A stretch of 64,000 nucleotides of DNA from Bugula neritina (lineage: Eukaryota > Animalia > Bryozoa): positions 28,846,628-28,910,627 of the forward strand of contig OZ037767.1 of NCBI GenBank assembly GCA_964035545.1. The letters run 5' to 3'. Of the stretch, positions 1 through 64,000 are shown piece by piece. A program made the translations under genes and the position numbers. The notes beneath the pieces were generated by a model that did no database searches, was not told the DNA's origin, and saw nothing but the letters and a program-made list of their open reading frames with translations. Positions within the stretch are counted from its first letter, which is position 1. The number at the start of each line of letters is the position of its first letter.

Positions 1-1126
1 CTTAAGCTATTTTGCTTTCAGTATATACTTATAGTAATATTAATATGCATAATACTGTATCAGTATGACTATGAGTGTATGTCAAACTTGATAAATTTAT
101 CAATATGGATATCCATATGACTTCATAATAATATTTATAATTATTATAATTGTTGATAGCTTAAATAAATATTATCATTATGATTATGGGCATTGCTTAT
201 AGCACAAAAATAGCAGCTCAGTCCCATGCCTATACTCAAACCTTTCATTATCATACTTAGAAGGATGTTGCTTGACTGAACTGTGAATAATTTGGTCATT
301 TAATTATTGTCGTATGGTCATTGCATTTTGAGTTTATTCATTGTTATTTTAAAGAATTCAAGTCTATAAAATTTACTGGTGATAATTCCTATAAGTTTTA
401 GCTTCAATCTGTTTTACCCCTTTTGTTAGTTTTTGGTTATTAGAAAATATGCAGTTAGTTGAAATATTAAACTTGAATAGCATGGTTTTATACCATCATT
501 TTTACTTCAGTTAAATGTTGAGTTGGGAACAATTCTCAGAAAATTTCTCAGAAAAAAATTTGCCCACAAAAAACTGTTTACATAGTTGACTAAAAGCTTT
601 TTCTTAAAAATAAAATTATTACAAATAATTGTAAAACCTTACATAAAATGAATCGATGTGTTTCATTGAAAGTTATAAAGGATATATCGATTTCACAGCA
701 TTGAAACATTCAAGGCAACTCTCTTTTTACTGTCATTGTTGGCAGGATTTTAAAAGATGCACATAAAACAAAATATTCAATTTCTTTTGAAAATGTTTAG
801 GAAAAGATGCATTAAAATTTTTTATCAGCTGAACAACTTCTTCATTTTTGAGCACTAAGTAAAAGTATGTATTTTCCATTTGGAATTTATTTCATTGCAT
901 TGCATTCTTTAGCAGCCAACCTTTTCATTCCACTCATTCTTCAAAAAGACAATGCCAATGTGCAATATACAATATTTTTAATAGAATCAGTGATGGAAAT
1001 TTGTCTTTGCAGAATTTAAACCATTTAAAGAATTTCCATATGCATTCTCAAATTTTGGCAATGATAATAATTAATGTGTTATAAGTATTAGTAGCATCTG
1101 CCACATTTGATATATTTTAGAGAATA

Positions 1127-4100
1127 ATGCCACGAAAAAAGGCAGCCAGTGAAGCGGGTTCTGAACCTTCAACACAGCCAGTTAAAAAGTTCAAGCCAAA
1201 CCCAGAAGAGAATAGCAAAATGGAATCCAGTACCCGCCGTTCCCTTCGTACTCGTTCCTATGACGAGAATAATGTAGGAAACCAACCAGCCGCTCAGTCT
1301 AAGAAAGTTGCTGAGGTTAGTAGGCGTGACTCTGTAGTCTGCTGGTAATGCCTGTGCTGAATGTTGGTATGTAGAAATAAGCCGTTTTATTGGTTTTCAA
1401 GGCTGCCCTAAATCAACCAAGACGCAACGTTCTACAGGCTGCAGAAGCAAAGCCTGCTACAAGAGGCTCGGGATTTGTTGTGAAAAATCCGAGTGAAAAG
1501 AACTCGTGCCCTCTCGAGCTCTCCGTTCAAGTGACTCCGTGTGATATTCTAGAAAGACAACCAGCACTGCGTATGTGTTTCTACTATATTTATTCTAACA
1601 TTATATTTCTAAATATATTGCCTTCTCTTTATTTCAGTATTTGATTTATAACATTCTCACCTAAATTTCAGCATCAAGTAAAGAATCTGCATCCCGTAAA
1701 AGAAAGGTGAAAATATCACCAAAGTCTATTGAAAAAAGAACAAAATTAAGTGTAAGATTCCTATGATATAATTTCCTTTATCCTGACAGTATAATTTCTC
1801 ATTTTTACTATGTTATAATTTACTGTATATTTTGTTATATTTTGTTATATTTTCATTATTAGAACAGGTTTACGGTTTTGCTTACAGTTTCAGCTTATGT
1901 TTCCTTAAAACTCAAATGACCTTGACATATAACCCTTATTGTAGCCAACAGGAAGTCCAACGTCTTTGCTGGGGGAATTCCAAACAGTTCCATATTCAAA
2001 GAAGCATTCAGGAGACATGAGTAGCGGTGAGAACAGCGTACACTCTACAGATGCTACTCACACAGATGTCGTTGATGCCGATGTGTTGGACAATCTTAAA
2101 ACTAAATACGAAGCTGCAATATCACAACATAGAGTCAGCGGTCACTCAAGTCTTGCTGGACTGCCTGAGCAGCTGCCGGCGCTCAGCGCTGACCCTCTGT
2201 TCACTCGTCCAGCGGTTAAGTTGCACAAAGTTGATGTTAAGGTGAGACATCATGTTATGAAGTTCTAGTTGGTGACTCGTCATGTGAAACGTATTTAGAT
2301 TTTAGTAACGTGTCAAATATCTGTCCTGGATTTGTATTACTAACTCTTGTGGGTTTATAGTCACTATCTCTGCTGGAAATGGTTTTTTTAAAGCAGGATA
2401 AGGTTTTTTCTGATGTGGCACAGGAGCAATTATGGTTGGATGCTCTTCTTAACATCACTGCCGGTGTTTGTAGTCGAACTACTGACCTCGTGTTTACTAG
2501 ACCAGCACTCTGACCACCACACCACGACTGCTCCCTCTGGATTTGGATTATATATATTCTACTATATTCATTCTATTACTTGTTGCTTATTGAATTCTAA
2601 AGTGGTCACTCATGTTCTAGGTTGGAGCCAGTGTCTCTGTGATGACCTACAATATTCTCGCAGACTGTCACCTTCAAGCCTACAACTCCCAATACAGTTA
2701 CACAAGCGATGCACATCTTAGTTTAGACTTTAGGGGTTATAGAATTATCGAAGAGATCAAGCACTTAGACTGTGACGTTGTGTGCTTACAGGAAGTTGAC
2801 GATTTCTTCTATGAGAAAAGTTTAAGACCAGCTATGAAAATGTATGTGCAGTACACACCTATTAGCTTATCATATGTTATTCGCGTGATTATCCAGTGTC
2901 TTGGGTCTCACGTGGTTAGTTATTGTGTTGTAGGCTGGGCTATGAAGGAGTGTTTTACAGACGGAAAGGGGGTGGTTACCCTGAAGGAGCGTCCACTTTC
3001 TACAGAAGTAGCACGTACACATTAGACAGCCAACACGCCTGCTCATATGCTCAACTGGCTGACCAGGTAAGTTTACATAAACAATGTGTAAGCTGTCGTA
3101 GACTACAGTACTTGTCTCTAATGGAACCTGGTGGATATAGTAGTTGGTGTTAAAACAAACTTTTGTTAATTTGAGTTGTCTTCTCATGCAACCTGTTGGC
3201 CTTTATAAATTTGTGTTGGATTTGTTTTACACATTTGGGATCGTGATGGCTTAAATGCATATGCAGTCTCATGGTGTTAAATGCAATTAAGTTTTTTTAA
3301 ATTTTAAAACAACTTCAGTGTCAGTTCGAGGAGAAAAATATTTTCTTGTAAACTGTATAAAATATTGTAATATTTTTTAACGCAGAGCAATGGAGTTAGT
3401 TTTTAATGTCATCATGATGACAGTTGCTTTACTGTATACTAGTTTGTCTCTACCCAGCTGTCTGTTGGAATTCATGCAGTGCACAGTGTTTAGGGAAGTT
3501 TCGCTGCTGTTACAGGATATAGATAGGTCAGAACATTCAGAGGAAACCAAGCAGCTGCTAAGGCAGCACGTGAATAAGGAAGCTGTCTTACTCACATGTA
3601 AACTACGACACAAACCTACAGACAAACTTGTAGTTATAGGAAACACTCACCTCACGTGGACCAAGTTCACTGCTTTAGACATATCTTGTATGCAGGTACG
3701 GATATCATCACTCAATAATATAACCTCCATAAACTCTATCTTTACTAAAAATAAGTTCCTGCTATTGCTTGTTATGTAGAAGATTAAAGTTATGTTTGCT
3801 CTCTATTCGTTAGACAACAGGTCATATTTGTGTGAGTGTTTTGTAGCTACTAATGCATGCTGCCTTACATTCAGGCTCTGTCTGTTCAGTATGTTATGAA
3901 TATTTTATAATAAGTGAGAGTTGTCATTTCTGTTAACATTTAATGACTGTAACCACTTTCGGTAGTTCACACGTATATTGCAAGTGTAAGCACATTATCC
4001 ACACATCACCATGTATATTGTAGATGTACCATATTGCATATTATCCATATATAATGTATGTCGGTGTTAATTTGAGGTTTTCATTGTTGCTCACGAATTT

Positions 4101-5174
4101 TACCAGCTCTACTGGAGCAATTTCAACCGCTGTTCCATTAAAATAACATTAATACTTTCAACAGATGTGTTATGCATTCAAAGAAATGGACAGGCTATCA
4201 GAGCACGGTGAAATACCGATGGTGTTGGCAGGAGATTTTAACACTAGGAATTCGGATCCAGGATATCAGCTAGCCTTAGAGGGATATCTAAATGATGCTA
4301 GTCTAAAAACGTAAGTAGATTTTCATACCATAAGCATGTTGGTCTCATTTGATGGCAAGTAGAGGTTGTATTGTATGTTCAGTAGGTGATTATTAATTGT
4401 GTATTTTGATGTTTGGCTCTCACTAATTAAAGAATTAGCTAATCAGTTGAAAAATTTAAAGCTAATCTTAATAAAACTGAAACCTCCAGGCATGAGAGGA
4501 ACAAACTTTACTGCTAAAAACTAGCGTTGTGAATGAACTCAATTTTTTGTTGCAGATTACAGCAACTTAGAACAGTAACATATGCGGATGGAACAGAAAA
4601 GGCTCTCGTAGATCTTCTGTGGTGCGCTTTTCAACATCCGGCAAGGAACATTGCTTCTTCTTACTCTACTATAATGGTACGTTGATGACTATTTCAAAAC
4701 TCTGCCTATATGTACGAGTAGTGTTTTAGCTACTCGCACACTTTTTGTACAATGCCAGGTAATTTATCCTAAACAAATAGCTAGAGTATCTGCACTGTCA
4801 ATATGCAGAGCAAAGGCAAGTCAAGTTTAGCATTCGCCCTCCAAGGCTTCATGGTTGATTATAACACAGCCTGCCAGTTTGGCATTACAAGAGGTTAAAC
4901 AAAGTCTATTTGGCACAGTATTGCATTGATTTTTCAGTTTCATAATTTAGTGCATTATTAGATATTAAATCACAAAATGTCTTTTCTTCCTCTTCAGGGC
5001 AAAGAACCAGCAAAGACTAGCATTAACTTTGTAATGAACAGTGCAGTAGATTATATGTGGTCCAACAACATCCAGCCTCTGTCAGTAACTCAAACTAATA
5101 GCATATGCCACAAAATGCCAAACATTATATTCCCAAGTGATCACCTCAGCCTGCAGACAACATACGGCTTTTAG
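1127..5174 (+). CDS. EEP-superfamily deadenylase/phosphodiesterase (CCR4/Nocturnin/Angel/PDE12 group), 10 coding exons, ~570 aa with a basic low-complexity N-terminus
   Basis: Exons 1127-1315, 1402-1570, 1672-1751, 1945-2241, 2621-2841, 2934-3066, 3516-3695, 4165-4310, 4556-4676, 4998-5174 join in frame with GT-AG introns. EEP motifs in order: MTYNILAD, CLQEVD, GNTHL, LAGDFN, VDYMW, FPSDH. Subfamily cannot be resolved by eye. Confidence 0.88.
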
Positions 5175-5595
5175 CTTCTAGCTTGGCATACGAATGCGAA
5201 GGGTACTCACTAGTTTGTAGTCAATTTTAAACCTTTCTGTTCTCTTTGTTTTAAATGTATTGTTATTGCATCTAATTATATTCAAATTTGATATTTTGTA
5301 AAAAAAAATACACAAATTTATGAACAGAATTTTAATAAAACTATTATTATTCCAAGATGTAATTAAATGCTAAAAAACTGTGCACAGTATAGCAATATAG
5401 TATTTATAACAAACAGGTTATTTTTAAGAATAACTTTGGAATGAAACTAAAAATTTATCGGGTTGAGTGTTGAAATACAAAACAATATAATGCACTATAA
5501 AAGTAAATGTGATTGCACTAGACAGAGATTAGTCTATATACAACATGTACACCTTTGTACACTACAAATATGTACATAGCATCCATCATATGAAA

Positions 5596-8500
5596 TCATG
5601 GGGACTGTTCTTTTGACTTGAGTAAAGCCTTATGCTTCTTGCTCTGGTATTCCTGAGAGCTAGAGGGGGTGTCACTGGGGCGCTTGTTCCTTTTTGTGAC
5701 TGTCACTTTCATGGAACACCTTGTGAACTACAAATGAGAAAAGTGACCTTTTAGGCATTATATCCTCTCTTAGAGCTACTAACCAGCTATACCGCTAGTT
5801 ATATGGTATACACGGTATACACTGCCTACTTTTCGAGTCTCTGAAATAACAGAAACAAAATAAGAACGGAGACAAAACAGAACACAATGAAAGAAGTCTT
5901 GCGCGTTGCTGTTTTTGTTCAATCCATAGCAAAGATGAACAGCCTAGAGACTCGCCATAACCAAGCTCTTTTCATACTACAAAGGTTAAATAGTTACTGC
6001 TGCAGTCATACACCCAGTACGTATAGAAATTGTAATGAAAAAATAAAAACCTCAAACAGTCCAGGCTGAAATGCTCCAGAACCAAGGCTAACGAGTGATG
6101 GTTGAGACTGAGACAGTCGTTCCGACCCTTGGGAACTGACTGGAGAATCTTGACTATTGGATAGAGTGACCGTCTCCGAACATTGGTTGGTGCAAGCACC
6201 TTGGCGATAGCTTTTCAACGCGTTTAAGATTCTGGTGATAGTAGGCTTGGTCAGATTCATATTTTCCATGTCCTACAAGTATGTATTATGTAATGAAGTT
6301 CACTATGGCATAGGGAGGATAACTACAGATAAATATAGAGTTGTAACGAGATAACTCTATACTTAACCTGAATAATGGCTAATTGTCATACACAAGACAT
6401 TAACCACAGAAACCTGTTTTTCACGATTAAAATGACATTAGGAAAAGCATACATATGATAGACAATGAAATTTAACCTTTTAAGATTAACAGAAAATATA
6501 CCTTGACCGTAAAACTTTCTTGAGAGACGAGTTGAGCCATTGAGTGTAAGCCTGCCATTTGAAAATTGTCAATGTACGCACCCAGACCGAGTTTTTGAAG
6601 CCATCTACAGATAAAATTCATTGGACTATAAATTTTAGTTACATTTTACGTGTTAAGAACATACTAATTACATTTAATCTGTATTGTAAAAGTCACTATT
6701 TGTGGTAATGAGAAATATACAAATGATGAGGCACAACATACTCAGCTACACTATCTGTCCTCGATGCATCATCAGTCATATCATAGCCCCTACCAGCACC
6801 AGCCTGCCTCATATTGAACGAATCAGGAGCAGAGGAGAAGTTGAAAGCAGACGCCATATTGGGAAGCCCAGGCTGAACGCCTGCATAGCCCTGTGGAGCC
6901 GCACTGCAAGAGAAAACATAAAATGTGAGACGATGCACTCCGTAGTGTCTCCTCCCCGCCTCAACTCATCGGCTCCTTGCCAAAACAGACTACCAGTAGC
7001 TAACTTACAGATTAATCAGTAGTTAAGCCGCAGATTAAGTAAATGTAGTATACAAGAGAACAAAATAGAGCTAACTGATAGAACAGGTATTTACAACTAC
7101 AGTAAGCAATTTAGACGATGAGTTAAGGCTTCGTGGGAGTACAGCAAACCTGGTGACCGATTGAGCCTAAGACATCACTTGTGAAATCGAGCAGAATCCT
7201 GAACGCCGCGTGAAGCAGTAGAACGGGTGTGGCAGCGCTGATTGCGCGACGTCAGTCATTTTCTGCTTGACCGAGACTGTTACAGCAAACAGAATCCTGA
7301 CTGAATACGGAGGCCTACAGTCCAGCGCTGCAGTCAATCATTTCCTGTTGCCATGGCTACGCACTTCTGCTGCCATAACACGCCCCCAACTCAGTAATTT
7401 ATAGACCCATGCCTATTTAGTAATTTTAGTCATGTCCTCATTCAAGCTATACACAGATACATTGCCTCACGTTAAACTGTTGTTGTATAGTAATCCAATG
7501 GGCATGCTATGGCAGCTAGAAGTGTGTGGGCAACAGAGAGGCACAGAAACCTTAACACAGCCAAAGTTGAAGGTCATAAAACCCCTTCTAATAGGCTGAT
7601 AGTGGCTCCTGGTCGACCTTACGATCTGACCTAATATTGCCTCGTGCAAGGTCACCCTAGTCTCGTCACATACACCCTGCTACGTGAACACGAGAAAGAG
7701 TTTATCATACCTGTTGACTTCCTGCAAGCTACTAGAAATTTGACTAAAACCTGTCACGTTGTCAATGCATGAATGGTGAGCAATGAGTAAATAGGGAACT
7801 GCTTTTTATACTTTAATCTGCTATTAAGTTGCGCTGCATAACATAGAAAATATGAAAATAAAATAAAATGACTAATTATTTGGTAACATAATAAAAACAG
7901 CATATGCAGTGTAGTTGTGGTTGTTAGTTATTTACTGGGAGGGATTATAGTGAGTGGATGCAAATGCCAGCTATGAGGGGAAACTTCCAATGTTCAGAGT
8001 ATCTACCATGACTGCATATAGCTGTTAGTATGAAAATAGTTAAAATTTAGTTATTGTTCGGTAAAACTACTTAAATTAAAACTTGGGTTCCTTGTTGGCT
8101 CAGCCAACAACACAACACAATACTGAGTTGGCATACTGAGTATGAATAATGTGTAATTACTGGAATTCTAATTATTGCAGACTAGAGTGGAGTTGTCTAA
8201 TTTTAGAAAGATGACTAATGCTGCCGGCCCCGTCCAGGCGATTGTTGTCGCTATCGGAGTGCACGAGCAGACAGGCTATTCACTCGAAACCAGTTGAGTC
8301 AGCTGATACTTCCATAATATCACTAAAACATGGAGGCAGAATGAGTTTCAGTAGCGACTCAAACTTGGTCACGAATGATTTCACCAGAATTTTAATTAAA
8401 CTTTTATAAGTTCATATTTGTTTTAAACCAGATACAAAATAACTGTATTTAAAGACTAAGAATTAACCAGCAGCTAATTCAAGAATTTGATTTTCAAGCC

Positions 8501-11500
8501 AAAAATATTTATTCCATTCCCTGTTGCAATGCATGCATTATAGTTACTATATTGTGGATTATGCAGCCATAACACACTACCACTAGTACTTGTAACCGAC
8601 AGATATTACTTCACAGGAAGCCCCCAACAACTTATTGAAAGTCTGATGTAGGTTCATAGCTAGTTAGATCTAACACGTCTCAAGTCTAATGCAATGCGTA
8701 AAGGAATATTTAGCACACATTTCTCAACTAAATGAGAGCAGATAACTACAAGACTATCAACATAGGTGAGGGCAATAATTCTGCTAGAATTACACAATAT
8801 TCATTACATAAATACTAATAAATGTCTACATCTAATGGTGAACCAGCCATAAGCAAAGCCAAGTTCTGTAAGGTTCCTATAACAGGATCTAAAGCAGATG
8901 GTAGTCCACCATGGGAAGCACAGCATGGGAAACATAGCATTAGTGTTAATGCGTAACATTGGCTTCACTCAACTTATTTTACACGAAGTAAACTACACTT
9001 GAATTTTACATGAATCTACAGGACATGGCAAGTCAAGTCAATTAATATTTCCACAGCAACAATCACAGGATTTTCAATAATCAGGTAAAAACGATAATGG
9101 ATTAATTTCTGAACTGAAAAGCTCTTGGCAGTTAACACATACTCATTGCGAGGTCGCTGGTTAAACCTAGAGGATGTTTCAAGGGCATCTCTCAGCATGG
9201 CCAACACCTCGTAATTCCGTCGTCCTTTCACTTTCAGGGTGAAGGTTTCTTCCCTTGACTCGTCCCGAGGGCCTCTCATAATGCCATACATTGTTTGCTC
9301 GTGCACTGCTATAAAATAGACACGAAAATAAACACAGTGCTGTCACTCAGTGTCAGGTTCTCTCAACTCTCAAATATATACACCAGCTCAACTTAAACTG
9401 CTCATGTCATAGCAATAGACTTCGGAATAGAGTAAAAACTTTGTACAGATGAAAAAAATTAACCTGAATTCACATGTAGCCCGAGTTCTACATCAATTGC
9501 CTGAGGTACTCTCTCATAGATAGCCCTAGGAACTAGAAGATAGCCCTAGGAACTAGCAGACAATTCTAGGTACTAGAAGATAGCCCTAGGTACTAGAAGA
9601 TAGCCCTAGGAACTAGCAGATAGCCTTAGGAACTAGAAGTTAGCCCTAGGAACTAGAAGATAGCCCTAGGTACCCACCAACTTGAGAAGCAGGCTGCTGT
9701 GGTGGTGATGTATTGACAGACGTGTGTGAAGTAGATGGTCTATTAATAGAAGTAGTTTTGTGAGAAGGCGTTGTTTCGTTACGTTTCTGCCGCTGCAACT
9801 CTATTTTACCCTCTTCAGATTTCCGGTCTCTCCCCGGACAGGCACATATTCTGAGATCAATTGAAAGCCTGCCAAGCACCTCTTGATTCGAACTAAAATC
9901 ATATTTACTATTTTAAGAGCATCTTTTAAAAATTTCAATTATAAACTTTAAGTAAGGCTTCCCTTACTTGTATTAAATGGCAAACATACCACAAAGAAAC
10001 CTTGCATGCCTGTTTTATAGCGGAGAAACCACATAACACCCCCAATACTTACTTCTCTAGAGTGCAGACAACTCCCACTACTTACTTCTCCAGAGTGTAG
10101 ATAATAGACATCTCTCGCCGATTTGGACCTCCGACACAAGAGTTGAGACATTTGAAGGAGAAAAGGTAAGTCACCCAGGAGGTGCCGGCAGGGGGCGCGT
10201 CGTAGGGAGCAATCACGGCACACCGCCCGGTGCTCGAGTCCGTTACGTAACGGGCACCCTGGTTCTCACACCATATGAAGTGCTCTCTGTGGGGGATATT
10301 TGCTGTAAATACAACAGTTTGGCTGAAATCTATAACAATAATAATTTTCACACAAAAGTCCAACGTGTAACTGCATATAGCAGTTAGAATGAGAAATAAA
10401 AATTACACAGCAATCAGCTGGAACTATCAGATTTATACTGAATGGGCACCAAAACTCAAGTTCCAAATTAAAGAAATTAATCTATCCAGAAAATTTATGT
10501 GACATTTCACAAAATTGTAATATAAAAATGGAATATTTGACTGTCTACAAGCTGGTTAACAGAGACAGTGAATGATGTATATCCAACATACCACTTTCTG
10601 GAGCTTGAATGTGATTGGGGCACCTCTTCACCACGTCCTGCACATGCTCTGGTCTGCTGTAGATGGGCAGAGCGCGGATGTAGAGACCGTTAGCCACGCC
10701 GTCACAGTCTATACGGAACCTTACAGGGCACATGGCGTCTTTCTGAGCGTACAGCTTATTGGTCATATCTGAGAACTACAGAGCAATGTGTACTGGTGAA
10801 TATACAGAACACTGTGTACTGGTGAATATACAGAACACTGTGTACTGGTGAATATACAGAGCATCTGGCAGTGGTATGTTGTTCTAGAAGTACCCCAAGC
10901 TACATAGTACACCACTAGTTACTGAATGTAATCTTTCCAACCGCATACAGCCATTAGTGATGTGAGGAGAGGTGTCTGTCTATTCACAAATACAACTTAA
11001 CTTCTGTAGTACATGAGAAAATAAGGCACTCTTACTTATACACCCAACTCACTAGCTAACAGACTTTGTACTCTTAAAGTTTGGTGAGCTGTGTTGTGTA
11101 CTGTTGTGTATTGAAACTGTCTACTTGTCTACAATAAACTTACTGTCCAGGCTGTAGATTTGGTGTCTTTAGGCTGCTTTCCAAACTCAAACTGGAAGTT
11201 GTATGACCCTGGAAAGGGTTGACTGAAACACAAAATAACATAGCTCAATTTACGTGCTGCCATTATTTATTAACTCACTATGAGGCAGCACTTTATGAAG
11301 AAAATTTGTGAATGTCATTAAAATCTTCTGCCGCAAAATTTTAAAAAGATCAACTGTAAACATGTTCAAGCAATTTAGCAGCTTTACATGCTAATGGTGT
11401 GAGAAGTACCTGGATGGAATCAAAGACATGGGACTAGGGCTAAGGGAAGCCTGAGGCCTGCAGTAAACATTAGTTCCGGAATCGGGATAACTCCGCCCAT

Positions 11501-14500
11501 GGTCATCCTGTCCAAAGCTATTGAACTGCAAAACAAAGAAAAGTGTGTTAGTCAATTCTAAGAAGAGAAAACACAAATAAACAGAAGTCTACTCACTCTC
11601 TGGAGTATGGCTGTTCATGGAAATATTCTCTTTGATATAAGAGTAATGATAGAAAGTAGTTCCAGAACTTTGTTCCGTCCGATTTTACATAGTATTAAAC
11701 ATGTATTACATTATATGACATATAGCATATTATAGGACATGTATTATATTATATGACATATAGCATATTATATGACATATAGCATATTATAGGACATGTA
11801 TTACATTATATGACATATAGCATATTATAGGACATGTATTATATTATATGACATATAGCATATTATATGACATATAGCATATTATAGGACATGTATTACA
11901 TTATATGACATATAGCATATTATATGACATATAGTATATTATAGGACATGTATTACATTATATGACATATAGCATATTATAGGACATGTATTACATTATA
12001 TGACATATAGCATATTATAGGACATGTATTATATTATAGGACATATAGTATATTATATGACATGTAATATATTATATGACATGTAGTATATTATATGACA
12101 TATAGTATATTATATGACATGTAGTATATTATATGACATATAGTATATTATATGACATGTATTATATTATAGGACATATAGTATATTATATGACATGCAG
12201 TATATTATAGGACATATAGTATATTATATGACATGTAGTATATTATAGGACATGTAGTATATTATAGAACATGTAGTATATTATATGACATGTAGTATAT
12301 TATAGGACATGTAGTATATTATAGAACATGTAGTATATTATAGGACATGTAGCATATTAGACACACACAGCACGGGCAGCAGTTCACATTGACACTGGAA
12401 TGAACAGGTTACACCATGAAACACATGATTCGCACAAAAAAACTACATAAAAGAGTTCAAATGATGACATATAAAAGGCATGTATTAGTGAACTACACTA
12501 AAACAAACAGTACCTAAACATTTTGTTAATAACACAATATAGTGTTGAAAATTGGAGTTGCTCTTTCAATGAACATAATCTGTTCTATTGAATTGTTAAG
12601 TTGATAAATCTCTTCACAATTGATGTAGAAGCTTAACACCTATACTTCTTAGAGAATGAAAATATTGCACAACAGCTGCTATTCAAAGATTATGGGTAAT
12701 AAATTAAATATTATTTCACACAACATTTTAGAGAAAACTAGTTTGGGCCATCACTGTCAGAAAGAGGGGGGGGGGGCGAGTTCAACCCCGCCAGATGCTT
12801 GAAATAGTCTTACAATTTATTTAAACAACAGCTAACATCAACTGAAGAATAAGACACATGAAACATGAGAAAATAAACACACCCTGTCTATAATTAGAAA
12901 AGTACGGTGCACATACATAAAGCACACAGCACAACGTAGTATGAGAGAAGTGGTGTGAGAACACAATCCAGACACATACCCCATTAGTAGTTGACTCAGG
13001 TATAGCACCATTCCCATCCGATACACCTGGTTTGCACATGTTCAAATTAGATATTGAAGGAATTTTGAAAAAATAAAAAATCGATTTAAAATATATAAAC
13101 TATTTGTTGAAATAAATAGAAAATAAATAAACTATTCTAAAATATACCGAGTATTGAAAAAGCACCAACGTATGTCTGACTACCAACGAAGACAAATTTG
13201 AAATGACACCGGGCTAAACATATTAATCTAGAATGTAGTCAATCAAAGTATCATGCAATCAGCGCAGGCACGTTGCTCAAACATGCCCAAACATGTCATA
13301 TGCACAAACTATGTGACTAAACTCAACATGCCGTGTTCAAACTTGCCCAACCAATCAGATGCCGCTTTCAACGAGCATTGCATATTTCAGATCAATGAGG
13401 TCATCAATCGAGCCATTCTATTGGCTAACAAATAAAACTTGCCTGAACAAGTTTTCAATACCAAAGGAAGTAATGGCCAAGCAATAACCGAATGGCCTCA
13501 TCTTCAAAAACACATCCATCTAAATAATGGCGATTTTCAATAGCTACATGTCTATACAACAATGTCACCTATTAGCAGTTTTCATAAACCTATCAAAAGC
13601 TGTACAGAAGCAAAGCTACAGCTAAATAATAGACCATAGTGGTGAAAAGAAGACAGTTTCAGATAGTTGTAGGCTCCAGTTTTGTTCACATGGTCTGGTT
13701 ATAAACTTTACAGCTAGTATTTATAGTTGATAGGTGAAAAGCTTATATTTCAACTAAAAAACTTGTTAAAAAAATACATCCTGTATCACTGTAGTTTTGT
13801 GGTACTGTAGTACTGTATCATTGTTGTAATGTAGTGTTGTGGTACTGTAGTACTGTATTACTATAGTGTTGTGGTACTGTAGTACTGTATTACTGTATCA
13901 CTGTAGTGTTGTGGTACTGTAGTACTGTAGTACTGTATTACTGTATCACTGTAGTGTTGTGGTACTGTTGTACTGTATTATTAGAAAAGCACACAGCAGC
14001 CTAAGCAAGGCGCACAAAACTTTCTCATATTAACAGAAAACAATGCAGTAGGGAGACGACCAGAGGTCCAGTAATGCAAGACAGCAAAAGTTATGATTTG
14101 TGAGAATTCATTTAGACATGTAAAAAGCTTAGGATGTGAAAATTTTTCTGCTTTTGCACGCAAATATTATAGTATAATTCATATATAATATAAATAACAA
14201 GTGATATTATACACAACTTAAAATTTTTATTTAACTTGTGATGAAAATTGATGTGTGTATGATATGTGATTGTAACTCAAGTAACTTGCATTTTCACAGC
14301 CTATAAATTAATGTTATAGTTTTGTTCAAATAAAATCAATATTATGATTATAGCTACAGTTAAAGATGAGCCCGAGCAAAATTTTCCTGTACAGTCTGAA
14401 TACATGACATCTAGGAGATCAAATTTCCTAGCAACAACAAGAAACAAACGTTTAGAAAAAAGTTGATGTTAGCTGAGATAAACAGAGAGAAGCTGCATTT

Positions 14501-17500
14501 CAAAGACAGCACAATGTTGGATGAAAACATATTCTCTTTGTCTTACTTACTGTTTACAGGCAAGCAAGGTGCATTATGGAATAGAGAAATGAATATTGAA
14601 TATACCAAAGTTCAACAACCTTTTATTTAAAGAAAGATAAAGGAAACCCCGCATTGTAGTCCAACTTATGGTGATTAGTCAGGAACTGAATAAATACTTT
14701 AACTAAATACAAAGGCAGGGGAACTATAGAAATGGAGCTATAAAGAAAGGAAAAACAAATCAATCCTTTTAACTAGCACGAACTAGTTATAATATTGACA
14801 CTAATTTCTAATCTTTTGAAACATTATGAAAAGCTTCAACAGAGATATTGTAACTATTTTCACTTTATAAAATTGCATGGATGGAATGAACTCCGAAAAT
14901 AAAACATACAACTCAAAGACAAGCACATATATTCCATACAGCAAAATATTATTACAGTAAACCTTGCTACATTCTCATGTAACTTATGACTAGTTAATAC
15001 TATTATAAATGGCAAAGGTAAGCATGGTAACTCCATCATAGTGATAGAGTAGTAATTACACTAACACATAATATATTGCAGTTAGTAGTACTACATTTGC
15101 TAGTTATCAATATTTTCTATAATCATTACAAAGTAAATTATAACAGGAGAAGCAGAAAACCAGAGTATAACTGAGTGTTGCAGCAAACCCAATGATATTC
15201 ACGAAGGCAACTGATATATCTTTATATCTCTACACTTATCACATGTAAAAATAAATAACAAACAGAAAGATAACTAATAGTAATAGTAATACTATTTAGT
15301 TACTATGATAGAGAGTCAGAGTGATTTTTTAAGCATTACCATGACTGAATCAGATGATCCATGAGTAACAGAAAGCCTAACTGATTGAAACAAAATGAAT
15401 ATTACTACTACTACTACTAGTACTGCTACTACTAGTACTATAAGTATATATACGTATATACTTATAGTATTAGTATATTGTGTTGATCCATTTTAAAAGT
15501 TGTGGAAACTTACTTTGAATTTCTGTTCAGAATCAGGATGAGGAGGTGAAACTGAATCAAAAGTCAAACTGGTGACATTTTCTTCAGAGAGTGGAGTGTG
15601 AGAATCAAAGTGATAAAACGGTGAGTTATCAAAATCCAACACGTAAGTCATATTGAAAATACTAGTAATCACAAGTTACTAACAAAGCAAGTTGAGAAAG
15701 AAGTAGTACATAGAAGTAAATATTCAAGCCTAAGCACTAGAGGCGGATCTGAGATAGATCTATCCAACCATAAAAGACTAGATGAATAAACATGCCCAAC
15801 AAGTTGACTCATCATTGTATATCGGTTAGCATTACACACGTGGTTATTAGCGCTAAGCTCCGCCCAGCCGACCAATCATCACTGATGAATCAAATCAGTT
15901 ACACTCATTCTATACTCCACGGGTGAAAGATAGTAATGAGTCATTGTCAAGTCTAGACATGTTTACTGTTAAAATGGCAGATATTGCCGCCATTAGCAAT
16001 ATAAAAAGAAATTTTATAGGAAGTAAAGCATTTAATGCCAGTTGTAAAGAAAGGAAGGCCGAACATAATACATTATATCAATATGAAAAACTCAGTTGCT
16101 AATAGCATTATGTTGCACAGATTGCTACTGCGAAAAACTGCAAAGCATGACTTAACTTTATAATTTAGTACAGCAATGACATGCACCAACACCAAATTAT
16201 AACTAACAAAAGTTTAAGCTTTCTCGTGTAAATTTTCAAGTGAATAAAATAAAATGGCAATCATATAATATTGCTATCGCATGCATCCAATTCTGCAATG
16301 GCACAAAATGATTAGCCTTTGAAGTACAAGAGCCAACTATTGGCTATAAGTATGGATCCACAAAAGTCATGCTAAGACTGGAGCTACGGGCTTCCCACAT
16401 TCAACTCAAAAAGTGTAGTTTTAAAAAAAACTTGTGAAATTTCAGCCACTTTAGAGGTAAGAAACAAGATGCAAACAAAAACAAGAAAAAACTAGCTGAT
16501 TTCACTGCACAAATTTACAAGAATCCACCAAAGAGCAGCTCTGGAAGCTATTCAGTAACCATACATATTACAGTAACTACACATATTACAACAACTATAC
16601 ATATATATTACAGCAACTATACATATATTTTACACCAACTATACATATATTTTACACCAACTATGCATATAAATTACAGCAACTACACGTATGTTGCTAT
16701 AACTATACATATATTACAGTAACTATACATATATACTATAGTAACTATGTATATATTATAGTAACTATGTATATATTACAGTAAATATGCATATATTACA
16801 GCACTAGGGGTTCTTACAGGGCTTGAGAATTAAGTATATTGACTGCAGTGTTTCAGAAACAAACTTAATGCTATGTCAAGTATCGGATATATCAAATTCA
16901 GATGTCAGGGAGGAGAATTACGTAGCTCACCTGTGCTAGCATCTGTTGCTGTGATTGTATGAGCAATGATTGAGGTAGAATTTGTCTAGGGACCGTGGTG
17001 TTTAGCGACAATTCACATTTGGTAACCTCGTTGCCATCAGAGCTTTCAAATGTGTAGATTTCAGGGCTTTCAATAATTTTGGTGAATCTAAAAGGAGCAT
17101 TTATATTGAAAAACAATGCGATTAAAGTAAACTTAGCTTTGACTACAACTTAAAGGTAGCTAAAACTTTCAAATGTTGAAAATGTGTGAAAGAAGTCAGT
17201 GGTCGATTTAACAATTGCTGGTAAGCATGCTGCAAACGAGTTATAAGATATTACACCCTTACAGAACTAATTTCCCCACAGCATAGTGATGAGTTCTAAC
17301 ACAATACCGGCAAAGATGGATACTGTGAGAAACGGTGAGAAATGGTCATCAGTTCTAAACTTTAGTTCAAGTTGGAAACTTGAAACTAGGTTTATTTTAG
17401 TATGAAGAGAAATATCTTTTTAAATACCATGATTATAATTAGGTTTTTGAAACATTTTGCTGTTATAAAAACTTGCAGCAATATAGTGAGGAAACAGAGA

Positions 17501-19940
17501 CAGTCTAATTTATAACAAATATAGCCAAGTTTTCAAAATCAAAACTTCATTTCTAACCAAAACTGCAACCTTCAAATAGCTTGTAGAATCGTGGAAAACG
17601 GCATCAACTGAAACTAATGTGTTATTTACCATATTTAATAGTTTGCCTTGGAAACCAATGCATACACTATACACTTGTGGCTCTACTCAGATTGACACAA
17701 TTGAAACTATGCTAGTTGTGGATATTAAAAACATTATTTTAAATTTTTCTACTTTTTAATACTATATTACCTGCAAGAAAATGAACAATTCAATGTTTTA
17801 GTTTTAATATTATATTACTAGTACACAGTATTCATTGGTGTTTTATAGATACCTTATAGAAAATGGTATGGTAAAGTTGATGATGTTAAACATAAAAAAA
17901 TGAAAAAAATAGCTGAATTTCTTTACATTAAACTGCTAATTTTACAAGTTTACTTTAATATACAGCAAAGCATGGATAGTAAATTTCAAGTAGTAAAAAG
18001 CAGCTAGAAACCGTAGATTGTTAGCTGTCTAGCACATTGCAGTCAGTATTAGGATTCTGTCTTCTCATTTGATCCGGAGTACATTTCTCAGATAGTGGTG
18101 ATGGAAGCTGCTTAGTTGCTTTTCCTGAGTGGCGTAGGATGTCCAAGTTTTGCTAGAATAGAGTAGTGTGAACAATACGCATGCTCTGTATACATGCATC
18201 TTGGTGTTTGCTTACATGATGCTATTAGCCCACAATTACTTAAGTCGCTTGGACATTACTGCGGAAGCATTGACAATCTTTGGGTTGATCTCAGGCTCAA
18301 GGGAAAAATTTGTGCTGATACACCAGATAGAGAAATCTGTCAACCGAGTTGAACTCCTGACTTTTTATACAGATGCTTAGATGTGAGTCAGGACTCAGTC
18401 TCACTACTTCAGTCTTTTTTATGCTGATAGTAAAAGATTATAAAGCCCGAGTAGTCACAAACAGAAGCCAGATGGTTGATTAGCTTTTGAAATGCTTTCT
18501 ATGTGTGTGTTGCTAGAGCGGCATTATCTAGGTGTTGGCTCATAATCTGGCAAGGTTGTACAGCCTATTGTCAGACATGGTGTGTAGGTAGACTCCATTT
18601 TTTTTGTTATGGAAGGCCTTGGCCAAGAACATTAAAAAGAAGATTCCAAAGAAGGTTAGGGCCAGTACGTAGCCCTCCTTGACCTGTCATTAAATCAGAT
18701 CTAATGTTGAATCATTGTAACTCATGTGTGCTGAGCATATCTGCATGAAAGAACATGATGATAGAGTGCAGCTTGGGGAGAGGAACAGCCAATATTTTTC
18801 AGGATTTAAATTAGACCACTTCTGCTGATGAGATCAAGTGACTTCTAGATTTATGAAGGTAAGGAAAAGTGGCTTGTTTTATTTTGTTACTGTCTCACAA
18901 AGAAGATCATGCCAGTGTCAGAACTCCATCACTGCGCAATTGATAAGAAAAAGTTTTATACTGACATTTTACACCATAATCATTTTTATTTACTAATAAT
19001 TTACTCCATTACCAGACTGATCTAACTTTTAGAGCAGTGTTACTGTTAGTTACTTAATAGTAACACTAATTATTTCAATCTTCAGTGTAGAATAAGACTA
19101 ACTCAAATTATGAATTTGTCTTCCTATTCAATTATTGTTGAGTAAAATTAATCAAATTTAAACGAATGATTATGATATTAATTCAAAATTTATCAAATTT
19201 ATATAGTAATAATACAATTATGAATTATATTCAATTTTATATCGTTTATAATTATTTTTAACAAACAACTTCATAAAACTAATACTTACGGTAATACTAA
19301 TCATAACTATACTAATAACTATACTAAGTCTAATGGCAATGCTAATTCTAATAGTAATTGTAATACTAATAGACTATTGGTAAATGTAGTAATAATACTA
19401 ATACTTAATAGTAATAACACTAATAGTATTATTACATTCTGATTTACTATTACTATTAGTATTGCTTAGTATTACTATTAGTATTAGTATTACTATTACT
19501 AATAGTAATACTAATACTAATAGTATTAGTATTGGTATTAGATTTCATTATGACTCATCGCTAATTAGTAATTACACTGATGAGTGATGACTATCTCTAT
19601 CACTGACTATAAGTTTGAGTAGTCACCTTTCACCGCCGTGACTATAAGTTTGAGTAAAACTAAAAATAAGATTAAATGTTATCAACTAAAAGCAAAAGTA
19701 AAACAAATTGAAATTGAAATTGAAAATTTGAAACATTTTTTATAACTTAAACTTAAGTAAAAGTGTGTAAATAAATGTCTTATAATGAATTTAAAATACT
19801 TACTCAACAGTTGAATCTTGTTTCAAAGAATCTAATAGTTGAGTATATGTTTCTTGGCTTAATATTCTCATAGATTCATCGCAGGATTCTGTTCCACTTC
19901 CAGCTCCAGCGCTCAAACTCAAGTTAAGAGCCATATTCAT
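5596..19940 (-). CDS. TP73: p53/p63/p73-family transcription factor, full-length TA-alpha-like isoform (TAD, DBD, oligomerisation domain, SAM, TID/HOMO), 12 coding exons, 629 aa
   Basis: Exons 19940-19804, 17087-16931, 11525-11410, 11222-11144, 10775-10592, 10302-10086, 9892-9678, 9308-9143, 6903-6742, 6604-6502, 6272-6051, 5727-5596 sum to 1890 nt in frame. Motifs: LSQETY (box I), TKSTAWT, VVKRCPNH, CLNSCVGGPNRR, LRICACPGRDR, FTLKVKGRRNYEVL (OD), SVAEWLQKLGLGAYIDNF (SAM), PGLFEFTRCSMK (TID/HOMO-like). The symbol marks a co-ortholog of TP53/TP63/TP73. Confidence 0.93.
8280..8322 (-). CDS. Candidate alternative terminal exon of the p53-family gene (SAM-less isoform ending ...DDIMEVSADSTGFE*)
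   Basis: Acceptor ctcattctgcctccatgttttag, phase 2 matching the OD exon end at 9143, 13 further codons then TGA; minus-strand ATTAAA at 7812-7817. Confidence 0.45.
9517..9672. repeat. 20-bp minisatellite (tagccctaggaactagaaga) starting right at an intron donor
   Basis: About 7 tandem copies visible. Confidence 0.9.
11698..12358. repeat. ~18-19-bp AT-rich minisatellite (gacatgtagtatattatat variants)
   Basis: Dozens of degenerate tandem copies. Confidence 0.92.
12980..13039 (-). CDS. Candidate alternative first coding exon (DeltaN isoform B: MCKPGVSDGNGAIPESTTNG) of the p53-family gene
   Basis: ATG at 13039, exactly 20 codons, donor GG|gtatgt, phase 0 matching the exon starting at 11525; 240-415 bp downstream of a p53RE/CCAAT cluster. 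Confidence 0.6.
13279..13454. promoter_or_regulatory. Intronic promoter with p53-family response elements and CCAAT boxes
   Basis: AAACATGCCC-AAACATGTCA at 13279-13298 (19/20 to RRRCWWGYYY x2); AAACTTGCCT-GAACAAGTTT at 13435-13454 (20/20, no spacer); half-site AAACTTGCCC 13339-13348; CCAAT 13351-13355; ATTGG 13420-13424. Confidence 0.8.
13780..13980. repeat. Degenerate gtactgta/gtagtgtt minisatellite
   Basis: Visible tandem units. Confidence 0.8.
15514..15651 (-). CDS. Candidate alternative first coding exon (DeltaN isoform A: MTYVLDFDNSPFYHF...EQKFK, 46 aa) of the p53-family gene
   Basis: ATG at 15651, 46 open codons ending exactly at an AAA|gtaagt donor, phase 0 matching the exon starting at 11525; promoter motifs directly upstream. 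Confidence 0.7.
15788..15964. promoter_or_regulatory. Second intronic promoter with p53-family response element
   Basis: TGTCAAGTCT-AGACATGTTT at 15945-15964 (18/20, both CWWG cores, no spacer); perfect half-site AAACATGCCC 15788-15797; GC-box-like ctccgccc and CCAAT 15872-15876. Confidence 0.62.
16560..16800. repeat. AT-rich minisatellite (acagtaactatacatatatt variants)
   Basis: Visible tandem units. Confidence 0.85.
18050..18700 (+). mobile_element. Heavily decayed non-LTR (RTE-like) retrotransposon remnant in intron 1 of the p53-family gene
   Basis: GC-richer block; ORF 18168-18380 reads LVFAYMMLLAH...IFGLIS...K, resembling the RTE RT motifs LLFADDxxLxAH and FGLxIS. Confidence 0.45.
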
Positions 19941-21602
19941 ATTAATATTGCTCTCTCATTAGAGAACTAAAAGTAAAAGCAAGCTATTGTTTTACTTGAG
20001 TAGATACAGTATATTCAGATTCTGCACAGATATAAGTATTGCTGTTAGCGTTATAATTATTGCTTTGCTCAGAATACCGCAGTGAGAACTAGAAGTCATG
20101 AATGAAATAACATGTTCTGCAAAACAATAATGATTGGCGAGCATGGACAAACTGTGTTAGGCGAAGGTCAGGAAATAGCCACCTATTATTTGGCGAAAAG
20201 AGTCGAACGTTGTAATTCAGGTAAATCCCGCCGTAGATATAGCACGCGGGTGTGTCTCTATAATAATAACAATAATAAGATAATACATAATTATTTTACT
20301 ACCATGCGTCTTTGGTTATCGCTATTATTGTATTATTGTGCTATTAGCTCCACGGTGATATATTTTCTTTGGAGTCATCTCCTATTTGATTGATGGCTAA
20401 TAAAATTTGCAAGCTTGACTCGCCAAATCTTGCTCAGCGTTCTGATACAATTTCACATAACTATTAATATTACCTTATAACATAGCTGATAGAAAGTAAA
20501 ATCGTTCACAGGCTACACAGCTCAGCTTTGGTTTTTTTAAATTTTCAAAACCCTGAAATTCACTTTTGACCTCAACTTTAATTAACTTAAGAGTGAGATT
20601 CAACGACGTGTTTGTTCTTCTGTCTATGTTTAATTCTATGACAATACAATTAATATAAATATAGGTCTCGATTTATTATCACCACTAATAGTATTACTGA
20701 TAGTTATATTTATACAACTTGAACTTTGAAGTTGAACTTGTACTTGACCTTGTACTTGTAGGACTACTACTACTAGTACTAGTACTAGTAGTAGTAGTTG
20801 TACTTCACTAAACTTGAACTTGAAGTAAAACCTTTAACTTTTAGTTTTGAATTTAAAGATTTGTTTTGATCATTAAGTTTTATGTTGATAAATAATAATT
20901 ATAAATAAAATTAGAAATTACTATTCGTGTTTCTCCTTTTTTCTGCTGTAAGACTTAAACTTAAAGTTGATTGCTCAGTGACTGAGTCTGGGGCTCAAGC
21001 TGAGTGAGCCTCACAGCTGATTTTATTTTTGGTACATAGTGATAGTAATACTAATAGTATTAGTACTAGTACTACTAGTAAAATGATCACTAGGCACTGA
21101 GTCTCTACTTTTAGTAGTTACAAGCATAATTTTAATTTTTATATCATTATCATTATGATATTCATACTCATGTACAACTGCAACGTTGCACATTTTTCAG
21201 TGAGCTAGACTTGGAAAGTTAGAGTTTTTAAATTAAATTTTGACAACAGCTTTTACGTAGTAAGCAGGCAACTTTTTTGTTTTATGCAGCTCACACTTGG
21301 CCAAAGAGCTGCTTGTTGATTTTGCCTTGCTGTTCATCTTAAATTTAGGAAATAATCATAATAGAATTAGAATACTCTAATTTGATGTGTTAATATTAAC
21401 TGATGTTTTGATATTCAATTCATTTTCATAATTAAAATTTATAGTACATTTTACTTAGTTTCATGTCACGATGGAAGTAATTTTATTTGTTGTAGAACTA
21501 TACATAGTATTCTTAAATTGAAGTAAGTTGCTGAGGTACTACATGCTGAACTACAGTTTTTATTCTATATTTATTTTAGCATCTCTTTGACATATCAATA
21601 TA

Positions 21603-24600
21603 ATGGACTTTTCTGAATTGTTCAAGCAAACAGGACAACTCTGTTCTATTTCATACAATGGCATGTACTTGGTAAGTTCTTTTTACACCAGCTAAAGGAT
21701 TTTTGGTCTGGACCCTGTTCCAGAGGAGAGCTAAGTTCAGTTCACATTTACAAGAGTGCTTGCTAATGCATGTAATTAAAAGTCAAGTAATATGCTAGAC
21801 ATGTGAAGTTTGTTCAACTTGACTCTGCATCATTAAAAATTTAGGCAAGATCAATGTAATGTTACGAAATAGGATGTTTACGGAAATTATAACTGGTAGT
21901 ACAATCACACACAATCGCAATGTCATCAACCTCAAATTAGCCTAACCACTAGCTGCCAGTAGTCAACCTAATGCTTCTTTAATTACTACCCCAAAACAGT
22001 AGCTACGCATGTAGAATGATTCATAGTCAGCAGTTGTGCTTGCATCAGCTGTGATGTCACACATGCTTGTTTACTTCAGCCCACTTCTTGAAACAGTAAG
22101 ATCCTACCCCAAAATAGTAAATTGTAAAATCATACCTCTTACAACACAATAATGTTTATCAAATGGATTAGTATATAAGACAAAACCATTTTTAGTAGTT
22201 ACAATATTGTTAGAGTCATGCTGTCAGTTTGGACAGCATCAAATTTATGTAAGACTACCAAAGAGTAGCATTATTTGAAAGACTGTGCAAAGCCACAGCA
22301 TCAACATAACAGTAGACTAGGAGAGAGAAAAGAGGTAATAAACTTCTATTTGCAATTATATATCGTTATTACATTTTTTATGTTATAAAGTTTTTAATAA
22401 TATGGGCTGTAGTTGCATGCTATGTTGAATCATTATTTCATGCTGCTATCTACAATTTATGATATACATTGCTAGTGCTTTTACATACATACTTATTATA
22501 TTACATACATTTTGTTTGCGTTAATATTAATACCATTATGCCTTATGTTGTATCATTATTATTTTAGTTTTTACGGTCAGTATTTGGCGACTCAAATAAA
22601 CTCTGATCACGTCTAAAACCCTCCCTATTCCTAGTCAGGCTGTATAAGCTAGAGTGTCACTCTAAAGCAAGAATCATAGCAAAGAGTGTCATTCTATAAT
22701 CAACTATAATCTCAGGGCTATCTGAGAGATTTAAAGATTATTGTTATGGTAACATGTTTACAAATGTGTTTTTCAAATCAATAAAGTTATTTTTTACAGG
22801 CCAATGCTGTTCAATACAAGCTAATAATTCGAGATTACTCCACTCTACAGATTGTAAACTTATTCACTAATCTGGATGCTATACAGAACATCGAGGTGGG
22901 TAAACACTGCTAATAAGTGTAACGATGTTAGTGTAACTTAGTATTGTAATGTAGTATAATCTAGTATGCTAGTGTAGTATAACAAAGTATTATTGTGCAG
23001 TGTAACAGAGTATAATATTATTTTTCATGCTTATTTTTACTGCCTTGTAGTGGTCCCCCGATTCGCAATTTATTATGTGTGTTATGAAGAAACGAGGTCT
23101 CATTCAGGTAAGTTTAATGTATGTGATTTGTATTGTGTATGAGACTTGGGGCTGTATGTTGAATGTACAATTATGATTTCTCAATATTCTCATTCAGTTT
23201 TTCTGTTTGAGTTCAGTATGGCATCTATGACCTCATGACGCATACTACAAGGTCATCTGACTATTCTACTATAGGTCTGGTCGCTAGCTGAACCTGATTG
23301 GACGTGTAAGATCGACGAGGGGTCAGCAGGGCTGCAGGCAGCGAGATGGAGTCCAGACAGCAGGCATATACTCACCACGTCTGAGTTCTTTGTAAGTACT
23401 GGCTACCCAGTAAGTGGTGACAACTCCTCACATAGCTACTTGTTACAATAGAGAACAACTTCACCACTTATTGTACACAGTCATGCTTTGATCCTGTTGA
23501 TTGTTTCAGTTGCGTATGACAGTATGGTCACTGGTGGACAAGAGTGTGTCTTATATTAAATACCCTAAAGACTGCCAGAATGGTGTCGACTTTACTCGAA
23601 GTGGTAAATACATGGCTCTTGCGGAGAGGAGGGAGTTAAAAGACTGTATCAGTATATTTACCTGCAGCACATGGCAACTGGTTAAAGTAAGTGGTATTGG
23701 CATGTTGGGCACTGTAGTAACTAACTCTAGTCCGGTACTATATGTAACTGTAATAACTAACTCTAGTTGGGTACTATATGTAACTGTAATAACTAACTCT
23801 AGTTGGGTACTATATGTAACTGTAATAACTAGCTGCAGTATGCAGTGCAAGAGTTATACTATATATAGTAACTAACTTCAGTGCATAGTGCAAAATGTTA
23901 GGCTGTATAACTGTAATAACTGACTCTAGTACACAGTATAAGAGTTATGCTGTAGAGAACTCATTCATTCTGTTTCCAGCATTCACTCAACTCCCGTATG
24001 TAGACTTAGTTTATAGTAGCTAATACAATGCAGCCGTATTATGATGCAAACATATTTTCCGAGTTCAATCATAAATAATGGAGTTACAGCTTGTCATTAC
24101 TCTCAATCATGCTCTAGGCTAGAACTACATATTGACTGCTGGTATATACATTATAGAATATGACATGGGTTTGTGTTTGCAGCACTTTGAGACAGAGACA
24201 GAGGATATGGCTGGTGTGAGGTGGTCCCCTGATGGGGAGGTTCTCTGTGTTTGGGAATCTAGTCTGTCTTATAAAGTACTATTGTACTCTCTTGACGGAC
24301 GACTCATGTCTAGTTACAGCGCATACGAACATGCCCTCGGCATCAAGTCTCTGGATTGGTCACCTTCGGCTCAGTTCCTCGCCATAGGCAGCTATGACAA
24401 GAAGGTGTGTAACAGACACCTGATGACTGGTGTCAGATAGAATATACAAATAACTGTCGTTTATGCATCAGTTTTACCCTGTCTTATATAGAGTATAACT
24501 GTATTTTGTCAGGTTTAAGCATGTCTGAAAACTTTGATAACTTTATGATTGCATTTCAGTTTTTTCAGGTTTAATTTATATTAATAATAATATGTTATGC

Positions 24601-26862
24601 TACTACTTCATATTGGTATTTGGGTTTAGAAATTAACCTTAAGAGATTAAGAGACTGTCTCTACTTTGAAAATTGTAGGACAGTAAGCTGTTTTATTAAA
24701 ATTTTATTTTATAGTTTATGAAACAGATGTTAAACTATTTAATTAATTTGAACATATTTAGCATAAAATACTTATTGTTCACTATTGAACTTTTCACTAT
24801 TATACTATACCCCAAGGAGTACTACTTCTAATTTTATGCTGTAGTACTGTGCTATATATATTTAATGCTCACTAGTTTTCTGCAGTTTTTAGATTATATA
24901 TTTTTTTAGTTGAGGATCCTGAACCACATGACTTGGAGGTGTGTGACGACATTCTCCCACCCAACCAAATTAGAACGAAAACAGAAACTCGTTGTTTATA
25001 AAGAATGTGAAGAAATCAGTAAAGCAGAGACCAATGAAAAATTTCCCGAAGGACCATTTTTTAATACTATGACTAAATGTAAGCATTACTCAACTACACC
25101 TTTCCGTCACCTTCAATTGACCTTTCTATGACCTTCAGTTAATCTTTTAATTTTTAGTTGGGTGAAATAAATTATATCCACTAGAACTGAACAAAGGCTA
25201 TTTAACAAAAAATAACAGATATAAGAATATTTTAATACTGCATAAGCCAAGTGTGTCACACACTCTTACTATAGTAATATTGCATATACATCAACAAATG
25301 TTTCTAGTAAATATTGAGAATCGTCAATTTCCTGCTTTTTACAACTGCAATAGAAAAACAACTATCCGATTATTACAGTGCTTGCTAATTAGTGAGAAAA
25401 TTTAAAAAAAAAAATGTGGTTAGTCTATTACAATAGCAAATTATAAAATAAAGTTGTTGTAGCTAATTATATTTGTTACACTTGTATATGCCCAGGAACA
25501 TTTGATAAAAATTTACTTTGCAATTTATCCTCGAGTGAACAGATCTGCATTGGAAATAGATATAATTGCATGATTGTGTTCATACTATATAAATTTGTTG
25601 TTAGATGAAATTTGTAAAGATGAAGTTATCCACCTTACTGATGTTAAACCAGACCCCAAGAAAGCTAATCCCAAGGTTGGACCCAGCCAGGTTGCCTTCA
25701 GTCCAGATAACAGATACGTTTTCTCTCGAAACGGTACGCATGCAGTTTTTCTGTTGGCAAAATAATACATTGTATAGCTTATTAGGATATGGTGTACTCG
25801 TGTGCTCTAGTCTTGATAAATGATATAGAAATGTGAATATTAAGTATATGTAATTGAGTTTATACAATTTTCATTTGAGTTTCAAACTCAAAATGTGACA
25901 TTTGTTTAGATTTTACTAAAGTCCAATAGTTTAATGAAATCGCGAATAATTTTTCTCTTGATTGTCAGACAACATGCCGAATGCTCTGTGGGTGTGGGAT
26001 GTGGAAAACATCAGGCAGTGTGCACTACTGAACAACATTTCAACCATCAAGTGTAAGTTGTGGGTCAATTGTATGTTATAGGTCAAATGTAAGTTTATAT
26101 TTTGAGTGAAAATTATATATTTAATGTAAATTATAGGTCAAGTGTATGTTACAAGTCAACTGTAAGCTTCATATCGTGTTTTTTATTGAAAGTAAGCATA
26201 TATTATATGTGTATGTAATGATATCTATCCTTACTCTCTAAAGAATATATTTAGGCCTATTTATAGATTATTAAAAAATTGTTTTCAAACAAGTATACGC
26301 TGTACCTCAGTCGTGATATTGACTACAGACAATCATAGTAAAAGCTCAAGCTATATCTCTCGCTGTAACAGGTGTGAAATGGGATCCCACTCAATCTCGC
26401 TTGGCATTTTGCACAGGAAGTAAGAAAGTATATATGTGGTCTCCGGCTGGTGCTTTGGTGGTGGAGATCCCCATTGAAAGTGAGTATGAAGCTCCATATC
26501 ATGTTTTACGTTATATTACTGCTGTAAGAGTTCAAACCCTCTTACTGATGTGTCATTCTCTCATACATAGAGCTACTTGGTTAAGTGTATCATCTTGCGT
26601 TTCTTGTTTGTACATTGGACAAGTGTGGATCTAGATGCTGGTGATTTATCAGAAATATTGTATGTCAAATATGTGTGTAAAATTATGAAAGTTGCATTCT
26701 TCATCAATAAAATCTTTCAAACTGCATGCACCAACACTGGTGTACAGAATATGACTCTTTCTAGGAGAGTTTCTAGTCACGAGGTTGGCATGGCATATGG
26801 ACGGAAAGTCTCTGTTGCTAATGGGCAAAGATGAGATGTGTGTTTGTTACCTTCAGGAATGA
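21603..26862 (+). CDS. WRAP73: WD-repeat protein WRAP73/WDR8, 11 coding exons
   Basis: Exons 21603-21671, 22800-22895, 23051-23107, 23275-23391, 23510-23686, 24183-24404, 24910-25078, 25605-25733, 25969-26052, 26372-26479, 26765-26862. Recognisable peptides [74 protein letters not shown]. Confidence 0.95.
23711..23832. repeat. 36-bp tandem repeat (about 3 copies) in a WRAP73 intron
   Basis: actgtaataactaactctagttgggtactatatgta repeated. Confidence 0.85.
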
Positions 26863-27936
26863 AATCAAGCTTCTATTTCTATATTATCAGTCCGTCCTTA
26901 AGTAGTCTTACTCTCTAAAGGCATTTACTTGATGCCTTTGACAATCTTGAACAGAATATGGGTGTGTTTGTGTATACGCTGAGACACACCACTAATGTTT
27001 ATGACAATCCTTAATAGTTCTTGATCTCCTACGAGCATGCGTGTGTTATTTGTGTAATCGTGTAGCTCAAGTATTTCACATAGAGATGAAGATTCGTATT
27101 TCAATCATTCCATTCGCATCTTTTGCTAAGAGCTATATATTTTTATTTAAATTATGAATGTATTTATTGTTAACTTGTTATGTAGTCATTAGTTACTGTT
27201 TGTGTGAAATAAGTCAGAAGTACTATCCAGGGATATCACTAACATCACGGGTTTGAATTTTTAATTCTTAAAACCTCATTTATGTGTCTCATATTGGTTT
27301 AAACCAGGTTTTGTCAAATATATTTATTCATCAGTACTTGTTAGATCATCCCAACAAATTTAACAGTAATTTTGTTACATTTTCTAACTCAATTAATTTA
27401 GTTATTCTCCGCTTCAACTGTAAAAATCCCGCACGTTACTTTAGAAATTATAATGCTTTAGCAAACCTTATGACGGAAAATATTATAGTGTATAAATGAA
27501 GATGTGCCATTAGCTGTAGAATTCTTAGAGCCTAGCGAGGTAAAATTCTTATAGTCAGACAACTCCAAAATACTTAGTGACTCCTCACTAGAAAAATAAT
27601 ATAATTCATATCATAAAACAAAATTATAATACATTATACCAATTTTGTTTAATTATATCAATATAGCTAGCAATCTTCACAATAATATTTGTACTGTTAG
27701 TGGCAAGTGTGAAAAATAGATTCATTTCCATTTCACTTAGTCAACTAAACAGGCTTATCCACAATTACATTAGAAGATAGTTTGCAAGTTGCTGGTCTCA
27801 TCAAGTGGGTGGAGCCAGGTCAGGTGACATTGTATACATCCAGGTTGGTAGAGTGAATCATCTCCTCATATCAAAGTATAAATACTGTGATTACATACTT
27901 ATTAATATCTCAACATAGTCTTAGTATCAGCTGCTT

Positions 27937-30900
27937 TTAGTAATTATCATGTTGATCTAAATGAGAATATAGTCTTCTTGTTTTCTCTCTTTTATTTCGA
28001 TTACCGTGTCTTTTAGAAAGGTGGCTGTCTTTCGAGGCTCTTTTGCCTTTGGTATGCACTGTTGATGAGTTCTGTAAGTATAAGTTTAATAAAGTAAATA
28101 GCAAGTACTACTGAATTGTATGACCTTGAGACTGAATCACTCAATAATATTACTTATTACTGTAAAAAAAACACTACACAAAAGTAGCTGTCCACTACAC
28201 TATAGTGTTATTGATGTAAGTCAGAGAAATACTAAAACAAAAAGAGAGATGCATGGGAAAAGACGTTATTTGGCTACTTTGCTAACATCAGCAATGAAAT
28301 GTGCGAAAAGCATTGATGGAGGTAGGATTTTGAATCCAAACCCCACTTAGCACATAAAACAACAGAAATAATATCAAAACAATACCTGTGAGAAAAATTC
28401 TTTGTCTAGTTTCCGGCTAGCTGATTTATCAATTTCAATATCGATGTCATCAATACTTTCAGATATGACATCCAGCTGGCAGGCAGTCTGTGAAATCCTA
28501 CTAGGCACTGCAGGTGTGCACACGTACTCCTCCTTACTTACACCAGGGGGAGCTTCACAAAACAATAACTTACCCTACAAAATAGCAGTAAGAACTTAAT
28601 GGCTTCATCAAACCTTTCCAGCAAAACCCAACAGTCAACTATAACAAGAATTAGCAAAAGCAAATTATGACGAGATTTCATAATTTTCACAGAAGTTCAA
28701 CTTGAAAACTTTAAGCTCAGTTAATCAACAGTCTTTATAATGTATAGCGATGACTCACATTGAAATAGTCTTTAAGAAGAATTCGAGCAGATCTGGGACA
28801 ATCTGGTACGCCACTGGATGTCATGAACCCTCGCATAGCTACAGAATAACAGAGTATGCAATGAGAGATTTATTGCTGTAAACATCTCAACTCTATGAAC
28901 TAGTACCACTATAACATCATACCATTGAAGTTAGCACAATTAATTACAACACAAGGACCCGAAACACCATTAAAGTTCCATTTAGCACAACCAGAGTCAA
29001 GGGGGTTTATAAGTTTGAAAGAGGTTCCAATAACATAAATAAGTCACAACTATTACTGCTTACATATTACCAAGTTTTGTTAGGTAGATAAGTTGTCTCA
29101 GGAGAAACCCCCACTCCCATAAAGAAACCCCACCGTGTGAAACTGCTATCTAAAGTTCTGTTAACCCACCGCCATATGCATTGAGCAGCTCCAAATCTGT
29201 GGGTGGTCTGTTGGCTTCTTCACCCTCTTTAGGTTTCCTGATGCTAATTCCGTAAGTAGCTTCTAAGCTCCGCCTACAAATCACAACCGACATACAGAGA
29301 CATGCAAAACATGGGTCTAGTCACAGAGAAAGCTTGAGAATGTTGACCAGATAATTGCTATTTGTACAAAAGAACACCTCCTCCTTGACTCATTGACTTC
29401 ACAAACTAAAGGTTCATGAGTTGAGAGACTGTGAATTCCTTCATACCACACACACTAGCACGTAGATCTATTAGATGCACTAATAGGTAAATCTATTAGA
29501 CAAGCTAGCAGGTAAACCTGACCCACCTTGGTATTTTGTGTGCAAGTCCATTGATAGCAGGTCTGTGGTCTCTCATTTGATCAATTGGAAGGATACCATT
29601 AAGAATCATCTCAGCTTTAGTAGTGACAAAAGAAGGCATCACCAACCCTGTAAATATATACCAGTATGGTGTGTGTTCTAAAACCTAGCTCTTCGTTCTG
29701 GTAGAGCAATTCTTGAAAGCAATATTTATTTACCAGAAAGAAAATAAAACGGAAAAAGCAACAACTACAACCTCACTGCCAGGGCTTGTGAGATTGACTT
29801 TGTTCAACAAGCCTAATTAAATTAATACAATTAAATATAAGCACGTCACAAATTTTCTTTTATTTATACATCATCATATTTTAAAAAATTGAACTTTTTG
29901 TCAAAATTTAGCAGACTCATCATTAGCTTTGAAGTTTCAAGCGTATTAGTTGCTTCAAATCCATACTAAAATTTTGTTTAAAATCCAATATACTTGACTC
30001 AAGAATTTTCAGACCTCAAAGAGCTTCAAGCTCTGTTCAAATAGAGAAAACCATTCCATCATTCAAACACACAAGAGTTATCTTACCAGGACAGTCACAC
30101 AGGACCGTATTGTTGTCTATAATGTGGGTCTGGAAATGTTTAGTTCTCCCAGGAGTTGCTGATACGGGGCATTGCTTAGCCTGGAGCAGTGCATTTATAG
30201 TTGAGCTCTTCCCAACGTTCGGATAGCCAACCTGTGAACATGTGAGAGTTTTCATTAGACATTAATGTGCCTTCACTCTGTCAGAAAAAGTTTAAATTGA
30301 ATAAAATGTTGAAAATTTTAAACCACTAAAGTAAGATTTGAAAACTTGAATAGTTTGTTTCGCTGAAAAAAACATGGAAACTGATATGCAGCAAACTTGA
30401 GGTTTACTCACAAATCCAATAGTAAACTCTTTGCCTGGTTCAAGACTGGCAGGTCTTAGAGACTGGAGTTGCCCTATCAACTCTGATGCACTGTGTAGTG
30501 TAGAGGTGTTTGTGAATTCGTCAGCAGCTTGCAATGGCGCACTAATGTTATCTGTCGCCTCCATTTTAGCCTTAAATATAATATCATAACATATTTTTTA
30601 TTTATAAACTTCAATTACAAATGACTCGACAAACAATACAATACATTTAGTAAAATTCCACAACCAGACTGAAATATGCTGAAAAGAGAAATATGGTTTT
30701 ACATATCATGGAAATAAGTGACAATATTTAGTACTCAAAAGAGTCAAAAACTGCAAGAAGTCTAATTTCACACAACATGACAATGACAACCCAATCAAGG
30801 TATCTTAAACTAAAATTTGTTGACAATAATTAATGGTGAAGTTAAAATGTACGGTCGAAATTTCTCAGCTCCCATCACAGGCCAGCTTTGTTGATGTGCA

Positions 30901-33900
30901 ACAAATTCAGTTTTTACTTCTACAATGGCTCAGCCTTCCAGTTATCTCAAGCCTCTTTTTCAACCATTCAAAATAAATGCTTTCCAACCCAATACTATAC
31001 TTTTGATTTTGGATAAAATCTGCAATAAAACTCGGTAATTCACAACAGGAGCTACAGAAGCATTTTATAAACTCATTCTAACATCTGGACCTAGTTCCTA
31101 ACATACTCGCTATTCATCTACCCACCTGTTCTGCTTCATCTTCAACCTTTTCTGCTTCATCTTCAACCTTTTCTGCTTCATCTTCAACCTTTTCTGCTTC
31201 ATCTCCAACCTTTTCTTTATAGTGCTACAGAAGCATTTTATAAACTCATTATAACATCAAAATGCATATATAACATCTAGATCAGATTCCTACTATACAC
31301 GCTATACATTTACCAACCTTTTCTGCTTCATCTTCACCCTTTTCTGCTTCATCTTCAACCTTTTCTGCTTCCAACTTGGCTGACCAAAACAAAATACGAA
31401 CTCCACTTTTGTTGAAGTAATCACACCAGTACTGCCTGCAATTCATTGGTTCGTGATTGAATATATATGCATGCAACTAAATTACCATATATTATATATA
31501 TTCTTATATTCTAATAAACTGCTAACAACATTTTATACAATTAAAAATGAAAAATTGTAAAGCAACGTATAAAGCAACGTATAGTACAGCATAGTGAAGT
31601 ATATTATAATATAGTATATTATAATAAAGTACAGTACAGTGTAGTATAGTGTAGTATATTATAATATAGTATATTATAATAAAGTACAGTGCAGTGTAGT
31701 ATAGTGTAGTATATTATAATATAGTATATTATAATAAAGTACAGTGCAGTGTAGTATAGTGTAGTATAGCACAGCATAGTATAGTATATTACAATAAATT
31801 ACAGTACAGTATAGTATAGTATAGTATAGTAAAGTGTAGTAAGATACTAGCGGACTAGCCACTAAATACTCACCGCTGATGGTCAGTTAGGAAGTCACTT
31901 TTATTTATCAGTATGACATTGACCTTAGTCTCCTCCACTTCTCTTACATACGCCTCCAAGTCTTCACATCTGAACAGGAGTGGGTTTCTACTGTCGACAA
32001 TCTGCACCACAACGTGACTGCAACGACAGAGTCACACAACGTGACATCTAGCTACATCTTGTGCATGCATCACATCTGGCTGAAAACCTCATTGTGGCTA
32101 GCATTATAAAAGCAATATTCTTGTAAACACAAACATTATTTATCCTATAAAGTAGTAGAGACTAAACACTCCTTGTACCTCCTCTCAATGACCCTCCACA
32201 ACTGCCGCCAGAAGTCCAGGTTCTTCTCAAAGGGCGTGATGGTAATATTCTCCATGTCCTGGAGCTCAGCCAGACTTCTCCTCCACTCCAGGAAGTCTTG
32301 TCTCTCCAGGGACTGCAACTCCTCGGCAGACATTCCACCGTGCCAGTTGGGTCTGAGACAGAAACACACAATGTTACTATATTAGCACATTACTTATTAT
32401 ATTACAATACTGCTATATCACAATATTGGTATATTACAAATACACTATATTACCACATTTCTATATTAAAATATCACTGCATTAATATATTACAATGTTA
32501 CTATATTGCTGCATTACTATATTAACATATTATGATATTATTACATTAAAAAATTAAAAGCAAGAGGTTTCCACTTCATAACAAATAAATTTTTTTGTTG
32601 AAACATCACAGTTACCTGTGTAAGTTATACTACTAATACGTAATCATCTTTATCAACCATTACTTGTTACAACTCAAAAAGCAAACCAGTGGTGGACAAT
32701 TCAGACACAGAAATATAGTCACTTTATTCACTACTTCAAACTAACCTTCTTGGAATTCGAAGTTGCTGTTTGTATTTTTCCTGGGCTTCAGTTATTCTCA
32801 CCATATCAGACTCGGAAGGAATACCAGTGGCTGCAGTTGGCCCAGCAACGATCTGTTGTAATGAAATTCTAAGTAGACACATCCCTAATAATACTAGAAT
32901 ATAGCTATGAACCTACACTATAATATTACAATAGTAATTACTATCTTTTAGTTTGTGTTTACAAATTGCCTTCATGTTAAGAACTTTATCCAAAATCACA
33001 CACTCAAATTTCCTAGTCTATATGAGATAAGAATGCTCATAACTTGGCTTTACACATAAAATGCTAAATAGGATACTAACATGTATTTACAAACAGAAGC
33101 TGTTCTGTTTGTAAATAGAAATAACCAACAAACCTCAACATTCAATTTCTCGGCAGTAAATTCTGTGCCAGCCAATTCTGCAGTGGCCAAGAAATCATCC
33201 AGCTGATTCTGCTCTGTGACAGACTGCAGGTTCTGTAAGCGACCCCACTCATACCCATCCTGTAACTCGCTGGTGTGAAGCTGAAATATATTCAAATATT
33301 ACACCCTGAGTCTTTCAGCAGTACAATAAACATGGAGAATGAATAAAGAGGTATTTGAAATATCAGTTTGCTTTGCTTTAACAACAGTTTCTTTCAATTA
33401 TTAGTTTTAATTTGAAATACTTTAGTGGGAGACTACAAAAAAAACTTTGCCATTTAGAAATGCCAAATTTAACCAAATTTATAGTACTGCAGTTAATATG
33501 CCGAGTCACAATCACGGGCTTTCCATGTACCGATCTCAGATCGATCTCAGCGATCGATCTCGCTGAGATCGATCTGAGACATGTGCTCAGATCGATCGTT
33601 TTTCCATGAGAGTGTCAGATCGATCTCGCGAAGTTGCCTCCTCTTAAGTGAAGGATACTTTGAAAGTATAATTTGTTCACCTATTTGAGTGATTAAAGCT
33701 ACTACTGTTGAAAACAAGGTGGTAGTAATCTAAAATTTAATCCTAGCTATAAACTATACGCAGCAAAGCTTTCAGTGTATGGTAATTTGGCCAATTTAAA
33801 ATAAATAATTTTAATTTTTTAGCTTGACAGCTTATATAAAATTAATGGCTGTCTTGCAGATTATTAATAAACTTACAGGACTGTTAGGCCTAAAATTACA

Positions 33901-34691
33901 AAGAAAATAGCTAATGAAACTAAGTTTTAATAGTCATTTAAATTCAATTTAAATTCTCCCATTTTTTTTACCTTCTGCTGCATATAATTTAGTTTTCTTA
34001 ATCATAGTACTGAAAGTCAAAGTTTTGGCATCTGAAAAAGTGGCTATCATAATTATTTAATATTTTGCTTAGTAATTATCAATAAGTTATCATTTTTATT
34101 AGCAGACAACATTGTAGCGCGCAGTCTTTTTCTACTTCTCAGATCGATCTTGCGTCTTTCCATGGTCTTATTGACATGAGATCGATCTGAGTTCCAGCTC
34201 CACAGACCGACCAGCTCAGATCGACTGAGATCGATCTTTGGCGTCTTTCCATGGATCGATCTCGCTGAGATCGATCTGAGATCGGTACATGGAAAGCCGG
34301 TGAATAATAACAACAAAATAAGTACAGATATCAATGTGATAAAATACTACAATAACTTGAAGCTAAATATCTGAATATAACTTTAAATTAACAATTAGCT
34401 GTATTTTCCTAGACTATATTAAGTACCAACATCAGCTTCTATGTTGAACTGGTACTTTAAAATACCAGCAATACAATCACATAATAGTTTATGGTGTGTT
34501 ACTTCGTCAATATTTAAAATGAAAGTAGTTAAGAAGAAGTCAAACACATACTGATAACTATCTTTAGTAAACATAGCAATACTCACAAAAGAGTCCGCAG
34601 ACCTGTGCTGACCCTTGCTAGCAAATCTATCTTTTATGATGAGTGAGCCAACTGATTGAGCATTACCAGACTTTTTCTTGTTTCTCCCCAT
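27937..34691 (-). CDS. LSG1: Large subunit GTPase 1 (circularly permuted GTPase, 60S maturation), multi-exon
   Basis: ATG 34691 (MGRNKKK); peptides LHTSELQDGYEWGRLQNLQSVTE, ITPFEKNLDFWRQLWRVIERS, G1 GYPNVGKSSTIN, PGRTKHFQT, G3 LCDCPG, C-terminal RRLYSHLD; stop at 27937. Confidence 0.95.
31570..31840. repeat. (tatag/tgtag)n low-complexity repeat in an LSG1 intron
   Basis: Visible 5-mer and longer tandem units. Confidence 0.85.
33513..34302. mobile_element. Non-autonomous DNA transposon (MITE, 790 bp) in LSG1 intron 1
   Basis: ~37-bp TIR cac(g/c)ggctttccatgtaccgatctcagatcgatctcagcga at both ends, 3-bp direct repeat AAT on both flanks (33510-33512, 34303-34305), subterminal agatcgatct palindromes. 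Confidence 0.88.
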
Positions 34692-35694
34692 AACACTAGT
34701 AGCAAATATATTTAAAAGATAATATGTGTACACTATGCCGATGAGAAGAGGCAGGGCATAATCAAGACTAAAGAAAAAGCCAAGAGATATTGAAAGTTTC
34801 AACAGCAAAACCTTAGTAGTTCTAGCTTCCACTTATTAGCTCAACAAATACATGTTAAACAGGCAAGTCGTTACACAACTAGCAATAATCCCAATGATAG
34901 TCATGCCATCATTATTATGATTTTAGGTTCAGGATTGATCTAGCTAGTCATGGTTATAAACAAACTGTAGCAGCAATCAATAGTATAATGATAAGCATAA
35001 TGGTGATGAATATTATAGTGAAACTGAATAGGTGGTCTACCTTTAGGTTTCACTTTGAATAATAAGTTTAACTTAAACTTATAATTATAACTAAAAGTAT
35101 TACCATTACTTTTACCATTTAAGTTACTATAACCAGTAGGCTATAGATCTATCATCTATCATTTAATTTTATGAGTAGACTACCATACTTGTACTAAGAG
35201 TAAGTTCCTATCAAATTCAATCAGCTACTAGGATATTATATATAATCTAATACTTAAACTAAGAGTAAACGGCCAAGTCTTACTGATAGTAATTATAAGG
35301 TTAAGACTAGTACTACTACTTATACTAATAGTAATAGACATAGTAAATGTAATAGTAAAAAGAGTAAGTGTAACTGTAGGCTTAAAAGTACACGGAAAGG
35401 CAAGACTAAGAGTAAGAGTAACTGCAAGTGCTCTTGCCTCGTAGACTGAGACTGTAGCATAAGGACAAAAATCAAAGGTCTGAGGGGGGTTGCTCAGCCC
35501 GAACTTTCACTTTCAGCATGAGCATTTATTTTATAAGCATTTAATTTTAAATTCCTGAGTATCAGTATAAAAATAAAATATTACTAAAATAGAAGTTCAT
35601 ACTGATAGTCATAGTCATAGTGATGCTGATAGTCATACTCGTAGTGATATCCATATTGATATTCAATTTCACATTGATATTCTGATTCATATTG

Positions 35695-37348
35695 CAACAT
35701 TGTACAATCAGGCTGTTTGCTGATGATGCCCTGGCTTATATGACTATAAGGAACAATGGTGACCAAATAAGTTTTCAATCTGGTATCAATAAATTAGCAG
35801 AGTGGGCCACTAGCAACCAAATGCAATTCAACATTGATAAGTGCCACATAACTAAATTCTGTATGCATAAAAACAAAAATACCAGGAATATTCCATATAA
35901 TTATAGCCTTTATAACAAGAATCTAAAGTGTGTTGACCCCTTCAAATATCTGGGAGTTACAATCAGTAACAACCTTAAGTGGGACCAGCACATTGCTAAC
36001 ATTACATCTAAAGCCAGCCAAAAATTAGGGATGATGAAAAGTGCTCTGTATAAAGCCCCAAAAAAAGTTAAACTAATTGCTTACATAACCTTTTGCAGAT
36101 CTATTTTGGATTATGCAGCGGAAATATGGGATCCTTATTTGGATAGACAGGTTGAACATCTTGAACAGGTGCAAAGAAAGGCCGTGCGATTTATTTGCAA
36201 TATGAAAGGACGTCAAGATAGTGTGAGTGAGAAACTAGAGCAGTTAAAACTAATGCCACTTAAAGGATTGCTCTATCTTGTCTAATAAATGGCCATTTAG
36301 GTCAAACACACATAATATTGTGTTTTTCTAAGCATGCATTGACAAAAAGCATTTGACCAAAGGTAGAAAAAGTTAGTTGAAGTTGAGGGTGTAGATTGGT
36401 AACAGCCAAAACGCCGATTTTGAAATGAGCTGGGAACTGTGACGTAACAGCGCCAGCATTCCTGCTGGTCACGTGACTATACAAATGAATAACTATAGAA
36501 ATATGACTGTGAGATGTGATCTTTCAGCTCGTAATTTGTATATTTATAGAAGTGCAAATGTGAATTATCTCAATCTATAGTTTTTTGACATTTTATATAA
36601 CATGTATGTGATACAATTAGGCCATATTTTGCTTGTAAACATTAGAAAAAAGCATTGCAAAAACATGCATTCTTTAGGATGAATGTCTGCGATCGATCTA
36701 AACTAGGTCAGATTGTGCAATATTACGGGCACACCAAAGCTGACCTATATAGCGCACTGTAACTGCTTGAGCGTTATTGGTTGATGTTGTGCTCAGCAAC
36801 CTTGAATACTAGCATTATAGTTAGCACGTGCAGCATAGTTACTGGCGTTCACACGTCACGTATTAGGCTATTCTTTTTCATGGCTGAAAATTTTACCTCC
36901 CTCAAAATTGGAATTTTGAAAAGCTGTTTTCTAGGCACATATCCCTTTGCAAAGTCACAATTGTTTGCATACACATCAGATTATAGTTCATAATTATAAT
37001 GTGATTGTAATAAACTAAGATTGAGCAATCCTTTAAACAGAGGAGGAAAACATCTAGGATTAAATTAATGTTGAGAATCTTGGGAAACTCTGCTCACTCG
37101 TCATTAGCCAAGTCCTTTGATAAACTTGTGGCCTGTGATTCCAAAACTAATGTCCAGACTAGATCTGCCACTAAAGAGTTACCACCTGCTCTTGCTGCGA
37201 GTAACAGTTTTCTGCACAACAGTTTTGTCCATCGCACTTCACGAGATTTAAGATCATAAGACTTGTAGTAATCAACAATCACAGGTCTGAAGACCTTAAC
37301 TTTCCCATATATAGGGGTCTAAAGGTTCAAACAAAACAAGAACAAGAA
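35695..37348 (+). mobile_element. 5'-truncated LINE (CR1/L2-like RT C-terminal half) split by a nested insertion
   Basis: LFADD, FNIDKC, FKYLGVTISNNLKW, IWDPY motifs in ORF 35692-36285. The frame resumes after 37036 (LMPLK-QRRKTSRIKL...RDLRS*, stop 37259). (AAGAAC)n tail at 37333-37350; possible TSD CATATTG at 35688-35694 and 37349-37355. Confidence 0.9.
36264..37032. mobile_element. Non-autonomous TTAA-site DNA transposon (Kolobok-like) nested in the LINE
   Basis: TTAA at 36260-36263 and 37033-37036; 16-bp TIR aggattgctc(t/a)atctt with one mismatch; excision restores the LINE ORF. Confidence 0.88.
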
Positions 37349-38508
37349 CATATTGATAATCAAATAAATCATAAGCAATATTATCAATATGAATATGAAA
37401 TTGAATGTCCTTATCATATTGATATTTTTAGTTGTTGATATTTCATCATTTATATTATCAATTACAACATATTCATATTGATATAATTATATTTATTGTA
37501 ATAAATAATTATTAATTTTAATTTATTCTTATTGAATATGAAATTAAATAAGTTATTCAATTTCATATTGATATTGAATTTGATATTGTCATTGATATTC
37601 AATTTCATATTGAAATTGATCAGGACAATTCATTATGATTATATTTAATTGATATTCATATTCACATTGATTAGTGATTGATACTGTCATACTCATAGTG
37701 ATTGTGATTAATATTATAATTATTATTAAATTTAATATTAATATTATAATTATTAAATTTAATGATTTATTAATATTGAGTTTGACAAAGCTTCTGCCAC
37801 TTCGCGATAGCTTGCATTTAAAGTATATTACTATAAGTATATATAATTAAATGTTACCAAAGTACATTCCATGAATTAATATTCTAGTGGTAAGTTAGTA
37901 AATATATAATGACTAATGACTAATGAGTTAGGGTTAACACTTTCACTTTGATTTTGTGTGCAATTACATGCGTTTCCGGCCATGACCCTAAACATTATTA
38001 TCGTAGCTCATTGGCTTTGCGCAGTACTCAAAATATATCGGCTTTTTAATTTTGTTAAACTGTATTTATGGGGCCAATAAACTTTAATTTATAGAGTGAT
38101 TCCACATAACTTGTGATTCCGGTATTCAACATCGTCATCGGCGTACATGAACAAGATCTTATCAGTCATCACATTAACTTTAAGTTTAACTAATTTAACT
38201 GATTGTCTTCGAGTTTCTTTGCAAAATATGTATCAAAATTGGAAATAGTTTGCTTTAACTTTTAGTTAAACTTTGATTTATCGTCATTCTGATCATTATT
38301 TCTAGTTTTCAGGCTAAAGCAAGTACCCTCAGATTGAAAAAGTTTCAGTTTGAGTTTGACTTTGTGTTAACAATAACTCTAGTACTAGTACTATTATTAG
38401 TTTTGATCTTGCCCTCGTTTACTCATTTGTACCAAAAAATTTTTATAGGTTATTAAGTTTAACAACTTGAGCTAATAAAGAATTTTGGCAGAGAAATAAT
38501 TATTTGAA

Positions 38509-41500
38509 ATGACTGAGAGAAAGACTTTGAACGTAAGTATAATCTAGTGTTATTTATTGATAATGATTATGATTATCATAATCTTTGTTAAGTTATTTAA
38601 AATAAATAACAATGACATTATCATGATGTCATTATTGTTTATTTTAAATAACTTTTAGCTTCAAGTTTAGGTATAACACCAACAGTCGGCATAACCATAA
38701 ATCATTTGGATTTATTCAAGGCAAATATTTATATTGACCTCAAAAAGGTTCACCATGAGTAATTACTAATTAGTATACAATAATAATTGTGTGGTACCAC
38801 TCAATTGATTGTATAGAGTAGACACTATGGTTGCACTTATAGACGTTAGATTGTGCTCATTCACACTGATTATTTTGTCAATCAAAACGAAGAGAACTAT
38901 CAGTATCAGTATTGCAATATAAATACCATTGCAGTTTCTCACCAAGAACCATTAGAGACACCAGAGTGCATATAAAAAATAATTAACACAATTTTCAATT
39001 AACCTGTAGTCAAACTGATTTCACACTATAATAAAATGAGACACTTCTATAACATTACGTGTTCCCAATTGTTCGATATCTTCAAAGGTACAATATGTAC
39101 TTGTTCTATGCTGTATAGTTCAAGCTTTCAAATACAATGTTTAATTAGAATAAAAATGTTACGAGTAAGTTGAATAAATGTGTACTTCATCTCTTAGTCT
39201 CATTATGACAAATCAGTTAGTTGAGTGTGAGTTTGTGATACCTTAAGATATAGATAAATGTTGCATCCCTTCAAACTGTAGGTAAAGCACATTCATTTTT
39301 ACTCCTACTTTTAAATAGAGTGTGCTCATTTAGCATAAAATGGTTAACCAAGGTTATTCAACATAAAAGTGTAAATTAATATAAAAGGTTGAATTGTTTT
39401 AGAGATACTACCCAGTGGACTATGATCCTGCTAAAATTCCTAAGCTCAAAACCAAGCAGAAGGAGCAAAACCGTTTGTGGGGTATTCGAGTGATGGCCCC
39501 TTTTAATATGAGGTACTTGTGGATCTTGCTAACTGCCATTATGAAGAACTTAAATAACATATCAAGCATTAAAACTATTTTTTTTATGACTACTTCTTAT
39601 TTTGTGGACCATTCATTATCAATGTTATATATCATGTATTATTTTAAAAAATTTACCTGTGTTATTTGATAAAAACAGATCTATCTAATTTCTATTCTTT
39701 ATTTCAATAATTAATATTTGTATTTATGCAGATGTAATACATGTGGAGACTACATCTACAAGGGTAAAAAGTTTAACTCAAAAAAGGAGACAGTGTCAAA
39801 TGAAGATTATCTGGGAATAGAGATTCACAGGTTTTATATTAGATGCCCAAAATGTGTAGCTGTTATAGCTTTCAAGGTAGGTCTTAGTATTCCAGCGGTT
39901 TATTTATATGACCTCATTCATAATAATTAGCAATACAATTTGTTTTAGCACTACATTGGTGCCGGTGTATTCATCAACCTTTGAAATTTGGAAGCAATTC
40001 TAGTTATTCTGAAATAACTACAAACTCACACTGTGCATGGTGCATCTGTCAATAATTTTAGATCAGAATTGCCAATTCTGGCAGATTCTTTTTTAGTGAT
40101 TTTTAACTTTAGAATAGATGCGTATTAGTAATTGATTATTAGTAATTGAGTATTAATAATTGATCATTAGTAATTGACTATTAGGAGTTGAGTGAGTGTA
40201 CAGCTGCAAATTTTGCTGTAGACTGACCCCAAGAACTGTGACTACACCCTGGAAACAGGCGCGACCAGAAACTTTGAAGCTGCTAAAACTTTGATGGAAC
40301 AGGAAAAGAAAAAGCAGCAAGCAATAGAAGATGAAGAGGCAGCAAATCCTATGAAGGTCAGCGCCATATAAAAGCCTCACTCTTCTGGCAGAAATTGTCA
40401 GTTGTATCTATTATCTAGGTTAAAAGATCTGCGCAAATGTTATTATCTGTTGGAGTTTTAAGGCTTTCATCAAATGATTAAGCACTATTCAATTGAAGTT
40501 GAATAATAAGATCATTTAAGTTTTGTAATTGTTGATGCCATTTTATTTCATCATTTTTACACGAGCTGATGCATTACTGCGCTCATTTATGGAGTATTGC
40601 ATGTGGTGAAATTTAAGGTGCTAGAAAATCGAACAAAACAGAGCCGTAATGAAATGGACACGATGGAAGCTTTGACTGAGCTGCGAGAAATGAATGCACG
40701 ACATGAGAAAGTTGACCATGACGGAATAATTAGAAAGGCCAAGTTATACCAACAAGAGTTAGAGCGTTTGCAAAAGGAAGAGGAGGATCGTCTAATTAGG
40801 TATATACATTCCTGACCTATATAGTCTAATTAGGTATATACATTCCTGACCTATATAGTCTAATTAGGTGTATACATTCCTGACCTATATAGTCTAATTA
40901 GGTATATACATTTCTGACCTATATAGTCTAATTAGGTATATACATTCCTGACCTATATAGTCTAATGTCAAAACTCAAAAACCTACTCTTAACTTTTAAT
41001 TTGGAGAAATATTTTGTCTGGAAAGTATTTATTACAAATTCTCTTCTATTTTTAATAGTCATGTTGAGAAATTTCGTATTTTCAACATTTTCTTCATCTA
41101 GCACATAATGTAGTATTTAGGGTTAGCAGATGTTATTTACTTAATTTTAATTTCCTATTCAAGTACTCTGATAATTTGGAAAAAGTTTTCCTCTAAAAAT
41201 ATCCATTCATAAGGGTTTTCTCTCTGTCTAAAGTTTGGAAAATCTGGTTGCTGTTGTAAAATATAGAATTACCATTTATTAATTTGTGAATTGGGCCTAT
41301 TGATAATTTGATAATAAGTATAAGAGAAGTAACTCCCAATTAGTCTATAGCATGCAGTATGTTATCTTACAGGGACTTGTTTGGTTCTGCTGAAGAGGCA
41401 AATGGGGAGACAATAAGGCGTATAGACTCAGATGGTGAAGATGATCCTCTTCCTGTGAAAAGAGTCAAAGTAGAGATAGAATCGCCTTCTGATTTACTTG

Positions 41501-42139
41501 GCCAGTCGGTAAGATTTCACAGATTCTTATTGTCTACTATACATCTGCTCTGGTATTTTTGCTTTAATGTAACTTATCATGCATATTTTAATGTGTATTT
41601 TATTTAAATTAGTATGTCTATAAGCAATGTTAGACATATGCATGATTCTATGATAACCCTTTCATTTAAAATAGTAAAGAGCACAACTAACATGATCATA
41701 TTAGCTGGTATGTATTGATGGCTTCTAATGTAATATTTGAGGTGTTCCTAGATGTTGAAAACGCTTCTACTTTTAGACAAACCCACCTTCTACTTCAAAG
41801 AGCTTGCCGCATAAGAAAGCCCAGTCTACAAAATTGAAGTTATCCAACTTGGTTCGTTTGAAAAAACCTGAGAAGTCTAATAATACAGACGAATCGCATC
41901 TCACACCTACTACTAACAGCTGTTCTGCAATAACATCAACGAAACAGGGTACCGACGACTCCAATGCATGTACATCTAAGACAGATGACACTACCTCTAC
42001 TAATTCCACAGCTAATGACTTTAATATTGCTAATTCAAATCCATCAAGTTCTGGTATTCAACAAGTCAAGCCAATTGGAGCTCTAGGTATGCTCGGTGAC
42101 TACAGTTACAGCAGTGAAAGTGGCTCGGATAATGAATAA
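38509..42139 (+). CDS. YJU2: Splicing factor YJU2/CCDC94/CWC16, complete copy 1, 7 exons
   Basis: Exons 38509-38532, 39403-39512, 39732-39876, 40222-40356, 40618-40799, 41373-41508, 41777-42139. [74 protein letters not shown]. Confidence 0.95.
40791..40965. repeat. 34-bp tandem repeat x5 that duplicates the YJU2 exon-5 end and splice donor
   Basis: tctaattag|gtatatacattcctgacctatatag units at 40791, 40825, 40859, 40893, 40927. Confidence 0.92.
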
Positions 42140-42708
42140 ACTCAGCTATATTCATATATTATTACTCTTATAATTTTTTGTTATCACAGGCAAAAATTAG
42201 CATATTTTGGGAAATAATATGAGATATATATATATATAGAATTCAATATAATGTTTCCAAGCTGGTAATTTTTATGAAATGATGTAAATTTGTATAAAAG
42301 TGAATTATAATAACAAAATAAAATTTCAACTCATTGGCAATCATAACATTTTGTTACTCAGAAAATACTAACCTACGCATATTCTTTTAAACACTAAACA
42401 GAAGAATCAGATTATAACTTATAAGTTTAATTATCCTAACGTTATATTCAATATTACACTGCACACCATTCAACAGTTTATTATACTATTCAATATGTAA
42501 CCACGTCATTATAGTTGGTAATATCGCGATATCCCCAATTATGCTTAAATTCTATAATCGTAATGTGGTGGGCTTTTGTTCATTCAGCAACAAAAGAACT
42601 CTATTGATCATTGAAGTTATCTACTCCCGTGCATGACGACGCTCTTACACAGTAGGTAAAGGGGAGCATCTACAATTTCTTCTTTAGTGAGAAAGACTTC
42701 TGTTTCGG

Positions 42709-44956
<2,248 letters not shown>

Positions 44957-46278
44957 TGTTTCGGTGACTAATAGCTCTTTGATTTTTTAGATGGATGACT
45001 CGCTGTCCATAAATGCTACTGCCGATACTGCCTGCTCACACAATAATGAGCATCTTCCAGCTAGTAGAAGAAGACAACTCCGTCAGAGATAGTCTTGGCA
45101 AATGTCCTCTATGTTAACATGTACAGTAAGTCTTGAGTATTTTTTATAGTCAATTGTATGCATCAGCTAAAACACCTGATATGTTTATGATACATGTTAG
45201 TGTTACTGTAGGTTGATGGAGATTGCTGGTGTTGCCATTGCAGACTAATCCATGTCAAGAGTCAAGTATATCACATTGATATTGGTATTTATTTTGTTGC
45301 TGCTATTTTTTTGGCTCAGCATTTAATATCAACTGTGCTTCTATTCATTTGATTAAATTTGAGATCCCTAAATGGCAAAGTTTCTCTTGTAGTCTCACAC
45401 TAAAGTAATTAAAATTAATAATTGAAAGAAACTTTTATCATTAGACTAATTGTTTACAAACTGCCTATAGTGACATATGTTATGTAAACTAAGTCATCAT
45501 AATATAATCACTTTACAAATGTGCTATATTAAATTTATGCTGTAGTCTCTTTGGATATTAAACTCCATTTCAAATTCCATAAAATTCAATTTCTATGTAA
45601 CAAATATTTCTAACTATAAAATAATGTAAAACATTGACAACCTATCCAACAATTTAAAGCTATACATTATAATTAAAATGATACCCAATACTTCAAAGCT
45701 ACTATAATTAGGATAAAAAATTACCTATATAAAGCAATGAAAGAAACTTCAAGCAATTTTTATAAAACTTATTTGTGCTGTTATGGCTTCAGGATAAAAT
45801 TCTCTGTTCTGATTAGGTAAATCAAATTTAATTTTATTATTTCAAACGGCCAGGCCAAATTTTATAACTTTTTAATCCACTAAGCTTATATTTATGTTAT
45901 ACTAGAAAGATGCTGATAGCTTTGTAAAGCAATACCTATTTGCCTATAAGTGAGGGTTTAACTTATCAATATTTCAAGGGTATTGTCTAAACTACCATGG
46001 GGATCTACAAGCAGGTGTACTTTTAGTAAATGGGTTCATTATACCTAGCTCCACCATTTTTCAAAAGAAATGCATTCATTGGATGAAGAGCAAAATGAAG
46101 TAGCCAGTAACATGATCCCGAACAAGATTTACAATTTGATTGGTTGGATGGTGACTAGGGCCTCATTTCTTGCTATAATATAAACCCCATCTCAGGTCAG
46201 TTTCATCAGTAAAGGCAACATATACAACTATACAGAAGAGAGAAAAGTCACTGAATACTATAACTACTATAAACAAAA

Positions 46279-47086
46279 ATGGCTCAAGCTGAAAATAATA
46301 TAACAGAGCTAAGTAGAGAAGCCAAGAAGAAAATTCTCTGCAGATATCATACTAAAGGCATCTGCCGGTACCAGGATAACCCTGAAAATGTGAGTATATA
46401 CAGGTTTTAATATTAAAATATTTTGTTTCAAGCTATTATTAAAAAGAAATTAGCTTTTTGTAGCTGCTTCTGAATTAAATATATGAGACTCGAAATTTAA
46501 TGGTTGAACTGGTTTTAAACTTTAACTCTTTACATGGACTGATTGATGTAACTTGATGTATGAAAAATACCACTACCTCAATACAGTATTAAGGAGAGAA
46601 TATAATACTGATTATAATAAATCCTACAGTGTGAATACAAGCACCTCCAGGAGTTCACTAAGCACTTCCAAAGGAAGGAACCATATTGCCCTTATGCTGT
46701 TAAAGGAGTCTGCTTCTATCAAGATAATCCCCTGATGGTGAGACAACTTCAGTGCCCTTTATAACTTACAGTTTTGTTTCTATTTAATCTTCCTACAAAA
46801 TATTATTAGTAAATGGAATAAGTAACACATCACTTGATTTATAGTACTGTAAATAACCAGAGCCCTTGAAATTCTGAAGTTATTATATTATTAGTTTTGA
46901 GACATCATCAAATGTAAAGTAAAAAAATATATGTTTGTGTGTGAGCATTGTAGAAAGTGTTATGTGTAGTGTAGCCCTAACAGAGTTTATTACTTATAAA
47001 TGTATAAACTATTTTACTTTCAGTGTTCTTACTTGCATCCCAAAAGAACTCCTTCCCATTGGAAGGAAAATAAACTGCGAAGATGA
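46279..47086 (+). CDS. Small tandem CCCH zinc-finger protein, 93 aa, 3 coding exons (absent from the ORF track)
   Basis: Exons 46279-46389, 46630-46737, 47024-47086, all phase 0 with gtgag donors and cag acceptors: MAQAENNITELSREAKKKILCRYHTKGICRYQDNPEN/CEYKHLQEFTKHFQRKEPYCPYAVKGVCFYQDNPLM/CSYLHPKRTPSHWKENKLRR*. Good start context aaaaATGg with an in-frame upstream stop; 3'UTR intron 47142-47339; AATAAA 47393-47398. Confidence 0.85.
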
Positions 47087-50000
47087 AACACGTGATAGAA
47101 TCTAACTCAAGCCCTGTGGACATTCAGAGTTTCATATTGAGGTGAGACTTCAACTATTACTTCACTGACAGTAGTTACAGTTTAGTCTTATAAATAACTT
47201 CATACTAGAATAAAGTGCTATAATCTTGGCATTAATTTTAATTTTGGAAAGCGCTAAATCTTTTCACTAATTTTTATTTATACTTGAAACATTCAGATGA
47301 TAATTTACTTGTACTAACTCACTGTTTTTCTTGTTTTAGTGCATACAGTGGTGGCTGCAGAGATCCCAAACATGCCCGTGGGGGTCGCAAGAAATAAATT
47401 ATTCCAATTTTTAGAAATCCAATTACACTGTATTTTATATGTATTAAATTATCTAAAAATTATCTTTAATATCTTTAAATTTATTGTAACGCAGAAAATA
47501 TGCAACCAAAATTAATAAATTTAATTAGCAAAACTTGCTGATCTGACATTAAATTAGAAATGCAGCACTTCATACAAAATAATATTATATCAAGTTGAAA
47601 GTGAACTGCATGTATCAGATTATCTTTATTCTCAAGCATTTTATTTTATAAACCTCTTTTCTCATAAATTTTTTAAGATATTTTATAGGAAGTTGCAATT
47701 CTACATTTCACAATCTATGAATTTTCTGATGCTGAATTATACAAATTGGGAAAATTGTTTACATTCTATAAATTTATAGGTACAACATAAAATGATGTCA
47801 ACTTATGGAAACAAATTCAACTATTTTGCCTGCAGTCTGCAAACAACAATAACAAATATAAAAGATATTAGGAAACCATCTGCTCTTTCTTCTCTTAACT
47901 AAAGTAAGATGTTCTCCAACTAACTTTACCATCCCACAAAACTATCACAATGTTTGCTGCAATCATAATTTATCATCTATCAAAATTTTAAGGCAAGAAT
48001 AATTTTATGTAGATTCAAAATTTGATGAAATATAATGAAATTGTTTTTAGTTTGTCGCTATGTATTGATTTAATTATTCACATGCTGCAGCAACCATGCA
48101 GCTCTGCATCCAATTTCAAAGAAGGAACTTTATTCTTATTCTCAAATTACAGAATTCATTTTAATGACCATAGTACTTACAGATTGCAACACAGTTATCT
48201 GGGTTGAGCTGTGATTAGCTGGTTGGCCGGCAGTGTTTACTCATAGTTAACTCTTATTGGCCAGTCTATAGATGTCCCAGTGTATATACCAAGGTGACAG
48301 CCCAGAGTATAGTTAGAGTTGTGCTTGTTTTTTGTTACAAGTTTATAGTTATGTACTTTTCTAGTCAATAATAAAAGCAGCAGGTTTTCTTTTGCATAAT
48401 AACCAGCAGATTAAACAATAGGGTTAGCTTTTCAGAATTACCCACAGTAAATTTATAAGCAGGTAAAATTCATTAAACTATCCACCAAGCAGCTGTTTCA
48501 ATTCACAAAAGTTTTTGGGTCTTCATTGAGAAAGGGTCAATTTTCTTTAGAAAAGATAACTCCTATATAAACTAGATAGCTATAATTTCTAAGCTTTGTA
48601 TAAAATAGCTAGCTTTATCTGCAGTGTAGCTAGCTATAAAAAAGAAAACAGCTATACTCTCCTTGTGTGGTCTAGCCAGCTACAAGCAAGGAAATAGCTA
48701 TAGTTACTCTGTACAGTATAGGTATAGCTAGCTACTTGAGCTAAGCTATTTTCTGTCGTATGCGGTATATAAGTCAGTCCAGTGTGAGACTTAGCAGTGT
48801 GACTTCAAGAAGATATGGATTAACATTCTCTTCTCTCTACCTCAGTCTATCTTTAACTAATTGGTGAGTAGTACTTTATTTATTTTTAACAAAAACATAA
48901 AAAATTGTATTAGTTTTTTAATAATTGGTTGATTTACTTAATTTTCAGCTATAAGCAACATATATGCGTTTTGATACACATTTGTTTCTAAATCTAGTAA
49001 TCGGAATTTGTATACTCCCTCAAATTGCTTTTGTAAGAGAGTTGAACTTCATATGTTAACATTCTAAAACTAAAATAATATGTAACTCCAAGGTGATTAT
49101 ACTTTTTTAATGCCATTTTTGTTTGGAGACTCACTACAATAATATGGTAGGTGAGCAATAGTGAAGCTGTTTATATAATAGTATACTTACTATATTATTA
49201 CTACACTGCACTCTCTCAAAACACTATTTTCTCTCCATTCGGGTAATTGGCTGCCTTATATATAATAATTAACTTCTTTTAGAAGAGTTGTGGTTCCATT
49301 CCATTAATCCAAAGCTATTCCTGAAACAAATGAACTACTTTGAGGAGTGGGATTTGTCTGCTCATATAGAGATTGATAACTCCTGAAGATTTAAAGATAA
49401 GTAGAACACTTATATAATTTATAAAATATTTGTAGGACTAAATTCATTAATAGTACTAAATTATGTTGTGTCCTTAAGCACATTACTAGTCTGGAGAGGC
49501 TATGGGTTGAGTTTTATCTTTATTTGTAACATTCACCTAGCCTTGTAACACTTCTATTCTGCAGTTGCTGTTCACATTGTTAAATAACAAAAGTGTTACA
49601 ATATACCAAAACAATGTTTTATAGGTTCTATCAAATTAAAATTTGTTGAACTGGGTTTAAAATGTTTAATCAGTATTATGTATAATTTGTAACTATCAAA
49701 TAACTTTGCAAGCATTTTGGTACCAGCCAGACATAAAATCAAAAGTATGTCTGCCATGTTTTTCTATTTGTTGAATGAAAGTTTAGTTTCCATCAAATGT
49801 TCACCTTTGCCATGTTTTGATCTGGTGACAGGAAAAACCACATTATGAAAGCTTTTTTACTATCCTCTCTCTTTTTTACTGACATACTTATTGTTAGTGA
49901 TCTAAAATGTAAGATTAGCCCAACTTACCAGGTTCACAATAGAATCACAACTCCCCAGCTGTTCACACTATGTCCATTCAGTTCACAGCTAATGCAAAGC

Positions 50001-51359
50001 TATATCTTTACTAAAAGCTCTGATGTCATAACTACAATCTCAACATTGCCACAATCCTCCAAAAATGATTTGGTCTTCTGCAAGTTCTGGTAAATAGCAC
50101 ATTTTTAGCTCCCATGTGACTTCGTCAACTTCAATTTAAAGTAAATGTTGAATTTCCCAACTATAAGTTAGCTAAATAACTTTCAGAAGACTTACAAGTG
50201 ATTATAGCTGGCATATATTGTACAGTTGTTGAGGTTTAGTGTGGATAAGAGGAGCAGCAATGCCCCTAATTGCATGTGTGAATTGGATATGGTGGTTTTT
50301 CTTGCCTATAACTATAGAAATGACCATTGTCTCACCTTGTACTCTTTTTGTTGCTTCTCCAATGTGAAAACTTTTGTCTATGGTTTTACTCGCAACAGCA
50401 GCTCATTCATAGAGTTGTCCTCCCCCTATTTTGCACTAAATGTTAAAGCAAGAGGGTTAAGCATTCAGCTATACCCCCCCCCCCTTCTTCATTATAGTTT
50501 CAGTTCCGTGGTGGTAAGTTAATTAAATCCTACTCAGCATTATTAATGTTGTGTGTATAGATCTGCATATCTGGAAGAACTAACCAGATGGTGTAAACTG
50601 TAAACATATCAACAGAGTCCTTTGAGTGTTATCTGCTGAATGCTATACTTAAATAGTTGTACCTGACCTCTAGCAGAATATAAAGTTAAAAAGTTTAAAG
50701 CATGCAACCTAAGGTTGTAAAAATCTGTGCAAATATTTGTTCTTTGAGTATACAAAACAAAATTCTTGTTTTCATTAGATCTTCATATTTTTACCTAAAC
50801 TTACATTCACAGGTTATTTAGCAGCTTGTGCTTTTTCTTGTTAGAGGTGAATTATTGTTGCTCCTGTCTGACAAGTAATATTTATGCAAGCTGTGGCATG
50901 GGAGATCAGTTCCATTTCAGAATTTTTTGAAACTTAATCCCCTCCCACGACTTTCAATATTAGTGTGACTTAGTAAATTTGCAACCTGTATAGTTTTTTA
51001 AGCTGTTGTCTATTTTTTTAATAGTTTCAATAGCAGAAAGCAGTTAACAGGAACGTAGCAGACTATTCTATTGCTGAAAGTAAATAAAATAGCTATACAT
51101 TATTTTTGTCAGTGCCATTTGGTATAAATTTGAAAATACTTTTTGTTAATTGTTTTGTTCTTATATTTTTTAGCCAGCAAAATTTTTTTCAATTAAATCA
51201 AATCTTAATGAGGCATCAAAACCCTATTGGTATAACCTGATGTGTTCACTAATCTGTATCCTGACTGATCAGAAGTGCTGCCGAGTTCAAGATCCTTCTT
51301 TCCTGATACTTTTTTTGAGAAACTCTGCTTTATTGTTGGCATCTTTCAATGCTGCTTTA

Positions 51360-51640
51360 TTAGATTTGAATTAGCATTATTAGAGTCATTAGCTGTGGAA
51401 TTAGTAGAGGTAGTGTCATCTGTCTTAGATGTACATGCATTGGAGTCGTCGGTACCCTGTTTCGTTGATGTTATTGCAGAACAGCTGTTAGTAGTAAGTG
51501 TGAGATGCGATTCGTCTGTATTATTAGACTTCTCTGGTTTTTTCAAACGAACCAAGTTGGATAACTTCAACTTTGTAGACTGGGCTTTCTTTGGAGTAGA
51601 AGGTGGGTTTGTCTAAAAGTAGAAGCGCTTTCAACATAAC
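51360..51640 (-). pseudogene. Inverted fragment of YJU2 last exon plus acceptor
   Basis: Reverse complement of ~41750-42040 and ~53735-54030, with a small internal deletion; truncated. Confidence 0.9.
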
Positions 51641-51689
51641 ATCAGGTTTTTTTTCAAACGAACCAACCGATGTCAAGTTTGACATTTAT

Positions 51690-51895
51690 TATATCATATT
51701 ATTTCTTTTCAGCTGTTCCCAGCTTAATTTAGCATGCTGTAACAAATGTCTATGTAACCCTGCATTTCTTAGACCATTAACAGCTAGAGCAACTGTAAAT
51801 CCCATTCTAATATCATTATTATTGCCAAAGTTTATTGCTCTACTTAGCTTTTCAACTCTTAGCAAATAATTGATTTCATTTTCTTGTGGTAGCTT
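51690..51895 (-). mobile_element. Ty3/Gypsy gag-like remnant
   Basis: Open stretch PQENEINYLLRVEKLSRAINFG...AVNGLRNAGLHRHLLQHAKLSWEQL fits the retrotransposon gag pattern Q-x-x-E-x4-Y-x2-R-L...F-G...G-L...LL; no LTR or pol seen. Confidence 0.45.
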
Positions 51896-52726
51896 TCACT
51901 ACATCTCTCTGGTTCATGTATGATATTTCTCGGTTGCTGACTCTCTGCCTCTCAGAGCTATGGTCGTAGCTTAGATTACCATAATTATAGTGGTTAGTCA
52001 GCGAAGCTTCAAGGTGTAAGAGCCCATCACTAGGCTTATCAGAGTTTATATCAGTTGGCTGCTTGTAGCTATATTGGCTATGCTTAATATGTTAGTGGGA
52101 CAACTCCTTGTAACTGATAGGCTATTATCGTAGGCTTAGTTCTCAATGCACCACTATAAGAAATATCTTCCACTTAATTTGCATTTCTATTACTGATGGC
52201 ATTGTTGGTGTAGGGCCTCGGCATGCATGGTGTACATGTTTGTGGTTGTTTAGTGCTTCACCTCTGTATAAACTAAAATATTATTTTGCTAATAGAATTT
52301 TTGAATTTTCAGCTTCAATTTAAGGATACCAGTGAAGGAAATGTAGCATTTATCTGCTTAATAATCTGCATACAATATGGTTGCTGATTTTCAGTTTCCA
52401 AGAAGTTTCTTAGCAACTTAACTATGCACCACTGAAACCAACAGCAAGAATAATAAAACAAAGTTAATTTCATGTTTTTGTTCCTTTTTTGAGATTTGCA
52501 GCCAACCTACTGAAATTTATAGTTAATTGTCTTATGAAGTTGTTTTTTCATGCACTTTGTTGTTTACCTAGATAATTATTTTCTTGTTTCTCGCTCTTTT
52601 TTCATATTCAGAAAGTTTGTATGTGCTCTGCAAAATTATTATATATAGTTAACATATATTGGAAGATATGTCTTAACCAGCAGCAATTCACAACATGAGT
52701 AAATTTCTACTGGCATCTGTTTGGTT

Positions 52727-52860
52727 CTGATTTACTTCTTAATGGCCAGTCGGTAAGATTTCACAGATTCTTGTTGTCTACTATACATCTGCTCTGGTAT
52801 TTTTGCTTTAATGTAACTTACCATGCATATTTTAGTGTGTATTTTATTTAAATTAGTATG
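52727..52860 (+). pseudogene. Short duplicate of YJU2 exon-6 end and adjacent intron
   Basis: Near-identical to ~53469-53605, sharing the cttaat insertion absent from copy 1. Confidence 0.88.
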
Positions 52861-52918
52861 CCCCCTGGACCCCCGGCCTGAGAGTATGGCCTAGAATATT
52901 TCTGCCACTACATCCCTG

Positions 52919-54686
52919 CATTCCTGACCTATATAGTATAATGTCAAAACTCAAAAACCTACTCTAATTAACTTTTAATTTGGAGAAATATTTTGTCTGA
53001 AAAGGATTTATTACAAATTATCTTCTATTTTTAATAATCATGTTGAGAAGTTTCATTTTTCCAATGTTTTCTTCGTCTAGCAAATAATGTAGTATTTAAG
53101 GTTAACAGATCGTATTTACTCGATTTAATTTCCTATTCAAGTCAAGTACTCTGGTAATTCGGGAAAAAGTTTTCCTCTAAAAATATCCATTCATAAGGGT
53201 TTTCTCTCTGTCTAAAGTTTGGAAAACCTGGTTGCTGTTGTAAAATATATAATGACGATTTATTAATTTGTGAATTGAGCCTATTGATAATTTGATGAGT
53301 ATAAAAGAAGTAACTCCCGATTAGTGTATAGCATACAGTATGTTATGTTACAGGGACTTGTTTGGTTCTGCTGAAGAGGCAAATGGGGAGACAATAAGAC
53401 GTATAGACTCAGATGGTGAAGATGATCCTCTTCCTGTGAAAAGAGCGAAAGTAGAGACAGAATCACCCTCTGATTTACTTCTTAATGGCCAGTCGGTAAG
53501 ATTTCACAGATTCTTATTGTCTATACTATTCATCTGCTCTGGTATTTTTGCTTTAATGTAACGTACCATGCTTATTTTAGTGTGTATTTTATTTAAATTA
53601 GTATGTCTATAAGCATTGTTAGACATATGCATGATTCTATGATAACCCCTTCATTTATAATAGTAAAGAGCACAACTAACAGGATCATATTGGCTGGCAT
53701 TAATGGCTTCTAATGTAATATTTGAGGTGTTGCTAGATGTTATGTTGAAAACGTTTCTCCTTTTAGACAAACCCGGCTTTTACTTCAAAGAGCTTACCGC
53801 ATAAGAAAGCCCAGTCTACAAAATTGAAGTTATCCAACTTGGTTCGTTTGAAAAAACCTGAGAAGTCTAATAATACAGACGAATCACATCCCACACCTAC
53901 TACTAACAGCTGTTCTGCAATAACATCAACGAAACAGGGTACCGACGACTCCAATGCATGTACATCTAAGACAGATGACACTACCTCTACTAATTCCACA
54001 GCTAATGACTCTAATAATGCTGATTCAAATCCATCAGGTTCTGGTATTCCACAAATCAAGCCAATTGGAGCTTTAGGTATGCTCGGTGACTACAGTTATA
54101 GCAGTGAAAGTGGCTCGGATAATGAATAAAGTCAGCTATATTCATATATTATTACTTTTATAATTTTTTGCTATCACAGACAAAAATTAGCATATTTTGG
54201 GAAATAGTATGATGTTTATGGCATTCAATATGATGTTTCCAAGCTGTTAATTTTTTATGAACTGATGTAAATTTGTATAAAAGTAAATTATACTAGCAAA
54301 ATAAAATTTCAACTCATTTGTGCATCATGACATTTTGTTAGTCAGAAAATACTAACCTACACATATTCTTTTAAACACAAAACAGAACTATCAGATTGTA
54401 AATTTAATTATGCTAATATTATATCCAGTATTACTTTGCACACCATTCAACAGTCTATTATACTATTCAATATGTAACCACATCACTATAGTTAGTAATA
54501 TCGCGATAACCCCAATTGTGCTATGAAGGTGAAATCCAACACTTTATTCCATGATCATAAATAATGTGGTGGGCTTTTGTTCGTCCAGTAACAAACGAGC
54601 TTTATTGATCATTGAAGTTATCCACTCCCATGCATGACGACGCTCTTACACAGTAGGTAAAGGGGGAGCATCTACAATTTCTTCTT
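52919..54686 (+). pseudogene. 3'-half duplicate of YJU2 (intron 5 remainder, exons 53354-53495 and 53767-54129, 3'UTR)
   Basis: Colinear with ~40943-42686; reading frames and splice sites intact but exons 1-5 are absent directly upstream. Confidence 0.88.
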
Positions 54687-54855
54687 TTGGTTTCTAGGTT
54701 TACGTGTTTTTTGTTTTATATTTTTATGAAATGTTGTTTGATTTAAACTTTCAGTGTTTTATAAAAAACAATTTATTATTAAACTGTTGTTGAAATTGAA
54801 AACATATGTTTCATAAAAATTAACTCACTATAAAGTTAAGTTCAAGGCCATCTAT

Positions 54856-54994
54856 AGCGTTCTGTATGTGAGTCAGCGTTCTGTGTGTGAGTCAGTGTTG
54901 GGTATGTGAGTCAGCGTTGGGTATGTGAGTCAGCGTTGGGTATGTGAGTCAGCGTTGGGTATGTGAGTCAGCGTTGGGTATGTGAGTCAGCGTT
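54856..54994. repeat. 19-bp minisatellite (agcgttgggtatgtgagtc) x7
   Basis: Direct inspection. Confidence 0.92.
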
Positions 54995-55237
54995 CATTAT
55001 AAAGACTGTTGCTCAACTAAGCTTCAACTTTCCAAGTTGCACTTCTGTGAAAATTATGAAATCCCGTCATACTTGGCTTTTTCTAACTGCTGTTATAATT
55101 GATTGTTGGGTTTTGCTGGAAAGGTTTGGTGAAGCCATTAAGTTCTTACTGCTATTTTGTGGGGCAAGTTATTGCTTTGTGAAGCTCTCCCTGGTGTGAG
55201 TAAGGAGGAGTACGTGTGCACACCTGCAGTGCCTAGT
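54995..55237 (+). pseudogene. Inverted copy of an LSG1 intron plus part of its penultimate exon
   Basis: Reverse complement of ~28500-28742 (e.g. gtaaggaggagtacgtgtgcacacctgcagtgcctagt), moderately diverged, acceptor AG mutated. Confidence 0.88.
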
Positions 55238-56110
55238 CATGCCTTATAACGCCTTGCATATGATTGCAAATATGTAAACGGCCTATCAAAGCTTTGGTGC
55301 CCTGAACACCTAATATGAATGTATACATTTTGCAAAGTCTTGCTAACAGTTGAAGTACGGCTAACTAAATCAATATATTTTCAGTAGGTCTTCCTTGATG
55401 CTACAATACGATCTGGAGAAAATAAGTAAATAATAATGGAACAATCAGCTGTCACTCTTTACTTTGAAAGTGACAATTGCAACCACAGTGGTGTAACAGC
55501 TACATTGAAACCAAACCAATTTGTAAAAAGCAACTTGATTACATTGGAATCTTGTGATGAAGCTGGTGGTTTACTGTTCTGTCAACTCAGCAGTCAACTT
55601 CAAAGGACTTGCACATGCTAGCAAGCAAGTCCTATGAATTTGTAACAGTGAGTAGCGCAGGGAAATATTCCAAGGATTCTCTTCTTGAACACAAACAAAG
55701 CTGCCCAAACAAACAATCAACAAATTCCAATTTTCTCCACAAGTGCAAAGCTACTGACAAAACGCACAGCAAAAGATAAACAATATAGCTGATTATACAG
55801 CTGTGCCTTTATCACAGCTATTAGAACCAGAATGTTCGTAATACCTACTGCATTTATTCTTGGAGCTAATTAAATCTTTGTTCCTGCAACAGCAATAAAA
55901 TGCTCTTGTATTTAAATCTCACTATTGTGCATCTTTGTATACAAGTATTTGTTAAATACTTCTCACCCCACTTTTATCTGTTATAGAAAGCAAATTCAGT
56001 ACTTCCAAGTTTTTAGTTAACTTGACTCCTGATTCATCAAATCTTTTCAAAGTGATAGCTAAGACTTTTAGAAGCTTTGTAAACTGAGACAGTTGTACAG
56101 TTGTATCTAG

Positions 56111-59100
56111 CAGGGTTGGGGTAATTGTAATTTGTAATTGTAATTGGTTGTAATTAATTACATTTTTTCAAGTAATTGAATGTAATTTGTAATTGATGTA
56201 TAAAAATGTAATTGTAATTGTAATTGTAATTAATTATATTGCTAATGTAATTGATTTTTACAATTACTTTATAATTACATATCAATTACTTCGTATTATT
56301 TTTAACTCCTAAATTTGGTTTATACCTTTTTACCATAGCTACTGTTTAATAAGAAGTTCAAACTAATTCAAAATAGTATTGCATCACTCTACTACTCACT
56401 CCTAAGATTTCTCAGTGCAGTTGGATCCAGAGAGTGAGATTGCATAACTTATATTTGTCTTTTGTAAGATCAAAGGAGGTTATACACTAATTCACACCAA
56501 CGTATAGATGGATTTTAGCGTTGGAAGAAGTTATGTAAACATGTAAAGGCATGGCTAATTAATAGGTAGAGGGAGTCAATTCCATTTAAAGTTTTCACCA
56601 ATGTGAAATAAGAATAAAGGATGTTAATAGGGCTGCTAACACCTAGAAGGTAGCCAGTAAAAGAGATGTTGGAACAACATTACAAAATCTACTTATCTCC
56701 ATTGAAATTATCACCTAATTAATGCAAGCTTTCAAGGCCCACCTGTAGCCTGCTATAAAATTGGCCATGAATAAAGAAGAAGTTCATTCTGCATTGAGAA
56801 TTCTCTAAGCTAACACTGCAGCTCTAACAGTATGACTCAAGTTTGGGACCACTTCATTTTACCTGAAGGTTATGACAAGAGCGAAAACAACTTTAAAGCC
56901 AAATGCAAACATTGCTCATCATCCATCTCAGGATCCAGAAAAGCAACATCTAACTTTGTGACACATTTAAAGGTAAAGTTTGACAATTTATACATTCTAT
57001 TAATATCTTAGTTCTACACATAATGATACTATATTGTTTGACTGAGTTTATATGTTATTTAGTTTTATGAATATGATGACATAGCTTAGACATTAGATAT
57101 ATAAAACAGCTTGTCTAATAGACAAGCTATTTTATCTATCTGTTCAAAACAAAGCAACATGAATACATATATCACTTAAATGTTTAACTCTTGCTGTCTG
57201 CACTGTGTTTTTACAGAGGAAGCACAAAGATGTCCATTTGTCTCATAAACCAGCCAACATAGCCTCCTGTCAGTCAACTTTAAACACATTTGTTGTACCA
57301 ATTAAAAAGTACGGGCCCTGTGATTCACGACAGAAACAGATCACAGATCTTTTGGTGAAGACGATTGCTGGTGACTTGCTTCCACTTTCTTTTGTGGAAA
57401 GTGAAAACTTCAGGAGCCTAATGCAAACGACAGAACCTCGTTACACTATGCCCAGCCGGAAGCACTTAACCACCACCCTTATTCCAAACAAGGTCAAGGA
57501 AGTAGACAGAATAATGCGGGCACAACTGAAAAATGCTTCTTCAGTGTGTATTACTGTGGATATGTGGTCCAATCGACAGATGAAGGGGTTCATTGGGATT
57601 ACCGGTCATTACATCTTAAACTGGACCCTTCAATCTGTCATGCTAGCCTGCTCTCGTTTTCAAGGCCGTCACACTGCAGACAAGATCTCTGATCAGGTAG
57701 ATGAGACGCTAGCATACTTTGGAATTGATGACAAGGTTACGAATATAACTACTGATAATGCAGCAAACATGACTAAGGCATTTGGCTTACCAGGGTTTGA
57801 GAGCATAAAGGATAATGAAGAGGATTCAGATGAAGATGACAAAATGAATTATGAGGAAACAGGTGTGGAGCATGATCCATGCTTTGCACACACACTGCAG
57901 TTAGTGGTAAAGGATGGACTTAAGCAAGCTGGGTCATTAACTAAAGTTCTTTCTAAAGCAGCTCACATTGTTAGTTTTATAAGGCGATCAACTTTAGCCA
58001 CGGACATCCTTGAAGGTGAGCGGCGAGTCCAAGCTGCAACCTGCACTAGATGGAATTCACAACTTTTGATGATTCGGTCTATCTTGCGATTGTCAGAAGA
58101 AAGAATTGCAGACCTTGGTTGCCCAAAACTATTAACAAATGATCGTAAAACTCTAGAGGATGTGTGTGATATACTTGTGCCATTTGAAAAGGCCACACAT
58201 GCAGTGCAGGGTGACCAGGGTGTCACAGCTAGTTTTGTAATACCATGCATCCGTGGAACAAAACTTCAACTGGCGGAGATGGCACAGAAGTACAATTGCC
58301 GGTTTGTGTTGGCTCTGCAAACATCTTTTATGAAGCGCATGGCTTTGTACGAGAATAAGGAAGTCTTTCTCCTGGCGACAGCCCTTGATCCTCGCTTTAA
58401 ACTAAAGTGGTGCCAGGGGTCAGAGTTGGAGAAACTGACAACTGATCTAGTGCACAAAGCTGAGCGAGTGGCCGCAGTTAAAGAACCTTCTATTGAAGAA
58501 ACAGAGCCCCCTGCAAAGAAACCAAAACTGGATGGTGATTTCTTTGACTTTTTCCTCGAGTCACAGCCGGTAGTCAATACTCCATCATCTAATGCAAAGC
58601 AAGAAGTAGAGGAGTATCTTGCTGCCCCCCTCCTGGAAAGAACCAAAGACCCGATGACTTTTTGGGGGGTGAATGATTCAAAATACCCTCATTTGGCTAC
58701 TCTTGCTGCCAGGTACTTGGCAGTGCCAGCTTCCTCTGCCTCTGTAGAACGCTTGTTTAGTGTTGGAGGAAAAATTTTCAGGCCTGATAGATGTTGCCTA
58801 TCAGATCATGTGTTTGAAAATCTTATGTTTTTAAAATGCAATGGACATTTGTAAATGGAGCAAATAAACTTTTGATTAATATCAAGTAAAATAGTTATTA
58901 TTAATTTTTTGAATACAAATAATTGTTACTAATGGTGTGGCTAATAAAATTTAAAAAATGATGAAACTATGTTCCTATTCTTTCTGGTTTGGTGTCAAAG
59001 TAATTGTAATTGTAATTAATTACATTGCAATGTAATTGTAATTGTAATTAATTACATTACGTTTCAACTGTAATTGTAATTGTAATTGTAATTGATAAAT

Positions 59101-59157
59101 TCTCATGTAATTGTAATTGTAATTAATTACATTCATTTGTAATTGACCCCAACCCTG
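56111..59157 (+). mobile_element. Autonomous hAT (Ac/ZBED-like) DNA transposon, 3047 bp
   Basis: Exact 8-bp TSD GTATCTAG (56103-56110, 59158-59165); TIR cagggttggggt; arrays of subterminal (taattg)n at both ends. Confidence 0.96.
56832..58854 (+). CDS. hAT transposase with BED zinc finger, 2 exons (56832-56972, 57217-58854), 592 aa
   Basis: Exon 1 VWDHF...AKCKHC...TSNFVTHLK splices in frame to RKH; catalytic/structural motifs TVDMW, TTDNAANM, CFAHTLQL, TRWNS, LDPRFK, SASVERLFS; no stops. Confidence 0.94.
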
Positions 59158-61858
59158 GTATCTAGACTACTACAGCTGAAAAACAGTAACACGAGTATTT
59201 ATTCAGTAGTCAGAAATTCTCAAGAGTTATGGTCCAAAATATGTAAACATAAAATGCACAAAGTACCCTTCAAAAACAAATCCATCTAGTTTCTTGGAAC
59301 TGAATTGATGCTGCAGTGTGACCTCACTCTGTAACAAATAAAATAGCTAATACAAAACATGATGCTATAGCGCCAATAAAATAAATGTTCTATTTGTTGC
59401 CAAATCACCTCTAATAGAGGAACCGGTAATAACTTCATTGACTGAGCAAATGCTGTTTCAGCATTGCAGAAATGACATTTAGTCAACTATTCAACTTCTG
59501 ACCAGAACAATTTTGTCCTATTGAAGAAAAGAGCATAAGTGTTTAGTGTACATACTAACTGTCACTTTAGGAATTATAAACTACACATAAGCAACAAATG
59601 TGTTCAAGCAATGTTAATGTTACCCAACCTATTGCATCGCATGTTATAAACTTCCAGTAATACCTCTGCAACGTCATGCTGCTCATTAGAGGTGAAGCCT
59701 CTAAAAATAAAATATGTATGTAAAAAAAGCCTCAATTGGTGGCTATTCTTGATTAAAATGTCAATTATACATTTGGTTTTTGATAAGGGATTTGAAATTT
59801 ATCGTTAGCCATGAAATTCAACCCTTGATCTGTGGAATTACTACTGGCACAATAACAAATGAAGCATATATAATAAAAAAAACACTAAAGTGAGACCAAA
59901 AGACCAAAACAGTGATCTACTACTTGATTAGAGTATGAAAAAACATGACTATTTATTCCCTATATAAATATAAGAAGTTAATTTAAATCTAAGTTTAAAG
60001 TCATAATAATCCCCTAAGAAAAAGATAAATTAAAATTACGTACTCACAATTTACTTGTATAGTTTAAATACATGCATTTAAAAAGCATGTATTTCCAAAA
60101 TTAGTTATGACTCTGTAGTCTGTAAAAATTATCGAAACAACAGGACCATTACAATGAATGCTAAACAATGAATATTCTTGACTTCAAATTATATAATCAG
60201 AACAACAATCTGGCTTAAAAAACCTAGACTTTTTGGCTTATTTAATATGAAAAAGACTGTTACCCTCACAAGACGAATGTCAAATACACTATATCTGCAC
60301 CACAAGACCAAAATGAGTCTTAACAGGGTATAAAATGGGTTTTAAGATAACATGTGACTGAGTGCTATAGCCATTTCATTAAACACATATATGTTTAAGT
60401 TCAACTGTATCAATATGAAAGTTTGATGCACTTTTTCTCAACGACTTGAATAAAACACTCAAGTAGTTTAAGTATTACTATCCATCTTGTCTTAGACTTA
60501 CTAATTATTAATCAATATACTATAAGTATAGTTATAAACTTATATTTATATTACAATACCAATTAACAATTACTGGTTAGTGAATTACATATATATTTAA
60601 ATGAATTAAAATAAACATAAGATAAGCAGATGTGAATCACTACTACAGTATTAGAATAAGAATACCAATACAATTATGAATTATTATTAATAATAATATA
60701 AAATTATATTAAAATACTAATAATAATACTACACTTTATATAATGACAATAATTATCATTATCATTATGATTATATTATTATTATTAATATTAATAATTA
60801 ATTAATTACTAAAATATTATTAATTAACATAATACTAATACTTATACTAAGTTTATTCGTAATAAAAGGCGGTAATAGTAATACTAATAGACAATAGTAA
60901 TAGAACTAGTAGCACTAACTTCAATAGTTATACTAATAGTAATAGTATTACATTTACTATTAGTATTACTATTAGTATTAGTAATATAATTATTACAATT
61001 ATAATAAATGTAATTCAATACCTAAAGTTAAAATGATCGTAATCTATAAGTATAAGTATAAGTTAATATATAATTATCACTATAACTACAAGTATAAGTA
61101 TAACTTATTAACTATAAGTATAAGTATATTAATTATTATTAATATTATTAATTAAACGCTATTAGTATTAGTATTAGTAAAAGAAATACTATTAGTATTA
61201 CAGTATTACTATTAGTATTACTATTGTGTATTAGTATTATTAATATTTCTATTAATAATAATATTAATAATAATAATATTAATAATCTTAATCATAATGT
61301 TATTATTTATTAAATTTAATAAGTAATATGATTATTATTTTATTTTAATTATTTAGTTAAAAAATGCTATTAATAATTTATAAGCAGATTGAGCTTACCC
61401 ATCTCTAGCTTCAATTGTTATATTGGAAAGTCGAAGTGAAAATTTTAGGTTCAAGCAAAAAGATGTAAGCTGTTCAGTTGAAGGGGTGTACTTGTAGAGA
61501 TGAAGATATCGCGTTGGGTGTGAGGGATGAAATAGACTAAGTACTTAACACGTTGCCGAGGTTTTCTTAATGCAAGATTATTTTAGTAATAGAGTTGTGT
61601 CATTTTTCAACTAAAACCTATGCTTCGTGCATACACGATAGTATTACGTAGCGAAGGCTAAAAAGATTGCTCGGTTGAGTACTTTTGCGCCGTTTCTGCT
61701 GAAATTTCCGCTTTTCCGTTTACGCAGTTTACAAAAACCGCTCAGATTGAAAAAGTTTCAGTTTGAGTTTGTGTTAACAATAACTCTAGTACTAGTACTA
61801 GTATTAGTTTTGATCTTGACCTCGTTTACTCATTTGTACCAAAAATTTTAAATAGACT

Positions 61859-64000
61859 ATGACTGAGAGAAAGACTTTGAACGTAAGTATAATCTAGTGT
61901 TATTTATTCATTATTGATAATCATAATCATTATGATTATGATAATGATTATGATTATCATAATCTTTGTTAAGTTATTTAAAATAAATAACAATGACATT
62001 ATCATAATGGCATTATTGTTTATTTTAAATAACTTTTAACTTCAAGTTTAGGTATAACACCAACAGTCGGCATAACCATAAATCATTTGGATTTATTCAA
62101 GGCAAATATTTATTATTTATATTGACCTCAAAAAGGTTCACCATCACCATGGGCATGAGTGATCACTAATTACTAATTAGTATATAATAATAATTGTGTG
62201 GTACCACTCAAGTGATTGTATAGAGTAGACATAATGGTTGCACTTATAGACGTTAGATTGTGCTCATTCACGCTGATTATTTTGTTATAATCAAAATGAA
62301 GAAAACTATCAGTATCAGTATTGCAATATAAATATCATTGTAGTTTCTTACCAAGAACCATTAGAGACACCAGAGTGAATATAAAAAATAATTAACACAA
62401 TTTTCAATTTTCAGTCAAACTGATTTCAAGCTATAATAAAACGAGACACTTCTATGACATAACGTTCCCAATTGTTCGATATCTTCAAAGGTACTTGTTC
62501 TATGCTGTATAGTTCAAGCTTTCAAATACAATGTTTAATTAGAATAAAAATGTTACGAGTAAGTTGAATAAATGTGTACTTTATCTCTTAGTCTCATTAT
62601 GACATGGTATCAGTTAGTTGAGTTTGTGATACCTTAAGATATAGATAAATGTTGCATCCCTTCAAACTGTAGGTAAAACACATTCATTTTTACTCCTACT
62701 TTTAAATAGAGTGTGCTCATTTAGCATAAAATGGCTGACCAAGGTTATTCAACATAAAAGTGTAAATTAATTTAAAAGGTTGAATTGTTTTAGAGATACT
62801 ACCCAGTGGACTATGATCCTGCTAAAATTCCTAAGCTCAAAACCAAGCAGAAGGAGCAAAACCGTTTGTGGGGTATTCGAGTGATGGCCCCTTTTAATAT
62901 GAGGTACTTGTGGATCTTGCTAACTGCCATTATGAAGAACTTAGATAACATATCAAGCATTAAAACTATTTTTTTATGACTACTTCTTATTTTGTGGACA
63001 GTTCATTATCAATGTTATATATCATGTATTATTTCAAAAATGTTACCTGTGTGATTTGATAAAAACAGATCTATCTAATTTCTATTCTTTATTTCAATAA
63101 TTAATATTTGTATTTATGCAGATGTAATACATGTGGAGACTACATCTACAAGGGTAAAAAGTTTAACTCAAAAAAGGAGACGGTTTCAAATGAAGATTAT
63201 CTGGGAATAGAGATTCACAGGTTTTATATTAGATGCCCAAAATGTGTAGCTGTTATAGCTTTCAAGGTAGGCCTTGGTATTCCCCTAGTCCGTTAATACG
63301 ACCTCATTTATAATAATTAGCAATATAATTTGTTTTAGCACCACATTGGCGCCCGTGTATTCATTAACCTTTGAACTTTCGAAGCATTTCAGTTATTCTG
63401 AAATAACTACAAACTCACACTGGAGGCGATGCATCTGCCAATAATTTTAGATCAGAATTGCCAATTCTGGCAGACTCTTTTTTTAGTGATTTTTAACTTT
63501 AGAATAGATGCGTATTAGTAATTGACTATTAATAATTGATCATTAGTAATTGACTATTAGGAGTTGAGTGAGTTTACAGCTGCAAGTTTTGCTGTAGACT
63601 GACCCCAAGAACTGTGACTACACCCTGGAAACAGGCGCAACCAGAAACTTTGAAGCTGCTAAAACTTTAATGGAGCAGGAAAAGAAAAAGCAGCAAGCAA
63701 TAGAAGATGAAGAGGCAGCAAATCCTATGAAGGTCAGCGCCATATAAAAGCCTCACTCTTCTGGCAGAAATTATTAGTTGTATCTATTACCTAGGTTAAA
63801 AGATCTATTCAATTGAAGTTGAATAATTAGATTATTTAAGTTTTATAATTGTTGATGCCATTTTATTTCATCATTTATGCATGAGCTGATGCATTACTGA
63901 GCTCATTTCTGGAGTATTGCATGTGGTGAAATTTAAGGTGCTAGAAAATCGAACAAAACAGAGCCGTAATGAGATGGACACGATGGAAGCTTTGACTGAG
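61859..64000 (+). CDS. YJU2: YJU2 copy 2, exons 1-5, truncated by the window end
   Basis: Exons 61859-61882, 62794-62903, 63122-63266, 63598-63732, 63938->64000; protein appears identical to copy 1 over this span, introns carry small indels. Confidence 0.88.

Follow-up and report, generated by a model that had tools for sequence, protein, structure and literature searches.

Intron 2 of a bryozoan p53-family gene holds at least one, and probably two, candidate internal promoters that would give rise to N-truncated isoforms linked to p53 response elements (REs), an interpretation to which we give roughly an even chance. The architecture behind it is directly visible in the 64-kb stretch of DNA analysed here (the window): the intron carries rare motifs present in a single copy, they are selectively conserved in a related lineage, and they are followed by start exons whose reading frame is compatible with the common part of the gene. 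In vertebrates, the gain of the p53/p73 response is set by self-induced truncated isoforms, and the locus bears on the question of whether this TA-to-DeltaN loop was inherited from an older ancestor or arose in vertebrates. We know of no invertebrate case in which an internal promoter has been demonstrated to contain functional REs for the gene it belongs to.

Gene structure

The minus strand of the window, on which all the features described below are located, carries a p63/p73-like gene with DNA-binding, tetramerization and SAM exons. Exon 1 of the TA form (19804-19940) begins with the ATG at 19940, contains the TAD-like segment SQETYTQLLDSL and ends in phase 2 at the donor GA/GTAAGT. It reads SQETYTQLL, that is YxxLL, which resembles the N-terminal FxxLW activation/MDM2 box in a non-canonical form and gave no Pfam hit. 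The TA-specific exon 2 (16931-17087; acceptor ccttttag/A, donor CAG/GTGAGC) ends in phase 0, and the first common exon (11410-11525; FNSFGQ...LSPSPMSLIPS; acceptor ttttgcag/TTC) starts in phase 0.

Exons were searched singly and not as a joined protein, one base being added so that the codon interrupted by intron 1 could be read. Among the common exons spanning 6472-10766, three (10766-10590, ~10300-10085 and ~9880-9680) encode the P53 DNA-binding domain (Pfam PF00870; E 4.5e-13, 6e-20 and 7.4e-6, exon by exon), the tetramerization motif PF07710 lies within 9306-9016 (E 5.4e-9, above the cut-off), and the C-terminal SAM domain occupies 6621-6472 (PF00536, 26.7 bits for a cut-off of 23; PF07647, 24.5 bits for a cut-off of 20.5). 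PDB alignments to the p63, p73 and p53 cores show that the DNA-contact residues S241, R248, R273, A276, C277 and R280 are retained, as are SCVGGxNRR and RxCACPGRDR(K), and that the R283 position is a K, like in p63/p73. The gene is a member of the p53/p63/p73 family, of p63/p73 type by its SAM domain. The Pfam P53, P53_tetramer and SAM matches agree with an earlier note on this DNA, which had recognized an invertebrate p53-family gene; the word "single" in its description of an ancestral-type gene needs correction, since another P53-domain locus is present in the genome at C3:13178899-13179828. A protein search with the exon-3 ORF gave no match.

Response elements and promoter motifs

REs were defined as two copies of RRRCWWGYYY with a spacer of 0-13. 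The window contains three full REs, all inside intron 2. RE B1 (13435-13454) is the perfect spacer-less 20-mer AAACTTGTTCAGGCAAGTTT (= AAACTTGTTC AGGCAAGTTT; 20/20) and RE B2 (13279-13298) is the 19/20 site TGACATGTTTGGGCATGTTT (= TGACATGTTT GGGCATGTTT); they are the only two matches with at most one mismatch in the 64 kb, for 0.09 expected from shuffles. When up to two mismatches were allowed with intact cores, a single further site appeared in the window, RE A1 (15945-15964; AAACATGTCT AGACTTGACA), which lies upstream of the start exon called mini-exon A below and matches the consensus at 18/20 with both CWWG cores intact. Perfect half-sites are clustered as well, 6 of the window's 14 falling within the 2.7 kb between 13279 and 15964 (Poisson P ~2e-6).

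Other motifs accompany these sites. In block B (13339-13424) a CCAAT box (13424-13420) and an inverted CCAAT box (13355-13351) occur next to a perfect half-site, GGGCAAGTTT (13348-13339). In block A (15837-15943) we found TGACTCA (15943-15937), an inverted CCAAT (15876-15872), GGGCGG (15865-15860) and CACGTG (15842-15837), which a consensus reading would assign to a putative AP-1-type site, a CCAAT box, a GC box and an E-box. The sites of block A are weaker than those of B: beside its 18/20 RE there is only a perfect half-site, GGGCATGTTT (15797-15788), abutting the out-of-register CAACTTGTT (together 15788-15806). The earlier note had reported the perfect RE at 13435-13454, the 19/20 site nearby and CCAAT boxes upstream of the mini-exons, and all were found again at these positions.

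The 216-Mb genome contains 232 perfect REs, or ~0.07 per 64 kb and 0.006 per 5.4-kb intron, and a reversed-pattern control yields 5 sites per genome. The figure of 0.002 perfect REs per 64 kb advanced earlier is thus sound as an expectation from base composition, in line with the control, but the real genome is ~30 times richer. About three quarters of the inspected perfect REs are a motif carried by a dispersed repeat, and a transposon family carries GGGCAAGTCTGGGCAAGTCY elsewhere in the genome. This excess over the control, mostly borne by mobile elements, suggests that transposons have been spreading p53-type sites, as in mammals. A bZIP_Maf-type ORF has one perfect GGGCATGTTTGGGCATGTTT ~500 nt upstream of it, an observation that is suggestive only. 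A widespread repeat, against which the earlier note had cautioned, is not the source of the REs of intron 2: a whole-genome BLAST with 13200-13560 and with 15660-16000 as queries returned self-matches only, and these regions are single copy in the 216 Mb. The data support the view that the REs are genuine, exceed chance expectation and do not derive from a repeat. No full RE (up to two mismatches) was found in the 20 kb around the paralogue locus.

Candidate start exons within intron 2

Two short ATG-initiated exons lie downstream of both the TAD exon (19940-19804) and exon 2, and hence in intron 2. Mini-exon A (15514-15651) consists of the ATG and 45 codons (MTYVLDFDNSPFYHFDS...EQKFK) and ends in phase 0 at the donor AAA/GTAAGT; mini-exon B (12980-13039) consists of the ATG and 19 codons (MCKPGVSDGNGAIPESTTNG) and ends, also in phase 0, at the donor GGG/GTATGT. 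Re-reading of the sequence bears out the original description of both (15651-15514 and 13039-12980) as ATG mini-exons with phase-0 donors, frame-matched to the exon at 11525. A lenient donor rule returns seven ATG-to-donor phase-0 candidates in the 5.4-kb intron (~1.3 per kb), among which A and B have the best donors, both near-consensus. The ATG of mini-exon B is the first after 13221, that is the first in ~180 nt. Mini-exon A is preceded by three ATGs (at 15793, 15771 and 15711), unless the start site lies no more than ~60 nt from its own ATG. The N-terminus that it encodes is strongly acidic and hydrophobic, with 8 D/E for 2 K/R. Among 1.84 billion representative proteins none starts with mini-exon A; the search matched nothing but a genomic read-through ORF of 59 aa and one low-complexity protein. 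Its origin as a duplicate of exon 2 was considered and rejected (BLASTP E 3.8).

Conservation in a related lineage

Comparison with two contigs (L009 and L010) from one related lineage, at ~10% intron divergence, reveals two conserved islands. Island A (15484-16009), which comprises the promoter-like block, mini-exon A and its donor, is 96.9-97.8% identical, for 87% in the upstream and 60% in the downstream flank (Fisher P 1.4e-6). Island B (12950-13529), made up of the RE/CCAAT block, a putative 5' UTR, mini-exon B and its donor, is 96.8-100% identical with the exception of an AT-rich stretch of 70 nt (84%) just upstream of the mini-exon, and its flanks are 77.5% and 87-92% identical (Fisher P 2e-5). 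Exon 2, with 89.8% identity to L009 over 128 nt, falls below both islands. The alignment that the earlier note had proposed thus places, in this one lineage, both units of RE block and mini-exon above the flanking intron.

Within the islands, block A is 96.9% and block B 96.8-97.9% identical to the relative. Mini-exon A (97.8%) differs by two synonymous changes and one non-synonymous change, a ratio that is not significant, and by no indel; mini-exon B is identical at 60/60 positions. The donors and all REs are retained: RE A1 shows a single change, T to C, still within the consensus, RE B1 is identical in L010, and RE B2 is unchanged, an extra 9/10 half-site arising 3 nt downstream of it in the relative. 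The TGACTCA, inverted CCAAT, GGGCGG and CACGTG motifs of block A are all four unchanged, as are the half-site at 15797-15788 with its out-of-register partner and, in block B, the CCAAT boxes and the half-site at 13348-13339, next to which a neighbouring decamer gains an intact CAAG core in the relative. CpG observed/expected ratios peak in the islands (0.55-0.68 in A, 0.6-1.05 in B), for an intron background of 0.1-0.4 and a value of 1.3 at the TA promoter. A non-coding RNA was rejected as the cause of the conservation, as the islands have no Rfam match, sub-threshold hits being confined to minisatellites. A metagenome scan for a further lineage with the 19/20 20-mer retrieved only an unrelated repeat of another organism.

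Interpretation of the two units

We propose that each candidate promoter would correspond to a conserved block of ~350-500 bp with CCAAT boxes and p53-family REs, to which block A would add a GC box, an E-box and an AP-1-type site, and that each block would be followed by a short ATG first exon joined, in the same frame, to the first common exon at 11525. The predicted isoforms would lack the activation domain of exons 1-2 and keep the DNA-binding, oligomerization and SAM domains. Since the REs fit the consensus expected for the contact residues kept in the protein, the TA form, or a paralogous p53-like protein, would be expected to turn on the internal promoters through them. Product B, with a short neutral N-terminus of 20 residues, would then be a competitor for binding sites or a partner in mixed tetramers and would damp the response in the manner of vertebrate DeltaNp73 and Delta133p53. 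The acidic 46-residue N-terminus of product A may instead provide a substitute activation segment, making this isoform one with an alternative activation domain rather than a plain DeltaN repressor. Because of this acidic and hydrophobic N-terminus, the two-tier negative feedback is the least supported part of the earlier note. Transcription starts in both units, splicing, binding, induction and dominant-negative action, and with them a TA-to-DeltaN negative-feedback loop at the locus, are what we infer from the architecture alone.

The blocks could also be intronic autoregulatory enhancers, to which p53-family proteins bind and which serve the TA promoter or a neighbouring gene, without a start of their own, in which case the mini-ORFs would be coincidental; we consider this unlikely. 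Conservation cannot separate a promoter with its exon from an enhancer, because the non-coding parts of the islands are as conserved as the parts taken to be coding, and at ~1.3 lenient ATG-to-donor candidates per kb one below any block is not rare. Vertebrate TP63, moreover, has a p63-bound enhancer within an intron. Against this reading, mini-exon B and its donor are kept intact, whereas identity drops to 84% in the 70 nt that immediately precede it, its ATG is the first for ~180 nt, and the donors of both mini-exons are near-consensus. The clusters of CCAAT, GC-box and E-box motifs with their CpG peaks look promoter-like, and vertebrate P2 promoters likewise lie in the intron that precedes the first common exon.

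It is improbable, in our opinion, that the internal promoters exist and yield isoforms with different N-termini, but without an own-TA loop, their sites serving another factor or the paralogue only, or being non-functional. The second P53-domain locus, the YxxLL rather than FxxLW form of the TAD motif and the frequency of p53-type motifs on the mobile elements of this genome would all be compatible with such a situation, whereas the conserved DNA-contact residues of the gene itself speak for self-regulation. The same holds for the decamers of block B that match perfectly or nearly so, all five of which are unchanged in the relative, with further half-sites arising beside them, and for the lack of full REs elsewhere in the window.

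More improbable still is a reading in which the mini-exons are not first exons but internal ones, included by alternative splicing in transcripts from the TA promoter, the RE blocks being regulatory or splicing-neutral intron. The frames would permit it: for A, the AG at 15663-15662 gives an exon of 148 nt, open in frame and phase-compatible with exon 1, which ends in phase 2 and would receive the one completing base, and for B an acceptor at 13101-13100 gives an open 120-nt cassette. In the relative, however, the reading frame of this 120-nt version of B is interrupted by a TAA and conservation of its 5' part is low, the pyrimidine tract of the A acceptor is weak (11/20), and the REs, CCAAT boxes and CpG peaks clustered just upstream would be left unexplained. 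Finally, fortuitous motifs and mini-ORFs in an AT-rich intron of locally low mutation, for which one could cite the single comparison lineage and an empirical RE background above the composition prediction, are very improbable given two REs for 0.09 from shuffles, the clustering of half-sites and two separate islands that exceed both their flanks and the real coding exon 2.

On the internal-promoter explanation, the locus is likely a new example, in a lophotrochozoan, of the TA-to-DeltaN feedback design known from vertebrates, and the presence of conserved RE blocks, each with an in-frame start exon, suggests that the short-isoform loop predates vertebrates. Rather doubtful is the fuller version, in which the loop is no vertebrate invention and is doubled here, B acting as a strongly RE-driven DeltaN brake and A as an acidic alternative activator beside the TA activator. 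If the loop is real, the feedback design would date from before the protostome-deuterostome split, and the intron would show how nature can grade two internal promoters within one gene. The case is a concrete one, offering two junctions and three REs at defined positions in a fouling bryozoan that is open to sampling.

Comparison with known systems

MDM2, too, has an internal promoter (P2) that responds to p53; this promoter sits in an early intron, contains two REs next to each other and forms part of a negative-feedback loop. The system differs from the present case in gene and mechanism, an E3 ligase there and a truncated family member here.

Among invertebrates, PMC5374463 describes the internal-promoter isoforms LvDeltaNp53 of Litopenaeus vannamei and Delta124p53 of Drosophila, in which unique N-terminal peptides of 6 and 13 residues replace the TAD, and p53-like mRNA isoforms are known from mussel (Muttray 2008, as cited in PMC2900285). 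The bryozoan gene would share with them the dual structure of an invertebrate p53-family gene and a short predicted N-terminal peptide in place of the TAD. The passages on shrimp in PMC5374463 mention neither p53 REs in the internal promoter nor autoregulation, whereas here the RE clusters are the main feature and the isoforms are predicted.

TA-induced DeltaN feedback has its precedent in vertebrates (PMC3191818). Human Delta133p53 and zebrafish Delta113p53 are produced from the intron-4 P2 promoter of TP53, which contains p53 REs (Marcel 2010; Aoubala 2010; as cited in PMC3191818). An internal promoter with REs for the full-length product of its own gene is common to these systems and, as a candidate, to ours; the vertebrate isoforms are also missing a portion of the DNA-binding domain and lack a coding first exon of their own, whereas the whole domain is predicted to be retained here.

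The closest parallel is the human TP73 P2 promoter and the feedback loop through DeltaNp73 (Grob et al. 2001, reviewed in PMC3191818). In both cases a SAM-containing gene of p63/p73 type has a promoter, here predicted, inside the intron that precedes the first common exon, p53-family REs lie within a few hundred bp upstream of a short, unique, in-frame ATG exon, and the product, again predicted here, is without the TAD but retains the DNA-binding and oligomerization domains. To our knowledge, the peptides MCKPGV... and MTYVLDF... bear no obvious likeness to vertebrate DeltaN peptides. Unlike TP73, the bryozoan gene has two candidate promoters instead of one, and its host is a lophotrochozoan.

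A second-reading of the p53-family gene and its intron 2

That this locus encodes a p53-family protein, as the earlier note had proposed, is confirmed by three Pfam families and by PDB alignments. The window is G000:C3:28846628-28910627 of a genome of 216 Mb and ~67% AT, and exon-sized ORFs on its minus strand carry the P53 DNA-binding domain (10766-10590, about 10300-10085 and about 9880-9680), the P53 tetramerisation motif (within 9306-9016) and a SAM domain (6621-6472). The nearest PDB cores by alignment are those of p63/p73, and position 283 is K, like p63/p73. The presence of the SCVGGxNRR and RxCACPGRDRK segments in the encoded DNA-binding domain, visible in the same alignments, indicates that the residues reading RRRCWWGYYY are retained.

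Exon 1 (19940-19804, minus strand) begins with ATG, encodes SQETYTQLLDSL and ends in phase 2 at the donor GA/GTAAGT. Its activation box, SQETYTQLLDSL (19824-19862, minus strand), has YxxLL as against the FxxLW of vertebrates. The TA-specific exon 2 (17087-16931, minus strand) ends in phase 0 at CAG/GTGAGC; it is fast-evolving, with 13 changes in 128 nt relative to the related lineage, several of them non-synonymous. The first common exon (11525-11410, minus strand) starts in phase 0 behind the acceptor ttttgcag/TTC. Intron 2 thus spans 16930-11526, the extent previously assumed, and contains both candidate alternative first exons.

Several other features were observed in the region. Intron 1 holds fragments of ORFs (18000-18700, minus strand; e.g. 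...ACVLFTLLYSSKTWT...) that resemble a decayed non-LTR retrotransposon reverse transcriptase. Three minisatellites occupy parts of intron 2, at 11699-12359 (units of 19/38/95 nt), 13781-13980 (32-48 nt) and 16560-16803 (~22 nt), the first of which also starts at the equivalent point of L010, a contig of the related lineage. The tail-to-tail neighbour (1100-5200, plus strand) has exon-like ORFs whose motifs, LAGDFNT for instance, recall an endonuclease/exonuclease/phosphatase-fold enzyme.

Conserved islands in intron 2

Re-reading of the sequence upheld both mini-exons on the minus strand. Mini-exon A (15651-15514; ATG, 46 codons, donor AAA/GTAAGT) and mini-exon B (13039-12980; ATG, 20 codons, donor GGG/GTATGT) are open and keep phase with 11525. 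With a lenient donor rule, intron 2 offers only seven candidates that run from an ATG to a donor in phase 0, and no other ATG lies between 13221 and the start of B. Protein searches, in which exons served singly as queries, returned solely genomic read-through ORFs, or no match; the mini-exon A ORF has a copy of 98% identity on a JGI metagenome contig.

Upstream of these exons lie p53 response elements (REs). Only two with at most one mismatch occur in the 64 kb (0.09 expected), the perfect element at 13454-13435 and the 19/20 site at 13298-13279, both as originally described. If two mismatches are tolerated and the cores kept intact, just one more site appears: RE A1 (15964-15945), which precedes the start codon of A by 294 nt. 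Further perfect half-sites were located at 13348-13339 and 15797-15788 (minus strand), and 6 of the 14 in the window fall within 2.7 kb (P about 2e-6). The CCAAT boxes reported near the REs were found by motif reading on the minus strand, one direct (13424-13420) and two inverted (13355-13351 and 15876-15872); block A, the promoter-like stretch preceding mini-exon A, also contains GGGCGG, CACGTG and TGACTCA. The CpG observed/expected ratio is 0.1-0.4 in the intron, 0.6-1.05 across 13000-13450, 0.55-0.68 across 15550-16000 and 1.26-1.30 in the TA promoter (20050-20500), as would be expected if regulatory DNA lay unmethylated within a methylated gene body. An Rfam scan of the islands gave no matching family.

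Two contigs from a related lineage, found via ORFs predicted on them by gene callers, allow these islands to be compared: L009 (JGI), aligning to 17058-15122, and L010 (Logan SRR4020080), aligning to 13820-12326, both colinear with genomic DNA, i.e. unspliced. Around A, identity rises from 87.2% in the upstream intron (16360-16010) to 96.9% in the promoter-like block (16009-15652) and 97.8% in the mini-exon (15651-15514; two synonymous changes and one V-to-M, no indel), and falls to 60% downstream (15483-15380). Around B, it is 77.5% upstream (13820-13530), 96.8% in the RE/CCAAT block (13529-13250), 97.9% from there to the putative UTR (13249-13110), 84% in an AT-rich stretch (13109-13040), complete in the mini-exon (60/60 identical, 13039-12980) and 87-92% downstream (12949-12326). 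When only substitutions are scored, island and flank differ with Fisher P 1.4e-6 (A) and 2e-5 (B). As exon 2, real TA-specific coding sequence, reaches only 89.8% over 128 nt, no sequence hereabouts in the gene is under tighter constraint than the islands. All RE decamers and CCAAT boxes are unchanged in the relative, bar a T-to-C in RE A1 which the consensus also permits, and L010 has gained intact CWWG cores in two neighbouring decamers.

Genomic background of the response elements

The earlier chance estimate for a perfect RE, 0.002 per window, holds for composition alone but not empirically: the genome contains 232 perfect REs (5 for a reversed-pattern control), which amounts to about 0.07 in each window and 0.006 in an intron this long, still small figures. 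About three quarters of the first 50 perfect REs listed are GGGCAAGTCTGGGCAAGTCY. The four copies compared (L003-L006: C1:6812205, C1:10599196, C2:1860891, C2:5399588) sit in a dispersed repeat, at least 750 bp long and 91-100% identical among them, in which the 20-mer stands ~160 nt inside one end of what the copies share. It looks as though a transposon has spread p53-type sites in this genome. The REs of intron 2 lie outside widespread repeats, membership of which had been named as an objection: whole-genome BLAST of 13200-13560 and 15660-16000 matches only these regions themselves.

Other sites were noted in passing. At L024:4934-4953 (G000:C1:20375133-20375152) there is a perfect GGGCATGTTTGGGCATGTTT with an inverted CCAAT ahead of it. 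An open frame encoding a bZIP_Maf domain (E 9.8e-9; L024:3731-4417, minus strand) lies ~500 nt downstream and may be a further target gene; the half-site GGGCATGTTT of this RE occurs twice in the p53-family intron. Locus L007 (G000:C2:2067218-2067393) is a near-perfect palindrome of ~180 bp with three abutting perfect half-sites per arm, AAACTTGTCT AGGCATGTCT GGACATGCCT. The 20-mer TGACATGTTTGGGCATGTTT also lies within a repeat that belongs to an unrelated organism (L018-L023; metagenome Ga0126342, OFFA01000090.1), alongside more CATG half-site-like words; these copies are non-orthologous to the p53-family locus.

The earlier note had placed the circuit within a single, ancestral-type gene. 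A second P53-domain locus exists at G000:C3:13178899-13179828 (plus strand; L013, L014, L016, L017), so that the gene studied here is not the only family member. The second locus is more divergent (38 and 34.5 bits) and lies ~15.7 Mb away on the same chromosome-scale contig; no full REs were found within 20 kb of it. Either the protein of the gene studied here or its paralogue could serve the intron REs.

Interpretation and comparison with known systems

We consider it about as likely as not that one block or both act as an internal promoter bearing p53 REs and yield an N-terminally truncated isoform. The full two-promoter feedback circuit, in which transcription would start at both islands, both junctions would be used, and binding would lead to induction and dominant-negative action, appears doubtful. 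Two tiers of negative feedback are the weakest part of that proposal, because the peptide of A, acidic and F/Y/L-rich (8 D/E, 2 K/R), could be a replacement activation segment. B, which has the perfect and 19/20 REs, a fully conserved exon and the higher CpG peak, is the more promising of the two as a self-induced DeltaN promoter of the classical type. That the blocks are instead autoregulatory enhancers without a start site of their own seems unlikely. An internal exon A spliced to exon 1 also seems unlikely; use of the AG at 15663-15662 would yield 148 nt in a compatible phase, albeit behind a weak pyrimidine tract. An in-frame TAA in the corresponding segment of the relative argues against reading B as a 120-nt cassette.

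An internal promoter in this intron would have well-known counterparts. The TA forms of p73 and p53 induce DeltaN from P2 promoters, and DeltaN then inhibits TA (PMC3191818). In shrimp and Drosophila, p53 has isoforms from internal promoters that begin with short unique N-termini (PMC5374463), and p53-family isoforms have been reported in mussels (cited in PMC2900285). The locus resembles the P2/DeltaN design of p73/p53 in position, frame and motif content. It is probably a further case of this internal-promoter design, and would be new in its phylum, in placing REs at an invertebrate internal promoter and in being doubled.

What the first reader, a model, noticed from the sequence alone, without database searches (positions are those of the whole stretch)
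19824..19862. Transactivation box I has lost the MDM2-anchor residues (FxxLW to YxxLL)
Seen: exon 1 encodes LSQETYTQLLDSL, aligning to human p53 L14-SQETFSDLWKL-L26. The S15-Q kinase site, T18, L22 and L26 are kept, but F19 is Y and W23 is L. Established: F19/W23/L26 insert into the MDM2 pocket, and lineages that lost MDM2 (Drosophila, C. elegans) lack this motif, whereas molluscan p53 keeps it. Inference: this lineage has lost or rewired MDM2 control and may rely on the DeltaN feedback promoters instead.
Basis: partly seen in the sequence, partly recalled or inferred. Interest (0 to 1): 0.8.

Follow-up and report, generated by a model that had tools for sequence, protein, structure and literature searches.

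The report
Bryozoan p63-like activation motif, Y/L variant
The first coding exon of a bryozoan (Bugula) p53/p63/p73-type gene really does encode an activation motif in which two of the three residues that anchor vertebrate p53 to its inhibitor MDM2 are changed. I found no MDM2 gene in the genome, but similar changes occur in other animals, so this is a modest new example of a known kind of plasticity.

Summary
Observation confirmed. Window 19862-19824 (minus strand) encodes LSQETYTQLLDSL inside a 46-codon ATG-initiated ORF. The ORF has an in-frame stop 6 codons upstream and ends at a GTAAGT donor.

The exon is real. RefSeq isoform X1 of a second cheilostome bryozoan, Watersipora subatra, starts with the same exon (ILSQDTYAQMLESLRQDS). 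It has the same phase-2 intron position, the same 52-codon exon 2 and the same flanking genes. The core is 67% identical, as conserved as the DNA-binding domain, and differences are biased to third codon positions.

The organism is Bugula neritina or a very near relative. Its public gene models start at a downstream DeltaN exon and lack this exon.

Molluscs, nemerteans and a brachiopod keep F19/W23, so Y19/L23 is derived. However, W23->L also occurs in two annelids here, and the literature reports it in fish p63, where MDM2 exists. The motif alone therefore does not show MDM2 loss.

Genome-wide domain scans found no MDM2-like gene:
- SWIB: only BAF60 and eIF2D.
- RanBP fingers: all assigned to other genes.
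- RING: 70 loci inspected, none of the Mdm-specific C2H2C4 type.

Absence is likely (about 0.6) but not proven, because I could not run a search with a real invertebrate MDM2 sequence.

The parts
19804..19940 (-). Coding part of exon 1 (TA exon) of the p53/p63/p73-like gene. ATG at 19940, 45 codons plus 2 bases, phase-2 donor.
   Evidence: ORF; E=3e-7 to Watersipora isoform X1; same intron position and phase; sequence reproduced in run X1.
19824..19862 (-). TAD-I motif LSQETYTQLLDSL. Y is at the F19 position and L at the W23 position. S15-Q16, T18, L22 and L26 are kept.
   Evidence: alignments A1 and A2; pairwise hit to Mytilus p63 N-terminus on the same motif, E=0.001.
19798..19803 (-). Splice donor GTAAGT of intron 1.
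   Evidence: Watersipora has GA|GTAAGG at the homologous codon.
16931..17087 (-). Exon 2 (FTKIIESPEIYTFESSDGNEVTKCELSLNTTVPRQILPQSLLIQSQQQMLAQ). Acceptor ccttttag, donor CAG|GTGAGC. It has 52 full codons, as in Watersipora.
   Evidence: sequence; E=3.6e-6; same length and boundaries in Watersipora.
12980..13039 (-). Alternative DeltaN first exon (MCKPGVSDGNGAIPESTTNG). This is the start of both public Bugula neritina TP63 models and is homologous to the start of Watersipora isoform X3.
11412..11525 (-). Exon 3 (FNSFGQDDHG...SPSPMSLIPS), the linker shared by TA and DeltaN forms. Boundaries are approximate.
9650..11221 (-). Four DNA-binding-domain exons, at about 11221-11150, 10775-10593, 10306-10088 and 9894-9690.
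   Evidence: Pfam P53 PF00870; 58-84% identity to Watersipora; 99-100% to Bugula neritina TP63.
9148..9306 (-). Tetramerisation-domain exon (EETFTLKVKGRRNYEVLAMLRDALE).
   Evidence: Pfam P53_tetramer PF07710, E=5.4e-9.
5623..6866 (-). C-terminal exons, including the SAM domain (6612-6502, 6272-6051) and the tail (5739-5623).
   Evidence: ORFs; alignment to Watersipora residues 445-655, whose protein carries SAM_2.

Best explanation
This is the genuine first coding exon (TA exon) of the single p63/p73-like gene at this locus in the bryozoan Bugula neritina or a very near relative.

It encodes the N-terminal transactivation motif, an amphipathic phi-xx-phi-phi helix preceded by the SQ and T phospho-acceptor sites. 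In cheilostome bryozoans the motif has become SQ(E/D)TY.Q(L/M)L(D/E)SL. This version has been held under strong purifying selection since Bugula and Watersipora diverged.

The motif most likely still works as an activation helix that recruits co-activators (inferred). With Tyr for Phe19 and Leu for Trp23 it should be a poor ligand for a canonical MDM2 pocket (inferred from published binding data on similar natural variants).

The genome has no recognisable MDM2/MDM4 gene. The TA isoform is therefore probably not controlled by MDM2-type binding and ubiquitination, but by other means such as DeltaN isoforms from internal promoters or other E3 ligases (inferred).

Shown: the exon, its splicing pattern, its conservation and its derived state. 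Likely: the lack of MDM2. Inferred: the regulatory consequences.
For: Exon and motif:
- Sequence and ORF.
- Orthologous RefSeq TA isoform in Watersipora with the same exon 1, exon 2 and intron phase.
- Conserved synteny, with a WD40 gene divergent upstream and an Exo_endo_phos gene downstream.
- The TAD core is 67% identical, against 64/84/58% for DBD exons and 43% for the tetramerisation exon.
- Third-position bias of differences, 6/2/15.

Organism: 99-100% identity to TP63 [Bugula neritina] KAF6038344.1 and KAF6033918.1.

Derived state: molluscs, nemerteans and Lingula keep F..LW.

No MDM2:
- The PF02201 scan gives only BAF60, an eIF2D exon and a stop-ridden copy on a contaminant contig.
- PF00641 hits on the main contigs that I inspected read as RYBP/YAF2-like, TAB-like, NUP153-like, ZRANB1-like, ZRANB3 (HNH), RBM5/10-like and a two-finger gene. 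I did not fetch a tandem finger array in one 936-aa frame at C5:7.08 Mb. No finger lies near a RING hit.
- Of 91 PF13920 hits, I read 70 loci and none has the C2H2C4 arrangement. PMC6372010 says that arrangement is conserved in all known Mdm proteins.
- No PF08563 hit lies at either p53-family gene.

Literature:
- Zebrafish p63 has Leu at all three anchor positions and binds MDM2 at KD>100 uM.
- Plasticity of the motif across animals.
- A CBP/p300-like TAZ1/KIX gene and a Pirh2-like zf-CHY exon are present in the genome.
Against: - No transcript evidence from Bugula itself. No RNA run was served, and no TA-form Bugula protein is in the protein collections.
- MDM2 absence rests on six-frame, exon-by-exon Pfam scans. 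A SWIB domain split into exons of about 25 codons, or a RING split by an intron, would fall below the thresholds. For comparison, the 25-codon first DBD exon of this very gene was missed.
- 24 RING candidates were not scored, and I could not fetch 15 weak main-assembly hits.
- I could run no positive control on a genome known to have MDM2.
- W23->L occurs in annelids, a phylum reported to keep a four-domain MDM (PMC5543598). The substitution is therefore compatible with MDM2 being present.
- The strong conservation of S15-Q, T18, Y19, L23 and L26 could equally reflect binding to a co-evolved, divergent MDM2.
Confidence: 0.55

Rival explanations
1. MDM2 is present in bryozoans but was missed because it is divergent or finely split by introns. 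The Y19/L23 motif has co-evolved with its pocket, so MDM2 control is rewired rather than lost.
For: - The motif is as conserved as the DNA-binding domain, including T18 and S15-Q, which modulate MDM2 binding in vertebrates.
- The scans are exon-level and have limited sensitivity. One search missed a 25-codon exon, and 24 candidates went unscored.
- Other lophotrochozoan phyla keep MDM (PMC5543598).
- Two annelid p63-like proteins also have L23.
Against: - Three different Mdm domains were sought and none gave a candidate.
- The RING, reported as the most conserved Mdm domain with a diagnostic C2H2C4 pattern, was absent from the 70 loci I read.
- No zinc finger lies near a RING hit.
Confidence: 0.3
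2. This is an ordinary p63-type activation domain. p63-like TADs are weak or non-binders of MDM2 in many animals, whether or not the genome has MDM2. The Y/L changes would then be neutral or co-activator-driven drift within a phi-xx-phi-phi helix and would say nothing about MDM2.
For: - Fish p63 TADs usually carry Leu at position 23. Zebrafish p63 has Leu at all three anchor positions, with KD>100 uM. Human p63 binds weakly even with FxxxWxxL (PMC10303687).
- W23->L recurs in Owenia, Dimorphilus and an unidentified transcript, P0004.
- The gene has the p63/p73 architecture with a SAM domain and the WRAP73-like neighbour.
Against: - This reading does not explain why no MDM2-like gene is detectable at all.
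- It overlaps with the best explanation rather than excluding it.
- Y at position 19 is so far seen only in the two bryozoans.
Confidence: 0.12
3. The ORF is a chance open frame or a mis-predicted exon and is not part of the transcript.
For: - No Bugula RNA evidence.
- The public Bugula gene models omit it.
- Pfam P53_TAD does not match it.
Against: - Conserved at protein level with third-position-biased differences, with the same intron phase and the same 52-codon exon 2 in a second species' RefSeq model.
- Canonical ATG, upstream stop, donor and acceptor.
Confidence: 0.03

Closest known systems
TAD-I / MDM2-binding motif of p53, p63 and p73 (F19xxxW23xxL26; Pfam P53_TAD PF08563), as kept in mollusc, nemertean and brachiopod p63-like proteins
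   Same: - N-terminal position in a p53-family protein with DBD, tetramerisation and SAM domains.
- The SQ(E/D)T preface.
- Hydrophobic residues at i, i+3/4 and i+7 (Y19, L22/L23, L26).
- Encoded by a short first coding exon, followed by a long intron that carries a DeltaN start exon.
   Different: - Tyr replaces Phe19 and Leu replaces Trp23.
- There is no match to the Pfam model.
- The residues following the motif (KQDS...) differ from the ...TxxGxYT tail shared by other lophotrochozoans.
Fish p63 TAD (Leu at position 23; zebrafish LxxxLxxL) and the annelid p63-like TADs of Owenia and Dimorphilus (FxxLLxxL/V)
   Same: Natural W23->L variants of a p63-type TAD. Published zebrafish data show very low affinity for MDM2 (PMC10303687).
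   Different: - Those lineages have, or are reported to have, MDM2, whereas none was detectable here.
- Position 19 is Tyr only in the bryozoans.
Lineages reported to have lost the p53-binding domain of MDM or the whole gene (insects, crustaceans, nematodes, cnidarians; PMC5543598)
   Same: No recognisable MDM2 SWIB domain in the genome.
   Different: Those lineages also lost the TAD (coupled loss). The bryozoans keep a strongly conserved TAD exon.

Membership tests
p53/p63/p73 family gene | p53 DNA-binding domain (PF00870) | tested here: met
   exon-level hits up to 71 bits; 58-84% identity to Watersipora p63-like.
p53/p63/p73 family gene | Tetramerisation domain (PF07710), plus a C-terminal SAM domain for the p63/p73 type | tested here: met
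   (PF07710, E=5.4e-9). The SAM exons align to Watersipora residues 499-616, and that protein carries SAM_2. I did not scan the SAM domain directly against Pfam on the Bugula exons.
Canonical TAD-I / MDM2-binding motif (FxxxWxxL) | N-terminal location, with the SQ/T phospho-sites preceding the helix | tested here: met
Canonical TAD-I / MDM2-binding motif (FxxxWxxL) | Phe at position 19 | tested here: not met
   Tyr (codon TAT at 19847-19845), also Tyr in Watersipora.
Canonical TAD-I / MDM2-binding motif (FxxxWxxL) | Trp at position 23 | tested here: not met
   Leu (codon TTA at 19835-19833), also Leu in Watersipora.
Canonical TAD-I / MDM2-binding motif (FxxxWxxL) | Leu at position 26 | tested here: met
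Canonical TAD-I / MDM2-binding motif (FxxxWxxL) | Match to Pfam P53_TAD (PF08563) | tested here: not met
   No hit at E<=1 for the exon. The genome-wide scan gives no hit at either p53-family locus.
Canonical TAD-I / MDM2-binding motif (FxxxWxxL) | Binds the MDM2 SWIB pocket | not testable with these tools
   No MDM2 sequence was available by reference, so I ran no complex prediction.
MDM2/MDM4 in this genome | N-terminal SWIB/p53-binding domain (PF02201) | tested here: not met
   only BAF60, eIF2D and a contaminant-like pseudo-copy. Sensitivity is limited for finely split domains.
MDM2/MDM4 in this genome | C-terminal C2H2C4 RING (reported as conserved in all known Mdm, PMC6372010) | tested here: not met
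   none among the 70 loci I read. I could not fetch 15 weak hits, and 24 candidates were unscored.
MDM2/MDM4 in this genome | Central RanBP2-type zinc finger upstream of the RING | tested here: not met
   the main-assembly fingers I inspected belong to other gene types. I did not fetch the C5:7.08 Mb array. None lies within 100 kb of a PF13920 hit.

The most novel reading that the evidence does not exclude
Bryozoans have lost MDM2 altogether, yet keep a transactivation exon that is as conserved as the DNA-binding domain, now with a YxxLLxxL helix. This would be an exception to the reported rule that the TAD and the p53-binding domain of MDM are lost together. It would also show that the SQ-T-phi-xx-phi-phi module is maintained by co-activator or kinase interactions alone.
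Probability: 0.4. Interest if true: 0.45.

Novelty: new member of a known kind. Interest (0 to 1): 0.3.

Why it matters
The work adds a phylum, Bryozoa, that published p53-MDM2 co-evolution surveys did not cover (PMC5543598, PMC10303687). It supplies the TA exon missing from the public Bugula neritina TP63 models. It also offers a candidate case in which the activation motif is kept under strong constraint without a detectable MDM2.

If MDM2 is truly absent, the case helps separate the two selective pressures on TAD-I, co-activator binding and MDM2 binding. It does not open a new mechanism. Degenerate anchors and missing MDM2 are already documented in several lineages.

Tried and rejected
- **RNA evidence.** The look-up of sequencing runs returned only one DNA-type run. 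Laying it confirmed the DNA sequence of both exons but cannot show splicing. The 17117->19726 'joint' there has 20-letter sides and non-splice ends, so I disregard it.
- **Other proteins with the Watersipora N-terminus.** A search with residues 1-80 found nothing, because isoform X1 is not a cluster representative.
- **Full-length search with P0262.** It found no Bugula TA protein and no further bryozoans.
- **PDB search with the exon peptide.** Only one insignificant hit.
- **Candidate first exon of the second p53-family gene** (LFNQESFGEILKDL). It shows no BLASTP alignment to exon 1, so I report it only in passing.
- **Complex prediction.** I did not run it. No MDM2 candidate exists. The CBP/p300-like TAZ1 domain is split by an intron, and joining exons was outside the rules.
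- **Joined TA protein.** All comparisons were exon by exon.
Full report
**What is there**

The minus strand of window 19940-19804 is an ATG-initiated 46-codon open frame, MNMALNLSLSAGAGSGTESCDESMRILSQETYTQLLDSLKQDSTVE. An in-frame TGA lies six codons upstream of the ATG. The frame ends at a canonical donor, GA|GTAAGT. A canonical acceptor (ccttttag|A) at 17087 opens a 52-codon exon, FTKIIESPEIYTFESS...QQMLAQ, which ends at CAG|GTGAGC.

Downstream on the same strand lie:
- p53 DNA-binding-domain exons and a tetramerisation exon (Pfam; genome scan);
- SAM-domain exons.

The gene is therefore of the p63/p73 type and spans roughly 5.6-19.9 kb of the window.

**Which organism**

A HMMER search with one DBD exon found proteins 99% identical. 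The sources name them TP63 [Bugula neritina], KAF6038344.1 and KAF6033918.1. The genome (216 Mb, AT-rich) is therefore Bugula neritina or a very near relative, a cheilostome bryozoan. Both public models begin MCKPGVSDG.... That is a start exon at window 13039-12980, so they lack exons 1 and 2. The TA exon is not in the public annotation.

**Is the exon real?**

No RNA run was available, so I used comparison with a second species. The nearest annotated relative is the p63-like gene of Watersipora subatra, another cheilostome, at 62% identity. Its RefSeq isoform X1 (XP_067947721.1, P0262) begins MDAETDSCDETLKILSQDTYAQMLESLRQDSGCAE|FTKIINHPGTYTY....

Mapping it onto its own locus and onto the window gives the following:
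- There is a first coding exon ending in a split Glu codon, GA|G in Watersipora and GA|A in Bugula, so the intron is phase 2 in both.
- A 52-codon second exon begins FTKII in both species.
- The Bugula hits score E=3e-7 for exon 1 and E=3.6e-6 for exon 2 within the 64-kb window.

The 27-residue core is 67% identical, and all nine changes are conservative. That compares with 64, 84 and 58% for three DBD exons, 43% for the tetramerisation exon and 41% for exon 2. Nucleotide differences in the core fall 6/2/15 on codon positions 1/2/3, which is the signature of purifying selection on a coding sequence.

The flanking genes are also conserved: a WD40 gene divergent upstream and an Exo_endo_phos gene downstream (compare). 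Contigs of a DNA run reproduce both exons without differences.

Watersipora isoform X3 starts MCKPG..., like the public Bugula models. The downstream start exon is therefore a conserved DeltaN-type alternative.

**The motif in context**

I aligned the motif with the N-termini of p63-like proteins of Mytilus, Lottia, Liolophura, two nemerteans and the brachiopod Lingula. All of those read SQ(E/D)TF..(L/I)W..(L/I). The bryozoan motif reads SQETYTQLLDSL in Bugula and SQDTYAQMLESL in Watersipora.

S15-Q16, T18 and L26 are kept, and position 22 stays hydrophobic (L in Bugula, M in Watersipora). Position 19 is Tyr and position 23 is Leu in both bryozoans. The state is therefore derived and at least as old as the split between the Bugula and Watersipora lineages. 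The exon does not match Pfam P53_TAD.

- **W23->L is not unique to bryozoans.** The annelids Owenia (ISQDTFSELLAQL) and Dimorphilus (MSQETFEMLLKSV) have it, as does an unidentified transcript-derived protein, P0004 (LSQETLGFLLNEV). Only Tyr19 is so far specific to bryozoans.
- **Published measurements show the motif and MDM2 binding are loosely coupled.** Fish p63 usually has Leu23. Zebrafish p63 has Leu at all three anchor positions and binds zebrafish MDM2 at KD>100 uM, although MDM2 is present and binds p73. Mussel p53 has a perfect FxxxWxxL motif yet binds its own MDM2 at only 15 uM. The tick and Trichoplax pairs show no detectable binding (PMC10303687).

**Is there an MDM2?**

I searched the whole genome exon by exon with the three Pfam domains of Mdm proteins.

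- **SWIB (PF02201).** There were four hits:
  - a BAF60/SMARCD exon;
  - an exon of eIF2D/ligatin, identified by the SUI1-type exons downstream;
  - a spurious coiled-coil hit;
  - a copy full of in-frame TAA/TAG on a small contig, which looks like ciliate contamination.
- **RanBP2-type zinc fingers (PF00641).** There were 21 hits. Those on the main assembly that I inspected read as RYBP/YAF2-like, TAB-like, NUP153-like, a three-finger ZRANB1-like ORF, ZRANB3 (with its HNH motif), an RBM5/10-like gene and a two-finger gene. I did not fetch a tandem array of fingers inside one 936-aa frame at C5:7.08 Mb. None of the fingers lies within 100 kb of a RING hit.
- **RING (PF13920).** There were 91 hits at E<=0.01. 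I read the open frames of 70 loci. All are ordinary C3HC4 types with a 'C.H' third ligand. None has the C2H2C4 arrangement, which PMC6372010 describes as conserved in every known Mdm.

The scan therefore gives no candidate. It is still not proof of absence:
- Matches are per exon, and the first DBD exon of this very gene, about 25 codons, was missed.
- 24 RING candidates were not scored.
- I could not fetch 15 weak hits.
- No animal genome with a known MDM2 could be run as a positive control.
- I could not run a homology search with a genuine invertebrate MDM2, because no such sequence was available by reference.

I estimate about 0.6 that MDM2 is truly absent.

**How it most likely works**

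Shown: the gene has a conserved TA start exon and a conserved DeltaN start exon. The TA exon encodes a helix-forming phi-xx-phi-phi motif preceded by SQ and T sites.

Inferred from established knowledge of p53-family TADs: the motif recruits co-activators. A CBP/p300-like gene with TAZ1 and KIX is present. The SQ/T sites allow damage-kinase control.

Inferred from the published natural-variant data: with Tyr19 and Leu23 the motif would bind a canonical MDM2 pocket poorly.

If MDM2 is absent, turnover must use other routes. A Pirh2-like zf-CHY exon exists, and DeltaN isoforms could provide dominant-negative feedback. I tested none of this.

**Comparison and novelty**

The closest known things are:
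- the canonical TAD-I of p53/p63/p73, where the defining F19 and W23 are not met;
- the Leu23 TADs of fish p63 and annelid p63-like proteins;
- the MDM-less lineages (insects, crustaceans, nematodes, and the SWIB-less MDM of cnidarians; PMC5543598).

In those MDM-less lineages the TAD was lost together with the MDM p53-binding domain. The bryozoans would differ by keeping a strongly constrained TAD. That is the most novel reading still open (probability about 0.4). As it stands, this is a new, previously unsampled phylum showing a known kind of plasticity, plus a correction to the public gene model.

I made all comparisons exon by exon and by reference, and built no joined protein.

Noticed in passing
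G000:C3:13178899-13180235 (+); loci L085 and L086: There is a second, much more divergent p53-family gene in the genome, with DBD, tetramerisation and SAM exons. Its DBD reads IASPGRD where p53 proteins have CACPGRD. A candidate first exon 3.4 kb upstream (L085:6351-6485, MSENANHSDSELQLFNQESFGEILKDLEPDT..., GT donor) would keep F19 but also have L at position 23. It is not statistically supported.
   Followed up: partly
Small contigs of G000 (C57, C86, C189, C221, C284, C315 and others): RING and SWIB matches on these contigs have only TAA/TAG 'stops' in frame. This suggests contigs from a ciliate (alternative genetic code) in the assembly. An earlier follow-up note (s1-437862) also speaks of a ciliate gene in this genome.
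   Followed up: no
window 12980-13039 (-): The public Bugula neritina TP63 models (KAF6038344.1, KAF6033918.1) start here (MCKPGVSDG...). Watersipora isoform X3 starts with the homologous exon. Watersipora isoform X2 uses yet another first exon (MQLKYSDMSYHLGSDVTPYFEPLVDRSALLESPQYHTEFT).
   Followed up: partly
window 1100-5200 (+), 5600-19940 (-), beyond 20000 (+); L087: The gene order PDE12-like exo/endonuclease, then the p63-like gene, then a divergent WD40 (WRAP73-like) gene is the same in Bugula and Watersipora. It recalls the WRAP73-TP73 head-to-head pair of vertebrates.
   Followed up: partly
P0004 (Logan transcript assemblies, organism unknown): An 855-residue protein has two complete p53 DBD units in tandem and one SAM domain. 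Its N-terminal motif LSQETLGFLLNEV has Leu at both anchor positions 19 and 23.
   Followed up: no
window 19416-19524: An AT-rich microsatellite-like repeat in intron 1 attracts an enormous depth of contigs and many spurious joints in run X1.
   Followed up: no
window 57205-58854 (+) and 35692-36285 (+): There is an intact 549-codon hAT-type transposase-like ORF and a reverse-transcriptase-like ORF fragment.
   Followed up: no
G000:C7:470092-470253 (L088) and G000:C1:12203004-12203159: A CBP/p300-like gene has TAZ1 (split by an intron) and KIX exons. There is also a Pirh2/RCHY1-like zf-CHY exon. Both are possible partners or regulators of the p63-like protein. I did not test either.
   Followed up: no

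Follow-up and report, generated by a model that had tools for sequence, protein, structure and literature searches.

The TIS11/TTP tandem zinc finger comprises two C-x8-C-x5-C-x3-H fingers, 18 residues apart, with (R/K)YKTELC lead-ins. Makorin and RNF113/Cwc24 combine one or more CCCH fingers with a RING in a single small or medium-sized protein, the RINGs being of the C3HC4 type and the finger spacing canonical. A different kind of small protein, the microProteins, comprises paralogues with a single domain, which interfere with larger relatives built of several domains and include the plant LITTLE ZIPPER and the animal Id proteins; the known members act mostly via protein-protein dimerisation.

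The locus described here lies in a 64,000-nucleotide stretch of Bugula neritina DNA (contig OZ037767.1, positions 28,846,628 to 28,910,627 of the forward strand), referred to as the window. The copy of the gene found in the window (the window copy) was compared with its paralogues P, O1, O2 and O3p, located on C2, a sequence of the same genome, the search covering 216,009,554 bases in 321 sequences; the assembly tzBugNeri2.1 of this species comprises 216.00 Mb in 320 scaffolds plus the mitochondrion, and the Ensembl annotation of GCA_964035545.1 draws on transcript alignments (PMC11480708). The comparison indicates, with high confidence, that the window copy represents the two-finger half that survives in a duplicate of a small CCCH-RING-H2 gene restricted to this lineage, the RING having been deleted recently.

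The window copy comprises three GT-AG exons that splice into a 93-codon frame (Table 1), in agreement with the exon coordinates, splice sites and translation given in the first-pass annotation. No damage is seen in the start codon, the four splice sites, the reading frame or any of the eight zinc ligands. The frame encodes two fingers, C-RYHTKGI-C-RYQDNPEN-C-EYK-H and C-PYAVKGV-C-FYQDNPLM-C-SYL-H, both with the spacing C-x7-C-x8-C-x3-H, and their proposed homology holds, with 58% identity between the first halves across 19 residues (pairwise E 1e-8). As had also been noted, both fingers carry a phase-0 intron in equivalent positions, an arrangement that fits exon-level duplication, and the position of intron 1 is kept in all paralogues. 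An independent DNA run at approximately 120x matched positions 46087-47135 with zero differences, including the stop codon and the deletion junction described below, so that the stop codon region does not reflect an assembly error. A search of sequencing runs for the locus returned this DNA-type run as the sole run containing it, with no RNA run and no splice joints.

Table 1. Features of the window copy and its surroundings (positions in the window)
Feature	Position	Strand	Description
Segmental duplicate	45478..49585	+	Collinear with C2:2092002-2096900, including introns and flanks; 74-84% nucleotide identity (blastn, MAFFT)
Putative promoter block	46078..46184	+	ATTGG (inverted CCAAT) at 46078-46082 and 46139-46143; TATA box TATAATATAAA at 46174-46184
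Exon 1, coding part	46279..46389	+	ATG, 37 codons, donor gtgagt; N-terminus and first half of finger 1 (C-x7-C-x8)
Intron 1	46390..46629	+	Phase 0, gtgagt...acag, immediately 5' of Cys3 of finger 1
Exon 2	46630..46737	+	Acceptor cag, 36 codons, donor gtgaga; C-x3-H of finger 1, linker, first half of finger 2
Intron 2	46738..47023	+	Phase 0, gtgaga...tcag, immediately 5' of Cys3 of finger 2
Exon 3, coding part	47024..47086	+	Acceptor cag, 20 codons and TGA (47084-47086); C-x3-H of finger 2, tail
Relic of RING first-half exon	47076..47141	+	Aligns to exon 4 of P; +1 out of frame, without the first Cys-x2-Cys, donor gtgaga kept
Relic of RING second-half exon	47340..47399	+	CIQWWLQRSQTCP...; aligned to exon 5 of P

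The CCCH finger is defined as C-X4-15-C-X4-6-C-X3-H (PMC2267713, PMC2478707). All eight complete fingers of the window copy, P, O1 and O2 retain the four ligands in the order C-C-C-H, with seven residues between Cys1 and Cys2 and three between Cys3 and His, inside the CCCH range; the Cys2-Cys3 distance is eight in every finger, outside the accepted 4-6, and the fingers are therefore called CCCH-like and not filed as CCCH members on spacing. The resemblance to the CCCH RNA-binding proteins (TIS11/TTP, CPSF30/Yth1 and MBNL) extends beyond the ligand order and the C-x7-C and C-x3-H elements to the aromatic and basic residues around the ligands, the tandem arrangement, the 14-residue linker in exon 2 and a basic lead-in before the first Cys, whereas the x8 loop between Cys2 and Cys3 and a conserved (Y/F)QD-x-P loop motif set the family apart. 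Measured against TIS11/TTP, the window copy differs in both its x7/x8/x3 spacing and the length of its linker, and matches the TIS11d chain 1rgo weakly (E 0.099). Each finger is split by an intron, and profile searches (PF00642 / PF18044) were made with single exons: exon 1 alone scored 16.3 bits with zf-CCCH_4 (cut-off 24.6, E 0.0085) and 14.3 bits with zf-CCCH (cut-off 20.5), and exon 2 alone gave no Pfam match. A comparison of single exons with PDB chains yielded weak matches to TIS11d and Yth1 (E 0.1-0.3), and a full-text literature search returned no paper mentioning an x7/x8 finger spacing.

The paralogue P (C2:2092821-2094310) is intact and encodes 152 residues in five phase-0 GT-AG exons. 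Exon 3 of P has no stop and continues into a GT donor, followed by (i) an intron of about 280 nt, (ii) a 111-nt exon reading PVIPDKQGTTDDCCICQDETRDKIYLKPCGHSEFHIE and (iii), after a further intron, exon 5, reading CIKRWMQRSQTCPLCKRVTTGVYKK and a stop. The two halves of Pfam zf-RING_2 (PF13639) are matched by exon 4 (model positions 1-27, E 7e-5) and exon 5 (model positions 29-44, E 4e-4), and P is therefore described as a miniature protein in which two CCCH-like fingers are combined with a RING-H2 domain. The RING-H2 ligand arrangement, C-x2-C...C-x-H-x2-3-H-x2-C...C-x2-C, is present in P and not in the window copy, and exon 4 has no occurrence in the genome other than that in P and the broken one in the window copy. 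The nucleotide identity between the two genes is 90% in exon 1, 91% in exon 2 and 76-83% in the introns (76% in intron 1), and the duplication of the gene took in all its introns as well as about 0.8 kb upstream. The window copy thus lacks the make-up of a processed pseudogene (no introns, a poly-A tract, no parental promoter). Its 93 codons correspond to the two-finger module of the larger protein, as in a small protein derived from a multi-domain relative, and its origin as a RING-deleted paralogue of a P-type gene is strongly indicated by the sequence comparison. The isolated minimal gene envisaged by the first-pass annotation is thus replaced by the 5' part of a duplicated CCCH-CCCH-RING-H2 gene, shortened by a deletion and followed by relics of the RING. 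That annotation had named a fragment of a larger known CCCH gene as a finding that would overturn its reading; a larger gene indeed exists elsewhere in the genome, but P is not a described gene.

Alignment to P reveals three lesions in the window copy. A deletion of 325 bp, whose junction lies at approximately 47074/47075, eliminated the end of exon 3, the entire intron after it and 47 nt at the start of the RING exon, among them the codons of the first Cys-x2-Cys; it fused the rest of exon 3 with the interior of the RING exon, where the +1 frame shift leads to the TGA stop. The first RING relic reads C-EDETRDRI-stop-LKPCGHSEFHIE, in which the second lesion, TAA at 47103-47105, takes the place of the TAC of P; a tblastn-type match of this relic to exon 4 of P shows 83% identity with one TAA. 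In the second relic, a 20-bp deletion after approximately 47377 eliminated the last Cys. The in-frame TAA and the 20-bp deletion, in addition to the 325-bp deletion, show that the RING of the window copy is no longer kept. The RING relics are about 10% diverged from P, not more than the finger exons, which argues that the RING was constrained for most of the time and lost recently. Both relics fall inside the interval of the first-pass annotation, where they were overlooked, and this interval ends at 47398 because of an AATAAA at 47393-47398. The stop codon of the window copy lies 55 nt 5' of a retained intron, and the mRNA could meet nonsense-mediated decay.

At C2:14.26 Mb (C2:14.263-14.271 Mb) lies a distant multi-CCCH RING-H2 gene with RING halves 44-45% identical to those of P, the same unusual C-G-H-S-x-F-H RING spacing and a RING intron at the same codon; in addition, a phase-0 intron divides one of its fingers immediately 5' of Cys3, as in P and the window copy. 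These similar RING halves and the two shared intron positions argue that the RING is ancestral and was not gained by P. In contrast, the distant gene is far larger than the miniature genes of the family, which encode 79-152 residues, its finger loops are canonical, x5 or x6 (C-x8-C-x5-C-x3-H and C-x7-C-x6-C-x3-H), and its finger sequences show no detectable similarity to those of the window copy.

In an exon-by-exon search of the genome, the copies were found in one cluster, C2:2.085-2.110 Mb, in addition to the window. The cluster includes O1, on the plus strand (exon starts 2087251, 2087646 and 2088072), and O2, on the minus strand (exon starts 2108251, 2107853 and 2107410), both encoding 79 residues with x7/x8/x3 fingers. 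In both genes a TGA replaces the Trp codon of exon 3, and the stop is followed by what remains of the exon-3 donor; the third copy, O3p, is 5'-truncated and carries the same TGA, so that the truncation of the O type is older than the duplication that gave rise to O1, O2 and O3p. The cluster also holds clearly dead pieces, namely e2' fragments, orphan exon-5 copies and O3p itself, and the RING first-half exon, when sought near the O-type and orphan exon-5 copies, was not found. With all dN/dS values summed across exon-wise codon alignments, O1 and O2 differ at 7 synonymous and 8 nonsynonymous positions on 43 and 194 sites, respectively (dN/dS 0.23, Fisher p 0.008), and the comparison of O2 with O3p gives a dN/dS of 0.17 (p 0.002). 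Given the value for O1 and O2, the RING-less two-finger proteins of the family seem to be kept by purifying selection, as judged from small counts in a single genome.

A degenerate DNA pattern for a half-finger followed by a GT donor occurs at 11 sites in the 216-Mb genome and at none in the reversed control, and 11 of the 11 fall within the window copy, P, O1, O2 or three e2' fragments; with all sites confined to the window and the C2 cluster, the fingers of the window copy are beyond chance. A profile of exon 2, built from seven copies over 32 positions, found no relative among 1.84 billion protein representatives, and a 15-billion-protein collection, searched via representatives, contained no family protein, spliced or unspliced. 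Three profile matches were discarded as spurious, being Cys-rich repeats or generic canonical CCCH arrays that matched 10-14 positions. At the sensitivity of a 32-position profile, the finger type looks confined to this genome and the family lineage-specific, as the first-pass annotation had suggested. A search of positions 44000-50500 against Rfam gave no match.

The best-conserved part of the four copies, exceeding the coding exons, is the block upstream of exon 1, which contains GATTGGTTGGATGGTGAC and TATATAAACC in addition to its pair of ATTGG boxes. In the alignment of the four paralogues, ATTTGATTGGTTGGATGGTGAC and TATATAAACC of this block are invariant or nearly so. The motifs suggest that the block at 46078..46184 serves as the promoter.

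The history of the locus starts from a small five-exon gene encoding two unusual CCCH-type fingers and a RING-H2 domain, the duplication of which produced the window copy; the 325-bp deletion fused exon 3 into the middle of the RING exon, with loss of the first Cys pair and a shifted frame, leaving an intact putative promoter and a spliceable two-finger frame of 93 codons. Whether this frame still represents a working coding gene is an even question on the sequence evidence. Between the window copy and P, 11 synonymous and 17 nonsynonymous differences give a dN/dS of 0.31 (Fisher p 0.007), and a neutral simulation with substitution and indel rates from the flanking non-coding alignment left 1% of the copies intact when drift extended over the time since duplication. 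The precedent of O1 and O2 moves the balance, otherwise near even, slightly towards retention of the window copy.

The same origin is compatible with a young pseudogene, in which the 325-bp deletion killed the whole gene and the frame has not yet decayed, a reading to which we give a substantial weight, somewhat short of even. It accounts for the three disabling lesions of the locus and for RING relics that resemble P as closely as the finger exons do, as expected from a recent loss, and it agrees with the polarised changes, which comprise six nonsynonymous and one synonymous in the lineage of the window copy, four and two in that of P, and eight that are unassignable; the changes specific to the window copy look neutral, as expected without constraint. 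When drift in the simulation was limited to 5-10% of the window-to-P distance, the frame remained intact in 39-63% of the cases, a brief neutral period thus being sufficient, and the DNA-type run as the only one found for the locus, the empty search of the protein databases and the dead pieces of the C2 cluster point in the same direction. Nevertheless, the three lesions are all confined to the RING coding sequence, a stretch of about 190 nt, and the finger coding sequence (270 nt), the start codon and the splice sites carry none, a clustering with a chance of roughly 0.1 if the later lesions were random; furthermore, the promoter block is invariant or nearly so among the paralogues, and a second, older RING-less lineage shows purifying selection.

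Two other origins appear far less credible. A minimal two-finger gene of independent, lineage-specific origin, with no other domain in its past, would agree with the intact frame, the atypical finger spacing and the lack of relatives outside this genome in the profile search, but it is very improbable in view of the RING exon relics 3' of the stop, which preserve the order and the intron positions of P, of the exon-3 donor relic that the O-type copies retain past their stop, and of the distant CCCH-RING-H2 gene with both intron positions. The transposon that the first-pass annotation had allowed for, with the family as cargo or fragment of a transposable element, is equally hard to sustain: although the window holds a frame for a hAT transposase (57205-58854) and part of a reverse transcriptase (35692-36285), and the locus lies within duplicated DNA, the 2-kb locus and a 1-kb block downstream are present just two to three times in 216 Mb, neither a transposase nor terminal repeats are attached to the locus, no set of dispersed copies flanked by terminal repeats or target-site duplications was seen, and the introns and the TATA/CCAAT promoter are conserved. 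A transposon origin was set aside on this low copy number.

Returning to the RING-deleted duplicate, the parent type would be an RNA-binding ubiquitin ligase, in which the fingers would hold single-stranded RNA and the RING-H2 domain would recruit an E2 enzyme. P resembles Makorin and RNF113/Cwc24 in the combination of CCCH-type fingers and RING, and by analogy it likely shares their working principle, that of an RNA-linked E3 ligase; the searches made detected no sequence relation between the family and either of these proteins. If translated, the truncated window copy would lack ligase activity but still bind the RNA or partners of the parent type, and may act as a non-catalytic competitor, a role for which the older 79-residue RING-less O1 and O2 also appear to be kept. 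The competitor protein suggested in the first-pass annotation is a plausible idea for the window copy, because the older RING-less paralogues are under purifying selection.

The window copy and the O-type genes recall the microProteins in that each is the binding module alone of a larger paralogue, obtained via truncation, an outcome that arose twice, in the O lineage and in the window copy. In contrast to the microProteins, their module consists of RNA-type fingers and not of a dimerisation module, and interference is here proposed by analogy. The most far-reaching reading combines these elements: the window copy, O1 and O2 (93, 79 and 79 residues) would be working competitors of the RING-bearing ligase P, made repeatedly by truncation within a single bryozoan gene cluster, and their C-x7-C-x8-C-x3-H (Y/F)QD-x-P module would form a new structural subclass of CCCH RNA-binding fingers. 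As a whole we consider it unlikely, with perhaps a minor share of the probability.

If the window copy is silent, the locus is an ordinary young pseudogene and a warning that an intact short frame beside relic exons does not amount to a hidden gene. The cluster also contributes a CCCH-like finger whose loop is longer than the accepted definition allows. Should the truncated copies be expressed, the cluster would show a ligase-less competitor arising from an RNA-binding E3 ligase, by a route of simple truncation taken twice independently in one lineage, and, if the competitor reading is true, it would represent microProtein-type regulation of an RNA-linked E3 ligase in an animal. The most interesting aspect of the family is that the RING has been lost recurrently.

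The RING second-half exon also occurs as three orphan copies (loci L020, L021 and L023) in the paralogue cluster of C2, a sequence of the same assembly, each with the AG acceptor retained and the frame open. These copies share 87-89% nucleotide identity with exon 5 of P, the intact five-exon paralogue, far above the 63-65% identity to P of the adjoining finger exons of the O-type, RING-less copies. No RING first-half exon was found within 2-3.5 kb upstream of any of the three, and about 65 nt downstream of each lies a copy of exon 2 that is truncated at its 5' end and has a good donor. Their closeness to P exon 5 and this layout could be explained by gene conversion or by unrecognised exon use.

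Features in the window and in C2
Feature	Position	Strand	Details
Reverse-transcriptase fragment	window 35692-36285	+	RVT_1, E 1.3e-5
Saf4/Yju2 splicing-factor gene	window 39415-42139	+	Pfam E 4e-24 and 8e-12, two exons
Partial copies of Saf4/Yju2 gene	window 51275-51616, 53340-53561, 53763-54129
1.07-kb block downstream of W	window 48464-49535		copies C2:2094950-2096046 (84% identity) and, third copy, C2:2420444-2421367 (73%)
hAT transposase frame	window 57205-58854	+	549 codons, uninterrupted; hAT dimerisation domain, E 2.9e-17
Orphan RING second-half exon	C2:2085301-2085375	+
Orphan RING second-half exon	C2:2103761-2103835	-
Orphan RING second-half exon	C2:2110072-2110146	-
Larger CCCH and RING-H2 gene	C2:14263000-14271000	-	locus L025

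The block downstream of W, the two-finger window copy, is more conserved than the introns of W, and neither a long ORF nor an Rfam match was found in it. W itself is flanked by the Saf4/Yju2 gene on one side and by duplicated fragments of that gene on the other, its 3' exons having two downstream duplications in the window, one of them inverted. The hAT frame also contains a DUF659-like region and is apparently an intact transposase; the reverse-transcriptase fragment is probably a relic of a non-LTR retrotransposon. Positions 42000-46000 and 60000-62000 are very AT-rich (22-24% G+C), and a long (TA/TATA)n-type simple repeat lies within the AT-rich stretches at about 44295-44570.

The larger C2 gene comprises at least three CCCH fingers, with spacings x8/x5, x7/x6 and x7/x6 (the last intron-split), and, at its C-terminus, a RING-H2 that has the C-G-H-S-x-F-H spacing. 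This gene is likely the deeper relative of the miniature family formed by P, W and the O-type genes.
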